DNA of 64,000 bases from Burkholderiales bacterium (GTDB lineage Bacteria > Pseudomonadota > Gammaproteobacteria > Burkholderiales > SG8-39): the NCBI GenBank assembly GCA_035651575.1, contig DASRFM010000069.1, forward strand, positions 12,725 through 76,724, written 5' to 3'. The notes under the pieces were generated by a model, which ran no database searches, was not told where the DNA came from, and saw only the letters and a list, made by a program, of their open reading frames with translations. Both the position numbers and the translations under genes were made by a program. Every line of letters begins with the position of its first letter. Position 1 is the stretch's first letter. This document shows, in pieces, positions 1-64,000 of this stretch.

Positions 1-112
1 CGGGCAGCACCCCGATCAGCGTGCCGAGGATCACGCCGATGAAGCAGTAGAGGACGTTGATCGGGTTGACCGCGACCTCGAAACCGATAATCAGGTTGTG
101 AAAGATCTCCAT
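1..112 (-). CDS. tctA: TctA-family tripartite tricarboxylate transporter permease, N-terminal fragment (continues beyond window start)
   Basis: Reverse-strand ATG at 112..110 followed by MEIFHNLIIGFEVAVNPINVLYCFIGVILGTLIGVLP, which matches the conserved TctA N-terminus. Lies 12 nt downstream of the tctB stop. Confidence 0.8.
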   Translation of the reverse strand, partial: MEIFHNLIIGFEVAVNPINVLYCFIGVILGTLIGVLP

Positions 113-124
113 TGCGGTTCCGCC

Positions 125-580
125 TTATTCGAACGGGGCCGGCCAGATCGGGAAGGGCAGCGTGAGCCCCTTCACGAAAACAAGCCATGAGAAGACGAAC
201 AGGATCACGTAAAGGATCGTGACTTCCTTCCACTTGAACTCATGGCCGCCGTAGGCGCTCACATAGACGAGGGCGGCGGTCGCGCCGACGAGGCCGAGCG
301 GCTTCATGAGATAGCCGTAGAGCACGACGCCGACGGAGATGAACAGCAGCGGACGGAAATGAAATTGCGGAACTGCAGGCCCCTGCACCGCGAGCCCGCC
401 GGCGAGCACGATGAGGCCGAGCACCGTGAGGAGGCCGCCGAGAACCGCGGGAAAGTAGCCCGGCCCCATCCGCACCGCCGTGCCCATCTGGTAGTGCTCG
501 AGCGACCAGAGCATGAAGAACAAGCCGAATCCGGCGAACATGATCCCGGACCAGAAGTCCTTGGGACTCTTGATTTTCAT
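125..580 (-). CDS. tctB: TctB-family small membrane subunit of tripartite tricarboxylate transporter
   Basis: 3' part of track ORF 125..1357. Internal ATG at 580 (MKIKSPKDFWSGIMFAGFGLFF...) is preceded by GGAGGAGG. 151 aa and hydrophobic. The upstream part of the track ORF is an Arg/Ala-rich GC artefact. Confidence 0.8.
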   Translation of the reverse strand: MKIKSPKDFWSGIMFAGFGLFFMLWSLEHYQMGTAVRMGPGYFPAVLGGLLTVLGLIVLAGGLAVQGPAVPQFHFRPLLFISVGVVLYGYLMKPLGLVGATAALVYVSAYGGHEFKWKEVTILYVILFVFSWLVFVKGLTLPFPIWPAPFE

Positions 581-687
581 TGCCTCCTCCAGAGATGGCT
601 CGGGCCCGGTACCGCGCAAGGGCCGCGGGTCTTTTGCCCGGCAAAGTCTAGCATGCTGTTTTCGCGTCTCCTTTCGACCAACGTAAG

Positions 688-1308
688 CTATCGCCGCAGG
701 CGCACCGCCGGCAGACGGTCCAGATCCTCCGGGCGGTCCACGTCCCAGACCGTGCGCAACGTGCGCCAGCGCAGGCCGAGCGCGCGCGCATTCGCCGCCG
801 TATCGCGGCAAACGCTGTCCCCGCCCCAGGTTATTCCGCGGAACAGCGGCGCGCGCATGCGGCGCGCACCGATCAGCGCGTAACCGCCGTCCTGCGCCGG
901 AGCGACCACAACGTCGCACGCCGCGGCGAGCAGGCGCGCGGCGCGGCGCAGGTCGGCGGGCACAAGGACGGGACAGTCGCTGCCGATCAGCACCGCGGTG
1001 CGGGAGGTGCGCAAAGCGCCCGCCAGCGCGCGCTGCATCCGCTCGCCGAGATCGCCGCCCCGCTGCGTCCGCAGGCGCACGCGGTAGCGCGCCGCCCAGC
1101 CGCGAAAAAGCGCGTGGCGCCCGCCCGGCGTACCGTGCAGCTCCACCGCGCCGCGCGCCGCCCGCCTTGCCGTGACGAGGGCGTGCCGCGCGAGCCGCGC
1201 CTGCAGCCGGGCGGCCGCGTCCGCGCCGATGCGCGCCGCGAGGCGCGTCTTCGCGCGGCCGGCGAGCGGCGCGCGCGCGAACACGATGATCGTGCAACCC
1301 GCCTTCAA
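688..1308 (-). CDS. DUF2064-type protein (as I recall, TIGR04282 'transferase 1, rSAM/selenodomain-associated')
   Basis: 3' part of track ORF 688..2166: (L)KAGCTIIVFARAPLAGRAKTRL...GSDCPVL...VVAPAQDGGYALIG. TTG start at 1308..1306 overlaps the upstream stop as TTGA. Confidence 0.7.
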   Translation of the reverse strand: MKAGCTIIVFARAPLAGRAKTRLAARIGADAAARLQARLARHALVTARRAARGAVELHGTPGGRHALFRGWAARYRVRLRTQRGGDLGERMQRALAGALRTSRTAVLIGSDCPVLVPADLRRAARLLAAACDVVVAPAQDGGYALIGARRMRAPLFRGITWGGDSVCRDTAANARALGLRWRTLRTVWDVDRPEDLDRLPAVRLRR

Positions 1309-1964
1309 CGATAGCGCTCGGCGAGCCGCGCCGGGTCGGCGCCGAGCGCATAGGCAAGGCGGATGCGCCACATGAGCACGATCGTGGCGAGCACGCCGCG
1401 GCTCTCCCAGCGGCGGGCGGAGGTCACCACCCGCTCGCGCAGGCAGGCCGGAGGCCCCTTGCGCCTCATCGCGGCGCTGAACGCGACGTCCTCCATGAGC
1501 GGGATTTCCGGGAAGCCGTCGAACGCCTCGCGCCGCACGAAGATCGCCTGGTCGCCGGTCGCGATGCCGGTGAGCCGGGAGCGCAGGTTCATCGCCGCCG
1601 CGACCAGACGCAGCAGCGGATGCGTGCTTTCGATCGCGACGTCGAAGCGCCCCCACGCCCGCGCCTCGAGCGCGCGGGCGACGAGGGCGGCCGCTCCCGC
1701 GGGAAGCTGCGTATCGGCGTGCAGAAAAAGCAGGTGGCCGCCGTTCGCGGCGCGCGCGCCCGCGTTCATCTGCCGTGCTCGCCCGCGAGGCGCGCTCAAG
1801 ACGCGGTCGCAGAGCCCCCCTGCGAGCTCCGCCGTGCCGTCGCCACTGCCGCCGTCGACCACCACGACCTCGACGCCCTGCCCGCGGAGCGGCGCGAGCG
1901 CGGCGAGATGCGTGCGAATCCGGGGTGCCTCGTTCAGCACCGGCACGACGATGGAAAGGCTCAC
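1305..1964 (-). CDS. Family-2 glycosyltransferase (as I recall, TIGR04283 'transferase 2, rSAM/selenodomain-associated')
   Basis: VSLSIVVPVLNEAPRI...VVVDGGSGDGT...LFLHADTQLP motifs. GTG start at 1964..1962 overlaps the upstream stop as GTGA. The track ORF start at 2033 would overlap the upstream gene by 73 nt. Confidence 0.75.
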   Translation of the reverse strand: MSLSIVVPVLNEAPRIRTHLAALAPLRGQGVEVVVVDGGSGDGTAELAGGLCDRVLSAPRGRARQMNAGARAANGGHLLFLHADTQLPAGAAALVARALEARAWGRFDVAIESTHPLLRLVAAAMNLRSRLTGIATGDQAIFVRREAFDGFPEIPLMEDVAFSAAMRRKGPPACLRERVVTSARRWESRGVLATIVLMWRIRLAYALGADPARLAERYR

Positions 1965-4111
1965 GCGCGCATCCAGGCGTGGAACCGCTCGGCATGGCGC
2001 AGCAACCCTTGTGGCGCATGCGCCCGCTGCCACACCCCCGCGGCATGCTTGTTCGCCTCGGCGAGCGTGGGATAGACGTGGATGGTGGCGAGGAGCTTGC
2101 GCAGCCCGATGCCGTGGCGCATCGCCAGCACGAACTCGGCGATGAGCTCGCCTGCCTGCTCGCCAACGATCGTCGCTCCGAGCACGCGGTCGCTGCGCGG
2201 GGCAGTGAGCACTTTCACCATGCCATGCGCCTCGCCTTCGGTCATCGCGCGATCGAGCTCGTCCATGCCGTACACGGTCGCCTCATAGGGGACATTGCGC
2301 TCGTTCGCCTCGCGCTCATTCAAGCCGACGCGCGCCACTTCCGGCTCGGTGAAGGTGGTCCACGGAATGACGGAATAGTCGGCGCGGAAGGTCCGGAACG
2401 CGCCGAAAAGCGCGTTCACCGTGGCATACCACGCCTGGTGGGACGCGGTGTGGGTGAACTGGTAGGGCCCGGCGACATCGCCGCAGGCGTAGATGTTTGG
2501 ATAGCGCGTGCGCAGGAACTCGTCGGTTGCGATCGTCCCGGCCGGCGTCAGCGGGATGCCGAGCGCCTCCAGGCCGTAACCGGCGGTGTTCGCGATCCGA
2601 CCGGTCGCGCACAGCAGGGCATCGAGCTCAAGCGCGATTTCTCCCGCAGCATTCCGGGCGACAAGCCGCTTGCCGCCCGCCCCGACCTCGACGCGGACGG
2701 CCTGGTATCCGGTCAGGACGCGCACGCCTTCGCTCTCCAGCCGCGCCTGCAGCGCCGCGGACACCTCGTCGTCCTCGCGCGCCAGGATGCGCGGCAGCAT
2801 CTCGAGTTGCGTCACCTGCGCGCCCAGGCGCGCGAACGCCTGCGCGAGCTCGCAGCCCACGGGCCCGCCGCCGAGGACGAGCAGGCGGCGCGGCAGCTCG
2901 CGCAGCGCCCACACGTTGTCCGAGGTAAGCACCTCGAGCGCTTCGATGCCCGGAATCGGCGGCACGAAGGGACGCGCGCCTGCCGCGATGACGATGGATC
3001 GCGTCGTCAGCAGGCGGCGGCCTTCGGACGCGGCCACCTCCACCGACCAGGGCGAGGCGATGCGCGCCTCGCCCTGCAGGCACTCGACCCCGAGCGCCCG
3101 GTAGCGCTCCACCGAATCGTGCGGCGCGACGCGCTCCACCACGCCGCGCACGCGCTCCATGACGGCGGCGAAATCGGCCTCCGGCCGCGGCGCCTTCAGG
3201 CCAAACTCCGGGGCGCGCCGCAGGAGCGCGAGCACGCGCGCCGACTTGAGCAGTGCCTTCGAGGGCACGCATCCCGTGTTCAGGCAATCGCCGCCCATGC
3301 GATGCTTCTCGACCAGCGTGACCTTCGCCCGCACCGCCGCTGCGATGTACGCGCACACCAGCCCGGCGGAGCCGGCGCCGATGACCACGAGATTGCGCTC
3401 GAAGCGCCGCGGCCGCGGCCAGCGCGCATAGACGCGGCGCGCCCTCGCCGCGTCCACGATGCGTTTCGCGATGAGCGGGAAAAAGGCGAGCAGCAGGAAG
3501 GCAGCGACAAGCCGCGCGGAAAGGATTTCCCCGGCGGAGTGCACGGTGGCGAGCTGCGTTCCGGCATTCACGTACACCATCGTGCCCGCGAGCATGCCGA
3601 GCTGGCCCACCCAATAGAAGGTCCACGCCCGCATCGAGGTGAGGCCCATCACGAGGTTGATGGCGAAATACGGGATATAGGGAATCAGGCGCAACGTGAA
3701 GAGGTAGAACCCGCCCTCGCGCTCGATGCCCTCGTTGACCGCCCGCAGATGGCTGCCGAAGCGTTCCTGCACCCAGTCGCGCAGGATGAACCTCGACAGC
3801 AGGAACGCGAGCGTCGCGCCCAGGCTGGCGGCGAACGAGACGAGCACCGTGGCGAGGACAAAGCCGAACACCGCGCCGCCGACCAGCGTGAGCACGGTCG
3901 CGCTGCCCGGAAGCGACAGGCCGGTGCACGCGACGTAGAGCACAAAGTAGGCGACGAGGGTCTGCAGCCTGTGCGCGGCGTAGTAGCGCTCGAGCGCGGC
4001 GCGCAGTTCCTGCAGATTGGCGAAGCTGAGGTACTGGGGCCCGCCGGAGATCAGGAAGGCGGCAATGGCGAGCAGGACGATCGCGGCGAGCGCGATGCGC
4101 GCGCGAGTCAC
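1961..4111 (-). CDS. Fusion protein: TVP38/TMEM64 (DedA-like) membrane domain plus FAD-dependent pyridine nucleotide-disulfide oxidoreductase
   Basis: The N-terminal half is polytopic membrane (...LVAYFVLYVACTGLSLPGSATVLTLVGGAVFG...). The C-terminal half has VVIGAGSAGLVCAY (FAD) and the redox-active GGDCLNTGCVPSK motif. GTG start at 4111..4109 overlaps the arsS stop as GTGA. Confidence 0.8.
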   Translation of the reverse strand: MTRARIALAAIVLLAIAAFLISGGPQYLSFANLQELRAALERYYAAHRLQTLVAYFVLYVACTGLSLPGSATVLTLVGGAVFGFVLATVLVSFAASLGATLAFLLSRFILRDWVQERFGSHLRAVNEGIEREGGFYLFTLRLIPYIPYFAINLVMGLTSMRAWTFYWVGQLGMLAGTMVYVNAGTQLATVHSAGEILSARLVAAFLLLAFFPLIAKRIVDAARARRVYARWPRPRRFERNLVVIGAGSAGLVCAYIAAAVRAKVTLVEKHRMGGDCLNTGCVPSKALLKSARVLALLRRAPEFGLKAPRPEADFAAVMERVRGVVERVAPHDSVERYRALGVECLQGEARIASPWSVEVAASEGRRLLTTRSIVIAAGARPFVPPIPGIEALEVLTSDNVWALRELPRRLLVLGGGPVGCELAQAFARLGAQVTQLEMLPRILAREDDEVSAALQARLESEGVRVLTGYQAVRVEVGAGGKRLVARNAAGEIALELDALLCATGRIANTAGYGLEALGIPLTPAGTIATDEFLRTRYPNIYACGDVAGPYQFTHTASHQAWYATVNALFGAFRTFRADYSVIPWTTFTEPEVARVGLNEREANERNVPYEATVYGMDELDRAMTEGEAHGMVKVLTAPRSDRVLGATIVGEQAGELIAEFVLAMRHGIGLRKLLATIHVYPTLAEANKHAAGVWQRAHAPQGLLRHAERFHAWMRA

Positions 4112-5073
4112 GGCGCGAGCGCGCCGCCGCAGGAAGAGCCCTGTCCGGCAGTGCAGCCGAAGCAGTGATCGCGCACGGCGATCGGGTTGTCCAGGAGATC
4201 GCGCCCGGCAAGCTCGCGCAGGTGCACGCGGCGGCGGCCTTCCACGACGAGCGGCAGGCCGAGCATCTGGTTGAAGTCGCAGTCGTACACGAAGCCCTGC
4301 CAGTCCACCGACACCAGGCTGCGGCACATGACGGACCCGAGATTCTCGTCCCGGTGCGAGCCGCGCAGGAGCGCCATGTAGTCGCGGAACGTGCCCTTCG
4401 ACACGAGGGTGGAGCCAAAGCGCTGGATCGGCATGTTGGCGAGCGTGTAGAGCCGGTTGAAGACGATGCCGTGCCGCGCTGCGAGCTCGCGCCGGTAGTC
4501 GGCCTCGAGCGGCTCCTGCGGCGGCGGCAGCACCGGCCCCTGCGGGTTGTAGACCAGGTTCAGCGCGAGGCCGCTCTCGGGCGCGCCGTAGCCGAGCGCG
4601 TTCAGCGCCTTGAGCGCCGCGATGCTGCGCGCGTAGACGCCCTGGCCGCGCTGCCGGTCGACGAGCTCCTCGCCGTAGCAGGGCAGCGAGGCGATGATTT
4701 CGACGCGCTGCGCAGCGAGGAAGCCGGCGAGGCCCTCCTGTCCCGGCTCGAGCAGGATGGTGAGATTGCAGCGATCAATGACGTGGACGCCGAGCCCGCG
4801 CGCGCCCTCGACCAGCGCCCGGAAGTGGGGATTCAGCTCGGGCGCCCCTCCGGTGATGTCGAGATTCCCGAGCTTTCGCTGTTCGAGAAACGCGACGATC
4901 TCGAGCACCGTCTCGCGCGACATCATCTCGGTGCGCGTCGGGCCGGCGTTGACGTGGCAGTGCAGGCAGCTCTGGTTGCACCTGTAGCCCAGGTTCACCT
5001 GCAGCGTCTCGAGGCGGCCGCGGCGCAGCGCCGGAAAGCCGTGCTCGCGCATCAAAGGAAGCGTCGCGTGCAT
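4108..5073 (-). CDS. arsS: ArsS-family radical SAM / Cys-rich domain protein (arsenosugar-biosynthesis-type radical SAM)
   Basis: Track ORF of 321 aa. Radical-SAM CX3CX2C motif is GYRCNQSCLHCHV. C-terminal Cys-rich tail is DHCFGCTAGQGSSCGG. There is no in-frame TGA, so this is the Cys form, not the Sec form. Confidence 0.8.
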   Translation of the reverse strand: MHATLPLMREHGFPALRRGRLETLQVNLGYRCNQSCLHCHVNAGPTRTEMMSRETVLEIVAFLEQRKLGNLDITGGAPELNPHFRALVEGARGLGVHVIDRCNLTILLEPGQEGLAGFLAAQRVEIIASLPCYGEELVDRQRGQGVYARSIAALKALNALGYGAPESGLALNLVYNPQGPVLPPPQEPLEADYRRELAARHGIVFNRLYTLANMPIQRFGSTLVSKGTFRDYMALLRGSHRDENLGSVMCRSLVSVDWQGFVYDCDFNQMLGLPLVVEGRRRVHLRELAGRDLLDNPIAVRDHCFGCTAGQGSSCGGALAP

Positions 5074-5104
5074 GAACGCTCGGTCGCGCGGGGTCCGGTG
5101 CGCC

Positions 5105-5650
5105 TTACGGCAGGATGTTCGCGGCGCCCTGCGACTGCTCGTCGAGCAGCTCGAGCACGCGCTGGCTCGTGGCGCGCAGCCGCTGCGACAGCATGAGGAC
5201 CAGCTCCATCAGCACCTTGGCGCCGAGCATGGGCTGCTCGACGATGATGCGGGCGAGGCTTTCCCGGTCGAGCATCGCGACCAGCACCGGCTCCGAGCAG
5301 ACGCAGGTGGCGAAGCGCGCCTCGCCGTCGATCATGGACATCTCGCCCAGGACCTTGCCGGCGTCCACGACCGCGATCAGCTGGGGCGTGTTCCAGCGGT
5401 CGCGCTTGCGCACTTCCACCTTGCCCTCGACGATCATCAGCATGAAGTCGCCGCCGTCGCCTTCCCGGATCAGCTCGATGCCGGCCTCCGCCCGGTAGAC
5501 GTCCATGAAGTGCGCGAGCAGGCGCACCTCGGCCGGCGAGAAGTTCTCCAGCAGCGCGCACTTCGGGATGAGCGCATGCAGCTGGCCGGCGAACTGCGTC
5601 GCATCGCCGAGATGCTCGAGGTGGGCGAGCTGCTGCGGCCGGTCGGGCAT
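5105..5650 (-). CDS. Stand-alone cyclic-nucleotide-binding (CAP effector-type) domain protein
   Basis: Internal ATG at 5650 of track ORF 5105..6904, giving 181 aa. Sequence ...FSPAEVRLLAHFMDVYRAEAGIELIREGDGGDFMLMIVEGKVEV...GEMSMIDGEARFATC is typical of a cNMP-binding beta-barrel. No HTH follows. Confidence 0.75.
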   Translation of the reverse strand: MPDRPQQLAHLEHLGDATQFAGQLHALIPKCALLENFSPAEVRLLAHFMDVYRAEAGIELIREGDGGDFMLMIVEGKVEVRKRDRWNTPQLIAVVDAGKVLGEMSMIDGEARFATCVCSEPVLVAMLDRESLARIIVEQPMLGAKVLMELVLMLSQRLRATSQRVLELLDEQSQGAANILP

Positions 5651-5685
5651 ACCCTGCGCATTATGCCCAATCGGGCGGGCCGGGG

Positions 5686-6795
5686 TTAGCCGCGCCGCTG
5701 CTTGCGGCGGCGGCGCACCGCCTCGGCGAGGTCCTCCAGCAGCCGGGCGGAGTCCTCCCATCCGAGGCAGGGGTCGGTCACGCTCTGGCCGAACACCAGG
5801 CGCCCGCCGCCCAGGTCCTGCCGGCCCTCCACCAGGTTCGATTCCACCATGAGCCCGACGATGCGCCGCTCGCCCTGCGCGAGGCGCTCGCCGATGTCGC
5901 GCGCCACCTCCAGCTGCTTCCTGTATTGCTTGGACGAGTTGGCATGCGAGCAGTCGATCATCAGGCGCTCGGCAAGCTTCGCCTTCTTCAGCTCCTCGCA
6001 GGCCGCCTGCACCGAGGCGTCGTCGTAGTTCGGCTGCTTGCCGCCGCGCAGGATGACGTGGCAATCCTCGTTGCCGCGCGTCTCGACGATCGCCACCTGG
6101 CCGCTCTTGTGCACCGAGAGGAAATGGTGCTTCTGCCTCGCCGCGAGGAGCGCGTCCACCGCGATCTTCACGTTGCCGTCGGTGCCGTTCTTGAAGCCTA
6201 CCGCCGCCGAGAGGCCCGAGGCGAGCTCGCGGTGCACCTGGCTTTCCGTGGTGCGCGCGCCGATCGCGCCCCACGAGACGAGGTCGCCGATGTACTGCGG
6301 CGAGATCACGTCGAGGAACTCGCAGCCGGCCGGTACGCCTGCCTGGTTGATGCGCACCAGCAGGTCGCGCGCGATTCGCAGGCCCTCGTTGATGCGGAAG
6401 CTGCCGTCGAGATGGGGATCGTTGATGAGGCCCTTCCAGCCCACCGTCGTGCGCGGCTTCTCGAAATACACCCGCATCAGGATCTCGAGCTCGCCCTCGT
6501 GCCTTTTCCTCTCCCCGGCGAGCTTCTCCGCGTACGCGACCGCGGCCTGGGGGTCGTGGATCGAGCAGGGGCCGATGACGACGAGCAGCCGGTCGGACTT
6601 GGCGTGCAGGATGTCGCGCACCTTGCGGCGCGTTTCCGCGATCCTCTTCTCCACCGGCGTGCCGCTGATGGGAAAGAACCGGATCAGGTGCTCCGGCGGC
6701 GGCAGCGGCACGATGTTGGCGATGCGCTCGTCGTCGGTGAGCGAGGTCTTGTCCGCCGGGACGGTGCTCAGGTAGCTCTCGGTTGGCGCGGTCAT
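5686..6795 (-). CDS. aroG: Class I 3-deoxy-7-phosphoheptulonate (DAHP) synthase
   Basis: 369 aa. Contains LLVVIGPCSIHDP, MRVYFEKPRTTVGWKGLINDP, WGAIGARTTESQVHRELASGLS and IDCSHANS. SD GAGGTG lies 7 nt upstream of the ATG. The isoenzyme type (Phe/Tyr/Trp-sensitive) cannot be read from the sequence. Confidence 0.95.
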   Translation of the reverse strand: MTAPTESYLSTVPADKTSLTDDERIANIVPLPPPEHLIRFFPISGTPVEKRIAETRRKVRDILHAKSDRLLVVIGPCSIHDPQAAVAYAEKLAGERKRHEGELEILMRVYFEKPRTTVGWKGLINDPHLDGSFRINEGLRIARDLLVRINQAGVPAGCEFLDVISPQYIGDLVSWGAIGARTTESQVHRELASGLSAAVGFKNGTDGNVKIAVDALLAARQKHHFLSVHKSGQVAIVETRGNEDCHVILRGGKQPNYDDASVQAACEELKKAKLAERLMIDCSHANSSKQYRKQLEVARDIGERLAQGERRIVGLMVESNLVEGRQDLGGGRLVFGQSVTDPCLGWEDSARLLEDLAEAVRRRRKQRRG

Positions 6796-6812
6796 AGGTT
6801 TTCACCTCGGGC

Positions 6813-6849
6813 AAAAAAAAAACCGCCAGGCTTTCGGCTGGCGGTTTTT
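6813..6849 (-). terminator. Intrinsic terminator acting as attenuator in the aroG leader
   Basis: Minus-strand RNA reads AAAAA-CCGCCAG-CCGAAAGC-CUGGCGG-UUUUUUUUUU. The stem is 6844..6838 paired with 6829..6823, followed by a 10-U tract at 6822..6813. It ends 17 nt before the aroG ATG. Confidence 0.8.
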
Positions 6850-6869
6850 CGGGATTCGCGGTGATGCGT

Positions 6870-6935
6870 CTAGCCGTTCCCCTCCGCCAGCAGGCGCGGG
6901 ACATGGAAGAAGAACCCGAAGAAGAACCGGCTCAT
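6870..6935 (-). CDS. Phe-rich leader peptide MSRFFFGFFFHVPRLLAEGNG (21 aa)
   Basis: ATG AGC CGG TTC TTC TTC GGG TTC TTC TTC CAT ... TAG. Six TTC codons fall within residues 4-10. The ORF lies immediately upstream of the terminator/antiterminator pair and of aroG. Confidence 0.7.
   Translation of the reverse strand: MSRFFFGFFFHVPRLLAEGNG
6884..6891 (-). promoter_or_regulatory. Antiterminator segment (GCUGGCGG) complementary to the terminator 5' arm
   Basis: Minus-strand GCTGGCGG inside the leader ORF is a perfect 8-nt complement of CCGCCAGC at 6844..6837. This pairing excludes the terminator stem. Confidence 0.6.
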
Positions 6936-6979
6936 CACGCCCTATTGAAGCACGAACCGCCCGGCCCCGGCAAATGGCC

Positions 6980-7423
6980 TCATTTCCTCGGCCACAGGAT
7001 CATCTGCGTGCAGCGAAACAGCGCGATGCGGGCCGCGCTCGCCTCGACGCTGACCTCCGCGTCCCAGACCTGGGTGGTGCGGCCCAGGTGGACCGGCGTG
7101 GCGCGGCAGGCGAGCGCGCCCTCGAGCGCGGTGCCGAGGAAGTTGGCCTTGAGCTCGAGGGTGGTGAAGCCGCTTGCGCCGGCCGGCAGGTGGGAGACGC
7201 AGGCGTAGCCGCAGCTCGTGTCGGCGAGCGCGATCACGCTCGCGGCGTGCAGGAAGCCGTTCGGCGCCAGCAGCTCGCGCCGGATCTCGAGGCGGCTCTC
7301 GAGCACCTCGGGGCGCACGGAGACGATCGATAGTCCGACCAGACCAGGCAGGTGGCCCGCGCTCTTCGCGTTGAACGCCGCCGGGGTCAACTCCGGGCGG
7401 AAGCTATCCGTCAGGGATTTCAT
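6980..7423 (-). CDS. PaaI-family (hotdog fold) thioesterase
   Basis: Track ORF of 147 aa. Sequence ...LESRLEIRRELLAPNGFLHAASVIALADTSCGYA...TLELKANFLG...GRTTQVWDAEV is typical of PaaI/4HBT-type thioesterases. Confidence 0.8.
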   Translation of the reverse strand: MKSLTDSFRPELTPAAFNAKSAGHLPGLVGLSIVSVRPEVLESRLEIRRELLAPNGFLHAASVIALADTSCGYACVSHLPAGASGFTTLELKANFLGTALEGALACRATPVHLGRTTQVWDAEVSVEASAARIALFRCTQMILWPRK

Positions 7424-7557
7424 GGTCCGACTGTACCGGGATTGGCACTCGCGCGCGCGGATTGCCAGGCGCAGGGTTTGCTAGGCAGGAAGCATCATGC
7501 TAATTTTTTCATGCGGGGTGGAGTCAGCAGTCAAAAAAAGAGGAAGGTGGGTGACCG

Positions 7558-8541
7558 ATGCCTGAGACCGTCGCCAAACCACAGCCTGTGATTCCGATTG
7601 CCGGGTTCAAGGACGTCTACGACGTCCCGAGCGTGGAGAAGGCTCTGCACGAGCTGCCGCCCGGCGCGAACGAGGCGCTGCGCGCGGTGTACGAGAAGAT
7701 GCTGCGCCTCGGCGGCCAGCGCTTCACCGTCAAGCCCTCGGCGCTGCCCGAGATGGACGCCCTCTTCGAGGAGCTGCCCAATTTCACCGCGGCGCTCGAG
7801 GACATCCGCAAGCACCTCGCGCTGTGCATCGACTCGAACGACTCGGTCGAGTTACCGCCGATGCTGCTCCTCGGCGAGCCGGGAATCGGCAAGACGCACT
7901 TCGCGCGCAAGGTCGCGCAGCTGCTCGGCACCGGCTTCGGCTTCGTGCCGATGAGCTCGCTCACCGCCGGCTGGGTGCTCTCCGGCGCCTCGTCGCAATG
8001 GAAGAACGCGAAGCCGGGCAAGGTGTTCGACACCTTCCTCAACGGCGACTACGCGAACCCCGTCATCGTCGTCGATGAGATCGACAAGGCGAGCGGCGAG
8101 GGGCAGTACGACCCGCTCGGCGCACTCTACGAGCTCCTCGAGAGCCAGACCGCGACGCGCTTCGTGGACGAGTTCGTCGAGCTGCCGATCGACGCCTCGG
8201 GCGCGGTATGGCTCGCCACCGCGAACGACCCGGCACGCATCCCCGAGCCGCTCCTGAACCGGCTGTGCGTGTACGAGATCGACGCCCCGGACGCGGCGGG
8301 CGCCGCGCGCATCGCGCAGAACATTTATGGCGAGATCCGCGGCGCGCACGACTGGGGACGCGCGTTCCCCGAGCGCCTCGGCGGCTCGGCGCTCGCCAAG
8401 CTCGCCACGATGCCGCCGCGCGAGATGCGCCGCGCGATCCACGCCGCCTTCGGCAACGCGAAGATCGCGGGACGCGGCGAAGTCACGCCCGAGGACATCA
8501 GCGACGGCCGCGCCGGCCGGAAAGCGCGGATCGGCTTCTAA
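7558..8541 (+). CDS. AAA+ ATPase resembling the Lon ATPase module, without a protease domain
   Basis: 327 aa. Walker A is LLLGEPGIGKTHFARKVA and Walker B is VIVVDEIDKAS. GDPLGALYELLESQTATRFVDEFVELPIDASGAVWLATAN and IPEPLLNRLCV parallel Lon AAA+ motifs. SD GGAAGGTGG lies upstream. Confidence 0.7.
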   Translation: MPETVAKPQPVIPIAGFKDVYDVPSVEKALHELPPGANEALRAVYEKMLRLGGQRFTVKPSALPEMDALFEELPNFTAALEDIRKHLALCIDSNDSVELPPMLLLGEPGIGKTHFARKVAQLLGTGFGFVPMSSLTAGWVLSGASSQWKNAKPGKVFDTFLNGDYANPVIVVDEIDKASGEGQYDPLGALYELLESQTATRFVDEFVELPIDASGAVWLATANDPARIPEPLLNRLCVYEIDAPDAAGAARIAQNIYGEIRGAHDWGRAFPERLGGSALAKLATMPPREMRRAIHAAFGNAKIAGRGEVTPEDISDGRAGRKARIGF

Positions 8542-8819
8542 TGCTTGGCCGGGTTTAGCGTGCCCCGGTTGTAGTCCCGGTCGCCCTCGTAGACCTTGCG
8601 GCCGAGGCCGAACAGCCCGCCCTGCGCCGAGCGCTCGCGCGCATCCTCTTTTTCGGCGGCGGCGCGCTGCACCTCGGCTTTCTGGCGGTCCGCGTATTCC
8701 CAGCGCCCGTTGGGCAGGAGCCTGACCCTCTCGCCGGTCGCGGTCGTTGCCTCGATCGGGCTCTCCTGCGAAAAGACATGCGGAGAAAAGAGCAGCAGAA
8801 AAACCAGCGCGGCCCTCAA
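8538..8819 (-). CDS. Small secreted hypothetical protein (93 aa)
   Basis: TTG at 8819..8817 overlaps the alaS stop as TTGA. The N-terminus (M)[20 protein letters not shown] looks like a signal peptide. GC3-rich codons. The 3' end overlaps the convergent AAA+ gene by 4 nt. Confidence 0.5.
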
Positions 8820-11764
8820 AGGCGCTGCTCGACCCAGGGCTGGACCGAGCGCAGCGCGCCCGGAAGCTTGGCGGCGTCGGTGCCGCCCGCCTGCGCCATG
8901 TCGGGGCGGCCACCGCCCTTGCCGCCGACCTGCTGCGCCACGTAGTTCACGAGCTCGCCCGCCTTCACCTTCGCCGTGAGGTCCGGCGTGACGCCGGCGA
9001 TCAGCGAGACCTTGCCCTCGTTCACCGCGCCCAGAACGATCGCCGCGGACTTGAGCTTGCCCTTCAGCTGGTCCAGCGTCTCGCGCAGGATCTTCGGGTC
9101 GGCGCCCTCGACGGTCACGGCGAGCACCTTGGCACCCTTTACGTCCACCGCCTGCGCGCTCAGGTCGGAGCCCTGGCTCGAGACGAGCTTCAGCTTGAGG
9201 CGCGCAAGCTCCTTCTCCAGCGCGCGCTTCTCCTCGAGCATCCCGCTCAGCGCCTTCTCGACCATGCCGGGACCCGGCTGCGCGCGCAGCTGGCGCGCCA
9301 CCTCGCCGAACTCCTTCAGCTGCTCGTTGACCAGGCCGAGCGCGCGCTCGCCGGTCGTGGCCTCGACGCGGCGGATGCCGGCCGCGACGCCGCCCTCGGA
9401 ATAGATCTTGAAGAGTCCGATGTCGCCGGTGCGCGCGACGTGCGTGCCGCCGCAGAATTCGCGCGAGGTGCCGATGTCGAGCACGCGCACCTCGTCGCCG
9501 TACTTCTCGCCGAAGAGCATCATGGCGCCGGAGCTCTTCGCCTGCTCGATCGGCATGACCTGCGCGCGCGTCGGCGTGTTCTGCAGGATCTCGGCGTTGA
9601 CGCGCGCCTCGACCTCGCGGATCTCCTCCTCGCTCACCGGCTTGCCATGCGAGAAGTCGAAGCGCGTCTTGTCGGCGTCGACGAGCGAGCCGCGCTGCTG
9701 GACGTGGCCGCCGAGCACGTCGCGCAGCGCCTTGTGCATGAGGTGCGTGACCGAGTGGTTGCGCATCGTGCGCCGGCGAAGCGCGCTGTCGACGCGAGCC
9801 TCGACGCGGTCGCCGACCTTCAGGCGACCGACCTTGAGCGTGCCGTGGTGGCCGAAGACCTCCGCCTGGATCTTCTGGGTGTCGTCCACCGAGAACGTGC
9901 CGCCCGGGGCGACGAGCTCGCCGCGGTCGCCCACCTGGCCGCCCGATTCCGCGTAGAACGGGGTCTCGTCGAGCACCACGGTGCCCGTGTCGCCGCTCTT
10001 CAGCTCCTCGACGCGCGTGCCCTCCCGGTAGAGCGCGACGACCTTCGCCGGATGGTCCATCTTCTCGTAGCCGCGGAATTCCGTCCTGGCGCCGCTGTAC
10101 TCCAGTCCCGCCGCCATCGCGAACTTCGATGCGGCGCGCGCCTTGGCGCGCTGCTCCTGCATGGCCGTGTCGTACGCCGAGACGTCGACCGGGATGCCTT
10201 TCTCGCGGCACAGATCCTGCGTCAGGTCGAACGGAAAGCCGTACGTGTCGTAGAGCGTGAAGGCGGTGCGGCCGTCGAACGGGATCGCCGCTTCCCTCAG
10301 GTAGATCACGCGCACCTTGTCGTAGTCGCGCCCGCGGCCCACCTTGTCGAGCAGCTCCTCGGGCGTCTTGTCGGACGGGCCGTGGAACACGAGGTACATG
10401 CGCGCGGGCTTGCCCGACTTGGCCGCGTACTCGTCTACCGCCGCGACGCAGGCGCGCACCAGCTCGTCGACGTTCGCCACCGCGCCCGCGCGCTTCACCT
10501 GCACGAGGATGTCCTCGTTGTCCTTGTGGAACGCGCCGTCGGAAATGCGGCCCCTCGTTTCCTCGAAAAACCTGAAGTCGTGCACAAAGTGGTCGCGGAT
10601 ATAGCCGATCGCCCGCGCCTCGGTCTTCGCGCCCTGCTCGAAGAGCCGCATGCCGTTCTCGAGCGTCTCGGCGAACTTCTCCTCTTCGGCCTTGAGCGTC
10701 TCGGCGACGCGCGCCTTCGAAGCGCGCAGCTCGGGGTAGGCATCGCCCATCGCCTGGTCGAGGTCCCCGACCAGGCGGTAGAAGAACGGCTCCTTGCGGC
10801 CGAGCTGGTAGCCGTGGCGGATCGCCCGGCGGATGATCCGCCTCAGCACGTAGCCGCGCCCCTCGTTGCCGGGAATGACGCCGTCGACCACGAGGAAGGC
10901 ACAGGCGCGGATGTGGTCCGCGATCACGTTGAGCGAAGGCTGCCTGAAATTCCTCTGGCCGGTCTCGCGCGCCGCCGCCTTGATGAGATCCTGGAACAGG
11001 TCGATCTCGTAGTTGGAATGCTTGCCCTGCAGCACTGCCGCGATGCGCTCGAGCCCCATCCCCGTATCGACGCAGGGCTTGGGCAGGGGGGTGAGCACGC
11101 CCTTCTCGTCCCGGCTGTACTGCATGAAGACGAGGTTCCAGATCTCGATGTAGCGGTCGCCCTCCGCGTCGGGCGAGCCCGGGGGGCCGCCCGCGATGCC
11201 CGGGCCGTGGTCGTAGAAGATCTCGCTGCACGGCCCGCAGGGACCGGTGTCGGCCATCTGCCAGAAATTGTCGGACTGGTATTTGGGCGCGCCGGGCTTG
11301 TCGCCGATGCGCACGACCCGCTCCTTCGGCAGTCCGATCATCTTCGTCCAGAGCTCGTAGGCCTCGTCGTCGGTCTCGTAGACCGTCGCCCAGAGCTTGT
11401 CGACCGGCAGCTTGTAGACCTTCGTCAGGAGCTCCCAGGCGAAGGCGATCGCATCCTTCTTGAAGTAGTCGCCGAAAGAGAAATTGCCGAGCATCTCGAA
11501 GAAGGTGTGGTGCCGGGCGGTGTATCCCACGTTCTCGAGATCGTTGTGCTTGCCCCCGGCGCGCAGCGAGCGCTGCGAGCTCGTGGCGCGCGAATAGGGC
11601 CTCTTGTCCTTGCCGAGGAACACGTCCTTGAACTGCACCATCCCCGAGTTCGTGAAGAGCAGCGTCGGGTCGTTCGCCGGAACGAGCGGACTCGAGGGCA
11701 CCACGCTGTGGCCCTTCGAGCGGAAGTACTCGAGGAAGCTCGAGCGGATTTCTGCGCTTTTCAT
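8816..11764 (-). CDS. alaS: Alanine--tRNA ligase carrying an insertion of about 109 aa
   Basis: 982 aa. Contains [55 protein letters not shown], the editing-domain motifs HSVTHLMH and CGGTHV, and the C-terminal [15 protein letters not shown]. See the finding on the insertion at about 10286..10624. Confidence 0.95.
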
Positions 11765-11781
11765 CCGCTTGATTTTACGCG

Positions 11782-11814
11782 AAAAACCGCGGGCGCCGGC
11801 CGGACGCCGCGGGT
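11782..11814 (-). terminator. GC-rich hairpin plus U5 downstream of the recA-recX-HTH unit, 17 nt upstream of the alaS ATG
   Basis: Minus strand reads ACCCGCGGCGUCCGGCCGGCGCCCGCGGU-UUUUU. About 11 bp of stem with two single-nt bulges. Hand-folded only. Confidence 0.45.
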
Positions 11815-11819
11815 AAACG

Positions 11820-12158
11820 CTACGCGTTGATGCGCCCGTACTTCAAGAGCCGCGCGCGCACCGCGCCCATCGTGCGCTCGTGCGCCGCCGCGAGCTCCTG
11901 CAGCGCGCGGCCCGCGTCGAACGCGGCGAGGAGCTTGCGGTCCTCGTCTTCGGACCACGGCTCGCCGGTCTTCGCCGGCATCTGCTGCCTGCGCCGCTCG
12001 AAGCGCTCGATGCGCTCAAGCGCCGTCGCGGCCTCGTAGAGTGCGCGCACCACATGCGGACGCTGGTAGGCGCTCTCCGGCGGGAAGACTTCCCCACTTT
12101 CCGGGTCGACGCCGTTCGCGAGCGAGCGAACCACTGCCAATGCTTGTGCCGAATCCAT
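11820..12158 (-). CDS. Small hypothetical protein with a C-terminal helix-turn-helix-like (Myb/SANT-like) segment
   Basis: ATG at 12158 is preceded by GGAGGTGAGAGG. 112 aa. The C-terminus reads [44 protein letters not shown]. The fold call is pattern-based only. Confidence 0.55.
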
Positions 12159-12239
12159 GCCTCTCACCTCCTCTCTACGCAACCGATGCGTATACGGAGC
12201 AACGCATAAGCGGCCGACGCGAATACTCGGACTGTCCGA

Positions 12240-12683
12240 CTACTCGAGATTCTTGAGCACGCGCGAAATGATGTCGTAGGAGAAGCCGCGGCTTTGCAGA
12301 AAGCGGGCGCGTTTTGCCTGCTCCGCGCGGTCCCTGCTCTCCACCGGAAACTTCCTTTGGAAGATCGCCCGCGCGCGCTCGAGCTCGTCGCCGGTCGCCA
12401 CGCGGCCGATGACCTCGTCGGAAATTCCGCGGGCCTTGAGATCCTGCCGGATCTTGGCGGCGCCGTACTTGCGGGAAAGGGAACGAGCGCGTTCTTCGGC
12501 GAAGCGCTCGTCCGAGAGCTGCTTCCTTGAGAGCAGACTGTCCAGCAGTGCTTCCACGGCTTGCGGCGATTCTGCGTGCGGGGCCAGCTTGCGGGCGAGC
12601 TCCGCGCGCGAGTGTTCCCGTCTTACGAGATACCGAAGCGCCCGCGCCTTGAGCTCCGCGGGCGTGTCCGGCTTCTCTTCCAT
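12240..12683 (-). CDS. recX: Recombination regulator RecX
   Basis: 147 aa. Contains ...[23 protein letters not shown]... and repeated helical motifs. The start abuts the recA stop (TAG ATG). Confidence 0.9.
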
Positions 12684-13751
<1,068 letters not shown>

Positions 13752-13904
13752 CTTGTACCTCTTCTTTTAATATGTCGGCATCTAACGGCAGGCGTCGGAC
13801 TTCTCGCGGCGCTGGGCCAACACCGGGATACTGTATAAACGTCCATATTGTGCGGCCGTTGACCGGCCGCTGTCAAATCGCAAAAACCCTTAGGAGACAG
13901 AACG

Positions 13905-14783
13905 ATGGCGAACGTTGCATTCCTCGGCCTCGGCGTCATGGGCTACCCGATGGCGGGGCACCTGAAGAAGAAAGGCGGCCACGAAGTCACCGTCTATAAC
14001 CGCACCGCCGCCAAGGCGCAGCAGTGGGTGAAGGAGCACGGCGGCAAGAGCGCCGCCACGCCGCGCGAGGCCGCCCGGGGCTGCGAGTTCGTGATGATGT
14101 GCGTGGGCAACGACAGCGACCTGCGCTCGGTCGTCTTCGGCGACAACGGCGTGCTGGCCGGCATGCAGAAGGGCGCCGTCCTCGTCGACCATACGACGGT
14201 CTCGGCCACCATCGCGCGCGAGATCCACGAGAAAGCCAAATCGCAGGGCGTGGGCTTCGTCGATGCGCCGGTCTCCGGCGGCCAGGCGGGCGCGGTGAAC
14301 GGCCAGCTCGGCATCATGTGCGGCGGCGAGGACGCGGTGTTCGCCAGGGCGAAGCCGGTGATCGACGCCTACGCGAAGATGGCGGCGCTCATCGGCGGCC
14401 CGGGCGCGGGCCAGCTCACCAAGATGGTGAACCAGATCTGCATTGCGGGCATCGCGCAGGGCCTTGCCGAAGCCGTGAGCTTCGCGAAGAGGAACAAGCT
14501 CGACGTGGAGAAGGTGATCGGCGTCATCTCCAAGGGCGCGGCGCAGTCCTGGCAGATGGAGAACCGCTGGAAGCAGATGGACGAGATGAAGGCCGAGGGC
14601 TTCGGCTTCGCCACCGAGTGGATGAGGAAGGACATGGCCATCTGCCTCGACCAGGCGAGGAAGTCTGGCGCGCGCCTTCCGCTCGCCGCGCTCGTCGACC
14701 AGTTCTGGTCGCACCTCGAGGCGCGCGGCGGCAAGCGCTGGGACAGCACGGCCGGGCTCGTGCAGCTGCTGCTCAAGGACTAG
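13905..14783 (+). CDS. NAD(P)-dependent beta-hydroxyacid dehydrogenase (3-hydroxyisobutyrate dehydrogenase family)
   Basis: 292 aa. N-terminal Rossmann motif VAFLGLGVMGYPMAGHL, then DAPVSGG and the GAGQLTKMVNQ motifs. Confidence 0.85.
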   Translation: MANVAFLGLGVMGYPMAGHLKKKGGHEVTVYNRTAAKAQQWVKEHGGKSAATPREAARGCEFVMMCVGNDSDLRSVVFGDNGVLAGMQKGAVLVDHTTVSATIAREIHEKAKSQGVGFVDAPVSGGQAGAVNGQLGIMCGGEDAVFARAKPVIDAYAKMAALIGGPGAGQLTKMVNQICIAGIAQGLAEAVSFAKRNKLDVEKVIGVISKGAAQSWQMENRWKQMDEMKAEGFGFATEWMRKDMAICLDQARKSGARLPLAALVDQFWSHLEARGGKRWDSTAGLVQLLLKD

Positions 14784-14789
14784 GGCCGC

Positions 14790-17006
14790 TCAGGAAGCCT
14801 GCAGCATGCGCACTTCGGCGTTGGTGTAGCGCAGCCGAACGGCGAGCGTCCGGGCGAGGCCCTCGAGCAGGTTGAGCGCGAGCACCCGGTGCTCCTGCGC
14901 GAGGCCGTCGAAGCGCGCGCGCGGCAGCACGAAGAGCTCGGTCTGCGTCGCCGCCAAGGCGTCGGCCGAGCGCGTTTCGCGGTCGAGAAAGGCCATCTCG
15001 CCGAAGAAGTCGCCGCGGCTGAAGGTCGCGAGGTGGTGGCTCTGGCCCTCGGCGATCGGCAGCAGCGCGCGCACCCTGCCCTTGCGGATGAGGTAGAGCT
15101 CGTCGCCCCGCTCGCCGCGGCGAAAGATGACGTCGTTCTCGGCATAGCTGCGCGTCTCCATGCACGCGCGCAGCGCCGCCAGCGTCTCCGCCTTGCGCCC
15201 GCGGAAGAGCTCGATCTCCTCGAGCTCGAGCGGCCGCTCCTCGGCGCGCTCGACGCCCGAGCCCTGGAGCAGCCGGTTCTCGACCCACTCGAGCGCCTCG
15301 TCCAGATGATTGAAGATCTGCGCGTGCCGCTCCGGCCTCACCAGGCCCACCTGGTCGAAGTAGCGGCCGAGGTCCTGCCCGCTCGGCAGGTGCAGCGGCA
15401 GGTGGCTGAAGAGGAGATAGGCCTTGCGCTCCTGCAGCGCGTCCTCGATGCGCTCGAGCACATGGGCGGCGGTCACATCCACGGACTGCACGCGGCGCAT
15501 GTCGAGGATCACGTAGCTTCGCGTGTCGAGATGCGGCTCGAGCTGCATGTAGAGCTGGTCGGTGGTGCCGAAGAAAAGGCTGCCCTGCAGCTCGAACACG
15601 ATCGCCTCCTCGCCGCGCCGGGCGAGGATCTCCATCTCGCTCGGCAGGCGGACCTGCCTCGAGCGCATGTGCGTCAGGAAGGACTTGCGGTGCACCACGC
15701 TGGCACGCGTCTGCTCGCGGATGAAGAGCATCCCCGCCAAGCCGGTGCCGACGATCGATGCGGCGATCAGGCCGACCGTTTCCGCGACCAGCACCACGGC
15801 GAGGATGACGAGGAAGTCGAGCAGCGTCTGCCGCGAGCGCGCAAGGTGCAGGCTCTCCCAATCGATCATGCGCACGCCGATCACGATCAGGATGCCCGCG
15901 AGGGCGGCGATCGGAATCCACGCCACGAGCGGCGCGAGCGCGAGGAGCGCGGCGAGCGAGAGCGCGCCTTCCGTCATGCCGGAGCGGCGCGTCCAGCCGC
16001 CGCCGGCGATGTTCACCATGGTCGGCCCCATGGCGCCTGCGCCGGGCGCGCCGCCGAGAAGCGCGGCTGCGACGTTGCCGCTGCCCTGCCCGAGCAGCAC
16101 GCGGTTCGAGTCGTGCCGGCTTCGCGTCACGGCGTCGGTCACCACGCAGGTCTTGAGCGTATCGATCGACAGCAGCACCGCGAGCGTCAGTCCGGGAATG
16201 AATGCCGCGGCGAGCGACGCCAGGTCGATATGCAGGACCGAGCTCCAGCGGGCCATGGAAAGCCGCGCGAGCGCCTCGAGCGAGACCGGGACGTTGCCGA
16301 TCACGAGGGGATTGCGCTCCAGGCGCAGGAGCGCGCGATCGGCGAGGCCCAAGGCAAGGAAAGCGATCATGCCGCCGGCCAGGCCGAGGACCGGGGCGGG
16401 CACCGCTTTGGTCAGCCTCGGGCCGAGCGTCATGGCGGCGACCGTGGCAGCGCCGATGGCGATCGCCTGGGCGCTCCACCCCGAGGGCGAAGTGATCACC
16501 TGCTCGAGCGAGCCCGCAGCGCCGAGAAGCTTCGGAACCTGGCTGAGCACGATGATGAGCCCGACCCCGGTCATGTAGCCGCTCACCACCGGGTAGGGCA
16601 TGTACTTGATGAGGCGGCCGAGGCCCACGGCCCCGAAGGCACCCTGGAAAAGCCCGCAGATGAGCGTGATGAGAACGAGCGAGAGCAGCACCGATTCTGG
16701 CGGCGCCCCGGCGCCCGTTGCATGGATGGCGAAGGCCGAGAGCAGCGCCGCAGCGGGCGCGCAAGGCGTGCTGATCAATCGCGGCGCGCCGCCGAGCGCC
16801 GCGGTAACGAGGCCGAGCGCCGCGGCGCCCAGCAGCCCGGCGAGCGCGCCCTCGGCGGAGAAGCCCGCCCCGAGCGGCGAGAGGATGGTCACCCCGAAGG
16901 CGATCGCCGAGGGCACCGCGACCAGCATCGCGGCGGTTCCTCCCCACAGGTCGCCCGCGAGGCTGCCGCGCGCCTTGGTGTCCATCGCGTGAACGTAGCC
17001 CGCCAT
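14790..17006 (-). CDS. SulP-family anion transporter with C-terminal STAS and cyclic-nucleotide-binding domains
   Basis: Internal ATG at 17006 of track ORF 14790..17594 (MAGYVHAMDTKARGSLAGDLWGG...), giving 738 aa. Polytopic SulP core. The C-terminus ...FRRGERGDELYLIRKGRV...RGDFFGEMAFLDRETRSADA is a cNMP-binding fold. Confidence 0.85.
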   Translation of the reverse strand: MAGYVHAMDTKARGSLAGDLWGGTAAMLVAVPSAIAFGVTILSPLGAGFSAEGALAGLLGAAALGLVTAALGGAPRLISTPCAPAAALLSAFAIHATGAGAPPESVLLSLVLITLICGLFQGAFGAVGLGRLIKYMPYPVVSGYMTGVGLIIVLSQVPKLLGAAGSLEQVITSPSGWSAQAIAIGAATVAAMTLGPRLTKAVPAPVLGLAGGMIAFLALGLADRALLRLERNPLVIGNVPVSLEALARLSMARWSSVLHIDLASLAAAFIPGLTLAVLLSIDTLKTCVVTDAVTRSRHDSNRVLLGQGSGNVAAALLGGAPGAGAMGPTMVNIAGGGWTRRSGMTEGALSLAALLALAPLVAWIPIAALAGILIVIGVRMIDWESLHLARSRQTLLDFLVILAVVLVAETVGLIAASIVGTGLAGMLFIREQTRASVVHRKSFLTHMRSRQVRLPSEMEILARRGEEAIVFELQGSLFFGTTDQLYMQLEPHLDTRSYVILDMRRVQSVDVTAAHVLERIEDALQERKAYLLFSHLPLHLPSGQDLGRYFDQVGLVRPERHAQIFNHLDEALEWVENRLLQGSGVERAEERPLELEEIELFRGRKAETLAALRACMETRSYAENDVIFRRGERGDELYLIRKGRVRALLPIAEGQSHHLATFSRGDFFGEMAFLDRETRSADALAATQTELFVLPRARFDGLAQEHRVLALNLLEGLARTLAVRLRYTNAEVRMLQAS

Positions 17007-17023
17007 CGCGCTCGCCTCTTGAC

Positions 17024-17610
17024 CTAGGTTAACCGATGGAAGACGAGCAGCCGGTTGTTCGCGGGCATTGGATGATCCGCGGCCAGCGCCATGCCGTTCT
17101 CCTTTCCCAAGGCAGCTACGGCAGCGCAGTCGCGCAGCCCGCTCGCAGGGTCGCGGGCGCGCAGCATCGCGTCGAAACGCAGGTTGCTCTCGACGGTCGG
17201 CCGGTCCGCATACAAGAACGGGCCGTAGAGCACGAAGACGCCGTCGGGCGGCAGCAGCCGCGCTACGCCGGCGAAAAGCTTCCTCACCTGCGCCCAGGAC
17301 ATGATGTGGCAGGTATTCGCCGAGAACACCGCGTCCGCTTCGATGTCCGGCCAGGCGTGGTCCACGTCGAGCTCTATGGGAGCCAGGAGGTTGCCCGCGC
17401 GCGCGTCCTCGACCCAGGCGAGGATGCCGGGCAGATTCTCGGCGCGGTCGCTCGGCTGCCAAACGAGGTGCGGCAAACGCGGCGCCAGGAACGCCGCGTG
17501 CTGGCCGGTGCCCGAGCCGATCTCGAGCACGCGCGAGCGTCCGGCAAAAACGCCCTCGAGCACCGCGAGGATCGGAGCGCGGTTGCGCTCGCAAGCCTCG
17601 GAGAAAGGTT

Positions 17611-17614
<4 letters not shown>
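17024..17614 (-). CDS. DUF938-family class I SAM-dependent methyltransferase (start codon non-canonical or uncertain)
   Basis: (L)KPFSEACERNRAPILAVLEGVFAGRSRVLEIGSGTGQHAAF... There is no ATG/GTG/TTG upstream of the conserved N-terminus. The only candidate is CTG at 17614..17612, inside a CTGA overlap with the upstream stop. Confidence 0.7.
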
Positions 17615-18680
<1,066 letters not shown>

Positions 18681-18684
<4 letters not shown>

Positions 18685-20024
18685 CGCTTCCACTTCACCA
18701 CGCGATAGCGCGAGACCCGGCAGGCGCCCAGGCGCGTGCCCGGCAATCCCGCCTTGTCGAGGAGCTGATTGAAGAAAAGCCGCTTGTCGGGCAAGGACTC
18801 CCAGACCTGCGGCAGGAACGTGGCGCGGCGGCCGTCGCGCTCGAGGATGATGCCGTCCTTGCCGGCGCACACCTGCTGCAGAAGATCCTCTTCGTCGCCG
18901 AAGCGGATCGGCTTCGGCGCGGAGAGCAGCGACACCTCGACGCTGCAGCGCGCCCACTCCTCGATGCCGAGCGGCGGGAAGCGCGGATCGCGGTGCGCCG
19001 CGGCGCGGGCGTTCTCCGCCACGTCCCGCGCAAGCGGGCGCGCCGCCTCGAGGCTGCCGATGCAGCCGCGCAGCGCGCCGTCCTTGGTCAGGGTGATGAA
19101 GGTCGCGCCGGCCTGCTGCAGCCACGGCTCGGGGCGCGGCGAGGGCTGCGAGCCCGTGAAGGAGCGCTCGATCGCCTCGCGCGCGAGCGAAAGAAGCGTG
19201 CCGCCCGCCTCCTCGAGCGCGACTTCGCCGCCTTCATGGAGGCAGAACGCCGAGTAGCCGACCACCTGCCCCCTGCCCCCCGCGGTATCGCCCGAATTGC
19301 ATGCGCCGAGAAGCCGGAGCGAAAGGCCCTTCCTGCGCGCGACGGCGAGCAGGCCGTTCAGCGGCGTCGCGCCGCACGCCTCCTCGTGGTCGAGGTCGGT
19401 GGCGAAGGCCGCGATGCGCGCGACCGTGCCGGCGTCGATGCGCCGCGCCTCTTCATAGGCATGGTAGTGCGAGAGATCGGTCGAGATCACGACGAGCGTC
19501 TCCGGACCGCCCCACAGGCGCTCGAGCACCTGCGCCACCTCCTCGACGCCCGCCGTGCCGACGGCCAAAGGCACCAGCGAGAAGGCGCCGAGCATTTTCT
19601 GGAGGAAAGGCAGCTGCACCTCGAGCGAGTGCTCGAGCGCATGCGCCGGCGCGCTCGTCACGACCTGGGGCAGGTCGCGCAGCGCGCTCACGGCCTCCTC
19701 GTCGACCGGGACGCTGCCGAGCGGCGTGGCGAATGCCTGCGCGCCCGGGAGGGCCAGGCCGCGCACCGCAACGCGGTGCACCGGGCCGAGCAGCACCACG
19801 CGGCGCACGATGCCGCGCGCCGCGGCAAGCGTGTCGTAGGCGCGCGCCGCCACGCTGCCGGAATACACGTAGCCGGCGTGCGGCACCACGAGCGCTTTCG
19901 GGAACCCGAGGCGCGGCTCGAAGTGCTCGACGCCGCCGAGCAGCTCCTCGAGCTCGGCGGCGAGCGCGAGGCGCTCGCCCGGATAGAACATGCCCGCGAC
20001 TGCCGCGGGCCTCACTGCAGCCAT
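18681..20024 (-). CDS. Fused AmmeMemoRadiSam system protein B (MEMO1-like) and protein A (AMMECR1-like)
   Basis: 447 aa. The N-terminal half has AGMFYPG...VVPHAGYVYSG...LEHSLEVQLPFL...STDLSHY (MEMO family). The C-terminal half has GATFITLTKDGALRGCIGSL...LSAPKP (AMMECR1 family). Confidence 0.85.
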
Positions 20025-20045
20025 TCGATGTATGTATGGGCTGGT

Positions 20046-20528
20046 TCAGCCCGCGTCAAGGAATTCCGCGAGGCCTTCCAGCGCCCGGATAACCGATTGT
20101 TTGCGCACGCTTTCACGGTCGCCCGCGAAGCGCCGGGTCTCGCTCTGCACGCGGCCCTGCTTTGCCCACGCGAAGCACACGGTGCCGACCGGCTTTTCCG
20201 CGCTGCCGCCCGACGGCCCGGCGACGCCGGTGACCGAAAGCGCCACCGTGCCGCGGCTGCGGCCGAGCGCGCCGAGCGCCATCTCGCGGGCCGTCTCCTC
20301 GCTGACTGCGCCGTGGCGCCGGAGCGTCTCGGCGCGCACCCCGAGGAGCTCTTCCTTCGCCTCGTTGGAATAGGTGACGAAGCCGCGCTCGAACCAGCCC
20401 GAGGAGCCCGCGGTCCCGGTCACGACCTGCGCGACCCAGCCGCCGGTGCACGATTCGGCGCTGACGAGACGCTCGCCGCCCGCCCTGAGCCGCCGCGCCA
20501 CGTCGGCCGATAGCGCTTCCAGCGTCAA
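20046..20528 (-). CDS. pncC: CinA C-terminal-domain / nicotinamide-nucleotide amidohydrolase PncC-like protein
   Basis: TTG at 20528..20526 overlaps the pgpA stop as TTGA. 160 aa. Contains ...LVSAESCTGGWVAQVVTGTAGSS..FERGFVTYSNEAK... Confidence 0.8.
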   Translation of the reverse strand: MTLEALSADVARRLRAGGERLVSAESCTGGWVAQVVTGTAGSSGWFERGFVTYSNEAKEELLGVRAETLRRHGAVSEETAREMALGALGRSRGTVALSVTGVAGPSGGSAEKPVGTVCFAWAKQGRVQSETRRFAGDRESVRKQSVIRALEGLAEFLDAG

Positions 20529-21010
20529 AAGAACGCCCTCTTCGCGATGGCGAGCACGAGGAGGGTATACCCCGCTGCGAGCAAGTCGTCGAACATCACG
20601 CCGAAGCCGCCCTTGAAGCGCCGCTCGAACCAGCGGATCGGCGGCGGCTTGGCGACGTCGAAGAACCGGAAGAGGGCGAATCCGGCGAGCTGCCAGCCGA
20701 AGCTCTTCGGCAGGATGGCGACAACGAGCAGAAAGGCGACGATCTCGTCCCACACCATGGCGCCGTGGTCCGGGATGCCGAGGTGCCGGCCGGTGACGCC
20801 GCAGGCCCAGATGCCGACGACGAACGCGAGCGCGATTGCGCCGACGAGCCAGGCCGGCGGCACCGGCGCGAGCAGGAAACCGGCGAGCCAGGCGAGCAGC
20901 GTCGCCGCCGTGCCCGGCGCGGCGGGCGCGAGGCCGCAGCCGAAGCCGAAGGCGACGAGGTGGGCCGGATGCGAGGCGACGAAGCGCGGCGTGGGCTTGA
21001 AGACGATCAC
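20525..21010 (-). CDS. pgpA: Phosphatidylglycerophosphatase A
   Basis: 161 aa. Contains ...VAFGFGCGLAPAAPGTAATL...DHGAMVWDEIVAF...FRFFDVAKPPPIRW. The GTG start overlaps the thiL stop as GTGA. Confidence 0.9.
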   Translation of the reverse strand: MIVFKPTPRFVASHPAHLVAFGFGCGLAPAAPGTAATLLAWLAGFLLAPVPPAWLVGAIALAFVVGIWACGVTGRHLGIPDHGAMVWDEIVAFLLVVAILPKSFGWQLAGFALFRFFDVAKPPPIRWFERRFKGGFGVMFDDLLAAGYTLLVLAIAKRAFF

Positions 21011-21933
21011 GCGAAATGGTCGAACGCGCGCTTGAACGCCATCGGCGCGCCGCCCGGATCCGTCACGCGCAGGCCGGCCGCCGCCTCGATCACGCCGATG
21101 CGCGAGAGCGCGAGCCCCAGGCGCTCGCCGAGCGCCTCGAGCGCGGCCCGCCGCGAAGGCGCGGCAGTAAAGAGAAGCTCGTAGTCGTCGCCGCCGGAAA
21201 GCACGCAGTCCGCCTCCAGCGTCGCATCGTTCAGGGCCGAGAAGAGCGGCGGCCGGGGAATGGCGGCGTACAGGACCCGGGCGCCGACCCGAGAGCGTTC
21301 CAGCACGTGGCCGAGGTCGCCCACCAGGCCGTCGGAGACGTCGATGGCCGCGCTCGCGAGGCCGCGCAGCGCCACGCCGAGCGCCACGCGCGGCTCGGGC
21401 TCGTGCAGGCGCTTCGCCGCTTCCGCGAGCTCCGGGTGCGCCAGCGCGAGGGAAGCGCCACCGAGCTCGCCCGACACCCAGAGGTCGTCGCCCGCGCGGG
21501 CGCCGCCGCGCGAGAGCGCCTGCCCGCGCGGCACCTCGCCGAGCGCCGTGATGTTCAGCGTGAGCAGCGGCCCGCGCGTCGTGTCGCCGCCCACCAGATC
21601 GACGCCGTAGCGCCCGGCGAGCGCGAACAGGCCCTCGGAAAACGCGGCGAGCCAGCGCTCGTCGGCGCTCTTCAGCGCGATCGCGAGCGTCGCCCAGCGC
21701 GGCTGCGCGCCGCAGGCGGCGAGATCGGAAAGGTTCACGGCGAGCGCCTTGTGGCCGAGCGCGCGCGGCTCGGCGCCCGGCAGGAAGTGGCGGCCCTCGA
21801 CGAGCATGTCGGTGGTGACGGCGAGCTCCATTCCCTCGGCGACGCGCAGCCGCGCGCAGTCGTCGCCCACTCCCATCACCGCGTTCCTCGCCGGCCGCTC
21901 GAAGAAGCGCCGGATGAGCTCGAACTCGTTCAG
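21007..21933 (-). CDS. thiL: Thiamine-monophosphate kinase (apparent CTG start)
   Basis: The conserved N-terminus (L)[26 protein letters not shown] starts at CTG 21933..21931, inside a CTGA overlap with the nusB stop. The first ATG/GTG (track start 21879) would remove the conserved EFELIRRFF segment. Confidence 0.85.
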   Translation of the reverse strand: MNEFELIRRFFERPARNAVMGVGDDCARLRVAEGMELAVTTDMLVEGRHFLPGAEPRALGHKALAVNLSDLAACGAQPRWATLAIALKSADERWLAAFSEGLFALAGRYGVDLVGGDTTRGPLLTLNITALGEVPRGQALSRGGARAGDDLWVSGELGGASLALAHPELAEAAKRLHEPEPRVALGVALRGLASAAIDVSDGLVGDLGHVLERSRVGARVLYAAIPRPPLFSALNDATLEADCVLSGGDDYELLFTAAPSRRAALEALGERLGLALSRIGVIEAAAGLRVTDPGGAPMAFKRAFDHFA

Positions 21934-22358
21934 GCGATCTTTCTCGCCCGCGCGACTTCGTCCGGGCGCAGCGCCGCCGCGATCTTCTCGAGCACCCCGT
22001 TCACGAAGCGATGGCCCTCCGCGCCGCCGAAGCTCTTGCCGAGCTCGACGGCCTCGTTCAGCACCACCTTGAAGGGCGTCTCCGGGTGCGCCGACAGCTC
22101 GTAGGCGCCGATGTAGAGGATGGCGCGCTCCACCGGAGAGAGCCGCTCCATCGGCCGGTCGAGGTGCGGCCCGATCACGCCGGCGAGCTCCGCCGAGCGG
22201 GCGCTCACGCCGCGCACGATCGCCTCGGCGAACGAGCGGTCGGCGCGCTCGCGGCCCTCGAGCGCCTGCATCTGCTCGAGCGCGTCGCCGCCCGAGAGCT
22301 GCCAGGCGTAGAGCGCCTGCAGCGCGGCCTCGCGCGCCTGCCGCCTAGCGCTGCTCAT
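21930..22358 (-). CDS. nusB: Transcription antitermination factor NusB
   Basis: 142 aa. Contains [19 protein letters not shown]... and ...[10 protein letters not shown]. Confidence 0.92.
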
Positions 22359-22761
22359 GCAGCCTTTCCCTGAGCCGGGCCATCTCGATCGCCACCTGCA
22401 CCGCCTCGGCGCCCTTGTCGAGCCGCGCGCGCGCCTGCGCCTCGTCCTCCGTGGTGAGGATGCCGTTGCCGACCGGGATGCCGAACTCGAGGGCGACGTC
22501 CATCACGCCGCGCGCCGACTCGTTCGCGACGATGTCGAAGTGGTAGGTGTCGCCGCGAATCACGCAACCCACCGCCGCGAGCGCCTCGAAGCGCCCGCTC
22601 TGCGCGAGCCACTGCAGGGCGAGCGGGATCTCGAGGGCGCCGGGAACCTGCAGCACATGGCAATCGGCGACCCCGAGCTTCGCCGCCGCGGCGCGTGCCC
22701 GCTCGAGCAGCGCGGCGCTGATCTCCTCGTTGAAGCGGCTGGCGACGATGCCGAGGCGCAT
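22345..22761 (-). CDS. ribH: 6,7-dimethyl-8-ribityllumazine synthase (short N-terminus)
   Basis: 138 aa starting [14 protein letters not shown]. Contains [26 protein letters not shown] and GILTTED. An in-frame TGA lies 6 nt upstream of the ATG, so no longer N-terminus is possible. Confidence 0.9.
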
Positions 22762-22767
22762 GGCGCG

Positions 22768-23880
<1,113 letters not shown>

Positions 23881-23898
23881 GCCCCGATTTTAGTCCTT

Positions 23899-24285
23899 TT
23901 ACTCCTGCGCCTCGCCCTCGGCGCCGGCGCCTTCGCCCGTCTTCTCGCGGATGCGCGCCGACTTGCCGGAGCGGCTGCGCAGGTAGTAGAGCTTCGAGCG
24001 GCGCACCTCGCCTTTCCGCTTCACCTCGATGGAGGCGATGAGCGGTGAATAAGTCTGGAAGGTGCGCTCGACGCCCTCGCCCGAGGAGATCTTGCGCACG
24101 ATGAACGAGGAGTTGAGGCCGCGATTGCGCTTGGCGATCACCATGCCCTCGAACGCCTGCACGCGCTTGCGCTCGCCCTCGACCACGTTCACGTTGACGA
24201 TGATCGTGTCGCCCGGCGAGAAATCCGGGATCGCCCGCTTCAGCCGCTGGATCTCTTCCTGCTCGATCTTCTGGATCAGATTCAT
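23899..24285 (-). CDS. rplS: 50S ribosomal protein L19
   Basis: Internal ATG at 24285 overlaps the trmD stop as ATGA. 128 aa. Contains [12 protein letters not shown]...[46 protein letters not shown]. Confidence 0.97.
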
Positions 24286-25031
24286 GACTTCGCTCCGCTT
24301 TCGTGTTCCCGCCGGAATTCCTCCAGCAGCCTCGATTCTTCCGCGCTCAGCCTGCGCGCCGCAATCAGCTCCGGGCGCCTGAGCCAGGTGCGCCCCAGCG
24401 CCTGCTTCAGGCGCCAGCGCCGGATGTTCTCGTGGTGCCCGGACAACAGCACTTCGGGCACCTTCGCGCCCGCGTACGTCTCCGGTCGCGTGTACTGCGG
24501 GCAGTCGAGCAGCCCGTCGGCGAAGGACTCCTGCTTCGCCGACTCCGCGTCGCCGAGCGCCCCGGGCAGCTGGCGCACCACCGCGTCGATCAGCGCCATC
24601 GCCGCCACCTCGCCGCCCGACAGGACGAAATCCCCGATCGAGATCTCCTCGTCCACTCGCGTCTCGAGCAACCGCTCGTCCACCCCTTCGTACCTGCCGC
24701 ACAACAGGGTGAGGGAGGTTTCCTTCGCAAGCTCCATCACCCTCTTGTGCCGCAGCGGCCCGCCTTGCGGAGAGAGGTAGACCACCCTACCTCCGCCCGC
24801 CGCCTGCACCGCGTCCAGCGCCTTCTCCAGCGGCTCGGCCAGCATCACCATGCCGGGCCCGCCCCCGAACGGCCGATCGTCGACCGCGCGGTAGTTGTCC
24901 TCGGTGAAATCGCGCGGATTCCACGTCGCGAGCCGCCACAGGCCCGCCTGCAGCGCCCGGCTGGTGATGCCGCTCGCGGTCAGCGCCGCGAACATCTCCG
25001 GGAACAGCGTCACCACGTCGAAGCGGATCAC
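24282..25031 (-). CDS. trmD: tRNA (guanine37-N1)-methyltransferase
   Basis: GTG at 25031..25029 overlaps the rimM stop as GTGA. 249 aa. Contains (V)[13 protein letters not shown]...[13 protein letters not shown]...[10 protein letters not shown]. Confidence 0.95.
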
Positions 25032-25531
25032 CAGTCTGCGCCCCACTCGACGCGGATGCGCCGCTGCGCGAGATCCACCGCCTTCACCACCGCCGCCACC
25101 CACGGGAGCAGCCTCGTCCTCCCGTCGCCGCCGACTTCCATCACGTCCTGCGCGCCGTTCGAGAAGAGGCGCTGCACCCGCCCGAGGCTCTCGCCCCGCT
25201 CGTTCACCACCTCCAGGCCGACCAGGTCGGCGAGGTAGAAGCGCCCGTCGCCCGGCTCCGGCAGCGCGCCGCGCTCCACGCTCACGCTGGCGCCTTTCAG
25301 CTTCAGCGCCTGCTCGCGCGTCTCGAGGCCCGCGAGCTTCGCGACCACGCTCGCCCCGTGGACCTTGGCTTCCTCGACGCGGTAGGCGTCATCGCCCAGC
25401 CACCATTCCACCGCGGCCGTCAGGCCCTCGGCACCGCCGCGCCCCGGGACCACTTTCAGCCATCCGCGCACGCCGTACGAGCCGGCGACGCGGCCCATCT
25501 CTAGGAGCCGCTCAGGCTGCCTTCTTCGCAA
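25028..25531 (-). CDS. rimM: 16S rRNA processing protein RimM
   Basis: Contains ...[16 protein letters not shown]... and ...[22 protein letters not shown]. The start is uncertain: TTG at 25531 (overlaps rpsP by 20 nt) or ATG at 25498. Confidence 0.85.
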
Positions 25532-25763
25532 ACTGCTTCACGAGGCGCGACACCGTGGGCGAGAGCTGCGCGCCCTTGCCCCTCCAGTGCTTCACGCGCT
25601 CGAGATTCACGCGCAGCGACTCGCGGCCCTCGGGCGCCTTCGGGTCGTAGAAGCCGAGCCGCTCGAGGAACTTGCCGTTCGCCGCGCGGCGCGAGTCCGC
25701 GGCCACGACGTGGTAGAACGGGCGCTTGTTGGCGCCCCCGCGCTGGAGTCTGATGACGACCAT
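25512..25763 (-). CDS. rpsP: 30S ribosomal protein S16
   Basis: ATG at 25763. 83 aa. Starts [41 protein letters not shown]. Confidence 0.97.
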
Positions 25764-25796
25764 TCGAATTCCCGCTGTGACTGCGAAAAGGCGCGG

Positions 25797-25802
25797 ATTA
25801 TA
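25797..25802 (-). promoter_or_regulatory. Putative -10 box (perfect TATAAT) of the rpsP-rimM-trmD-rplS operon
   Basis: Minus strand reads ...CTCCCGTATAATCCGCGCC..., 33 nt upstream of the rpsP ATG. The -35 region is weak (TTCCGG at 17-nt spacing). Confidence 0.4.
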
Positions 25803-25868
25803 CGGGAGAATTCCGCCTTCCGGAAGGTCGTGGCGCGCGGTCTCTGCTATGCTTGGCGCCTTCCGCAC

Positions 25869-26255
25869 ATGAGCCCCCAGCACGCCACGGACGAGGTCAC
25901 CGACCTCATCGCGTCCATCGAGATGCACCGGCAGGAGATCGAGCGCGAATCCGGCCTCGATGCCTCGCGCAACTATGCGCTGCCGCGCCTGCAGGAGCTG
26001 CTCAAGGCCGAGCAGGACGCCGCGCAGCAGCCGGGCGCGCCGGTCGAGCACGCCGCCAATGTCGAGGCGGTGAACGCCGCCCTCCGCAAGCTGCAGTCGC
26101 TCGGCCGCGGCGGCCAGCAGCGCAGCGGCCAGGGCAAGTCGCAGAACCAGTTCCGCGGCCCGCGCCCCGGCCAGGGCGGCGGCGGGCCGGGCCAGCCGGG
26201 CCGCCACCAGCGCCATCGCGGGCGCCGGCAGCAAGCCCGTCGCGGCGGCCGCTAG
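25869..26255 (+). CDS. Hypothetical protein with a Gly/Gln/Arg-rich C-terminal tail (128 aa)
   Basis: Internal ATG of track ORF 25587..26255 ([29 protein letters not shown]...). Strongly GC3-biased codons in this frame. No recognisable family. Confidence 0.5.
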
Positions 26256-27028
26256 CCCAGCGCCCGCCTCAGTTTTTCCACGAGGGACGCGTCGGCCTGC
26301 GCGCTGACTGCCTTGCCCACTCCCAGGTAGCGCTCGGCCACTTCCGGCATGGCGAGCAGATCGGCGCCCTTGCCCTCCAGCGCGACGCGGCCGGTCTCGA
26401 TGACGTAAGCGCGATCGGCGATGGCAAGGCTCAGGCGCGCGTTCTGCTCGGAGAGCAGGATCGAGATGCCCTGGCCGCGCAGCGACTGCACGAGGCGGAA
26501 GATCTCGGTCACGAGGAGCGGCGCGAGCCCGAGCGAGGGCTCGTCGAGCAGCAGGTAGCGCGGCTCGGCCATGAGCCCGCGCGCGATGGCGAGCATCTGC
26601 TGCTGGCCGCCCGACAGCGTGCCGGCGGGCTCGTCGAGGCGCTCGAGGAGGATCGGGAAGCGCTCGGCCACGCGCCGCAGCCTCGCCTGCAGCGCGCGCG
26701 CGTCGAGGCTCCCGCGCTGCGCCCAGGCGCCGAGGCGCAGGTTCTCCGCGATCGTCAGCCCGGCGAACACCTGGCGGCCTTCGGGCACGTGCACGATGCC
26801 ACGGCGCACGCGCTCGCGCGGCGCGAGCCGCCCGATCGGCGCGCCATCGAGCAGGATCTCGCCGGCGCCCGGGGAGACGAGGCCCGAAAGCGCCTTTACG
26901 AGCGTCGATTTGCCGGCACCGTTCGCGCCGACGAGCGCGACGATCTCCTCGCGCCCGACCGCGAGGTCGATGTCGCGCAGCACCGGAAGCTCGTCGTAGC
27001 CCGCGCACAGGCGCCTCGTCTCGAGCAT
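26252..27028 (-). CDS. livF: Branched-chain amino acid-type ABC transporter ATP-binding protein (LivF-like)
   Basis: ATG at 27028 overlaps the livG stop (TGATG). 258 aa. Contains [25 protein letters not shown] and [12 protein letters not shown]. Confidence 0.9.
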
Positions 27029-27798
27029 CAGTGCAGCTCCTTGCCCACGTAGGCCTCGACCACGCGCGGGTTGCCCTGGATCTCTGCGGGCGTGCCCTGC
27101 GCGACGATGCTGCCGGCGTCGAGCACGATCACCTCGTCCGCGACGCCCATGACGAGCGACATGTTGTGCTCGACGACCAGCACGGTGACGCCGCTCGCGC
27201 GCAACGCGCGCAGCAGCGTGGCGAGCTCGGCGGTCTCGGCGTCGTTCAGCCCGGCGGCCGGCTCGTCGAGCAGCAGCACGCGCGGCCGCGCCATGAGCGC
27301 GCGCATGATCTCGAGCAGCTTCTGCGCACCGATCGGAAGCTCGGTCGCCGCGCGTTCGCGGTAGGCCGCGAGCCCGGCGAGCTCGAGCAGCGCGTCGGCG
27401 CGCGCCGCGAGCGCGCGCTCTTCCCGCAGCGCCCGGGGCAGCCACAGCATCTGCGCGAGCGGATGCGCTTTCACGTGCTGGTGCGCACCCACCAGGACGT
27501 TCTCGTGCGTGGTCATGCCGGGGAAGATGCGCGCGCTCTGGAAGGTGCGCACGAGGCCCTGCGCGGCGATGCGCGCGGGCGTCAGGCCGGCGAGCGGAGC
27601 GCCGAAGAAACGCACCTCTCCGGCATCGGCGGCAAAGAGATTGGTCATGAGATTGAACAGCGTCGTCTTGCCGGCACCGTTCGGCCCGATGATCGCGGTG
27701 AGGTGTCCCTCGGGGACGGCGAACGAGACTTCCGCCGCGGCGCGCACGCCGCCGAAGGACTTGGCGAGCCCGATCGCCTGCAGCGCGGCGACGCTCAT
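27028..27798 (-). CDS. livG: Branched-chain amino acid-type ABC transporter ATP-binding protein (LivG-like)
   Basis: ATG at 27798 overlaps the permease stop as ATGA. 256 aa. Contains [27 protein letters not shown] and [11 protein letters not shown]. Confidence 0.9.
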
Positions 27799-29642
27799 CG
27801 CGCGAGCCTCGCGGCCGCGGCGCCGAAGATGCCGCCCGGCAGGTAGCGCACCGTGAGGACGAGGAGCAGCCCCTCGGCGAGCGTCTTCCACACCGCGAGC
27901 GGCTGGAAGATCGTGGGCACGAGCGTCAGCAGCGCGACGCCGAAGACCGGCCCGATGAGCGTGCCCTCGCCGCCGAGGACCAGCATCGCGATCATCTCCA
28001 GGGAGCGCGGCGTGCCGACCATCTCGGGCGAAAGGAAGTGGAAGAAGAACGCGTAGAGGCTGCCGGAGAGCGAGGCGAGCAGCGCGCTGATGGCGAACGC
28101 CGCCATCTTGTAGCGCGGCACGTTGACCCCGAGCGCCGCGGCCGCGGTCTGGTCGGTGCGCACCGCCTGCAGCGCGCGGCCGAAGCCGGCGCGGATCGCG
28201 CCCAGAAGCAGCGCGATGCAGGCCGTGAGCAGCGCGACGACGAGGTAATACATGGAGCGCGGCGTGTCGAACGAGAGCGGCCCGATCGCGAAGGACGGAA
28301 TGCCGACCAGCCCGGAAGGCCCGCCCGTGACCTCGGTCATGCCGACGGTGAGCGAGTCGATGAGCAGGCCGAAGGCGAGCGTGGCGAGCGCGAGGTAATG
28401 GCCGCGCAGCTTCATCGTGGCGAGCGAGAGCACGAGCGCGCAGGCGAGCGCGAGGATCGCGCCCGCCGCCGTGCCGGCGAGCGGCGACCAGCCGTAGTTC
28501 GTCGCGAGGACCGCGGCGGTGTAGCCGCCGATCGCCATGAAGCCCGCCTGCCCGAGGCTCACCTGCCCCGTGTAGCCCATGAGCACGTCCAGGCCGAGCA
28601 CCGCGATGAAGACGATCCCGGTGATGACGAGCGAGCTCATGAGCCCCTCGGGGACGCAGAACGGCAGGGCCAGCACCACCGCCAGCGTGGCGGCGGCGAA
28701 GAGCGCGCCGCGGCGGCCCTTCAGCCGCACCACAGGATGGTAAATCCGGTGCTCGTCGCGCACGTCCTCGCGCCGCGAGCGCCGCGCGGTGAAGAGCCCC
28801 GCCGGGCGCACGAACAGCGTGACGATCAGGAAGCCGAGCGCGATGCCGTTCGCGAAGAGCGAGGAGATGTAGCCCGCGGCGAGCTGCTCGCCGACGCCGA
28901 GGAGCAGCCCGCCGGCGACCGCGCCGACGAACGAGCCGAGGCCACCGATCGCCACGGCGCTGAATCCGGAGATGGTGAAGAAGCGCCCGGTGTCGAACTG
29001 GAAGGAGAGGATCGGCGCGACCGCGATGCCGCCGAGCGCCGCGATGCACGCGGCGAGCGTGAAGCTGAAAAGCGTCATGCGCGGCACGTCGATCCCCATC
29101 AGGCGCGCAGCCGCCGGATTCTCCGAGCAGGCGCGCAGCGCCTCGCCGAGGGCGGTGCGCATCAGCAGCCACCAGATGCCGGCGATGATGGCGAGCGTGA
29201 CCCCGGCGATCCAGAAGCCCTGCGTCGGCAGGCGCACGCCGAGAACGCTCGCGGGCGCTTCGCCCGAGAAGGGCGGCAGCGCATAGGGCTGGCTCCCCCA
29301 GACGACGAGCGACAGGCCCTCCAGGAACGTCAGCAGGCCCGCGGTGAGGATGAAGAGGCTGCTCGTCGGCAGGCGCGAGAGCGCCGGCACGAATGCGGCC
29401 GCCCCGACCAGCAGGCCGAGGAGCGTGGTGCCGAGCGTCGCGCCGAGCGCCGCGAGCCACGTCGGCCAGCCGAGCGAGACCTCCAGCGAGTACATCGCGA
29501 GCGCGCCAACGATGCAGAACGCGCCCTGCGAGAGGTTGATCGCGCCGGTGACGCGGAAGACGAGCGTGAATCCCAGGGCAACGAGCGCGAAGACGCTGCC
29601 CTGGAGCAGCCCGCCGATGACGATCTGGGCGGCTTCTCCCAT
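27795..29642 (-). CDS. Fused LivH/LivM-type ABC transporter permease
   Basis: 615 aa polytopic protein. The N-terminal half is LivH-like (IVIGGLLQGSVFALVALGFTLVFRVTGAINLSQGAF). The C-terminal half is LivM-like (GYTGQVSLGQAGFMAIGGY). Confidence 0.85.
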   Translation of the reverse strand: MGEAAQIVIGGLLQGSVFALVALGFTLVFRVTGAINLSQGAFCIVGALAMYSLEVSLGWPTWLAALGATLGTTLLGLLVGAAAFVPALSRLPTSSLFILTAGLLTFLEGLSLVVWGSQPYALPPFSGEAPASVLGVRLPTQGFWIAGVTLAIIAGIWWLLMRTALGEALRACSENPAAARLMGIDVPRMTLFSFTLAACIAALGGIAVAPILSFQFDTGRFFTISGFSAVAIGGLGSFVGAVAGGLLLGVGEQLAAGYISSLFANGIALGFLIVTLFVRPAGLFTARRSRREDVRDEHRIYHPVVRLKGRRGALFAAATLAVVLALPFCVPEGLMSSLVITGIVFIAVLGLDVLMGYTGQVSLGQAGFMAIGGYTAAVLATNYGWSPLAGTAAGAILALACALVLSLATMKLRGHYLALATLAFGLLIDSLTVGMTEVTGGPSGLVGIPSFAIGPLSFDTPRSMYYLVVALLTACIALLLGAIRAGFGRALQAVRTDQTAAAALGVNVPRYKMAAFAISALLASLSGSLYAFFFHFLSPEMVGTPRSLEMIAMLVLGGEGTLIGPVFGVALLTLVPTIFQPLAVWKTLAEGLLLVLTVRYLPGGIFGAAAARLAR

Positions 29643-29655
29643 GCCGCCGGGTCTG

Positions 29656-30816
29656 CTACTGCGGCTCGCCTCCGGGCTTGCTCAGCGGCACCCAGACGTG
29701 CTTCGCCGGATCCCAGCGCGTGACGACGACGTCGGTCAGGTCGAGGCCGCGCTGCGGCGAGGCGGCGAAGTCGTGCATGCCGTCGATGCCGGCGAAGCCC
29801 TTGAGGCTGCCGAGATAGTCGCGCAGCTGCACCGCGGTGACGTTCGGCCCGAGCTTGCGCAGCGCATCGACCACGATGAGCCCCGTGTTCCAGGCGATGC
29901 TCGCCGGCAGATCGGGCGCCTGGCCGATCGCCTTGTACTGCGCATAGAACTCCTGGTTCTGCTTTTCCACCGCGGCGGGCAGGCCTTGCATCTGCCCGTA
30001 GCCCGCCCACATGGCGGCGGCGAAGTAGAGCTGCTTCGGCAGGAAGTCGGCGTAGTTCTTCATCTGCGCGTAGGTCATGTTGCCGTCGGTAGTGGCAGTG
30101 GGGACGTCGAGTCCGGCCTGCGCGATGCCCTTGAAGATGGTCGCGATGGGCGCACCCGTGCTCCAGGCGATGAAGGCCTGCGGCTGCGCCGCCTTCACGT
30201 TCTCGATCTGGGCTGCGACGCTCACGTCGGTGATGTTGAAGTGGGCGCGCGCCACGATCTTGATCTCCTTGTTCTCGGGCATCGCCGCCGCCTCGTTCAG
30301 GCCGCGCTCGGCGTCCTGGCCGCTCGCGTCCGAGCTCGTCATGATCGCGATGTTCTTCCAGCCCTTGAGGCGGAAGTAGCGCATCAGCGCCTTGGCGAGG
30401 TCGTAGGTCGAGGTGCTCGAGGTGAAGACGAAGCTGCCCTTCGGCGGATGGATCCCCGGCGACAGGCAGTACATGACCGGCCCGTCCTTCATCAGCGCGC
30501 CCGCCGCGTTGCACATGGCGACGATGGAAGGCCCGAGGATCAGCGCCGGGTTCTTCGCCTTGATTTGCGAGGCGAGCTGCACCGCGGTCTGCGGGCTCGA
30601 CTGGTCGTCGTAGAACGTGAGCTCCAGCGGCCTGCCGCCGATGCCGCCGTTCGCGTTCACCGACTTCTGCAGGAGCTGCAGGCTCTGCTGCTCGCCCTTG
30701 CCGAGGAACGAGGCGCCGCCGGTGAGCGAGGTGATGACGTCGATCTTGTAGGGATCGGCGCCGTGCGCGGCAAGCGCGCAGGCGAAGCTGCACAGCGCAA
30801 CCGATAGCCGTTTCAT
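29656..30816 (-). CDS. ABC transporter periplasmic substrate-binding protein (type I PBP, LivK-like)
   Basis: 386 aa. Signal peptide MKRLSVALCSFACALAAHGA. Contains ...TSLTGGASFLGKGEQQ... SD AAGGAGGAGG upstream. Confidence 0.85.
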   Translation of the reverse strand: MKRLSVALCSFACALAAHGADPYKIDVITSLTGGASFLGKGEQQSLQLLQKSVNANGGIGGRPLELTFYDDQSSPQTAVQLASQIKAKNPALILGPSIVAMCNAAGALMKDGPVMYCLSPGIHPPKGSFVFTSSTSTYDLAKALMRYFRLKGWKNIAIMTSSDASGQDAERGLNEAAAMPENKEIKIVARAHFNITDVSVAAQIENVKAAQPQAFIAWSTGAPIATIFKGIAQAGLDVPTATTDGNMTYAQMKNYADFLPKQLYFAAAMWAGYGQMQGLPAAVEKQNQEFYAQYKAIGQAPDLPASIAWNTGLIVVDALRKLGPNVTAVQLRDYLGSLKGFAGIDGMHDFAASPQRGLDLTDVVVTRWDPAKHVWVPLSKPGGEPQ

Positions 30817-30843
30817 TTTCCTCCTCCTTGTTGTGGCGCGAGT

Positions 30844-31428
30844 CTACTTCCTCGCGTTCAAGTCGTCATCCTTGAAGTACTTCGTGCCCTGGATGGTCGC
30901 CTCGAGCGCGAGGCCGTTCTCGGTGAGCTGGTAGAGGTAGGTGCCCGGCGCCACGCTGATCGCGCCCTCGAGCGCCCCGCCCTCCTTGCCCGCCTTGGCG
31001 ATCGCGTCGGCATGCGCGCCCGCCTCCCAGCCGTCCTCGACGAAGTCATGGAGCGCCTTCTGCGTGGTGAAGACGAAGATGCCGCGGAAGTCCTTCACGC
31101 CGAGGCCGAGGCCGACGCCGCCCGAGAGCATCTTCATGTACGTGTCGCGCCCGCTCTTGTTGTCGTGCGCCACGCCCGAGCCGCCCGCGACCGACATGAT
31201 GACCAGGTTCACGCCGAGATTGGTGAACACCGCGTAGCCCGAGGCCCCCGCGATCCGGCCCTTGGCGGCGGGATGGACCTTGTAGAGCTTCGCGAGCGTC
31301 TCGGCGCGGCGCTTGTTGATCTCCGCGCGCCGCTCCGCCGGAGTGTCGGCCAGCGCCGGCGCGCACAAGCCGGCGAAGACGACCCCGAGAAGAAGCGCAC
31401 GGCCGGTAAAGCTCAGCGGGATTCGCAT
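30844..31428 (-). CDS. SYLF (DUF500) domain secreted protein
   Basis: Internal ATG at 31428 of track ORF 30844..33291. 194 aa. Signal peptide MRIPLSFTGRALLLGVVFAGLCAPALA. GYAVFTNLGVNLVIMSVAGGSGVAHD...GGVGLGLGVKDFRGIFVF is typical of SYLF/Ysc84-like lipid-binding domains. Confidence 0.75.
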   Translation of the reverse strand: MRIPLSFTGRALLLGVVFAGLCAPALADTPAERRAEINKRRAETLAKLYKVHPAAKGRIAGASGYAVFTNLGVNLVIMSVAGGSGVAHDNKSGRDTYMKMLSGGVGLGLGVKDFRGIFVFTTQKALHDFVEDGWEAGAHADAIAKAGKEGGALEGAISVAPGTYLYQLTENGLALEATIQGTKYFKDDDLNARK

Positions 31429-32342
31429 ACCGCGCTCCATTGTCCGTCGATGAGTTCGATGTCCTGCACGAGCTCGGCGCCGAGCTCGCGCAGCTCCGCG
31501 ACCTTCAGCTCGACGGCTTCGCGCGTCGGCGCCGTGACGATGCGCTTGAGCCCGAACGCATCGACGCGCGCCTCGACCGCGAGCTTCGGATTGTCCACGC
31601 TCGCGACCCACATGTTGCCGGTCTTCGTCATGGCGGCGACGAGCTTGTGGCCCTGCGCCGCGAGGCGGTCGAGCGCTTCCTGCAGGCTCTCGCGGCTGCG
31701 CGCCGATACGACGAAGTGCTTCCCGGCGTCGGCGATGGTCGCGGGCGTGCGGTCGATCGCCTGCGCGCTCGCGGCGCGCTCGGCCCGCACGCGCACCGCC
31801 GCCTCGGCGACCCGCCGCCCGACGCGCACCGCCTGGTTCACGGCGTACACCTCGTGCGCGCGCCCATGCTTGTCGTTCCGCGCGCCCTCGTAGCGAAAAA
31901 GGGTTGCGTAGTCCGCGGACAGGCGCGAGACCACCTCGTAGAACGAGCGCGAGACGAGCAGCTCGCCGCGCTCGGCGAAGCCCATGATGCGCTGCGCGAC
32001 GTTGATGCCGTCGCCCAGGATGTTGGCGAGGCCGTTGATGTCCTTCATGAGCGAGATCGGGCCGACGTTGATCCCCATGCGGACCGGGAGCTCGCCCGCA
32101 CTGTCGAAGATCGCGAGCGCGACGTAGAACGCGCTCTCGGGGTCGCCCAGGAAGGCAATCGCCGCCCCGTCCCCGGTGTCCACCACGACGCGCTCGCTCG
32201 CCTCGACGTGCTCGAGCGCGCCGGTGAGCACGGCGTTGAAGTCCTGCTTCAGGCGCACCTGCTCGCCGACGCCGAACTTCGAGTACTCGGCGATATCGAG
32301 GAAGAGCACGCTGCCGACGAGCGTGCGGCCGGCATCGCTCAT
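31413..32342 (-). CDS. Class III adenylate/guanylate cyclase catalytic domain with an unassigned C-terminal domain
   Basis: 309 aa. Contains VLFLDIAEYSKF, GDGAAIAFLG, VRMGINVGPI and GDGINVAQRIMGFAERGELLVS (cyclase homology domain). I do not recognise residues from about 190 to 309. Confidence 0.75.
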   Translation of the reverse strand: MSDAGRTLVGSVLFLDIAEYSKFGVGEQVRLKQDFNAVLTGALEHVEASERVVVDTGDGAAIAFLGDPESAFYVALAIFDSAGELPVRMGINVGPISLMKDINGLANILGDGINVAQRIMGFAERGELLVSRSFYEVVSRLSADYATLFRYEGARNDKHGRAHEVYAVNQAVRVGRRVAEAAVRVRAERAASAQAIDRTPATIADAGKHFVVSARSRESLQEALDRLAAQGHKLVAAMTKTGNMWVASVDNPKLAVEARVDAFGLKRIVTAPTREAVELKVAELRELGAELVQDIELIDGQWSAVCESR

Positions 32343-32345
32343 CGC

Positions 32346-33695
32346 CTAGCGCATCCCCGGCAGCATGCCCTTCATGCCGCGCATCATGCGCTGCAGGTTG
32401 CCGCCCTTCATCATCTTCATCATCTTCTGCATCTGCTCGAACTGGTTGAGGAGCTGGTTCACCGCCTGCACCGAGACGCCGGCGCCGGCGGCGATGCGGC
32501 GCTTGCGCGAGGCCTTGATGAGCTCCGGCTTCGCGCGCTCCTGCGCCGTCATCGAGTTGATGATGCCCTCGATGCGGCGCAGCTGCTTGTCGTCCTGCAG
32601 CTGCGCCGGGTTCACCTGGCCGACGAGCTGCGCCGGCAGCTTGTCGAGCAGCGACGCGACGCCGCCCATCTTCTTCATCTGCGCGAGCTGCTCCTTGAAG
32701 TCCTCGAGGTCGAAGCCCTTGCCCTTGCGCACCTTGTCCGCGACCTTCTTCGCCTGCTCGAGGTCGATCTTCGCGTGCGCCTCCTCGACCAGCGACAGGA
32801 TGTCGCCCATGCCGAGGATGCGGGCCGCCATGCGCTCGGGATGGAAGGGCTCGAGCCCGGCGAGCTTCTCGCCGACGCCGGCGAACTTGATCGGCTTGCC
32901 GGTGACGTGCCGCACCGAGAGCGCCGCGCCGCCGCGCGCGTCGCCGTCGAGCTTGGTGAGGATGACGCCGGTGAGCGGCAGGCGCTCGCTGAAGGCGCGC
33001 GCCACGTTCACCGCGTCCTGTCCCTGCATCGAGTCGACGATGAAGAGGGTCTCGACCGGATTGAGCGCCGCGTGCAGCCCGGCGATCTCGCGCATCATGT
33101 CCTCGTCGACCGCGAGGCGCCCGGCGGTGTCGACGATCAGCACGTCGTAGTAGCGGGTGCGCGCATGCTCGAGCGCCTTTCTCGCGATCTCGAGGGGATT
33201 TTCCTGCGCAGACGAAGCGAAGAAATCGGCGCCGGCCTGCGCCGCGACGGCCTTCAGCTGCTCGATCGCCGCCGGGCGGTAGACGTCGCACGAGACGAGG
33301 AGCACCTTCTTCTTCCCGGCGACGAGGAGCCGGGCGAGCTTGCCGGAGGTGGTGGTCTTTCCAGAGCCCTGCAGGCCCGCCATGAGGATCACCGCCGGCG
33401 GCTGCGCGGCGAGCTCGAGGCCGACGCTCGCGTCGCCCATGAGGTGCGCGAGCTCGCGATGCACGACGCCGACGAGCGCCTGCCCGGGCGTGAGGCTCGA
33501 GAGCACCTCGGCACCGAGCGCCTTCGCGCGCACCGACTCGATGAAATGCTTGACCACCGGCAGCGCGACGTCGGCCTCCAGCAGCGCGATGCGCACCTCG
33601 CGCAGCGCGTCCTGGATGTTCGATTCGGTGAGGCGCGCCTCGCCGCGGAGTTGCTTGACGACCTTCGCGAGCCGCGCAGTGAGAGTGTCCAGCAT
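32346..33695 (-). CDS. ffh: Signal recognition particle protein Ffh
   Basis: Internal ATG at 33695 of track ORF 32346..34679. 449 aa. Contains MLDTLTARLAKVVKQLRG, GLQGSGKTTT, DTAGRL, TKLDGDARGGAALS and a Met-rich M domain. Confidence 0.97.
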   Translation of the reverse strand: MLDTLTARLAKVVKQLRGEARLTESNIQDALREVRIALLEADVALPVVKHFIESVRAKALGAEVLSSLTPGQALVGVVHRELAHLMGDASVGLELAAQPPAVILMAGLQGSGKTTTSGKLARLLVAGKKKVLLVSCDVYRPAAIEQLKAVAAQAGADFFASSAQENPLEIARKALEHARTRYYDVLIVDTAGRLAVDEDMMREIAGLHAALNPVETLFIVDSMQGQDAVNVARAFSERLPLTGVILTKLDGDARGGAALSVRHVTGKPIKFAGVGEKLAGLEPFHPERMAARILGMGDILSLVEEAHAKIDLEQAKKVADKVRKGKGFDLEDFKEQLAQMKKMGGVASLLDKLPAQLVGQVNPAQLQDDKQLRRIEGIINSMTAQERAKPELIKASRKRRIAAGAGVSVQAVNQLLNQFEQMQKMMKMMKGGNLQRMMRGMKGMLPGMR

Positions 33696-33716
33696 GGGGG
33701 GTGCTAAACTGAAGAC

Positions 33717-34571
33717 GTGCCCGACATTGTAATGGACCTCGTCGCGTCCGCCGCGTACGTGGGGCTCGCGTGGCACTTCTGGAGGACGCGCTGGCGCGGG
33801 GGCGCGGCCGACGTCCCGCCGAGCGAGCTCGGGGCGGGCGAGCGCGCGGCGATCCTCGTGCCGCTTGCGCTGCACGGCTGGCTCCTCTATCAGCAGACCT
33901 TCGCCACGCCGGAGCTGCGCTTCGGCTTCGGCACGGCGCTCTCCGCCATGCTCTGGCTCGCGGTGCTGATCTACTGGATCGAGAGCCTGTTCTTCTCGCT
34001 CGTCGGCATGCAGCCGATGGTCCTCGGCACGGCGGGCGTCGTCGCGCTGCTGCCGCTCTGGTTCCCGGGCCGGGTCGTGACCTACGGCTCGTCGGGCGAG
34101 TTCCGCGTCCACCTCGCGCTCGCGATCGTCGCCTACAGCGTCTTCACGATCGCGGTGCTCCATGCGGTGCTCATGGCCGTCGCGGACCGCATGCTCCACA
34201 AGAAGCCCGGCGCTGCCGAAGCGCCGCGCGCCTCGCTGCTTGCCGGGCCGCTGGCCGCCCTGCCGCCGCTGCTGACGATCGAGCGGATGTTCTTCCAGCT
34301 CGTCGGCGTGGCGTTCGTGCTGCTCACCGCGACGCTCGCGACCGGCATGGTGCTGTCCGACTCGCTCTTCGGCCGCGCCATGCGCTTCAACCACGAGACC
34401 GTGTTCGCCGTGCTGTCCTGGCTCACGTTCGCGGTGCTGCTCTGGGGGCGCCTGGTGCGCGGCTGGCGCGGACGCACGGCGCTGCGCTGGACGCTCGCGG
34501 GCTTCGTCATGGTGGTGCTCGCGAACATCGGCACCGCGTTCGTGCTCGAAGTGCTGCTGCGCCGGCCCTGA
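33717..34571 (+). CDS. Cytochrome c assembly family inner membrane protein (YpjD-like)
   Basis: 284 aa polytopic membrane protein, divergent from ffh as in the E. coli ffh/ypjD arrangement. The start is GTG at 33717 or ATG at 33732. Confidence 0.75.
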   Translation: MPDIVMDLVASAAYVGLAWHFWRTRWRGGAADVPPSELGAGERAAILVPLALHGWLLYQQTFATPELRFGFGTALSAMLWLAVLIYWIESLFFSLVGMQPMVLGTAGVVALLPLWFPGRVVTYGSSGEFRVHLALAIVAYSVFTIAVLHAVLMAVADRMLHKKPGAAEAPRASLLAGPLAALPPLLTIERMFFQLVGVAFVLLTATLATGMVLSDSLFGRAMRFNHETVFAVLSWLTFAVLLWGRLVRGWRGRTALRWTLAGFVMVVLANIGTAFVLEVLLRRP

Positions 34572-34575
34572 CCCG

Positions 34576-35877
34576 GTGGACGGCGGCATCCCGCTCAGCT
34601 GGCAGCTCGGCGCGCTCGTCGTGCTGCTCGCGGTGTCGGCGTTCTTCTCGATCGCCGAGACGGCCATGATGGCGATCAACCGCTACCGCCTGAAGCACCT
34701 CGTCGCCGAGGGCAACGCCTCGGCGCGGCGCGTGGCGGAGCTGCACCGGCGCACCGACCGGCTGCTCGGCGGCATCCTGATCGGCAACACGCTCGCGATC
34801 GCGGCGGCGAGCACGCTCTCCAGCCTGATCGCGGTGCGCCTGCTCGGCCAGGACAAGATCGCCTACGCGATCGGCACGGTGGTGATCTCGTTCCTCATCA
34901 TCATCTTCTCCGAGATCACGCCGAAGGTGATCGGGGCGACGCATCCGGAGCGCGCCGCGCTGCTCCTGTCGTACCCGCTCAAGGCGACGCTGCGCCTGCT
35001 CGACCCGGCGGCCTGGCTCGTCAACCTGTTCGTGCGGCCGCTCCTCTGGATCCTGCGCATCCGGCCGGGCGGCGCGGGCGACGTCGCCAAGCTCTCGCCC
35101 GAGGAAATCCGCACGCTGGTGCTCGAGTCCTCGAGCTTCATGCCGAAGAAGCACCTCTCGATCCTGCTCAACCTGTTCGACGTCGGCTCGATCACGGTCC
35201 AGGACATCATGCTGCCGCGCGCGCGCATCGAGTCGATCAAGCTCGACGACGACATGGAGACGATCGTGCGCCAGCTCGTGACCGCGTACCACATGCGGCT
35301 GCCGGTATTTCGCGACGCGCTCGGCGAGGTGATCGGCGTGCTGCACCTGCGCAAGGTCGTCGCCGCGCTGCCGACGCGCACGCTCGACAAGCCGACGCTC
35401 GAGTCGATGCTGGTGGAGCCTTATTTCATCCCCGCCACGACGCCGGTGCTGTCCCAGCTGCAGTACTTCCAGGAGAACCGCGAGAACCTCGCCCTCGTCG
35501 TGGACGAGTACGGCGAGCTTCTCGGCCTCGTCACCCTCGAGGACATCCTTGAGGAGATCATCGGCAAGTTCACCACCTCGCTGCCCGCGGCCGGGCCCGA
35601 GCTGTCGTGGGACGACGACGGCGCCGCCACGGCCGACGGCGCGACGCCGGTGCGCGACGTGAACCGGGCGCTCGGCCTCAACCTGCCGACCGAGGGCCCG
35701 AAGACGCTCAACGGGTTGATTGTCGAGCACTTGCAGGACATCCCGGAAGCCGACGTGTCGATCAAGATCGGCGCCGTGCCGATGGAAATCGTGCACGCGC
35801 AGGGGCGCACGGTGAAGACGGTGCGCATCTTCAAGCCGGTCGAAGCCATCGAAAATTCCGAGGTCTCAGAGGCTTAG
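34576..35877 (+). CDS. HlyC/CorC-family transporter (DUF21-CBS pair-CorC_HlyC domains)
   Basis: 433 aa. Contains ...SAFFSIAETAMMAINRYRLKHL..., CBS region ...VQDIMLPRARIESI... and ...LALVVDEYGELLGLVTLEDILEEIIG. Confidence 0.88.
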   Translation: MDGGIPLSWQLGALVVLLAVSAFFSIAETAMMAINRYRLKHLVAEGNASARRVAELHRRTDRLLGGILIGNTLAIAAASTLSSLIAVRLLGQDKIAYAIGTVVISFLIIIFSEITPKVIGATHPERAALLLSYPLKATLRLLDPAAWLVNLFVRPLLWILRIRPGGAGDVAKLSPEEIRTLVLESSSFMPKKHLSILLNLFDVGSITVQDIMLPRARIESIKLDDDMETIVRQLVTAYHMRLPVFRDALGEVIGVLHLRKVVAALPTRTLDKPTLESMLVEPYFIPATTPVLSQLQYFQENRENLALVVDEYGELLGLVTLEDILEEIIGKFTTSLPAAGPELSWDDDGAATADGATPVRDVNRALGLNLPTEGPKTLNGLIVEHLQDIPEADVSIKIGAVPMEIVHAQGRTVKTVRIFKPVEAIENSEVSEA

Positions 35878-35953
35878 AAGAGGAACTTCAGCCTTTACAA
35901 AAAACCCCCTGCCGGGCATCATCCCGGCGTTCACCGCAGGGGAGCACGACAAC

Positions 35954-37183
35954 ATGGCAACCGCAGCCGCGACTGCAGGTGCAGCAGGTCCGAAGCAATT
36001 CAGTTTCACCTGGGAAGGCAAGGACAAGGCCGGCAAGACGGTGCGCGGCGAAGTCCGCGCGACCAGCGAGGCCGCCGTCAACGCCACGCTGCGCCGCCAG
36101 GGCATCCTGGTGCAGAAGGTCAAGCGCGCGAAGCAGAGCACGGGCGGCAGCGTCGGCCAAAAGGACGTCGCGCTCTTCACGCGCCAGCTCGCGACGATGA
36201 TGAAGGCGGGCGTGCCGCTTCTGCAGTCCTTCGAGATCGTCGGCAAAGGCGCTTCCAATCCGGCCGTCGGCCGCCTCGTGAACGAGCTCAAGACCGAGGT
36301 CGAGACCGGCTCGACCCTCGCCACGGCGTTCCGCAAGTACCCGCTTTACTTCGACGCGCTCTTCTGCAACCTGGTGGCCGCCGGCGAGCAGGCCGGCATT
36401 CTCGAGACGCTGCTCGACCGCCTCGCCACCTACCAGGAGAAGATCATCGCGATCAAGTCCAAGATCAAGAGCGCGCTCTTCTATCCGGTGGCGATCGTCG
36501 CGGTCGCGTTCATCATCACCGCGGTCATCATGATCTTCGTGATTCCGGCGTTCAAGCAGGTGTTCGCGAGCTTCGGCGCCGACCTGCCGGCACCCACCCT
36601 GATCGTGATGGCGATCTCGGACTACTTCGTGCAGTACTGGTGGCTCATCTTCGGCGTCGCGGGCGGCGGCATCTACGGCTTCCTCGAGGCCTGGAAGCGC
36701 TCGCAGGCGGTGCAGATCTTCATGGACCGGCTCGCGCTCAAGCTGCCGATCTTCGGCGAGGTCATCCGCAAGTCGACCATCGCGCGCTGGACGCGCACGC
36801 TCGCCACCATGTTCGCGGCGGGCGTGCCGCTCGTGGAGGCGCTCGAGTCCGTGGGCGGCGCCGCGGGCAACTATGTCTACCTCACCGCGACCAAGCAGAT
36901 CCAGAACGAGGTCTCCACGGGAACGGCGCTCACGATGGCGATGCAGAACGCCAACGTCTTTCCCTCGATGGTGATCCAGATGTGCTCGATCGGCGAGGAG
37001 ACGGGCGCGCTCGACTCGATGCTCGGCAAGGTGGCGGACTTCTACGAGGCCGAGGTGGACGACGCGGTGGAAGCGCTCTCCTCCCTGATGGAGCCGCTCA
37101 TCATGGTGGTGCTCGGCGGCCTGATCGGCAGCATGGTGGTCGCCATGTACCTGCCGATCTTCAAGCTCGGCGGCGCCGTCTAG
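35954..37183 (+). CDS. pilC: Type IV pilus assembly platform protein PilC (GspF family)
   Basis: 409 aa with two GspF repeats: FTRQLATMMKAGVPLLQSFEIV... and WTRTLATMFAAGVPLVEALESV... Confidence 0.92.
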   Translation: MATAAATAGAAGPKQFSFTWEGKDKAGKTVRGEVRATSEAAVNATLRRQGILVQKVKRAKQSTGGSVGQKDVALFTRQLATMMKAGVPLLQSFEIVGKGASNPAVGRLVNELKTEVETGSTLATAFRKYPLYFDALFCNLVAAGEQAGILETLLDRLATYQEKIIAIKSKIKSALFYPVAIVAVAFIITAVIMIFVIPAFKQVFASFGADLPAPTLIVMAISDYFVQYWWLIFGVAGGGIYGFLEAWKRSQAVQIFMDRLALKLPIFGEVIRKSTIARWTRTLATMFAAGVPLVEALESVGGAAGNYVYLTATKQIQNEVSTGTALTMAMQNANVFPSMVIQMCSIGEETGALDSMLGKVADFYEAEVDDAVEALSSLMEPLIMVVLGGLIGSMVVAMYLPIFKLGGAV

Positions 37184-38047
37184 GTGACCTTCTTCGGCTG
37201 GCTCCAACAGCCAGCCGTGCTGCCCTGGGTGGCGGCGGCATTCGGGCTGTGCATCGGCTCGTTCCTGAACGTCGTCATCCACCGCCTCCCCAGGATGCTG
37301 GAGCGCGAGTGGCGCGCCGAGTGCGCGGCGCTCTCCGGGCAGGCGGTTCCCGCTGAGGCACCGTACAACCTGGTGGTGCCGCGCTCCCGCTGCCCGGGCT
37401 GCGGACACGGCATCACGGCACTCGAGAACGTCCCGGTCCTGAGCTGGCTCGCGCTGCGCGGGCGCTGCTCGGCTTGCGGCGCGCGCATCGCCGCGAAATA
37501 CCCGGCGGTCGAGCTCCTCGCCGCGCTCGGCGCAGGCTACGCCGCCGCGCGCTTCGGCGCCTCGCTCGCCGCGCTCGGCGCGGCGCTCTTCGTCTGGTTC
37601 ACCATCGCGCTCGCCTTCATCGACCAGGAAACGGGGCTCCTGCCCGACGACCTGACGCTGCCCCTGCTCTGGTGCGGGCTCGGGCTCAACCTCGCCGGCG
37701 CCTTCGTGCCGCTCGGCGAGGCCGTGACCGGGGCCGCGGCAGGCTACCTGTCGCTGTGGGGGGTTTACTGGGCGTACAAGCTCGCCACCGGCAAGGAAGG
37801 CATGGGCTACGGCGATTTCAAGATGAACGCCGCGGTGGGCGCCTTCGTCGGCTGGAAGATGCTGCCGCTCGTGATCCTGCTCTCCTCGGTGGTCGGGCTC
37901 GTCTTCGGCGCGTTGCAGATGTTCGCGGTGCGGCGGCACTGGGACGCGAGCTTCCGCTTCCATTTCGGCCCGTACCTCGCCATCGCGGGCATCGTCGCGC
38001 TCTTCTGGGGCCCGCACCTCGTTCGCTGGTACGCGGGCGCCTTGTGA
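37184..38047 (+). CDS. pilD: Prepilin peptidase / N-methyltransferase PilD
   Basis: 287 aa. GTG start directly after the pilC TAG. Contains Cys motifs CPGCGH...CSACG and GMGYGDFKM. Confidence 0.92.
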   Translation: MTFFGWLQQPAVLPWVAAAFGLCIGSFLNVVIHRLPRMLEREWRAECAALSGQAVPAEAPYNLVVPRSRCPGCGHGITALENVPVLSWLALRGRCSACGARIAAKYPAVELLAALGAGYAAARFGASLAALGAALFVWFTIALAFIDQETGLLPDDLTLPLLWCGLGLNLAGAFVPLGEAVTGAAAGYLSLWGVYWAYKLATGKEGMGYGDFKMNAAVGAFVGWKMLPLVILLSSVVGLVFGALQMFAVRRHWDASFRFHFGPYLAIAGIVALFWGPHLVRWYAGAL

Positions 38048-38099
38048 GCGGGGACGCGGGCGCCTTGTGAGCGGGGACGCGGACGCCTCGTGAGCGCGC
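38031..38099. repeat. Three tandem copies of a 23-nt unit spanning the pilD stop and the coaE start
   Basis: Copies at 38031..38053 and 38054..38076 are identical (ACGCGGGCGCCTTGTGAGCGGGG). The copy at 38077..38099 differs at 4 positions (ACGCGGACGCCTCGTGAGCGCGC). Each copy carries a GTGA stop/start motif. Confidence 0.9.
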
Positions 38100-38716
38100 G
38101 CGCCGCGAAGCGCTTCGTCGTCGGCCTCACCGGCGGCATCGGCAGCGGCAAGAGCGCCGCCGCAGAGGCGTTCGCCCGGCTCGGCGCCGCGATCGTCGAC
38201 ACCGACGCCATCGCGCATGCGCTCACCGGCCCCGAGGGCGCCGCCATGCCGGCCATCGTTGAGCGCTTCGGCGCGGGCTTTGCTCTTCCCTCGGGGGCGC
38301 TCGACCGGCCCCGGATGCGGGCGCACGTCTTCGCCGACCCCCAGGCGCGGCGCGCGCTCGAGGCGCTGCTCCATCCGCTGATCCGCGAGCGCTCGCGGGA
38401 GCTCATCGCGACGGCGGGCGGCCCGTACGTCGTTCACGTGGTGCCGCTCCTCGTCGAGTCGAAGGACTATCGCCTGCGCGTGGACCGCGTCCTCGTCATC
38501 GACGTCTCGCCCGAGACCCAGCTCCGGCGGGTGCGCGAGCGCGGCCTGTCGGACGAGCAGGCAAGCGCCATCATTGCGAGCCAGGCGCCGCGTGCCGAGC
38601 GGCTCGCCGCCGCGGACGACGTGCTGGCCAACGACGGCACGCTTGATGCACTGCGGCAAGGGGTCGCCGCGCTGCATGCGAAGTACCTGTCCATGGCCGC
38701 CGCTCCGGGAAGCTAA
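38090..38716 (+). CDS. coaE: Dephospho-CoA kinase
   Basis: 208 aa with a GTG start. Contains VVGLTGGIGSGKS, DTDAIAH and LLHPLI. Confidence 0.92.
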   Translation: MSARAAKRFVVGLTGGIGSGKSAAAEAFARLGAAIVDTDAIAHALTGPEGAAMPAIVERFGAGFALPSGALDRPRMRAHVFADPQARRALEALLHPLIRERSRELIATAGGPYVVHVVPLLVESKDYRLRVDRVLVIDVSPETQLRRVRERGLSDEQASAIIASQAPRAERLAAADDVLANDGTLDALRQGVAALHAKYLSMAAAPGS

Positions 38717-38782
38717 GTTGTGCTGCATCCGCAAATCGCTCAGAATCGGGCAGGTTTTTCCTTTCCGGGCGGGAAGCTGTCG

Positions 38783-39547
38783 TTGATTACGTACGAGTAT
38801 CCGCTCAACGAGCGCATACGCACCTTGCTGCGGCTCGAGGACCTGTTCGAGCGCTCCCGGCACTTCATCGCCCGCAGCGACCCGCAAGACCATCACATGG
38901 CGCTGCTCACGCTCTTCGAGATCCTCGAGGTGGCGAGCCGCGCGGACCTCAAGTCCGACCTGCTGCAGGAGCTCGAGCGGCAGAAGCAGGTGCTGCTCTC
39001 CTTCAAGAACAATCCGGACATTTCCGAGGAGGCGCTGAACGGCGTGCTGCGCGACATCGAGCAGGCGTCGGCCGCACTCTTCTCCATGACCGGCAAGATC
39101 GGGCAGTACCTGCGCGAGAACGACTGGCTGATGTCGATCAAGCAGCGCACCGGGATTCCCGGCGGCGCATGCGAGTTCGACCTGCCCTCCTACCACTACT
39201 GGCTGCATCGGCCGGCCGAGGAGCGCACCGGGCACCTTGCCGCGTGGACCGCGCCGCTCTATCCGCTGCGCGACGGCTCGGCGATCATCCTGCGCATCCT
39301 GCGCGAGTCGGGCAAGCCGCAGCAGGTCAAGGCGCCGCAGGGCACCTTCCAGCAGATGCTCGGCGGCAAGACCGCCCAGATGATGCGGGTGCGGCTCGAG
39401 CCCTCGGTGCCCGTCGTGCCGGAGATCAGCGCCAACAAGTACGTGCTCAACATCCGCTTCCTGTCGCAGAACGGCGAGCACCAGGAGCCGCGCCAGCGCA
39501 CCGCCGACTGGGACGTCGCCTTCGAGCTGACCTTCTGCAATCTCTGA
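38783..39547 (+). CDS. zapD: Cell division protein ZapD
   Basis: (L)[21 protein letters not shown]... matches the ZapD N-terminus. TTG at 38783 gives 254 aa. The track start (GTG at 38720) would add 21 non-conserved residues. Confidence 0.85.
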
Positions 39548-39551
39548 GCAA

Positions 39552-39740
39552 GTGAAGAGCGTTCCCTGCCCGCGCTGCGGCGCGCCGGCAAGCTTCGAAG
39601 CCTCCAACAAGTGGCGCCCTTTTTGCAGCGAGCGCTGCAAGATGATCGACCTGGGCGACTGGGCCGCCGAGCGCTACCGCATCCCGGAGGCCGACAAGAA
39701 GCCGGACGACGCCCCGCCGGAGCTTCCCGAGGGCAACTAG
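39552..39740 (+). CDS. yacG: DNA gyrase inhibitor YacG (zinc finger)
   Basis: 62 aa. Contains CPRCGAP...[17 protein letters not shown]. Confidence 0.9.
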
Positions 39741-40678
39741 GCCCAGCTGCCGCGCACCATCGCGACGCCGTGCGCGCCGGCGCGCCAGGCCTGCTCGAGA
39801 TCCGCGCGGGTGAGCCCGCCGATCGCGTAGACGGGCAGCGTCGCGCCACGGGCGAGCGCCCGGAAGCCCTCCCAGCCGAGCGGGCGCGCATCCGGGTGGC
39901 TGGCGGTCGGCTTCACCGGCCCGGCGACGGCGAAGTCGAAGCCGAGCTCCATCGCCCGCTCGAGCTCGGCGCGCGTGTGGCAGGAGGCGGCCGCAAGCCC
40001 GGGCGCCGGCCGCTGCCCGATTTTCATCAGCTCCTCGGCGGTGACGTGCAGGCCGTCCGCGCCGGCGACGGGCGACTTGGCGATGACCTTGCAGCCGTAC
40101 CGGTGAGCCAGGCCGATGACCTGGGCCGTGAATCGCTTGCGCTCCTCCTCGCCCAGGCCGGGCTCGCGGACCTGGACAATGCCGAGGCCCTTCTTCAGCC
40201 TTTCTTCCAGCAGGGCGAGCATTTTTGCCGTGCCGAAGGCGCCTGCGCTGGTGATCGCGTACTCGCGCGGCAGGGCGAGGGAGGCGAGTACGGGCGCATT
40301 CGCAGGCAGCATTGGATCCGCCACGGCCGCGTCCGGGCGCTGCCACGCGATCGCCTGGTCCTCGAGCGCACGCGGCTCGCCGCGCCATTCGAGCACCCGG
40401 AAGAAGTTGAGCCGCACCGTGGCGTGCGGGTAGGTAAAAACGCGGGTGATCCACGGATAGGCGCGCACCACCTCGATGCCGAGCTCCTCGCGCAGCTCGC
40501 GTGCGAGCGCCGCTTCGGCCGGCTCGCCCGCCTCTACCTTGCCTCCCGGGAACTCCCAGTAGCCCGCGTACACCTTGCCCGGCGGGCGCTGGGCGAGCAG
40601 GAAGGCGCCGTCGCCGCGCTCGAGGACTGCGGCCGCGACCTCGACGATTACTTCTTCCTGCTGTGCTGTCCGGCCCAA
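39737..40678 (-). CDS. Nudix (MutT-like) hydrolase fused to a thiamine-phosphate-synthase-like (TMP-TENI) domain
   Basis: TTG at 40678. 313 aa. The Nudix box is [29 protein letters not shown]. The C-terminal half has ...VQVREPG...GLHVTAEEL...PVYAIGGL. The track start at 40792 would overlap the upstream gene by 145 nt. Confidence 0.8.
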
Positions 40679-41502
40679 TCTCTGGCGAACTGGTAGGCGA
40701 CGCGCCCGCTGCGCGATCCCCGTTGCAGGGCCCACTGCAGCGCCTGCTCCTTCGCGCCCTCCGAAAGCGCGGCGCCGAAGGACTTGAGCCACTGGGCGAC
40801 GATGTCAAGGTACTCGTCCTGGTCGAACGGGTAGAAGGTGACCCAGAGGCCGAAGCGCTCGGAGAGCGAGATCTTCTCCTCGACCGTCTCGCCGGGATGG
40901 ATCTCGTCGCCCACGTACTTGGTCTCGAGGTTCTCCGCCATATACTCCGGCATGAGGTGGCGCCGGTTCGACGTGGCGTAGATGAGCAGGTTCTCGGAGG
41001 TGGTGGAGATCGAGCCGTCGAGCGCCACCTTGAGCGCGATGTAGCCCTCCTCCGAGCCGTGGAACGTGAGGTCGTCGCAGAAGACAAGGAAGCGCTCGCG
41101 CCGCCCCGCGACGCGGTCGACGAGATTCGGCAGGTCGATGAGGTCGTTCTTCTCCACCTCGATCAGGCGCAGGCCCTGCTTCGCGTACTTGTTGAGCAGG
41201 CCCTTCACGATGGAGGACTTGCCCGTGCCGCGCGCGCCGGTGAGGAGCACGTTGTTCGCCGGCTTGCCCTCGAGGAACTGGCGCGTGTTCTGCTCGACGC
41301 GGCGGATCTGGGCGTCGATGCCGCGCAGGTCGGAGAGCTTGATGCGATGCACGTGCGTGACCGGCTGCAGCCAGCCGGGATGCCCTCTGCGGCCGCTCGA
41401 GCGCCAGCGGAACGCGACGCTCGCGCTCCAGTCGGTCGGCGGCGGCGCCGGCGGCAGGAGCTGATCGAGGCGCTCCAGGATCTTGTCGAGTTCCTTGCTC
41501 AC
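40648..41502 (-). CDS. DUF815-family AAA ATP-binding protein
   Basis: 284 aa. Walker A is [17 protein letters not shown] and Walker B is [10 protein letters not shown]. Confidence 0.8.
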
Positions 41503-41512
41503 GGGAGGCGCA

Positions 41513-42715
41513 TTACGTCCTGTATTCGGCGTTGATTTTCACGTAGTCGAACGACAGGTCACAAGTCCAGAGGGTCGCGGCCGCCTTTCCGCGGTTCAGG
41601 ACCGCGCGCACGCTGAACTCCGGCTTCTTCATCGCCGCGACGCCCTGCTCCTCGCGATACGCCGCGCTGCGGCCGCCCGCCTTCACCACCAGCACGTCGT
41701 CGATGTACAGGTCCACCTTCGAGGTGTCGAGCGGGACGCCGGCATAGCCGATCGCGGCGAGGATGCGCCCGAGGTTCGGGTCGGAAGCGAAGAAGGCGGT
41801 CTTCACGAGCGGCGAATGCGCGACGGCGTAGCCGACCCGCCGGCATTCCGCCTCGCTCGCGCCGCGCTCGATGCGCAGGGTCACGAACTTGGTCGCGCCC
41901 TCGCCGTCGCGCACGATGGCCTGCGCGAGCTCGGCGGCGACGTCGGTCATGGCCGCCTCGAGGCGCTCCAGGTCCTTCTTCGTTTTCGCCGCGGCCGCGC
42001 GGCCGGTCGCAATCGCGATGCACGAGTCGTTCGTCGACGTGTCGCCGTCCACCGTGACGCTGTTGAAGGAGCGCTCGGTGATCCGCCCGAGCATCTTCGC
42101 GAGCGCGCCCTTGGGCAGGGCCGCGTCCGTGGCGAGGAAGCCGAGCATCGTCGCCATGTCGGGCCGGATCATGCCGGCGCCCTTCGCGATTCCGGTCACG
42201 ACGGCCTGTCCAGAGGACATGGAAACCCTCCGCGAGAAGGCCTTCGGCACGGTGTCCGTGGTCATGATCGCCTCGGCGGCGGTCGCCCAGTCGCACGGCT
42301 GCAGCGCAGGAAGCGCGGCGACGATGCGCTCTGCGGGCAGCGGCTCCATGATCACGCCGGTCGAGAAGGGAAGCACCTGTGCCGGCTTGCAGCCGACGCG
42401 GGCCGCGACGGCCCGGCATACCTGCATGGCGCGCGCGAGCCCATCCTTCCCGGTGCCGGCGTTGGCGTTTCCGGTATTCACGACGAGAGCCCGGACCTGC
42501 AGCTTGCCCGCGAGATTCTTCTTGCAGATCCCGACCGGGGCCGCGCAGAACCGGTTGCGCGTAAAGACGCCCGCCACCGCGCAGCCCGGCGCAAGGGTCA
42601 TCACGAGCAGGTCCTTGCGCCCGGGCTTGCGCACGCCCGCCATCGCATAGCGCAGCTCTACGCCGGAGACGGGGTCGAGGGAGCGCGGGTCGGGGGGCGC
42701 GAGGTTGACCGCCAT
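41513..42715 (-). CDS. argJ: Bifunctional glutamate N-acetyltransferase / amino-acid acetyltransferase
   Basis: 400 aa. Contains [29 protein letters not shown] (autoprocessing site) and [10 protein letters not shown]. Confidence 0.95.
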
Positions 42716-42719
42716 GCGG

Positions 42720-45533
42720 CTAGGTCAACTTGCCGTGGCAGTGCTTGTATTTCTTGCCCGAGCCGCAGGGACAGGGGTCGTTGCGGCCGACTTTCTGCGC
42801 ATGGCGCACCGTCGGCTGCGCCTTCTTCTTCGTCGCCGCTTCGGCGAGCGCAACGTCGCCGTTGCCGTAGCCCGCGGCCTCGTCCGGCTCCGCGTCGAGC
42901 GCGCTCGCGTGCACCGGCGTCACGTTCTCGACATGCATGCGGTCGTCGGGCCTGATGTCCTCCTGCGTGCGCACTTCCACCGCGGTCAGCGTCTTCACCA
43001 CCTCCAGCTTCACCGACTCGAGCATCGCGCCGAAGAGCTCGAACGCCTCGCGCTTGTACTCCTGCTTCGGGTTCTTCTGCGCGTAGCCGCGCAGGTGGAT
43101 GCCCTGGCGCAGGTGGTCGAGCGCCGCGAGGTGCTCGCGCCAGTGCCCGTCCAGGATCTGCAGCATCACGTAGCGCTCGTACTGCCGGAACGAGGCTTCG
43201 GCGCCGGCGGGGACCTTGCCGGCGTACGCCTCGTGCGACTTGGCGACGATGCGCTCGAGGAGCGCGTCGTCGGCGAGCTCGGGCTCCTGCTCGAGCCATT
43301 GGCGCAGCGGCAGCTCCAGGCCGAACTCGGACTTGACCGCGCCCTCCAGGCCCGGGACGTCCCACTGCTCCTCGACGCTCTCGGGCGGGATGAACTGTCG
43401 GAAGAGGTCCGCGACCACGCCCGCGCGCAGGTCGGCGATGCGCGCCGAGACGTCCTGCGACTCGAGCACCTCGTTCCTGAGCGCGTAGATCGTCTTCCTC
43501 TGGTCGTTCGCGACGTCGTCGTACTCGAGCAGCTGCTTGCGGATGTCGAAGTTCCTCGCCTCGACCTTGCGCTGCGCGCTCTCGATCGAGCGCGTGACCA
43601 TCGGGTGCTCGATCGCCTCGCCCTCGGGCATCTTCAGCATCACCATGATGCGGTTGATGCGCTCGCCGGCGAAGATGCGCAGCAGCGGGTCCTCGAGCGA
43701 CATGTAGAAGCGCGAGCTGCCCGGGTCGCCCTGGCGGCCGGAACGGCCGCGCAGCTGGTTGTCCACGCGCCGCGACTCGTGACGCTCGGTGCCGATGATG
43801 TGCAGCCCGCCCGCCTTCACCACCTGGTCGTGGAGATGCTGCCACTCGCCGCGCAGGGTCGAGATGCGCGCCTGCTTCTCCTCCTGCGCGAGCCCTTCGG
43901 TCGCCTCCACCAGGTCGCACTGCTTCTCGACGTTGCCGCCGAGGACGATGTCGGTGCCGCGGCCGGCCATGTTGGTCGCGATGGTGACCATCTTGGGCCG
44001 TCCGGCCTGCGCCACGATCTCGGCCTCGCGCGCGTGCTGCTTCGCGTTCAGCACCTGGTGCGGCAGCTTCTCCTTGGCGAGCAGCCCGGAAAGGAGCTCG
44101 GAATTCTCGATCGAGGTGGTGCCGACGAGCACCGGCTGGCCGCCCTCGTAGCAGGAGCGGATGTCGTTGATCACCGCCTGGTACTTCTCCTTCGCGGTGC
44201 GGTACACCTGGTCCTGGCGGTCGTCGCGGATCATCGGCCGGTGCGTCGGGATGACGACCGTCTCGAGGCTGTAGATCTCCTGGAACTCGTACGCCTCGGT
44301 GTCCGCGGTGCCGGTCATGCCGGCGAGCTTGCCGTACATGCGGAAGTAGTTCTGGAACGTGATCGAGGCGAGCGTCTGGTTCTCGTTCTGGATCGCGACG
44401 TTTTCCTTCGCCTCGACCGCCTGGTGCAGCCCGTCGGACCAGCGCCGCCCGTGCATCAGGCGCCCGGTGAACTCGTCCACGATGATGATCTCGCCCTCCT
44501 GCACCACGTAGTGCTGGTCGCGGTGGAACAGGTGGTGCGCGCGCAGCGCCGCGTAGAGCTGGTGCACGAGGTTGATGTAGGCCGGCTCGTAGAGGCTCGC
44601 GCCCTGCGGGATCATGCCGACGCGCCCGAGGATCTGCTCCGCCTTCTCGTGGCCCGCCTCGGAAAGCACGATCTGGTGGTTCTTCTCGTCCACCCAGAAA
44701 TCGCCCGGCGGATCGGGATGGTCGGGCTTCTTCTCCTCCTTCTGCCGCGTGAGGAGGGGCGCCACCTGGTTCATCTTCTGGTAGACCTCGGTCCGGTCCT
44801 CCGCCTGGCCGGAGATGATGAGCGGCGTGCGCGCCTCGTCGATCAGGATCGAGTCCACCTCGTCCACGATGGCGTAGCTGAGGCCGCGCTGGAAGCGCTC
44901 CTCGACGTGCATCGCCATGTTGTCGCGCAGGTAGTCGAACCCGAACTCGTTGTTCGTGCCGTAGGTGATGTCGGCGGCGTAGGCCTCGCGCTTGAGCTCG
45001 GGCTCCATGTGCGGCAGATTCACCCCCACGGTCAGGCCGAGGAAGCGGAAAATCTTGCCCATCCACTCGGCGTCGCGCTTCGCCAGGTAGTCGTTCACCG
45101 TGACGATGTGCACGCCCTTGCCCGTGAGCGCGTTCAGGTAGGCGGGCAGCGTGGCGACGAGCGTCTTGCCCTCGCCGGTCTTCATCTCGGCGATCTTGCC
45201 GTCGTTCAGCACCATGCCGCCGATGAGCTGCACGTCGAAATGGCGCATGCGCACGGTGCGCTTCGCGGCTTCGCGGACCACGGCGAAGGCTTCCGGCAGG
45301 AGCTCCTGCAGCGCCGCCCCGCCGGCGTGGCGCTTCTTCAGCTCGGCCGTCTTGCCTGCGAGCGCGCTGTCGGAAAGCGCGGCGATCTCGCGCTCGAGCG
45401 CGTTGACCTGGGCGAGGACGCGCGAATACTGCTTGAGCAGCCGCTCGTTGCGGCTGCCGAACACCCGGGTGGGGAAGCGCCAGACGGCCTCGAGGACCTT
45501 GCGCGCGGAATGGCGTACGGCGAGGTTGTTCAT
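42720..45533 (-). CDS. secA: Preprotein translocase ATPase SecA
   Basis: About 937 aa. Contains [54 protein letters not shown] and the C-terminal zinc motif [17 protein letters not shown] at 45533 is chosen over the track TTG at 45536. The N-terminus is about 16 aa longer than usual. Confidence 0.95.
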
Positions 45534-45590
45534 CAACCCGCGAAAAACGAAGATTTTATCACGCCGAGGCGGGCCGCCCCGGATTGCGCG

Positions 45591-46544
45591 CTAGCGCCTG
45601 GCTGCGAACTGCGGCGCGGCGGGCGTCGTATTGAGCGAAAGGAAACGCGCCGGATTCTGCGCGGCGCCGCGGTAGCGCACTTCGAAATGCAAATGCGGCC
45701 CGGTGGAGCGCCCGGTGCTGCCGGAGAGCGCGATGCGCCGCCCGCGCAGCACGACGTCCCCGACCTTGACGAACAGCTTCGACAGATGCGCGTAGCGCGT
45801 GACGAGGTCGTTGCCGTGGTCGATGTCGACCATGAAGCCGTACTGTGGATGGAAGCCCGCGAACTGCACCATCCCGCCGGCCGCCGCCACCACGCTGCTG
45901 CCGGGCTCGGCGAGGAAGTCGATTCCCTCGTGCATCGCGAGCTGGCCGGTGAACGGATCGATGCGCCGGCCGAAGCTCGAGGCCTGGTAGGGCGCCTCGA
46001 CCGGCATCATGGTCGGAAGCAGCTTCTTCTTCACCGCCTGCTCGAAGAGCTGCGCTTCGAGCACGCTCATCATGTCGTTGCGGTTCTCGAGGTGGCGCGA
46101 TACCGCGGCGAGCTTCTCGCTGAACTCGGCGAGCGAGAGGTTCTGGGGCGGCAGCAGGGTGGGCGACGCGCCGCCGAGGCCAGGCGCCTCGGCGAAGCGG
46201 AACTCCTGCGGCCGGATCCCGGCGAGGGGCGACAGGCGCTCGCCGAGCGCGTCCAGGCGCGTGAGCTGCGCCTGCATCTCGCCGAGCTTGACCGCCATGG
46301 CGTTCAGGTTCTGCTGCACGAAGGCGCGGGCGCGCTCGGCCTCCGCTTCCTGGGCCGCCACGACCAGCTTCTGCAGCAGCGGGATGCGCAGCTCGGTCGC
46401 GTTGCGGATGGTGACCCAGTACAGCCCCGCGGTGCAGCCCAGCAGCAGGGTGACCCCGAGGACCGCTGCGGCGCCAAGATGCAGCACGGACAGGTGCAGC
46501 GTCCGCGCTCTGGCCAGCCGATCCGAGATCAGGATAATCTGCAC
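45591..46544 (-). CDS. M23-family metallopeptidase with an N-terminal membrane anchor and a coiled coil
   Basis: 317 aa. Contains ...FGRRIDPFTGQLAMHEGIDF... and ...GSTGRSTGPHLHFEVR. Confidence 0.88.
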   Translation of the reverse strand: MQIILISDRLARARTLHLSVLHLGAAAVLGVTLLLGCTAGLYWVTIRNATELRIPLLQKLVVAAQEAEAERARAFVQQNLNAMAVKLGEMQAQLTRLDALGERLSPLAGIRPQEFRFAEAPGLGGASPTLLPPQNLSLAEFSEKLAAVSRHLENRNDMMSVLEAQLFEQAVKKKLLPTMMPVEAPYQASSFGRRIDPFTGQLAMHEGIDFLAEPGSSVVAAAGGMVQFAGFHPQYGFMVDIDHGNDLVTRYAHLSKLFVKVGDVVLRGRRIALSGSTGRSTGPHLHFEVRYRGAAQNPARFLSLNTTPAAPQFAARR

Positions 46545-46574
46545 GCGAAACCCTCTCGAGCTACAGCGACCCCT

Positions 46575-47114
46575 GTGCGAATTCCCAAGATCGACCGACT
46601 CCTAGCGGCCGATACTGAGCTGCAACCTCTTTTGACGAAGACACGCGAGATTCGCGCGCTCGCCGGGCTTGTTGACGGGTTCTTCCCGCCGGACCTTGCC
46701 CGCCAGGTCCGTGTGGCCAACCTACGGGAGGGGGAGCTCGTGCTCCTGGCCGCGAATTCCTCCGTCGCGGCGAAGCTGAAGCTGCTGGCCCCGTCCCTTG
46801 GCCGTTATCTTGTTACGCAGCGCCAGCAGGTTAATTCAGTTTCGGTACGGGTGCAACCAAACGCGTCACGCCCCGGCGCGGCGGGGGCGCCTGCTGCAAC
46901 GCGCAAGTCTGCGCACTTTTCCTCATCTGCGCTCGCCGCGCTGGCCGCGCTCTACGAGGGGATGCAGGACTCGCCGGCGCGGCGCGCCCTGCGGGAGCTG
47001 CTCCAGCACGCGGGCGCGCTCAAAGAATCCGCGGGCACGCTCAGACCAGGACCAGCAGGCGCTCCGCAAGGAGAAGAAGCAGCACCAGCGCGACCGCGAA
47101 GACCGCGTACCTGA
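46575..47114 (+). CDS. DUF721 (DciA-like) protein
   Basis: 3' end of the giant antisense track ORF 42705..47114, taken from GTG at 46575. Sequence ...LLTKTREIRALAGLVDGFFPPDLARQVRVANLREGELVLLAANSSVAAKLKLLAPSLGRYL... resembles DUF721. Located between the M23 peptidase and lpxC genes, as in other proteobacteria. Confidence 0.55.
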   Translation: MRIPKIDRLLAADTELQPLLTKTREIRALAGLVDGFFPPDLARQVRVANLREGELVLLAANSSVAAKLKLLAPSLGRYLVTQRQQVNSVSVRVQPNASRPGAAGAPAATRKSAHFSSSALAALAALYEGMQDSPARRALRELLQHAGALKESAGTLRPGPAGAPQGEEAAPARPRRPRT

Positions 47115-47226
47115 AGAGCCGCCAGGCGATGCGCAGCCACTTGCGCTCGCCGGTCATCGCCCACAGGAGCACGCTCACGCCGAGCGCGACCGCGACCAGG
47201 AGTCCGACGACGCGGATGAGGAGCAC
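47041..47226 (-). CDS. Small two-helix membrane protein (61 aa)
   Basis: Track ORF (GTG start), 26 nt downstream of lpxC. Two hydrophobic helices. Strongly GC3-biased codons, unlike the overlapping tail of the DUF721 frame. Confidence 0.5.
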   Translation of the reverse strand: MLLIRVVGLLVAVALGVSVLLWAMTGERKWLRIAWRLFRYAVFAVALVLLLLLAERLLVLV

Positions 47227-47252
47227 TCAGTCCCCGCCTCTGGGTCCGGCTC

Positions 47253-48167
47253 TCAGCCCGATTGCGCGACCAGCCGGGCTACCGCCGCCGGGGCGTCCTC
47301 CGCGCGCTCGAACGAGACGGTCTCGAACGCGTCGCCCTGCGCGAGCGCGGCGCGCAGCAGCCGGTTGTTGAGCGCGTGCCCCGACTTGTGCGCGCTGAAG
47401 GCGCCGAGCAGCGGCCGGCCGAGGAGGTAGAGATCGCCGATCGCGTCGAGCAGCTTGTGGCGGATGAACTCGTCGGCGAAGCGCAGCCCTTCTGCGTTGA
47501 GCACGCGGTATTCGTCCAGCACCACGGCGTTGTCGAGCCCGCCGCCGAGCGCGAGGCCGCTCTCGCGCAGCGCCTCCACGTCGTGCATGAAGCCGAAGGT
47601 GCGCGCGCGCGAGATCTCCTTCAGGTACGAGGTCTGCGCGAAATCGACGCTCACCTGCTGCGTCGAGCGCTCGATGACGGGGTGGCGGAACTCGATCGAG
47701 AACGTCAGGCGGTAGCCCTCGTAGGGATCGAGGCGCGCCCACTTGTCGCCCTCCACCACCTCGACGCGGCGCCTGACGCGCGCGAACTTCTTGGGCGCCG
47801 CCTGCTCCGCGATCCCCGCCTGCTGCAGCAAAAGAACGAACGGCGCGGCGCTGCCGTCCATGATCGGCAGCTCGGCCGCGTCGAGCTCGATGCAGGCGTT
47901 GTCGACGCCGAGCCCGCTCAGCGCCGACATGAGGTGCTCGACGGTGTGGATCTTCACGTCGCCCTTGACCAGCGTGGAGGCGAGGCGCGCCTCGCCCACC
48001 AGCTCGGCGCGCGCCGGGACGTCGAGCGGCACCGGCAGGTCGACGCGGCGGAACACGATGCCGCTGTCCGGCGGCGCGGGCTTCAGCGCCAGGCGCACTC
48101 TCTGCCCAGTGTGCAGGCCGACGCCCGCGGCGCGGACGGAAGATTTGAGGGTTCGCTGGCGCAACAT
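47253..48167 (-). CDS. lpxC: UDP-3-O-acyl-N-acetylglucosamine deacetylase
   Basis: 304 aa. Contains MLRQRTLK...[28 protein letters not shown] and HKSGHALNN. Confidence 0.96.
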
Positions 48168-48180
48168 GCCAGCGAGGATT

Positions 48181-49404
48181 CTAACCGCTTCTCTCGCGCA
48201 GCAGCGCCTGGTAGCGCTCCTCGAGCTCCTCGACGCGGCGCTCGGCGTTCAGCTGATCGCTCAGGTCGTAGATCACGCCGAGGCGCGCGCGCCGCCCGTC
48301 GAAGTCCAGGTTGAACGAGATCACCTTGACGTGCATCAGCTCGCCGTTCTTCCTGCGATGGCGCCACACGCGCTGGCGGTAGTTGCGGCTGTGGTCCTCG
48401 AACGCCTTAAGGAGCCCGGCGACGTCCTCCTCGGGGCGAATCTGGTCGGCGGTCATGGAGAGGAATTCCGCCTTGCTGTAGCCGTACAGCCCGACCGCGG
48501 CGGCGTTCACGGCGAGGAAGGCGAGCGTCGCCGCGTCGACGATCCACATCGGCTGCGGGTGGATCTCGAAGAGCATGCGGTAGCGCTCCTCGCTGTCCTC
48601 GAGCGCCTTCTGGTCGCGCGCGCGCTCGGTGATGTCCTTGCCGATGCCGTGGTAGCCGCGGAACTTGCCCTGCTCGTCGAAGAGCGGCTCGCCGCTCACC
48701 GAGAGGTAGCGCAGCTCGCCTTCGCGGTTGTGGCGCAGGAAGATGAAGTCGGAGAACGACTCGTGGCGCTCGAGCTTGGCGCGGTGCTGCTGCCAGGCGC
48801 GCTCGGGCAGCGGCGCGAGGCCGGGCAGCTCCCAGCGCGTCTTGCCGATCACGATGTCGGTCTCGAGCCCCGGCGTATCGAGCTCCGGCACCTCGATGAA
48901 GCGGAAGTTCTCGTCCTGCTGCCAGTACCAGTCGGAGCTCATCTCGACCATGCGCTTGAAGCGCTGCTGGCTCGCGCGCAGCGCGCGCTTCATCGGCGTG
49001 ACGTCGCTCACCACCGCCATCGTGCAGAGCGGCGCGCCGCCCGCCTCGCGCACCACCGAGCCGGCGATGTAGGCCCAGATCGTCGAGCCGTCCTTGTGCG
49101 TATAGCGCCTTTCCGACAGGCGCGGCTTCATCTTCCCGGAGATCGCCTGCACCCGTGCCACGGCGGCGGACTCGAGGTCGTCGAGGTGGATGATGTCGAG
49201 GTGGGTCTTGAGCTGCAGCTCCGCCTCGGTGTAGCCGAGCATGCGGCAGAACGCCGGGTTGGCGCGCAGGAAGCGGCCGCCGAGCGAGAAGATCGCGATG
49301 CCGAGCGCAGACTGCTCGAACAGCGCGCCGAACAGTGCCTCGCCCTCCGGCACCGAGCCGCCGTTCTTCGCGTCCGCCTTGTCGGGCTCCCGTTCCGCCG
49401 CCAT
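48181..49404 (-). CDS. Triple-PAS-domain protein without a recognisable output domain
   Basis: 407 aa with three PAS-like repeats (...[30 protein letters not shown]...; ...[21 protein letters not shown]...; ...[33 protein letters not shown]...). SD AGGAGG. Ends 13 nt before the lpxC ATG. Confidence 0.8.
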
Positions 49405-49496
49405 GCAGCCTCCTGGCGGCCATCATGACATAGAGAGCCGAAGCGGGGCACCCCCGGCAAGGAGGTGGGAGCGCCCCGCGAACCTTCTTTTACCTG

Positions 49497-50654
49497 CTAG
49501 TCCGCCTGCTTGCGCAGGAAGGCAGGGATGTCGTACTTGTCGACGCCGCTTTGCTGCAGCGCCTCCACCTGGGAGGCGCGGTTGCGCCGGATGACCGCCG
49601 GCGCGTCGAGCTGCGTGTAGTCCACCGGCCCTGCGACGGGCATGTTGTCGGTCCCCGTCTTCTGCGAGATCACCAGCTGCGGCTTCGGCTGCCGCTGGGC
49701 CTGCGCCAGGCCGAGCCCGGTCGCCACCACCGTGACGCGCAGGTCCTCGGCGAGGCCGTCGTCGTACACGCCGCCGTAGATGATGGTCGCATCCTCCGCG
49801 GCGAAGCTGCGGATGATGTTCATCACCTCCTTCGTCTCGCGCAGCTTCAGGCTCGGCTTCGAGGCGGTGATGTTCACGAGCACGCCGCGCGCGCCGGCGA
49901 GGTTCACGCCCTCGAGCAGCGGGCAGGCGATCGCCTGCTCGGCGGCGATGCGCGCGCGGTCGATGCCGCTCGCGACCGCCGAGCCCATCATCGCCATGCC
50001 CTGCTCCGACATCACCGTGCGCACGTCCTGGAAGTCGACGTTCACGAGCCCCGGGTTGTTGATGATCTCCGCGATGCCCGCGACGGCGTTGTTCAGCACG
50101 TCGTCGGCGGCCTTGAACGCGTCCTCCTGGGTCACGTCCTCGCCGAGCACCTCCTCGAGCCGGTCGTTCAGGATCACGATGAGGGAGTCGACGTGCGGCG
50201 CGAGGTTCTCGATTCCCTCCTCCGCGGTCTTCATGCGCTTCGAGCCCTCGAAGGTGAAGGGCTTGGTCACGACCGCGACCGTGAGGATCCCCAGGCTGCG
50301 CGCGACCTCGGCGATGACCGGGCCGGCGCCGGTGCCGGTGCCGCCGCCCATGCCGGCGGTGATGAACACCATGTGCGCGCCCGCCACGGCCTCCTCGATG
50401 CGGTCGCGGTCGGCGATCGCCACCGCGCGCGCCTCCTCGGGCTTCGCGCCCGCGCCGAGGCCGCTCGCGCCGAGCTGGATCTGGTTGCGCGCCTTGTTGC
50501 GCGCCAGCACCTGGGCGTCGGTGTTCACGGCGATGAACTCCACGCCCTCCACGCCCTGCTCGATCATGTGGTTGACGGCGTTGCCTCCGGCGCCGCCCAC
50601 CCCGATCACCTTGATGACCGGTCCCGTGACCTGACTGTCTACGATCTCGAACAT
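49497..50654 (-). CDS. ftsZ: Cell division GTPase FtsZ
   Basis: 385 aa. Contains VIGVGGAGGNAVNHM, NTDAQ, GMGGGTGTGAGPV and the C-terminal DIPAFLRKQAD. Confidence 0.98.
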   Translation of the reverse strand: MFEIVDSQVTGPVIKVIGVGGAGGNAVNHMIEQGVEGVEFIAVNTDAQVLARNKARNQIQLGASGLGAGAKPEEARAVAIADRDRIEEAVAGAHMVFITAGMGGGTGTGAGPVIAEVARSLGILTVAVVTKPFTFEGSKRMKTAEEGIENLAPHVDSLIVILNDRLEEVLGEDVTQEDAFKAADDVLNNAVAGIAEIINNPGLVNVDFQDVRTVMSEQGMAMMGSAVASGIDRARIAAEQAIACPLLEGVNLAGARGVLVNITASKPSLKLRETKEVMNIIRSFAAEDATIIYGGVYDDGLAEDLRVTVVATGLGLAQAQRQPKPQLVISQKTGTDNMPVAGPVDYTQLDAPAVIRRNRASQVEALQQSGVDKYDIPAFLRKQAD

Positions 50655-50702
50655 AGTTGGTTTTCTCCTTGCCGTTGGTCCATCAAAAGTTGCGTTTGCC
50701 TC

Positions 50703-51931
50703 TTAGAAGTTGCGTTGAAACCACTCCCTCATGCGCCCCAGCACGGCCTTGACCGAGCCGCCCTGGCGCGAAAGCTGCCCATGCTGGATCTGCGACACGC
50801 CCTCGAGGAGCAGGCCCACCGCGGTCGCATAGCGCGGCGTGCGCACCACCTCGGCGAGGCCGCCCTGGTACATCGGCAGCCCGATGCGAACCGGCATGTG
50901 GAAGATCTCCTCGCCGAGCTCCACCATCCCCTGCATCACGGAGGAGCCGCCGGTAAGCACCACGCCGCTCGAAAGCAGCTCCTCGAAGCCCGATTCGCGC
51001 AGCACCTGCTGCACGAGGGTGAAGAGCTCCTCGACGCGCGGCTCGATCACCTCGGCGAGCGTCTGGCGCGACATGGAGCGCGGCGCGCGCTCGCCGATGC
51101 CGGGCACGTCGATCAGGTCGTTCGGGTCCGCGAGCTGGCGCAGCGCCACGCCGTGGCGCGTCTTGATCGTCTCCGCCTCCACGGTCGGCGTGCGCAGCGC
51201 CATGGCGATGTCGTTCGTGATCTGGTCGCCGGCGATCGGGATCACCGCCGTGTGGCGGATCGCGCCGTGCGTGAAGATGGCGATGTCGGTCGTCCCGCCG
51301 CCGATGTCGAGCAGGCAGACGCCGAGATCCTTCTCGTCCTCCGAGAGCACGGCCCGCGAGGAGGCGAGCGGCTGCAGGATCAGGTCGTTCACCTCCAGCC
51401 CGCAGCGCCGCACGCACTTGATGATGTTCTGCGCCGCGGACACCGCGCCGGTGACGATGTGCACCTTCAGCTCGAGGCGCACGCCCGACATGCCGATCGG
51501 CTCGCGCACGTCCTCCTGCCCGTCGATGATGAATTCCTGGCGCAGCACGTGCAGGATCTGCTGGTCGGTGGGGATGTTCACCGCGCGCGCAGTGTCGATT
51601 GCCCGCTCCACGTCGAGCGCCGTGACCTCGCGGTCCTTGATCGCGACCATGCCGGTCGAGTTGAAGCTGCGGATGTGGCTGCCGGCGATGCCGACGAAGG
51701 CCGACTCGATGCGGCAGTCGGCCATCAGCTCGGCCTCCTCCAGTGCGCGCTGGATCGCGGCCACGGTGGCCTCGATGTTCACCACCACGCCCTTTTTCAG
51801 CCCCTTCGACTCGTGGCTTCCCATGCCGAGGATCTCGAGGGAGGCGTCGGGCCTGAGCTCGGCCACGAGGCAGGCGACCTTCGACGTGCCGATGTCGAGC
51901 GCCACGACGAGGTTCTTGGTTTCCTTGGCCA

Positions 51932-51932
<1 letters not shown>
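50703..51932 (-). CDS. ftsA: Cell division protein FtsA
   Basis: ATG at 51932 overlaps the ftsQ stop (TGATG). 409 aa. Contains VVALDIGTSKV and DIGGGTTDIAIF. Confidence 0.96.
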
Positions 51933-54438
<2,506 letters not shown>

Positions 54439-54442
<4 letters not shown>

Positions 54443-55815
54443 GCGAGCTGCGCGGGCACGTTGCCGATGGAGCCGGCGCCCATGGTGAGCACGACGTCGC
54501 CATCCTTCGCCGTGCGGCGGATCGCGTCGGCCATCGCGTTGATGTCCTCGACGAAGAGCGGCTCGACCTTGCCGTACACGCGCAACGCCCGCGCGAGCGA
54601 GCGCGAGTCGGCGGCGACGATCGGCGCCTCGCCGGCGGCATACACCTCGGCGAGCAGCACCGCGTCCGCCGTGGAGAGCACCTTGACGAAGTCCTCGAAC
54701 AGATCGCGCGTGCGGCTGTAGCGGTGCGGCTGGAACGCGAGCACCAGGCGGCGCCCCGGGAAGGCGCCGCGCGCCGCCTCGAGCGTCGCCGCCATCTCGG
54801 CGGGGTGGTGGCCGTAGTCGTCTACGAGTGTGAAGGTGCCGCCGCCGTGCGCCGCGATGTCGCCGTAGTTGTGGAAGCGCCGTCCTACCCCGCGGAACTC
54901 CGCGAGCGCCTTGAGGAGCGCGGCGTCCGGCACGCCGAGCTCTCCCGCGACCGCGATCGCGGCAAGCGCGTTGAGCACGTTGTGGCGTCCGGGCAGGTTG
55001 AGCGTCACCTCGAGCGGCGCCTGCTTCTCGCGCAGCGCGCGGAAGCACATGCGGCTGCCTTCGGGCTCGATCGCCTCGGCGCGCACCATTGCGTCGGGCG
55101 AGGTGCCGTACGTGAGCGCGGGCTTCGCCACCGACGGCAGGATCGCGCGCAGGTTCTCGTCGTCCAGGCACAGGATCGCCGAGCCGTAGAACGGCAGGTT
55201 CTGCAGGAACTGCACGAACGCCTGCTTGAGCTTGCCGAAGTCCTGCTCGTAGGTGTCCATGTGGTCGGCGTCGATGTTCGTCACTACGGCGATCACTGGC
55301 TGCAGGTGCAGGAACGAGGCGTCCGACTCGTCCGCCTCCGCGACGATGAAGTCGCCCGCACCCAGGCGGGCGTTGCTGCCGGCGGCGTTCAGGCGCCCGC
55401 CGATGACGAACGTCGGATCGAGCCCGGCCTCCGCCAGCACGCTCGCCACGAGGCTCGTGGTGGTCGTCTTGCCGTGCGTGCCGGCAATCGCCACGCCTTG
55501 CTTGAGCCGCATCAGCTCGGCGAGCATCAGGGCGCGCGGCACGACCGGGATGCGCTTCTCGCGCGCCGCGACGAGCTCCGGGTTGTCGGCCCGGACTGCG
55601 CTCGACACGACCACCGCGTCGGCGCCGTTCACGTGCTGCGCGGCGTGCCCGAGCGCCACCTTCGCGCCGAGGGACGCGAGGCGGCGCGTGGCGGCATTTT
55701 CCGCAAGATCGGAGCCGCTCACCTTGTAGCCGAGGTTCGCGAGCACTTCGGCGATGCCGCTCATGCCCGAGCCGCCGATGCCGACGAAGTGGATGCGGCG
55801 CACCTTGTGCTTCAT
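54439..55815 (-). CDS. murC: UDP-N-acetylmuramate--L-alanine ligase
   Basis: ATG at 55815 overlaps the murG stop as ATGA. 458 aa. Contains [27 protein letters not shown] and DDYGHHP. Confidence 0.96.
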
Positions 55816-56873
55816 GCGCGCGCCTCCGCCAGCTCGATGCAGCGGCGCGCCACGAGCCGCGCGGCATCGGGCTTGCCGAGCGCGCGCGCCTTCTGCGCCA
55901 TGGCGAGCAACTTCGGCCGGTCGAGCGAGCCGATGAGCTGCGCAAGCCGCTCCGGGGCGAGCTCGCCCTGCGGCAGCAGCAGCGCCGCGCCGCGCTCGGA
56001 CAGAAAGCGCGCGTTCGCCGTCTGGTGATCGTCCACGGCGTGCGGATAGGGCACCAGCACGCTCGCCATGCCGCCTGCCGAGAGCTCCGCGATGGTGACG
56101 GCGCCGGCGCGGCAGATCACCAGGTCGGCCTCGGCGTAGCGCCGCGCCATGTCGTCGATGAACGCAAGGAGCTCGCCCTGCACCCCCTGCTTCCGGTACT
56201 CCTGCTGCAGAAATTCCAGGTGCTTCTCGCCGGACTGGTGCACAACGCGCGGCCGCGGGTCGAGGAGCGCGAGCGCCTTCGGCAGCGCCTCGTTCAGCGC
56301 CTGCGCGCCGAGGCTGCCGCCGACCACGAGAATGCGCAGCGGCCCGCTGCGGTCCCGGAATCGGTGCTCGGGCGCCTGCAGGGAAGCGATCGCGCCGCGC
56401 ACCGGGTTGCCGGTCCATTCGGCGCTCTTCAGCGCGCCGGGGAAGGCGACCATCACCTTGTCCGCGACGCCGGCAAGCACGCGGTTCGCGAGCCCCGCGA
56501 TCGCGTTCTGCTCGTGCAGCGCGAGCGGCCGGTTGAGGAGCGAGGCCATCATTCCGCCCGGGAAGGCGACGTAGCCGCCGAGGCCGAGCACCACGTCGGG
56601 GCGGATGCGGCGCAGCTCGCGCGCGCTCTCCCAGAAGGAGAGCAGCAGGTTCGCCGGCAGCAGCAGCTTCTGCATCAGGCCCTTGCCGCGCGCGGCGCGC
56701 GCCCGGATCCACGCGCCCGGATAGCCGTGCTTCGGCACGAGGCGCTCCTCCATGCCGCCGCGGTTGCCCATCCAGACGACCCGCCAGCCGGCGTCGCGCA
56801 TCTCGTCGGCGACCGCGAGCCCCGGAAAGATGTGCCCGCCCGTGCCGCCGGCCATGATGACGATGGTCTTCAT
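55812..56873 (-). CDS. murG: Undecaprenyldiphospho-muramoylpentapeptide beta-N-acetylglucosaminyltransferase
   Basis: ATG at 56873 overlaps the ftsW stop as ATGA. 353 aa. Contains [16 protein letters not shown] and [10 protein letters not shown]. Confidence 0.95.
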
Positions 56874-58033
56874 GCCGGCATCCCTCGCGCCAGCTGGCGG
56901 TTTTCCCAGTCGATCCGCAGAAGCAGCGCGAGCGCCACAAAGTTGACCACCAGGCCCGAGCCGCCGTAGCTCATGAGCGGGAGCGTCAGCCCCTTGGTCG
57001 GCAGCAGCCCGGTGTTCACGCCCATGTTGATGAGGCTCTGGAAGCCGATCCAGATGCCGATGCCCTGCGCCGCGAGCGCGGCGAAATGCCGCTCGCGCAG
57101 GGTCGCCTGGCGGCCGATGGCGAAGGCGCGCGCCACGATCCAGGCGAAGAGCGCAATCACCACCGCGACCCCGGCGAAGCCGAGCTCCTCCGCGATCACG
57201 GCGAGCAGGAAGTCGGTGTGCGCTTCGGGCAGGTAGTGCAGCTTCTCCACGCTGGCGCCCAGGCCCACGCCGAGCCACTCGCCGCGGCCGAACGCGATGA
57301 GCGCATGCGAGAGCTGGTAGCCGCGCCCGAAGGGATCGGACCACGGGTCCATGAACCCGAAGATCCGCTGCATGCGGTAGGGCGAGGAGACCACGAGCAG
57401 CGTGAACCCGGCCGCGAGCATGCCGACGAGGGCGGCGAAGTGGCGCCCGTTCATGCCGCCGAGGAAGAGGATGCCGAACGCCGTGACCGCGATCACCACG
57501 AGGGCGCCGAAGTCCGGCTCGCGCAGCAGGAGCCACGAGACGAGCAGCATCACCACCAGCATCGGCAGCAGGCCCTTCCTGAAGCTCTTCATCACTGCGT
57601 GCTTGCGGGCGGTGTAGTCGGCCGCGTAGAGCACCGCCGCGAGCTTCATCACTTCCGAGGGCTGGACGCTCACGAGCGGCAGCGAGAGCCAGCGCCGCGC
57701 GCCGTTCACCTCGCGGCCGAGGCCCGGCACGAGGACGACGACGAGAAGCGCGATGCCCGCCACGAAGAGCCACGGCGCGGCGATCTGCCAGCCGCGCACC
57801 GGAAGGAGGAACACGGCGATCGCTGCGCCGAGCGACGCGGCGAGGAAAAGCGCGTGGCGCACGAGGAACCAGGCGGCGTTGTTGGCGGTGAAGCGGCTCG
57901 TCTCCGCGGTGGCGATCGAGGCCGAATACACCATCACGAGGCCGCCGGCGGCGAGGATCAGCGCGGCCCAGGCGAGCGAGCGGTCGTATTCCGCGCTCGG
58001 CGCAGTGCGCGCGAAGACATAGGTCGCGCTCAC
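56870..58033 (-). CDS. ftsW: Peptidoglycan glycosyltransferase FtsW (SEDS family)
   Basis: GTG at 58033..58031 overlaps the murD stop as GTGA. 387 aa polytopic protein. Contains ...QPSEVMKLA...PDFG...LPEAHTDF...[18 protein letters not shown]. Confidence 0.93.
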
Positions 58034-59409
58034 GCGGAAAGCCTCTTCACCGCCGCGACGAAGACCTCGCCGCGCTGCTTGTAGTCGCGGAACATGTCGA
58101 AGCTCGCGCACGCCGGCGAGAGGAGCACCGCGTCCCCGGCGACCGCCTCGCGCGCCGCGGCGGCCACGGCCTCCTCGAGCGACCGCTGCCGCTCGAGCGG
58201 AACGCCGCTCGAGGCGAGGGCGCGCTCGATGAGCGGCGCGTCGCGCCCGATGAGCAGCACCTTCTTCGCGAACTGCGACACGGGCAGCGCGAGCGGCGAG
58301 AAGTCCTGCCCCTTGCCGTCGCCGCCGGCGATGAGGAAGACGGGCCTTCCCAGGCCGGCGAGGGCCGCCGCCGTCGCGCCCACGTTCGTGCCCTTGGAGT
58401 CGTCGTACCACTGGACGCCGTTTCGGGTCGCGACGAGCTCCATCCGGTGCGGCAGCCCCCGAAAGGTGCGCAGGCCCGCGCCGAGCGCGTTGAGCGCGAC
58501 GCCCATGGAACGCGCCAGCGCGCACGCGGCGAGCGCGTTGGACGCGTTGTGCAGACCGCGAATCGGCAGTTCGTCCAGCGGCAGGATTTCCGTATCGCCC
58601 TGCACGAGGTGACCGTCGCGCAGGCCGAAATCCATGACGCGGGCCGGCGCATCGAGCCCGAATGTCATGTGCGCGGCGCCTTCCCGGATCATTGCGATGG
58701 AGTGCCGGTCGTCGCGATTCAGCACCTGGATGCCGTCGCCCATGAAGATGCGGGCCTTCGCCGCGCCGTAGTCTTCGAGGCCGGCGTAGCGATCGAGGTG
58801 GTCCTCGCTCAGGTTGAGGAGCGCGGCGGCGTCGGGCGCCAGTGACCAGGCGGTCTCGAGCTGATAGCTCGAGAGCTCGAGCACCCAGACCGCGGGCGGC
58901 GAAGCCTTGCGCGCGGCGAGCGCCGCGAGCGCGGCGGGCCCGATGTTGCCGGCGCTCTCGCAGTCGACGCCGGCGGCGCGCAGCAGGTGCGCAGCGAGCG
59001 CGGTGACGGTGGTCTTGCCGTTGGTGCCCGTGACGCCCAGCACCTTCGAGCGCGTGCTGCCGCGCACGTGCCAGGCGAAGAGCTCGATGTCGCCGACGAC
59101 CGGGATGTTCCTCGCTTTTGCTTCGAGGACGATCGGCTGCTCGAGCGGCAGCCCGGGACTGACGCAGAGCAGGTCGATGCCCTCGAGGAGCGCAGAGCTG
59201 AATGCGCCGGTGTGGAGCTCGCCCCGATAGTCGGCGGTGCGCGGCGGCGCGGCGCGCGTGTCGGCGACGCGCACCTTGCCGCCTTCGCCCTCGATCCAGC
59301 GCGCGGCCGACAGACCGGTATCGCCGAGGCCGAGCACCAGCACCCGCTTGCCGCGCAGCGCGGCCGGCGTGGGGCGCTTGAGGGAAGCGAAGGCGGGCTC
59401 GCGCATCAT
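58030..59409 (-). CDS. murD: UDP-N-acetylmuramoylalanine--D-glutamate ligase
   Basis: ATG at 59409 overlaps the mraY stop as ATGA. 459 aa. Contains [21 protein letters not shown] and [10 protein letters not shown]. Confidence 0.95.
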
Positions 59410-60497
59410 CGCAGCTTCAGCGTGGAAAGGCCGAAGAGCACCAGCATCATGGTGATGATCCAGAAGCGCACCACGACCTGGCTCTCCTTCCAGCCCTCGA
59501 GCTCGTAGTGGTGGTGCAGCGGCGCCATGCGGAAGATGCGCTTGCCGCCGCTGTACTTGAAGTAGAGCACCTGGATCATCACCGACAGCGTCTCGGCGAC
59601 GAAGACGCCGCCCATGATGAAGAGCACAATCTCCTGGCGCACGATCACGGCGATCGTGCCCAGCGCGGCGCCGAGGGCGAGCGCGCCGACGTCGCCCATG
59701 AAGACCTCCGCCGGGTAGGCGTTGAACCAGAGGAAGCCCAGGCCCGCGCCCGCGAGCGCGCCGCAGATGACGGCGAGCTCGCCGGCGCCGGCGATGTACG
59801 GCAGGCCGAGGTACTTGGAGAAGACCGCGTTGCCCGCCACGTAGGCGAAGATGCCGAGGGCGCTGCCCACGAGCACGGTCGGCATGATGGCGAGGCCGTC
59901 GAGGCCGTCGGTGAGGTTCACGGCATTCGACGTGCCGACGATCACGAAGAAGGTGAGCACGACGAAGCCGAGCGTGCCCAGCGGATAGGCGACGAACTTG
60001 AAGAACGGCACGATCAGCTGGTTGAGCGCCGGCATGCTCTGCGCGAGATAAGCGAGGTAGGCTGCGGCGAGCACGCCGATCACCGATTGCCAGAAGAGCT
60101 TCGCCTTCGGCGACAGCCCCTTCGGGTTGCGGTGCACGACCTTGCGGTAGTCGTCCACCCAGCCGACGATGCCGAAGGCGAGCGTGACGAGCAGCACCAC
60201 CCACACCAGGCGATTGCGCAGGTCGCCCCAGAGCAGCGTCGTCAGGCAGATCGAGACGAGAATCAGCGCCCCGCCCATGGTCGGCGTGCCCGCCTTGGTG
60301 AGGTGCGAGCGCGGGCCGTCGTCGCGCACTGCCTGGCCGATCTTGTAGGCGGTGAGCTTGCGAATCACGTACGGCCCGAGGATGAGCGAGATGGCGAGCG
60401 CCGTGAGCGTCGCGAGCACCGCGCGCAGCGTGAGGTAGTTGAAGACGTTGAAGAGCCGGACATCCTTCGCGAGCCATTGCGCGAGCTCCAGGAGCAC
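59406..60497 (-). CDS. mraY: Phospho-N-acetylmuramoyl-pentapeptide transferase
   Basis: 363 aa. Contains [29 protein letters not shown] and MAPLHHHYE. Confidence 0.97.
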
Positions 60498-60519
60498 TAG
60501 TGCGACCCTCCGGCGGGCA

Positions 60520-61878
60520 TCAGTGGCCCCCCTTTTCGCCGGTCAGCGCCGCCACGACGCGTTCCATGCGCATGAAGCGCGATCCCTTCACCAGCAGCGT
60601 CACGCCGGGCGACGCGCGCTCCTTGACGATGTGGACGAGAGCGTCGATCGACTCGGCGTGATGGCCGGCGGCGCCGAACGCCTCGACGGAAGACTTCGTG
60701 GCCTCGCCGATGGCGAAGAGGCTCGAGATCTGCCGCGACAGCGCGTACGCGCCGATCTCGCGGTGGAACTCGGCGCCATGCTCGCCCACTTCGCCCATAT
60801 CGCCGAGGACGAGGACGGTGGGCGCCGGACACGAGGCGAGGACGTCGATCGCCGCGCGCACCGAGTCCGGGTTGGCGTTGTAGCTGTCATCGATCACCGT
60901 CGCGCCGCTCGCCGCCTGCTTGACCTGCAGCCGCCCGGTATACGGGCGGAAGGCGCTGAGCCCCTCGGCGATCCTTGCGGGAGGAATGTCGATCGAAGCC
61001 GCGCAGGCCGCCGCCGCGAGCGCGTTGCGCACGTTGTGCACGCCCGGGATCGCGAGCGTCGCGCGCGCCTCGCCGGCAGGCGTGCGCAGCTCGATGTCGC
61101 TGGAGAGATGGCCGAGCGCGTAGCGCCCGCTCACCGTGCCCGCCGCCGTGCCGAAATCCACCACCCGCCGGCCGCCGGCGCGCCGGCGGAAATACGCAGC
61201 ATGAGGATCGTCCGCGTTGACCACCGCGACGCCGTCGGGCCCGAGCGCGTCGTAGACGGTCGCGTTCTCCTCGGCGACTTCCTCGACGGAGCGCATGAAT
61301 TCGAGGTGCTCGCGCTGCGCGTTGTTCACGAGCGCCACGGTCGGCTGGGCGATGCCGGCAAGGTAGGCGATCTCGCCCTTGTGGTTCATGCCGAGCTCGA
61401 CCACGCCGCAGCGGTGGTCCTCGCGCAGCTTGAGCACGGTGAGCGGCACGCCGATGTCATTGTTCAGGTTGCCGGCGGTGGCGAGCACGGCCTGCGGCCC
61501 CGCCGCGCGGCGCAGGATCGCCGCGATCATCTCCTTTACCGTCGTCTTGCCGTTCGACCCGGTGACCGCGATCAGGGCGAGCTTGAAGCGCGCGCGCCAG
61601 CGGCGCGCCAGGTCTCCCAGCGCCCGCTTGCTGTCCTCGACGACCACGACTGGCAGGGGGAAGGGGCCGCTGTAGCGCCGGTCCACCATCGCGCCCGCCG
61701 CGCCGCCGGCGGCCGCGGCCTCGAGGAAGTCGTGCCCGTCGAAGCGCTCGCCGCGCAGCGCGACGAAAAGGTCGCCGCGGGCGAGCGTGCGCGTATCGCT
61801 GCTCACTCCGCCGAAGGCGGCCGATGCGCCGCTCACGCGCCCGGCAACGGCTTCCGCGGCTTCGGCGAGCGTCATCAT
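60520..61878 (-). CDS. murF: UDP-N-acetylmuramoyl-tripeptide--D-alanyl-D-alanine ligase
   Basis: 452 aa. The ATG overlaps the murE stop as ATGA. Contains [13 protein letters not shown] and [10 protein letters not shown]. Confidence 0.95.
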
Positions 61879-63341
61879 GCGCTGCCTTTCCCGAGCGCGG
61901 CGCGCGCCACCGCGGCATCCGAGAACGGCAGGCGCGTGCCCCGGATCTCCTGGTACTCCTCGTGGCCCTTGCCCGCAATCAGCACCACATCGCGCGGCGC
62001 CGCCTCTGCGATCGCCCTGCGGATCGCCGCCTCGCGCTGGGGCTCGACGTCGTGCGCGCGGCGCATGCCGGCCTCGATGTCGCGCAGGATGGCGAGCGGC
62101 TCCTCGCTGCGCGGGTTGTCCGAGGTGAGCCAGACGCGGTCGGCGAGGCGCTCGGCGAGCTCGCCCATCACGGGCCGCTTCGCGGGATCGCGGTCGCCGC
62201 CGGCGCCGAACACCACCGCGAGACGCCCGCCGCGCGCGCTCGCGACCGGCCGCAATGCCGCGAGGACTTTCTCCAGCGCATCCGGCGTGTGCGCGTAGTC
62301 CACGACCACGAGCGGCTCCTCCGCGACGCGCTCCATGCGCCCGCGGACCGCCGGCAGGGTCTCGAGGCGCCCGGCCGCCTGCAAGAACGGCACGCCCGAG
62401 GCGACGAGGCAGCCCAGAACGCCGAGCGCGTTGGCGACGTTGAAGCGCCCGAGCTGGCGGAAACGGACCGCCGCCTCGCCCCAGCTCGAGACGAGCTCCA
62501 GGCGATCCGCCGCGATGGCGCGCGCCGCGATGAATTCGCTCACGCCGCCCGGCGCGGCGCCGGCCGGAGAGAGGCTGTAGCCGATCGTGCGCACGCCGCG
62601 CGCGGCGAGCCGGCGGGCAAGCTGCACGCCGAATACGTCGTCGAGATTCAGGACCGCCGCGGAAAGCCCCGGCGCGTCGAAGAGGCGCGCCTTCGCCTCG
62701 CCGTACGCTTCCATGGAGCCGTGGTAGTCGAGATGGTCGTGCGTGAGGTTGGTGAAAAGCGCGCAGTCGAACGCCACCGCGTTCACGCGGCCCTGCACGA
62801 GGCCGTGCGAGGAGACTTCCATCGCTGCGGCGCGCGCGCCGGCGCGCAGGAACTCACGCAGCAGCCGATGCACTTCAAGCGCGTCGGGCGTGGTGTTCAT
62901 GCCGGCGGCGAGCGCGCCCGGGAATCCGCTGCCGAGCGTGCCGAGGACCGCGGCCTTCGTGCCGCACTCGCCGAGCGCGGCGGCGATCCACTGGCTGGAG
63001 GAGGTCTTGCCGTTGGTGCCGGTGACGCCGCAGACCCACAGCGATTCCGAAGGCCGGCCGTAGAACTCGTGGGCGAGCGACCCGGCGCGCTCCTTGAGGC
63101 CGCTCAGCGGCGCGTTCGGCAGGCGCAGGTCCGCCGGCCACTCGAACCCGCGGTCGTCCCACACCACGGCCGACGCGCCGCGGCGCACGGCGTCGCCGAT
63201 ATAGCGGCGGCCGTCGGCCTGCTCGCCCGGGTAGGCGAAGAACGCGACGCCGGGCGCGCAGCGCCGGCTGTCCGAGGAGAGTCGCTCGATCATCGCGCCC
63301 TGCGAAGCGAGCCGGGCGAAGAGCTCCGGTGCGCCGTCCAT
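61875..63341 (-). CDS. murE: UDP-N-acetylmuramoyl-L-alanyl-D-glutamate--2,6-diaminopimelate ligase
   Basis: 488 aa. Contains [27 protein letters not shown] and GAGGDRD. Confidence 0.95.
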   Translation of the reverse strand: MDGAPELFARLASQGAMIERLSSDSRRCAPGVAFFAYPGEQADGRRYIGDAVRRGASAVVWDDRGFEWPADLRLPNAPLSGLKERAGSLAHEFYGRPSESLWVCGVTGTNGKTSSSQWIAAALGECGTKAAVLGTLGSGFPGALAAGMNTTPDALEVHRLLREFLRAGARAAAMEVSSHGLVQGRVNAVAFDCALFTNLTHDHLDYHGSMEAYGEAKARLFDAPGLSAAVLNLDDVFGVQLARRLAARGVRTIGYSLSPAGAAPGGVSEFIAARAIAADRLELVSSWGEAAVRFRQLGRFNVANALGVLGCLVASGVPFLQAAGRLETLPAVRGRMERVAEEPLVVVDYAHTPDALEKVLAALRPVASARGGRLAVVFGAGGDRDPAKRPVMGELAERLADRVWLTSDNPRSEEPLAILRDIEAGMRRAHDVEPQREAAIRRAIAEAAPRDVVLIAGKGHEEYQEIRGTRLPFSDAAVARAALGKGSA

Positions 63342-63348
63342 CGCCCCC

Positions 63349-64000
63349 TCACGTGCTTTCTTTCGCTTCCTCGCCAGGCAGCTCGAGCGGCTCGAGCGGC
63401 GCGTCGTGCGGCACGCCGAGCAGGCGCAGCGCGCCCTGCATCACCTGTGCGAAGACCGGCGCCGCGACCGCGCCGCCGTAGTACTCGCCCGCCGAGGGCT
63501 CGTCCAGCATCACCGCTATCACGAGGCGCGGCGCCGACGCCGGGGCGAAGCCGACGAAGGAAGAGATGTACTTGTTGGCCGCATAGCTGCCGTTTTCCTG
63601 CTTGTGCGCCGTGCCGGTCTTGCCCGCGACGCGCCAGCCCATGATGCGGGCGCGCGGCCCGGTGCCGCCGGGCTGCACCGCGAGCTCGAGCATGGCGCGC
63701 ACTTCCCGCGCCGCCTCGGTGGAGAGCACTTTCTCGCCTGCGGCGGGCGCTCCGGCTTTGACCAGCGTGAGCGGCACCAATTCCCCGTCGCGGGCGAACA
63801 CGGTGTAGGCGCGCGCGAGCTGCAGCAGGCTCACGGAGATGCCGTGGCCGTAGGCCATCGTCGCCTGCTCGATCGGGTGCCAGGTCCGGTAGTTGCGCAG
63901 GCGGCCTGCGGCGGCGCCCGGGAAGCCGAGCTCCGGCGCGGTGCCGAAGCCCACCCGCCGGAAGAGGTCCCACATCGCCTCCCGGGGCAGGCCGAGCGCG
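63349..64000 (-). CDS. ftsI: Peptidoglycan D,D-transpeptidase FtsI (PBP3), C-terminal part (continues beyond window end)
   Basis: Contains ...AYGHGISVSLLQLARAY..., KTGTA (KTG motif) and ...SSFVGFAPAS.... The frame is open to the window edge. Confidence 0.9.
   Translation of the reverse strand, partial: ALGLPREAMWDLFRRVGFGTAPELGFPGAAAGRLRNYRTWHPIEQATMAYGHGISVSLLQLARAYTVFARDGELVPLTLVKAGAPAAGEKVLSTEAAREVRAMLELAVQPGGTGPRARIMGWRVAGKTGTAHKQENGSYAANKYISSFVGFAPASAPRLVIAVMLDEPSAGEYYGGAVAAPVFAQVMQGALRLLGVPHDAPLEPLELPGEEAKEST

Follow-up and report, generated by a model that had tools for sequence, protein, structure and literature searches.

A compact four-gene ArsS operon with a DedA-reductase fusion in an uncultured Burkholderiales bacterium and its probable role in organoarsenical biosynthesis

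Organization of the operon

Examination of a 64-kb stretch of genomic DNA (64,000 nt, hereafter the window) from an uncultured Burkholderiales bacterium revealed four genes on the minus strand (5073..688) that are linked through three 4-nt overlaps of stop and start codons. They encode ArsS, a 321-aa radical SAM enzyme whose C-terminal domain is the Cys-rich DUF3641 (4108..5073), a 716-aa fusion of a DedA-like membrane domain with a flavoprotein reductase, a GT2 glycosyltransferase (219 aa; 1305..1964) and a DUF2064 protein (206 aa; 688..1308). Read directly from the minus-strand sequence, the stop of arsS overlaps the start of the fusion gene in a GTGA (4108..4111), the stop of the fusion gene overlaps the GT2 start in a second GTGA (1961..1964), and the GT2 stop overlaps the TTG start of the DUF2064 gene in a TTGA (1305..1308). 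By their coordinates, a gene for a cNMP-binding protein is separated from arsS by 31 nt and from aroG by 35 nt. The motifs CNQSCLHC, CFGCTAGQGSSCGG and GGDCLNTGCVPSK were all found in the operon translations. On the near-identical ENA contig L001 (99-100% protein identity) an independent gene caller recovered these four genes (321, 716, 219 and 206 aa) and the three 4-nt overlaps between them. The junctions, motifs and gaps, and the operon structure itself, thus agree throughout with those reported in the first-pass annotation.

Overlaps of this kind are common in this genome, amounting to about 16 of 64 same-strand junctions by our own count on the gene map; they show tight operon packing and are not remarkable in themselves. 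The gene order shared across genomes constitutes the stronger evidence. The locus was compared with about 85 related ArsS loci, of which 81 were used for counting ArsM (within a limit of 10 kb) and 48 with full flanks for counting conservation. The GT2 gene was present in 41, the DUF2064 gene in 39 and the fusion gene in 28 of these 48 loci, which bears out the earlier view of a conserved neighborhood. With its shared strand, overlapping stop and start codons and a gene order kept in many loci, the locus has the typical features of a translationally coupled operon. No promoter-like site was recovered in a scan of positions 1-7600, and terminator-like sites were as frequent there as expected by chance. 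In conclusion, the four-gene operon is real and is of a known, already annotated kind, namely the ArsS "arsenosugar biosynthesis" neighborhood.

The ArsS protein

Members of the ArsS family use a [4Fe-4S] cluster to cleave SAM, and the 5'-deoxyadenosyl radical adds to dimethylarsenite, DMAs(III). The ArsS of the window matched the equivalog model TIGR04167 with 450.3 bits (cut-off 300) over model positions 2-303 of 303, and PF12345 (DUF3641) with 180 bits. A 44-sequence alignment identified its CxxxCxxC motif as C32, C36 and C39, and showed that it retains the family-invariant C250, C265, C304 and C307 along with the terminal SSC. It is placed in the ArsS family by its score above the curated cut-off, the radical SAM motif and the C-terminal DUF3641 domain with conserved cysteines; the genomic association with arsM was not seen within the 64-kb window. 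No solved ArsS structure was found in the PDB, where the nearest match was YydG, limited to the radical SAM motif. The characterised ArsS adenosylates DMAs(III) to DDMAA (5'-deoxy-5'-dimethylarsinoyl-adenosine) in a redox-neutral reaction (PMC13598754), and in Synechocystis arsS is co-transcribed with arsM, with the products of ArsM being used by ArsS (bioRxiv 10.1101/2022.09.23.509062).

The DedA-reductase fusion

The 716-aa protein comprises an N-terminal VTT/DedA (TVP38/TMEM64-type) membrane domain (residues 1-232; 3416..4111, minus strand) and a C-terminal class-I pyridine-nucleotide-disulfide-oxidoreductase domain (residues 233-716; 1961..3415, minus strand). Residues 71-185 matched the VTT_dom model (PF09335) with 77.2 bits (gathering threshold 33.9), and residues 240-690 matched Pyr_redox_2, Pyr_redox and Pyr_redox_dim, confirming the previously proposed fusion of a TVP38/DedA-like domain with a disulfide reductase. 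Hydrophobic segments were detected at residues 6-24, 49-67, 73-91 and 196-214, all four within residues 1-232. An Arg-rich linker (8 K/R among residues 222-245) comes after the last of them and places the reductase domain in the cytoplasm. The VTT assignment is based on the score above threshold, the multi-pass hydrophobic region and the TVP38/TMEM64 name given to a homolog by RefSeq. This homolog, from Burkholderia glumae, is annotated as a 'bifunctional TVP38/TMEM64 family protein/FAD-dependent oxidoreductase' and shares 61.7% identity with the fusion in the reductase domain and 46% in the VTT domain.

The best NCBIfam match of the reductase domain was NF004991, with 491 bits against a cut-off of 620. 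An identification as MerA was rejected, given the TIGR02053 score of 372 bits (cut-off 454), the lack of a C-terminal Cys pair (the protein ends in ...ERFHAWMRA) and the lack of an NmerA domain, the N-terminus being formed by the VTT domain. Dihydrolipoyl dehydrogenase was likewise rejected, with TIGR01350 scoring 384.6 bits (cut-off 408.8) and the His of the HPTLSE motif replaced by Tyr with the Glu kept. The only invariant cysteines of the domain are C276 and C281, a CxxxxC redox pair. The Tyr, in a VYPTLAE motif, is at least 95% conserved and occupies the place of the catalytic His of lipoamide dehydrogenase; MerA has a Tyr at this acid-base position as well. The substitution of the catalytic His by Tyr in the reductase of the fusion may be new.

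The COG0398 subfamily of DedA proteins has been proposed to comprise phospholipid flippases; its commonest fusion partner is PF07992/PF02852, and its DedA-reductase fusion has been tied to aerobic metabolism in general (PMC10127716). The fusion might lie outside the ArsS pathway as a general membrane/redox housekeeping gene that often travels with the cluster, with ArsS, GT2 and DUF2064 forming the functional unit. Such fusions are described as the commonest of the COG0398 subfamily at large (PMC10127716), 16 of the 20 full-flank loci without the fusion keep both GT2 and DUF2064, and the fusion gene is divergent or several kb off in three loci (L019, L026, L065) and about 10 kb off in B. glumae. 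However, in the window the gene separates arsS from GT2 and overlaps each of them by 4 nt, it recurs among the full-flank loci at the frequency given above, it is placed between ArsM and GT2 in two loci (L010, L084), and all three close homologs that were looked up independently, on long contigs, sit within ArsS clusters. In the face of these associations we regard a bystander role as quite unlikely. The fusion is a frequent member of ArsS clusters, to which current annotation does not link it, and this association may be new.

The glycosyltransferase and the DUF2064 protein

The GT2 protein (minus strand) matched TIGR04283 with 261 bits (cut-off 182), and its AF2 model (pLDDT 94.4) displays a GT-A fold. 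Its membership in this family is further marked by acidic nucleotide-/metal-binding motifs, with the invariant DGGSxD and HAD motifs corresponding to D37, G38, G39, S40 and D42, and to H82, A83 and D84, respectively. Foldseek searches recovered WrtF, AvpGT, PcManGT, TarP and GpgS; these are generic GT-A neighbors with TM-scores of 0.6-0.68 and diverse specificities, and the fold search did not discriminate the acceptor. The product of the DUF2064 gene (minus strand) is a nucleotidyltransferase-like protein that matched TIGR04282 with 195.1 bits (cut-off 134) and PF09837 with 101 bits. It also showed a weak match to CofC (TIGR03552, E = 7e-11) and a match to PDB 3CGX, a 'putative nucleotide-diphospho-sugar transferase' (E = 9e-18), so that family score and nucleotide-diphospho-sugar-transferase-like fold agree. 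TIGR04167, TIGR04283 and TIGR04282 all being above their curated cut-offs, the family assignments of the first-pass annotation proved correct.

The names 'rSAM/selenodomain-associated' that it gave for the two transferases are still in use at JGI (e.g. 'rSAM/selenodomain-associated transferase 2'), and NCBIfam names both TIGR04282 and TIGR04283 "arsenosugar biosynthesis glycosyltransferase". The latter names rest on gene neighborhood, the demonstrated activity in the cassette family being that of ArsS only. No functional work on the partner genes emerged from literature searches on TIGR04282, TIGR04283, DUF2064, DUF3641 and ArsS outside cyanobacteria, and the earlier remark that the downstream chemistry is unsolved is still fair, experimentally.

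Genomic context of the cassette

The gene upstream of arsS (5105..5650, minus strand) encodes a stand-alone cNMP-binding protein of 181 aa (PF00027, 56 bits). All members of the closest clade (L002-L006, L083, L085) carry it directly upstream of arsS, and it was not found next to arsS among the related loci outside this clade. The protein may act as a regulator, and its gene is a candidate member of the transcription unit. A Pfam scan of the 40 predicted genes at 11.8-50.7 kb recovered housekeeping functions only, and the genes at 50.7-64 kb follow ftsZ and resemble the dcw cluster by size and order. Searches of the window with tblastn, using three ArsM subtypes and the ArsM domains of ArsS-ArsM fusions, gave a best E of 0.05, and arsC, arsB/acr3, arsR and arsH were not found in it. 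The absence of arsM from the window, and of ars resistance genes from its HMM-scanned part (0-50.7 kb), is therefore as had been claimed. A DUF938 methyltransferase at 17024-17530 was considered as a hidden ArsM and rejected: it matches Pfam DUF938, has no similarity to ArsM and lies in an unrelated AmmeMemoRadiSam/SulP context. The window was also searched for accessory genes of such clusters, namely MTAP, the phosphoesterase-like gene, DUF547, TauE, PMT_2, UbiA, DUF3047, a 373-aa FAD oxidoreductase and SSF, and contained none of them.

Its cassette is the shortest of the clade, with relatives adding a phosphoesterase-like 321-aa protein, DUF547, TauE and DUF3047. This might suggest a decaying or silent remnant that has lost arsM, the phosphoesterase-like gene and DUF547 and no longer makes its product. 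Against this, all four ORFs are intact, the invariant catalytic residues are kept, the scores lie above the family cut-offs, the GC3 of the four genes (0.89-0.93) is like that of the adjoining housekeeping genes, and the same four-gene form recurs in four other loci (L007, L042, L048, L052). We consider decay to be highly improbable.

Association of ArsS cassettes with ArsM

Of the 81 related proteobacterial loci, 15 have an ArsM gene no more than 10 kb from ArsS. Its absence from this range is the majority state (41 of the 48 full-flank loci) and typifies the whole of the closest clade. Two loci, L010 and L084, display the order ArsS, ArsM, VTT/FAD, ..., GT2, DUF2064; the ArsM of L010 scored 549 bits on NF038099 ('arsenosugar biosynthesis arsenite methyltransferase'), and its counterpart in L084 is 77% identical to it. 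In five further loci (L023, L036, L054, L072, L082) the same cassette has ArsM downstream. The window's type of cassette is thus found in physical linkage with ArsM in beta- and gammaproteobacteria other than its host. ArsM directly adjoins ArsS in loci whose ArsS is 62-73% identical to that of the window, and six of ten long ArsS-family proteins are ArsS-ArsM fusions with the Cys motifs of ArsM. In a neighbor-joining tree of ArsS the ArsM-linked and ArsM-less loci are interspersed, with L010 branching beside the clade of the window; this mixing led us to reject a separate arsM-free ArsS subfamily. The presence of the DedA-reductase fusion is uncorrelated with that of ArsM (Fisher p = 0.43). 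The idea that the fusion replaces ArsM via a salvage route was rejected for want of an anticorrelation, and a role in 'salvage instead of methylation' finds no support. An MTAP gene (TIGR01694, 320 bits, cut-off 275) is part of the cluster in about 10 related loci, and is also a neighbor on B. glumae plasmids. A genome scan recovered at least 598 stretches encoding an ArsS relative among the 600 listed, and there are more than 8000 close homologs for each of three cassette proteins.

The linked ArsM genes, the ArsS-ArsM fusions, the NCBIfam names and the mixed tree thus provide comparative evidence that ties the operon to arsenic chemistry. The first-pass annotation had proposed a membrane-associated product unrelated to arsenic; a membrane-associated product is plausible, and its separation from arsenic is unsupported by this evidence. 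Similarly, its restriction of the link between ArsS and arsenosugars to cyanobacteria with an adjacent arsM is outdated, as NCBIfam/RefSeq now apply such names to TIGR04282, TIGR04283 and a dedicated ArsM subfamily in proteobacteria.

Alternatively, in a lineage devoid of arsM the ArsS homolog might adenosylate another nucleophile, such as a selenium or sulfur species, yielding a non-arsenic 5'-deoxyribosyl membrane-associated molecule. The prevalence of loci without a nearby ArsM is compatible with this, although its absence from a 10-kb or 64-kb neighborhood is not informative on the rest of the genome. The clade of the window carries the cassette in a stable housekeeping context (alaS, aroG ... 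tctBA) instead of an ars island, the NCBIfam description of the family reads '(seleno)protein', and a DedA protein is reported to be tied to selenite resistance (reference 18 in PMC10127716). TauE, PMT_2 and UbiA genes beside the cluster in some relatives suggest polyprenyl-linked sugar chemistry. However, DMAs(III) is the only demonstrated substrate in the family (PMC13598754), the ArsS of the window keeps all family-invariant residues, and the fusions, the adjoining ArsM genes and the lack of a distinct arsM-free clade argue in the same direction. A non-arsenic substrate is in our estimate unlikely.

A proposed pathway

We therefore favor, with a probability of roughly 60%, the interpretation of the locus as a compact, chromosomally fixed ArsS cassette for the biosynthesis of organoarsenicals ('arsenosugars'). 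The four genes would be translated as one coupled unit, with the upstream cNMP-binding gene perhaps being co-transcribed. The methylated arsenic substrate could be supplied by an arsM at another site in the genome or taken from DMAs in the environment, and ArsS would adenosylate DMAs(III) to 5'-deoxy-5'-dimethylarsinoyl-adenosine. Adenine might then be removed by an MTA-phosphorylase-type enzyme, in this case necessarily encoded outside the cluster. Activation of the 5-arsinoyl-ribose and its transfer to an acceptor, either of a glycerol type or a lipid, may be the task of the nucleotidyltransferase-like protein (TIGR04282) and the GT-A glycosyltransferase (TIGR04283). For the two parts of the fusion we infer that the NAD(P)H/FAD domain on the cytoplasmic face might maintain a reduced, thiol-bound trivalent state of the arsenical (or of the Cys-rich ArsS tail), one possibility being the reduction of DMAs(V) to DMAs(III), and that the TVP38-type DedA domain might carry the substrate, or else a product in the form of an arsenosugar lipid, through the inner membrane.

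Among the major arsenic species of food webs are arsenosugars and arsenolipids. To our knowledge, biochemical proof of arsenosugar synthesis extends only to the first committed step, by ArsS, and the known producers of arsenosugars are cyanobacteria and algae; our literature searches found no report of arsenosugars from heterotrophic proteobacteria. ArsS cassettes are abundant in the genomes and metagenomes of proteobacteria, and activity of the cassette in these bacteria would make the producers of complex organoarsenicals a far wider group than assumed, with the GT2, DUF2064, DedA-reductase fusion, MTAP, phosphoesterase-like and DUF547 proteins as obvious candidates for the missing steps. 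More speculatively, and doubtful as a whole, heterotrophic Burkholderiales, along with further beta- and gammaproteobacteria of soil and fresh water, could be making arsenosugars or arsenosugar lipids without having been recognised as producers. The DedA-flavoprotein fusion would then be the missing enzyme that takes up or holds dimethylarsenate and reduces it to DMAs(III) for ArsS, or that recycles the Cys-rich ArsS tail; lineages that lack a local arsM might in this way build organoarsenic lipids from environmental methylated arsenic. For the window itself the outcome is chiefly corrective: its operon is an ordinary representative of the family, and comparative evidence connects it with arsenic.

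Relationship to known systems

A close counterpart of the operon is the 'rSAM/selenodomain-associated' neighborhood of NCBIfam/TIGRFAM (TIGR04167, TIGR04282 and TIGR04283), with which it shares all three families, each scoring above its cut-off, and the customary order ArsS ... GT2-DUF2064; the same set is annotated by RefSeq in B. glumae plasmids and Thiodictyon. It differs in that its ArsS has Cys and not Sec, in the absence of the phosphoesterase-like gene of 19 related loci, and in the insertion of the DedA-reductase fusion between arsS and GT2. The reductase domain has in common with MerA, lipoamide dehydrogenase and the RclA/hypothiocyanite reductase group the two-dinucleotide-binding fold, the dimerisation domain and the CxxxxC pair, whereas it scores below every equivalog cut-off and is joined to a membrane DedA domain. 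The combination of a VTT domain with PF07992/PF02852 is shared with the DedA COG0398 / TVP38-TMEM64 branch, to which the fusion is putatively assigned; in contrast to what we found described for that branch, the fusion is embedded in an ArsS cluster. With the arsM-arsS arsenosugar pathway of Synechocystis sp. PCC 6803 (Xue et al. 2019; Cheng et al. 2021), the locus shares the radical SAM family (TIGR04167), the CxxxCxxC motif and the Cys-rich DUF3641 domain, and the first committed step, DMAs(III) adenosylation, is expected to be alike. Unlike in that system, there is no arsM beside arsS or within 64 kb, the host is a heterotrophic betaproteobacterium and not a cyanobacterium, and arsS is translationally coupled to three more genes.

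Organization of the operon and its putative glycosyltransferases

Direct reading of positions 600-5300 reproduces four consecutive minus-strand ORFs, namely arsS (5073-4108), a gene for a 716 aa fusion of a VTT/DedA domain to a flavoprotein (4111-1961), a GT2 glycosyltransferase gene (1964-1305; 219 aa) and a DUF2064 gene with a TTG start (1308-688; 206 aa), which are chained by the 4-nt stop/start overlaps GTGA (4111-4108), GTGA (1964-1961) and TTGA (1308-1305). The same four products and overlaps were obtained when genes were called independently on L001, a nearly identical metagenome contig from ENA. The operon reading of the first-pass annotation is correct, as are its gaps to the cNMP-binding gene (31 nt) and aroG (35 nt), and the motifs that it quoted are found in the translations. 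The G+C content of the window is 69.7%, and about one in four same-strand junctions mapped in it has a 4-nt overlap; hence the overlaps of the operon reflect ordinary tight packing and are nothing unusual. Between the DUF2064 gene and tctB, which are 107 nt apart and both on the minus strand, a G+C-rich hairpin (612-628) followed by TTTTG reads as a plus-strand terminator; no minus-strand terminator was detected 3' of the operon.

Scores against NCBIfam and Pfam profiles bear out the families first proposed for these proteins: ArsS matches TIGR04167 (450 bits, cut-off 300) and DUF3641 (180 bits), the GT2 protein TIGR04283 (261 bits, cut-off 182) and the DUF2064 protein TIGR04282 (195 bits, cut-off 134). 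The current NCBIfam name for both TIGR04282 and TIGR04283 is "arsenosugar biosynthesis glycosyltransferase", so that a standard annotation pipeline would already assign arsenosugar names to three of the four; the older name given in the first-pass annotation is still in use at JGI. For the DUF2064 protein the matches are PDB 3CGX, a "putative nucleotide-diphospho-sugar transferase" from structural genomics, and, weakly, CofC. The predicted model of the GT2 protein (pLDDT 94.4) has a GT-A fold, whose neighbors include the fucosyltransferase WrtF, the mannosyltransferase PcManGT, glucosyl-3-phosphoglycerate synthase, AvpGT (in complex with the nucleoside Ara-A) and TarP (solved with ribitol phosphate); given these diverse specificities, no acceptor can be inferred from the fold.

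Arsenic genes in the window and in its clade

Using ArsM (arsenite methyltransferase) domains cut from ArsS-ArsM fusion proteins and ArsM proteins of three kinds encoded in related loci as tblastn queries, we recovered no ArsM in the window, and the earlier statement that arsM is missing thus holds across all 64 kb. The companion statement on ars genes holds for the scanned 0-50.7 kb: Pfam analysis of 40 additional gene predictions from 11.8 to 50.7 kb revealed no ars genes and only housekeeping functions, including recA, recX, rib genes, trmD, rimM, ffh, secA, argJ, lpxC and ftsZ. In gene size and order, the final 13 kb of the window, after ftsZ, resembles a dcw cluster. On the minus strand at 14790-19991, a SulP-family permease carrying a fused STAS domain and, at its C-terminus, a cNMP-binding domain (14790-17006) is the second cNMP-binding protein of the window; its neighbors, a DUF938 methyltransferase (17024-17530), a radical SAM protein (17611-18684) and a fusion of Memo with AMMECR1 (18681-19991), make up an AmmeMemoRadiSam set.

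The closest related loci (L002-L006, L083 and L085) share the order alaS - AAA - aroG - [TauE - PMT_2 - UbiA] - cNMP - arsS - [phosphoesterase-like] - VTT/FAD - [DUF547] - GT2 - DUF2064 - [DUF3047] - tctBA, of which the window represents the minimal form with none of the bracketed genes. No ArsM is encoded within 10 kb in any of these seven loci. Throughout the clade arsS directly follows the cNMP-binding gene, an arrangement not found outside it; this gene is possibly a regulator or a co-transcribed gene. A TauE-family permease is inserted between aroG and the cNMP-arsS genes in L002-L005 and L083 (6775-7458). In L002-L005 the insert also holds genes for a PMT_2 protein (ArnT-like GT-C) and a UbiA prenyltransferase, and it spans 6232-9352 in L002. 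It is missing from the window, and may be either an unrelated insertion or a module for polyprenyl-phosphate sugars that acts together with the ArsS cluster.

Related loci and the link to arsenic

ArsS has more than 8000 close homologs and, at E of 1e-30 or better, matches 725 clusters built at 50% identity; a genome scan matched at least 600 stretches, and 598 of the 600 listed encode a relative. From these the best 80 were taken, spanning beta-, gamma-, zeta- and alphaproteobacteria with ArsS identities of 60-77%, and their neighbors were mapped by tblastn with the proteins of the window and of its relatives. Among the 48 loci with full flanks (at least 5 kb upstream and at least 8 kb downstream) GT2 was present in 41, DUF2064 in 39, the fusion in 28 and ArsM within 10 kb of ArsS in seven (15 of 81 loci overall). 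We argue that the missing local arsM is the common state and no sign of new chemistry.

Several observations bear on whether ArsS of this cassette handles arsenic. Six of ten long proteins of the ArsS family are fusions to a Methyltransf_31 domain, which carries the ArsM signature motifs (GACC, YGCGSP, VLDLGCGxGRD, SNCVINL and GECLxGA). The methyltransferases adjacent to arsS in L010 and L069 match NF038099, "arsenosugar biosynthesis arsenite methyltransferase ArsM", with 549 and 546 bits (cut-off 400); for others the top-scoring models are ArsM models too, but under the cut-offs. L010 and L084 possess exactly the cassette of the window with ArsM inserted after ArsS, and in L023 (Caldimonas manganoxidans), L036, L054, L072 and L082 the cassette is followed by ArsM. 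The ArsM gene of L082 (14601-15641) has an in-frame stop at ~14780, in the region of the SAM-binding motif (PALL*GCRVLDLGCG), and is either a pseudogene or affected by a sequencing error. In a neighbor-joining tree of ArsS, loci with and without a linked ArsM are intermixed, and L010 branches just outside the clade of the window. The ArsS of the window retains all invariant residues of the family. ArsS is known to adenosylate dimethylarsenite to 5'-deoxy-5'-dimethylarsinoyl-adenosine (PMC13598754), and arsS and arsM are co-transcribed in Synechocystis (bioRxiv 10.1101/2022.09.23.509062).

Together, the fusions, the cassette synteny, the tree, the conserved residues and the published chemistry argue that the window probably encodes an orthologous, arsenic-handling ArsS, a reading to which we assign a probability of about 0.6. 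The first-pass annotation had proposed a product unrelated to arsenic, which is unsupported and made unlikely by the fusions, synteny and phylogeny; we regard a non-arsenic substrate for the cassette as improbable. MTA phosphorylase, a neighbor in 10 related loci (TIGR01694, 320 bits, cut-off 275), fits a step in which a 5'-substituted adenosine loses its adenine, whatever the 5'-heteroatom, arsenic or another.

Clustering of unexplained ORFs from the related loci revealed further recurrent neighbors, namely a phosphoesterase-like protein of 321 aa that matches no HMM (19 loci), a 373-aa FAD oxidoreductase (17-18 loci), DUF3047 (15 loci), DUF547 (13 loci), an ECF sigma factor (12 loci) and an SSF transporter (seven loci). 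The conserved ~320 aa protein is encoded between arsS and the fusion gene in L002 (10959-11924) and 18 other loci; it displays phosphoesterase-like motifs by eye (GDFNWFD, HGD, SSHTC) and has no NCBIfam match at E of 1e-5 or better and none in precomputed Pfam. It may be the "phosphoesterase" of the old TIGRFAM neighborhood description.

Clusters in cultured hosts

A plasmid search returned 49 Burkholderia records, all of those listed being Burkholderia glumae plasmids, which bear a dispersed version of the ArsS cluster. This version comprises the fusion, an FAD oxidoreductase, TIGR04282, TIGR04283, MTA phosphorylase, an MFS transporter, an ECF sigma factor paired with an anti-sigma factor, CcdA, thioredoxin and arsS, a content that hints at envelope thiol-redox control. 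In this cultured rice pathogen the cluster lies at 75.8-89.1 kb of plasmid NZ_CP045091.1 (L086/L087), and the anti-sigma factor is a zf-HC2 protein. On plasmid NC_012718.1 of strain BGR1, arsS is accompanied by TIGR04282, TIGR04283, MTA phosphorylase and the fusion. A Thiodictyon plasmid (NZ_CP020371.1; L088) combines GT2, a sterol-desaturase-family gene, arsS and TIGR04282. Its sterol-desaturase-family (fatty-acid-hydroxylase-type) gene (8054-8959) is directly upstream of arsS, near which a nucleoside-recognition-family membrane protein is also encoded; neither of these lipid- or nucleoside-handling neighbors was seen in the betaproteobacterial loci. These plasmids offer tractable systems for tests.

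The DedA-flavoprotein fusion

The locus in the window is of a kind already known and annotated; what seems underdescribed is the consistent recruitment of the DedA-flavoprotein fusion, and likewise of several other unnamed partners, into the ArsS clusters of heterotrophic proteobacteria. A survey of the DedA superfamily found the VTT/flavoprotein fusion to be the commonest fusion of the COG0398 branch, whose members were proposed to be phospholipid flippases, and drew no connection between the fusion and ArsS (PMC10127716). Close homologs of the fusion are very abundant: all of the best 120 matches have the VTT plus Pyr_redox architecture, and the source names among these 120 are only "FAD-dependent oxidoreductase" or "dihydrolipoamide dehydrogenase". 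The B. glumae homolog, 62% identical over the reductase domain, is named [quoted passage not shown] in RefSeq. Three of three homologs picked solely for their long contigs lie inside ArsS clusters.

In the protein of the window Pfam detects VTT_dom at residues 71-185 and Pyr_redox_2, Pyr_redox and Pyr_redox_dim at 240-690, and, judged by the Arg-rich linker that follows the last hydrophobic segment, the flavoprotein domain is cytoplasmic. The DedA domain might carry substrate, or else an arsenosugar lipid, to the other side of the membrane, and the reductase domain might maintain the arsenical or the ArsS tail in a reduced state, possibly through reduction of DMAs(V). The top NCBIfam match is NF004991, "FAD-containing oxidoreductase" (491 bits, under the cut-off of 620), and the MerA and lipoamide dehydrogenase models likewise score under their cut-offs. 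Across 36 ArsS-linked fusions the only invariant cysteines are C276 and C281, and an H-x-Y-P-T-x-x-E motif is conserved, whose Tyr aligns, residue by residue, with the catalytic His of lipoamide dehydrogenases. MerA, too, has a Tyr at the position of this acid-base His; it differs from the fusion in possessing a C-terminal Cys pair and an NmerA domain.

Follow-up and report, generated by a model that had tools for sequence, protein, structure and literature searches.

We find that aroG, the gene for the DAHP synthase that forms the committed entry step of aromatic amino acid synthesis, is very likely controlled in a 64-kb stretch of Burkholderiales DNA (the whole stretch analysed, here called the window) by a classical ribosome-mediated transcription attenuator, which would set its expression by the supply of charged tRNA-Phe. 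An earlier note on this DNA had proposed a Phe leader peptide and a mutually exclusive terminator and antiterminator in control of DAHP synthase, and conservation, covariation and a ribosome-masking simulation now support that proposal. The decisive evidence that the arrangement lies beyond chance is its recurrence in about 60 other aroG loci, together with the match of the window to an independent covariance model. We computed the elements, their conservation, their covariation and the structural logic; ribosome stalling, premature termination and the Phe response are inferred, as are the promoter and the start site of transcription.

Results

Leader, terminator and antiterminator

The features of the region, all on the minus strand, are collected in Table 1. 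Checked base by base on that strand, every coordinate and sequence previously given for the leader, the hairpin and the pairings was correct. The leader open reading frame (ORF) encoding MSRFFFGFFFHVPRLLAEGNG extends from ATG (6935..6933) to TAG (6872..6870), and its six TTC codons lie at 6926..6918 and 6914..6906. Downstream, the arms CCGCCAG (6844..6838) and CTGGCGG (6829..6823) enclose an 8-nt loop, CCGAAAGC, which can close one further C-G pair around a GAAA tetraloop, and the U10 tract (6822..6813) ends 17 nt before the aroG ATG (6795). Within the leader, GCUGGCGG (6891..6884) is the perfect complement of CCGCCAGC (6844..6837), and the extension suggested with it is also present, GGGA (6881..6878) being complementary to UCCC (6854..6851). 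Rarity within this single sequence is a matter of 8-mer placement only, at about 0.006 when the right strand and a span of 60 nt are required; the 8-mer itself, GCTGGCGG, is not rare in the GC-rich window, which holds 13 copies versus 11.5 expected.

Table 1. Features of the aroG leader region and neighbouring genes in the window.
Feature	Position	Strand	Basis
Candidate -35 hexamer TTGCCG	6968..6973	-	Motif match, 18 nt 5' of the -10 hexamer
Candidate extended -10 TGc-TTCAAT	6944..6952	-	Motif; ends 8 nt before leader ATG
Leader ORF, 21 codons + TAG, MSRFFFGFFFHVPRLLAEGNG	6870..6935	-	Direct sequence reading
Regulatory codon run, TTC x3, GGG, TTC x3 (Phe codons 4-6, 8-10)	6906..6926	-	Sequence
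Region 1, predicted 5' partner sequestering region 2 without a stalled ribosome	6893..6926	-	MFE folds
Region 2, antiterminator 5' strand, GCUGGCGG-A-GGGGA, within leader codons 15-19	6878..6891	-	Complementarity
Region 3, UCCC...CCGCCAGC, common to antiterminator and terminator	6837..6854	-	Sequence, pairing tests
Intrinsic terminator (regions 3:4): A5, CCGCCAG, loop CCGAAAGC, CUGGCGG, U10	6813..6849	-	MFE fold, covariation
aroG Shine-Dalgarno GAGGTG, 7 nt before ATG	6803..6808	-	Sequence
aroG, type I-alpha DAHP synthase, controlled gene	5686..6795	-	Pfam DAHP_synth_1, E 2.6e-89
cNMP-binding protein gene, 35 nt after aroG stop	5105..5650	-	Pfam cNMP_binding, E 3.1e-15
4HBT thioesterase gene	7423..6980	-	Pfam

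A simple consensus terminator scan of 5000..9000 returned no terminators, which is a false negative, as the minimum free energy (MFE) fold has a 12-pair hairpin followed by the U-tract (-18.2 kcal/mol). As previously reported, no other terminator is seen in the sequence after the thioesterase gene. The fold of 6990..6790, a check put forward in the earlier note, has the terminator in its MFE structure. The z of this full-length RNAfold structure (-0.78) is uninformative because competing structures cancel out, and the informative folds are segment-wise: the terminator (3:4) has z = -4.3 against dinucleotide shuffles (family -4.9), and the antiterminator hairpin (2:3; -21.6 kcal/mol) has z = -2.7 (family mean -2.66).

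Conservation and covariation

The same architecture, with a homologous aromatic-rich leader 5' of aroG, occurs in about 60 of the 80 closest aroG loci, its carriers being Burkholderiales and one Pseudoxanthomonas; 51 were found by pattern search and aligned, and 9 more by covariance-model search. The shared parts are an ATG, a run of Phe/Tyr/Trp codons, YNGGCGG (region 2) and a terminator of the form AAACCGCCRG…CYGGCGG-U6-10. Across the 51-sequence alignment the start codon hardly varies (TG in every sequence, A in at least 90%, GTG in L003), and nearly every locus has YNGGCGG at ORF nt 42-50. Leader ORF, region 2 and terminator recur jointly 5' of aroG whatever the upstream gene. A thioesterase gene upstream is common only to L039 among the related loci, and thus the element follows aroG rather than its upstream neighbour.

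A covariance model (R2) built from 46 members, with the window and its four nearest relatives (L001, L002, L003 and L039) excluded, matches 6947..6816 of the minus strand over model positions 1-146 of 146 (a 132-nt element; 63 bits, E about 6e-16), and has no second full-length match in the 64 kb. Below E 1 the model otherwise matches only the palindromic terminator hairpin, on the plus strand. No Rfam 15 leader family matches 6500..7300 at E <= 10, and none of 20 related loci has a gathering-level Rfam match. Likeness to the pheA leader as an Rfam family is therefore not borne out, Phe_leader being unmatched even at that relaxed threshold. The weak Rfam matches that do occur (rpsL_pseudo, Rev39, sX6 and others) align only the generic terminator hairpin and were set aside.

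RNAalifold on the full alignment recovers the terminator alone as consensus structure, and the alternative helices were therefore tested explicitly. For the terminator pair at columns 147-163, 29 sequences have G-C, 21 have A-U and one is broken, with further exchanges of A-U to G-C and C-G to U-A. The region 2 core and the terminator 5' arm are paired in 87% of cells, versus 17-55% in slid controls. An anchored three-way table of region 2 and both arms gives (C,G,C) 20, (U,A,U) 13 and (U,G,C) 4, and one locus (L066) has an independent G>A in region 2 that is matched by C>U in the 5' arm and A in the 3' arm. The covarying antiterminator position is mismatched in 13 of the 51 sequences, and because the A/G to U/C covariation is for the most part divided along clade lines, it probably reflects few independent events. 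On comparison with relatives, which the earlier note had suggested, the aromatic run thus proved to be kept, the terminator pairs to covary and region 2 to track the terminator 5' arm.

The leader peptide

Family members carry 6-8 aromatic residues per 8 positions of the run, with totals of F 247, Y 92 and W 41, and the family thus reads Phe, Tyr and Trp, not Phe alone. The window is a Phe-only variant (F6 Y0 W0) and the sole Phe-only member among the tabulated leaders, the 52 others all having Tyr and/or Trp. The original description of a Phe run therefore holds for the window, where the run is pure Phe, but does not extend to its relatives, whose runs are mixed. In these relatives TTT makes up 60% of the Phe codons of the leaders versus 19% in the adjacent aroG coding sequences, the rare-codon enrichment typical of leader peptides. 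The window leader has the common TTC only and no rare Phe codon, which counts against the attenuator reading.

The order of aromatic residues differs freely between relatives (FFFGFFF, FYFYFFW, FFAFYFWF and others), and the C-terminus of the peptide is read in different frames across region 2 in different clades (LAEG, PGGRE, AAGE). Because GGCGG is kept despite these differing frames, the constraint appears to act at the RNA level rather than the peptide level.

Ribosome position and folding

We masked the footprint of a ribosome at each position on the nascent RNA and compared the resulting folds. For the window, antiterminator formation is confined to A-site positions at codons 3-11, a stretch that holds all six Phe codons, and does not occur at codons 1-2 and 12-22. 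In the family as a whole, 80% of the aromatic-run codons are permissive and roughly the 10 codons after the run never are. This simulation reproduces the stalling geometry that had been claimed. Permissiveness at the stop codon, which the model returned for 47% of family members, is treated as an artefact, as the model ignores the ribosome's steric block in the loop. For the full-length RNA at equilibrium the terminator is always favoured, by 5-12 kcal/mol, and the switch must therefore, we assume, be kinetic, as it is in E. coli trp.

A predicted upstream 1:2 pairing that would hold region 2 is a possible fourth element, which the earlier note did not contain. Its pairings in ribosome-free MFE folds are UUCUUCUU with GAGGGGAA, CGGG with CCCG and a local CGCC/GGCG hairpin. 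In the family, a clamp of UUCUC with GAGAG is 84% paired and shows C-G to U-A exchanges, versus 68% and similar covariation in a control slid by +2. The 1:2 energy z averages -0.9 (window -0.3), and in the simple masking model 33% of family members form the antiterminator without a ribosome. These folds weakly suggest a 1:2 anti-antiterminator, which would be the weakest element of the attenuator.

Promoter and gene context

The leader very probably has its own dedicated promoter in the 44-nt gap after the thioesterase gene. A TGN-extended -10 ends 4-10 nt 5' of the leader ATG in 24 of the 51 loci (background 0.75%), and a relaxed hexamer sought within 5-10 nt is found in 34 (background 5%), at distances of 6-9 nt. 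The TTGCC of the candidate -35 recurs at equal spacing in L001 and L002; L039 has TAGACA there. A consensus promoter scan of 5000..9000 returned no promoters, and missed this candidate because it fails the 9-of-12 rule and lacks the required A at -10 position 2.

The position of the -10 motif implies a transcription start about 0-3 nt from the leader ATG, and the leader is probably leaderless or nearly so. An SD-like (Shine-Dalgarno) motif is absent before 50 of the 51 leaders, and leader translation would thus depend on such a leaderless start. A transcript coming from upstream of the thioesterase gene, as had been suggested, is unneeded given the conserved extended -10 located 6-9 nt before the ATG. 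The 13-codon ORF (6983..6942) that was thought to bridge the two is present in the sequence but is not conserved, being absent in the syntenic relative L039, and it overlaps the candidate leader promoter.

Pfam assigned both flanking genes as claimed (DAHP_synth_1 at 6795..5686, 4HBT thioesterase at 7423..6980). The encoded AroG has bit scores of 443-447 with the Phe-sensitive E. coli AroG and N. meningitidis DAH7PS, and 371 with the Tyr-sensitive AroF. A cNMP-binding gene also follows aroG in L039 (77% identity) and L051. In the window this gene lies in the frame given in Table 1; a 169-aa ORF at 5052..5561, considered as the cNMP gene, is in the wrong frame and has no Pfam match. No terminator is seen in the 35-nt gap between aroG and the cNMP-binding gene, a further 31 nt separate that gene from arsS, and L039 keeps the gene order. 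Joint control of both downstream genes by co-transcription with aroG is plausible from this arrangement.

Alternative explanations

We consider it very improbable that the sensor is something other than charged tRNA, whether by TnaC-like arrest, with the aromatic nascent peptide halting the ribosome in response to a free amino acid, or by a small molecule or protein binding the GGCGG/GAGAGG RNA. Such a sensor might explain why GGCGG and the next purine-rich block are near invariant beyond strict pairing needs, and why the 1:2 element expected of the classical model is weak. However, the conserved RNA blocks are all explained as strands of the 1:2, 2:3 and 3:4 helices, rare TTT codons are enriched in relatives, and neither a riboswitch nor any other Rfam family was matched. 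A specific arrest peptide is rejected by the free variation of aromatic order and the shifted C-terminal frame.

No more probable is action in trans, as a small RNA or micropeptide, of the terminated leader RNA of about 125 nt or of the 21-aa peptide, besides or instead of control in cis. The predicted short RNA, constitutively made, terminated and structured, with its strong U-tail, has the typical form of an attenuator-derived sRNA, and two reports on Sinorhizobium provide a precedent, in which the trp attenuator products rnTrpL and peTrpL act in trans (PMC7298713, PMC7968998). Against this stand a peptide whose conservation stops at the aromatic run and whose C-terminal frame changes, and the lack of any target indicated here; trans action is in any case compatible with the cis mechanism.

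Mainly translational control, in which the structures or coupling to the leader would tune how accessible the aroG SD is, with an incidental U-tract, is less probable again. The SD does lie just 5-10 nt 3' of the U-tract in the window, yet it falls outside every conserved helix, and a terminator-to-ATG distance that ranges in other loci from about 0 to 100 nt leaves no fixed geometry for sequestering it. Additionally, each member has a canonical intrinsic terminator, formed by the hairpin and U6-10.

Least likely of all, and effectively refuted by synteny, is that the hairpin and U10 merely terminate or insulate the thioesterase gene, with the Phe ORF and the 8-nt complementarity coincidental and aroG expressed by read-through or another signal. 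In favour of it, no other terminator follows the thioesterase, the 8-mer is commonplace in the window, and the hairpin, with A5 on one side and U10 on the other, could work in both directions. However, the ORF, region 2 and terminator occur together in about 60 aroG loci of which only L039 has the thioesterase, the independent model gives the whole element its 63 bits, and a terminator 17 nt before the aroG ATG must be traversed by aroG transcripts, there being no room for a start downstream of 6813.

Discussion

In the attenuation mechanism that we propose, the dedicated promoter TTGCCG-N18-TGc-TTCAAT would start transcription a few bases 5' of the leader AUG, and a ribosome would start on MSRFFFGFFFHVPRLLAEGNG at once. 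When Phe-tRNA is plentiful, the ribosome would reach codons 12-22 and the UAG and cover region 2, GCUGGCGGAGGGGA (6891..6878), so that region 3, CCGCCAGC, would pair with region 4, the CCGCCAG/CUGGCGG-U10 terminator would form and RNA polymerase would stop 17 nt short of the aroG start codon. When Phe-tRNA is scarce, the ribosome would stall on the TTC run (codons 4-6 and 8-10), disrupting the upstream pairing that holds region 2 and leaving region 2 uncovered. Region 2 could then capture the emerging region 3 (8 bp plus GGGA/UCCC), no terminator would form, and transcription would read through into aroG and probably also into the cNMP-binding and arsS genes. On an untranslated leader, region 1 would hold region 2 and the terminator would form. 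If this model is true, changing region 2 from GCUGGCGG to GCUCCCGG should give low, non-inducible aroG expression.

We also put forward, tentatively and with somewhat less than even confidence, the broader reading that most Burkholderiales carry unannotated, multivalent (Phe/Tyr/Trp) and leaderless attenuators at the entry to the shikimate pathway, the window being a Phe-specialised derivative with a Phe-sensitive-type AroG. Transcripts would then begin at the AUG or no more than about 3 nt from it, with no SD, and the pioneering ribosome would enter at the nascent RNA's 5' end. If true, Proteobacteria would offer an instance of leaderless leader-peptide attenuation. The probable leaderless start could also make the element a simple natural system for studying how transcription-translation coupling is established where the RNA of a proteobacterial attenuator begins.

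The DAHP synthase genes of E. coli are controlled by the TyrR and TrpR repressors, with attenuation kept for trp, pheA and pheST. In the window and most Burkholderiales examined, this entry step appears to be under leader-peptide attenuation, and the relatives appear to read three aromatics at once. The aromatic-leader element of Burkholderiales aroG is absent from Rfam 15, although its mechanism class is already known. As a 21-codon ORF is, moreover, too short for most gene callers, annotation probably misses both the regulatory gene and the premature terminator, which together fill nearly the whole intergenic region. The element may offer a compact, portable Phe- or aromatic-responsive switch for engineering Burkholderia, Cupriavidus-like and Comamonadaceae hosts, and the attenuator would be an obvious target for removal when deregulating shikimate flux.

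Comparison with known systems

The pheL-pheA and pheST leaders are alike in mechanism class, with a short Phe-dense ORF and alternative antiterminator and terminator hairpins, and the FFFGFFFHVP of the window resembles the FFF-x-FFF-x-x-P pattern of E. coli PheL. Unlike them, the window element would control the common shikimate entry enzyme, not PheRS or an enzyme of the Phe branch; it is followed by a DAHP synthase gene, where Rfam Phe_leader precedes pheA (chorismate mutase / prephenate dehydratase). It also has no detectable RNA homology to them (no Rfam leader match at E <= 10), lacks an SD before the leader AUG and has relatives with mixed Phe/Tyr/Trp runs. The thr and ilvGMEDA leaders of E. 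coli integrate several end products, as the mixed run of the family would likewise do, whereas the window leader is Phe-only.

A published pheL survey deals with the gamma subdivision only (PMC3082878). We found no published proteobacterial aroG leader in the literature searched, although literature outside that search or RegPrecise could hold one. Only TyrR/TrpR regulons are given for aroG/F/H in PMC5343134, aro genes are unmentioned in PMC2965389 and PMC1262725, the attenuators listed in PMC1173090 are all generic database ones (such as that before Vibrio aroF-tyrA), and PMC2836559 contains nothing relevant to an aroG leader.

In E. coli and other bacteria the start codons of leader peptides are generally preceded by an SD (PMC4007540), and a leaderless leader ORF in Proteobacteria would thus be unusual. 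In Deinococcus deserti, 14 putative leader peptides start at the 5' terminus of the transcript or beside it (PMC4007540), a start similar to the one that the promoter motif suggests for the window. According to a title cited in PMC4046766, the leader peptide of C. glutamicum ilvB is formed without a ribosome-binding site.

At the same enzymatic step, a predicted element of Mollicutes, uORFC-13-1, lies upstream of aroF in Acholeplasma and has 24 representatives, all in that group (PMC8632094). Like the window element, it has a Phe-codon uORF directly 5' of an intrinsic terminator and a DAHP synthase gene, and its motif includes -35 and -10 elements, comparable to the candidate promoter of the window. 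It differs in having a ribosome-binding site before the uORF and at least one Phe codon where the window has a long run, and it is unrelated in sequence, with no Rfam-type match in the window. In C. glutamicum, the aroR leader peptide (Phe-Tyr-Phe) attenuates the aroF DAHP synthase operon and is reported to respond to Phe limitation (PMC11802643, PMC4046766). This is equal logic at an equal step, and the precedent supports the attenuator reading of aroG in the window. The aroR system belongs to Actinobacteria and has three aromatic codons, versus 6-8 in the Burkholderiales element with its highly conserved CCGCCRG terminator/antiterminator core. The two are presumably independent inventions, likened by function only.

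A candidate attenuator upstream of aroG

The proposal that Phe-leader attenuation acts on DAHP synthase, made in the earlier note, is confirmed as an observation and supported as an interpretation by family conservation and structure tests. The element would combine a Phe leader ORF of 21 codons with a promoter of its own, an RNA switch of four segments and an intrinsic terminator, and the evidence supports their joint control of aroG. The same switch probably also controls the two genes downstream of aroG.

Reading the minus strand from 7100 to 6700 placed the leader ORF, hairpin, U10, Shine–Dalgarno (SD) sequence and 8-nt complement where the earlier note had located them. GGGA/UCCC offers further complementarity beside the 8-nt match. 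We number the successive RNA segments 1 to 4, with 1:2 the anti-antiterminator, 2:3 the antiterminator and 3:4 the terminator. The region 2 8-mer is by itself unremarkable in this GC-rich window (13 copies versus 11.5 expected), and thus the single-sequence case relies on placement and fold energies, for which z relative to shuffles was -4.3 for the terminator and -2.7 for the 2:3 hairpin. The terminator is plain in RNAfold (12-pair hairpin plus U10, 6849..6813); despite this, a consensus promoter/terminator scan of 5000..9000 returned zero terminator-like sites, and its negative results are unreliable here. At the terminator (6813..6849) the hairpin lies between A5 and U10 and scores 20-21 bits on the plus strand too. 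It could in principle be active in both directions; no convergent gene is present.

Features of the aroG leader region and of the first downstream gene, with positions in the window
Feature	Position	Strand	Basis
Candidate -35 TTGCCG, 18 nt 5' of the -10	6973..6968	minus	motif
TGc extension, last three bases of the 18-nt spacer	6952..6950	minus	motif
Candidate -10 TTCAAT, ending 8 nt before the leader ATG	6949..6944	minus	motif
Leader ORF, 21 codons, six TTC, encoding MSRFFFGFFFHVPRLLAEGNG	ATG 6935 to TAG 6872..6870	minus	sequence reading
Region 2 GCUGGCGG, 8-nt perfect complement to CCGCCAGC	6891..6884 x 6844..6837	minus	sequence reading
Hairpin CCGCCAG / CTGGCGG, 8-nt loop	6844..6838 / 6829..6823	minus	sequence reading
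U tract, ten U, 17 nt 5' of the aroG ATG (6795)	6822..6813	minus	sequence reading
aroG SD GAGGTG	between U tract and ATG 6795	minus	sequence reading
13-codon bridging ORF	6983..6942	minus	
cNMP-binding gene, 181 aa, PF00027 E 3.1e-15	5650..5105	minus	Pfam

A conserved Burkholderiales family

As judged by sequence comparison, the element is a member of a conserved Burkholderiales family. We compared the 80 closest aroG loci in GTDB genomes (handles prefixed L), nearly all from Burkholderiales, the nearest relatives having AroG proteins ~80% identical. A script that took the most aromatic-rich short ORF 5' of each aroG, followed by a hairpin and T-run, found the window's layout in more than 50 of the 80. 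Example leaders are MSRYFFFGFFYFPCLLAEGTG (locus L039), MTRWYFGYFFHFPRPLAEGNG (L002), MSAKFYFYFFWHLRPLADREG (Paraburkholderia) and MSRFAFFAFYFWFSVPGGREASL (Hydrogenophaga), each followed by AAACCGCCRG, a loop and CYGGCGG-U6-10. Across the 51-sequence alignment the block order is ATG, aromatic codon run, UUCUC-like patch, YNGGCGG-A-(N)GAGAGG, CCUC-like patch and terminator.

A covariance model added nine members that had escaped the regular-expression search (L012, L019, L029, L038, L049, L058, L059, L062 and L064), bringing the element to about 60 of 80 loci. The ~20 without it are mostly Polynucleobacter (L009, L021), Cupriavidus (L023, C. necator), Rhodocyclales (L054, L055, L060 and L065, Rhodocyclales-like) and Methylophilales (L061, L069 and L078, Methylophilaceae), which implies that these lineages may have lost the element or control aroG another way. 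A second model, from which the window and the four loci closest to it were left out, matches the window full-length at 6947..6816 (minus strand; 63 bits, E ~6e-16). There was no other full-length match in the 64 kb, and the sole other match with E < 1 was the palindromic terminator hairpin on the plus strand. Among relatives, a thioesterase lies 5' of the element in L039 alone, and thus the element tracks aroG rather than the upstream neighbour.

Folding and ribosome position

Conservation of pairing supports both competing structures. The terminator register is 91% paired versus 35-65% in slid controls; one of its pairs is G-C in 29 of the 51 sequences, A-U in 21 and unpaired in one, and two further pairs show rarer double changes. 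In the antiterminator, region 2 and the 5' arm of the terminator can form seven core pairs; 87% of cells are paired in this register versus 17-55% when slid, with one variable pair occurring as C-G (16), U-A (15) and U-G (3). When the sequences were anchored at the motif, which corrects misalignments of one column, the three positions in region 2, 5' arm and 3' arm read (C,G,C) in 20, (U,A,U) in 13 and (U,G,C) in 4, with 13 mismatches; the A/G to U/C change mostly tracks clade boundaries, and so reflects few independent events. Region 2 of L066 carries an independent G>A, and the terminator arms match it with C>U (5') and A (3'). GGCGG is kept although clades translate it in different frames (L-A-E-G, P-G-G-R-E, A-A-G-E), which points to constraint at the RNA rather than the peptide level. 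Additionally, 92% of members have a 2:3 segment more stable than shuffles, at a mean z of -2.66, and the family mean for 3:4 is -4.9. The 1:2 clamp (UUCUC x GAGAG) is the weak point of the switch: 84% of its cells are paired and C-G is exchanged for U-A, but with such repetitive strands a +2 slide scores nearly as high, and the clamp's mean energy z is only -0.9.

We simulated a 28-nt ribosome footprint at each leader codon and folded the remaining RNA. For full-length window RNA at equilibrium the terminator is always favoured, by 5-12 kcal/mol, as is likewise known for E. coli trp; thus control must be kinetic, and we modelled the nascent stage at which region 3 but not region 4 has been transcribed. 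The 2:3 antiterminator forms with the A-site at codons 3-11, which include all six Phe codons. It does not form at codons 1-2, where an upstream pairing holds region 2 (including UUCUUCUU x GAGGGGAA and a CGCC/GGCG hairpin), nor from codon 12 to 22 (the UAG), where the ribosome covers region 2. The simulation thereby reproduces the stalling geometry first proposed, and the codon-position pattern is classical. In the family as a whole, 80% of the codons in the aromatic run are permissive for 2:3, at least half of run codons are permissive in 88% of sequences, and none of the ~10 codons that follow the run ever is. Every member scored as permissive at the stop codon has that codon at least 24 nt beyond region 2, an artefact of a model that ignores the bulk of the ribosome within the loop.

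Leader content, initiation and gene neighbourhood

The claim of a Phe-codon leader holds for the window, but the family's run mixes Phe, Tyr and Trp (totals F 247, Y 92, W 41). With F6 Y0 W0, the window leader is the sole Phe-only one among 53; the other 52 all include Tyr and/or Trp, typically F4-6 Y1-3 W0-1. A Phe-only leader would fit the window's DAHP synthase, which in PDB sequence comparison is nearest the Phe-sensitive AroG type (443-447 bits versus 371 for Tyr-sensitive AroF). Relatives' leaders are enriched in the rare codon TTT, which makes up 60% of their Phe codons versus 19% in the adjacent aroG coding sequences; the window leader uses TTC only, the common codon.

A promoter-like motif sits in the 44-nt gap between thioesterase stop and leader ATG, and the arrangement recurs in L001, L002 and L039. 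Most Comamonadaceae-type loci carry TGc-TACATT ending 6-8 nt before the ATG. A TGN-extended -10 lies 4-10 nt before the ATG in 24 of 51 loci (background 0.75%), and a relaxed hexamer sought at 5-10 nt occurs in 34 of 51 (background 5%), at distances of 6-9 nt. No SD-like motif precedes 50 of the 51 leaders. Based on these motifs, the conserved ATG-proximal extended -10 and the missing SD-like motif, the leader is probably transcribed from a promoter of its own, as an mRNA that is leaderless or almost so. Ten Paraburkholderia/Caballeronia (L036, L041-L046) and Oxalobacteraceae (L052, L053, L057) loci are without the ATG-proximal -10 and instead carry TTGCCA-N17-TATAAA or TATAGT ~35-45 nt upstream of the ATG, so that the 5' UTR would be ~30 nt long; a clear SD is missing in most, and a weak GGAAG lies ~9-13 nt 5' of the ATG in L053. 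The 13-codon ORF thought to bridge thioesterase and leader does exist and overlaps the thioesterase stop (ATGA), but it coincides with the promoter motif, is absent in syntenic L039, the sole relative with the window's upstream gene, and is probably fortuitous.

Pfam matched both gene assignments of the earlier note, DAHP synthase downstream of the leader (E 2.6e-89) and a 4HBT thioesterase upstream. The cNMP-binding gene begins 35 nt past the aroG stop, and arsS (ATG 5073) 31 nt past the cNMP-binding gene; a 169-aa ORF at 5052..5561 (minus strand) was rejected as the cNMP gene, having no Pfam match and the wrong frame. As L039 keeps this order and the gap between aroG and the cNMP-binding gene shows no visible terminator, control of both genes together with aroG is plausible. 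The conserved order also suggests an odd operon in which DAHP synthase is joined with a radical SAM gene of the arsenosugar type.

Discussion

The mechanism is that of a textbook leader-peptide attenuator, classical and already known. What is new is the proteobacterial gene under control, an aromatic run that is multivalent, and a start that is probably leaderless. The leaderless and multivalent reading is the aspect most worth pursuing; the rest is solid and useful, not startling. The Burkholderiales leader family appears to be so far unannotated, with an earlier description possible.

Rfam leader families gave no match at 6500..7300 of the window even at E <= 10, and Rfam at the gathering threshold gave none in 20 relatives; by these negatives the element falls outside the pheL/Phe_leader RNA family. 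An SD generally precedes leader-peptide start codons in E. coli and others, and leader peptides with a leaderless start are on record for Deinococcus deserti (PMC4007540). For Corynebacterium glutamicum ilvB, a cited study is titled as describing leader peptide formation without a ribosome-binding site (PMC4046766). One comparative-genomics study reports proteobacterial DAHP synthase genes to be under TyrR/TrpR control (PMC5343134), and the only attenuators noted are generic database ones, 5' of Vibrio aroF-tyrA (PMC1173090). Within the literature searched, which is not exhaustive, the closest functional precedents are outside Proteobacteria: the predicted uORFC-13-1 motif 5' of aroF in Acholeplasma (PMC8632094), and C. 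glutamicum aroR-aroF, whose Phe-Tyr-Phe leader responds to Phe limitation (PMC11802643; PMC4046766).
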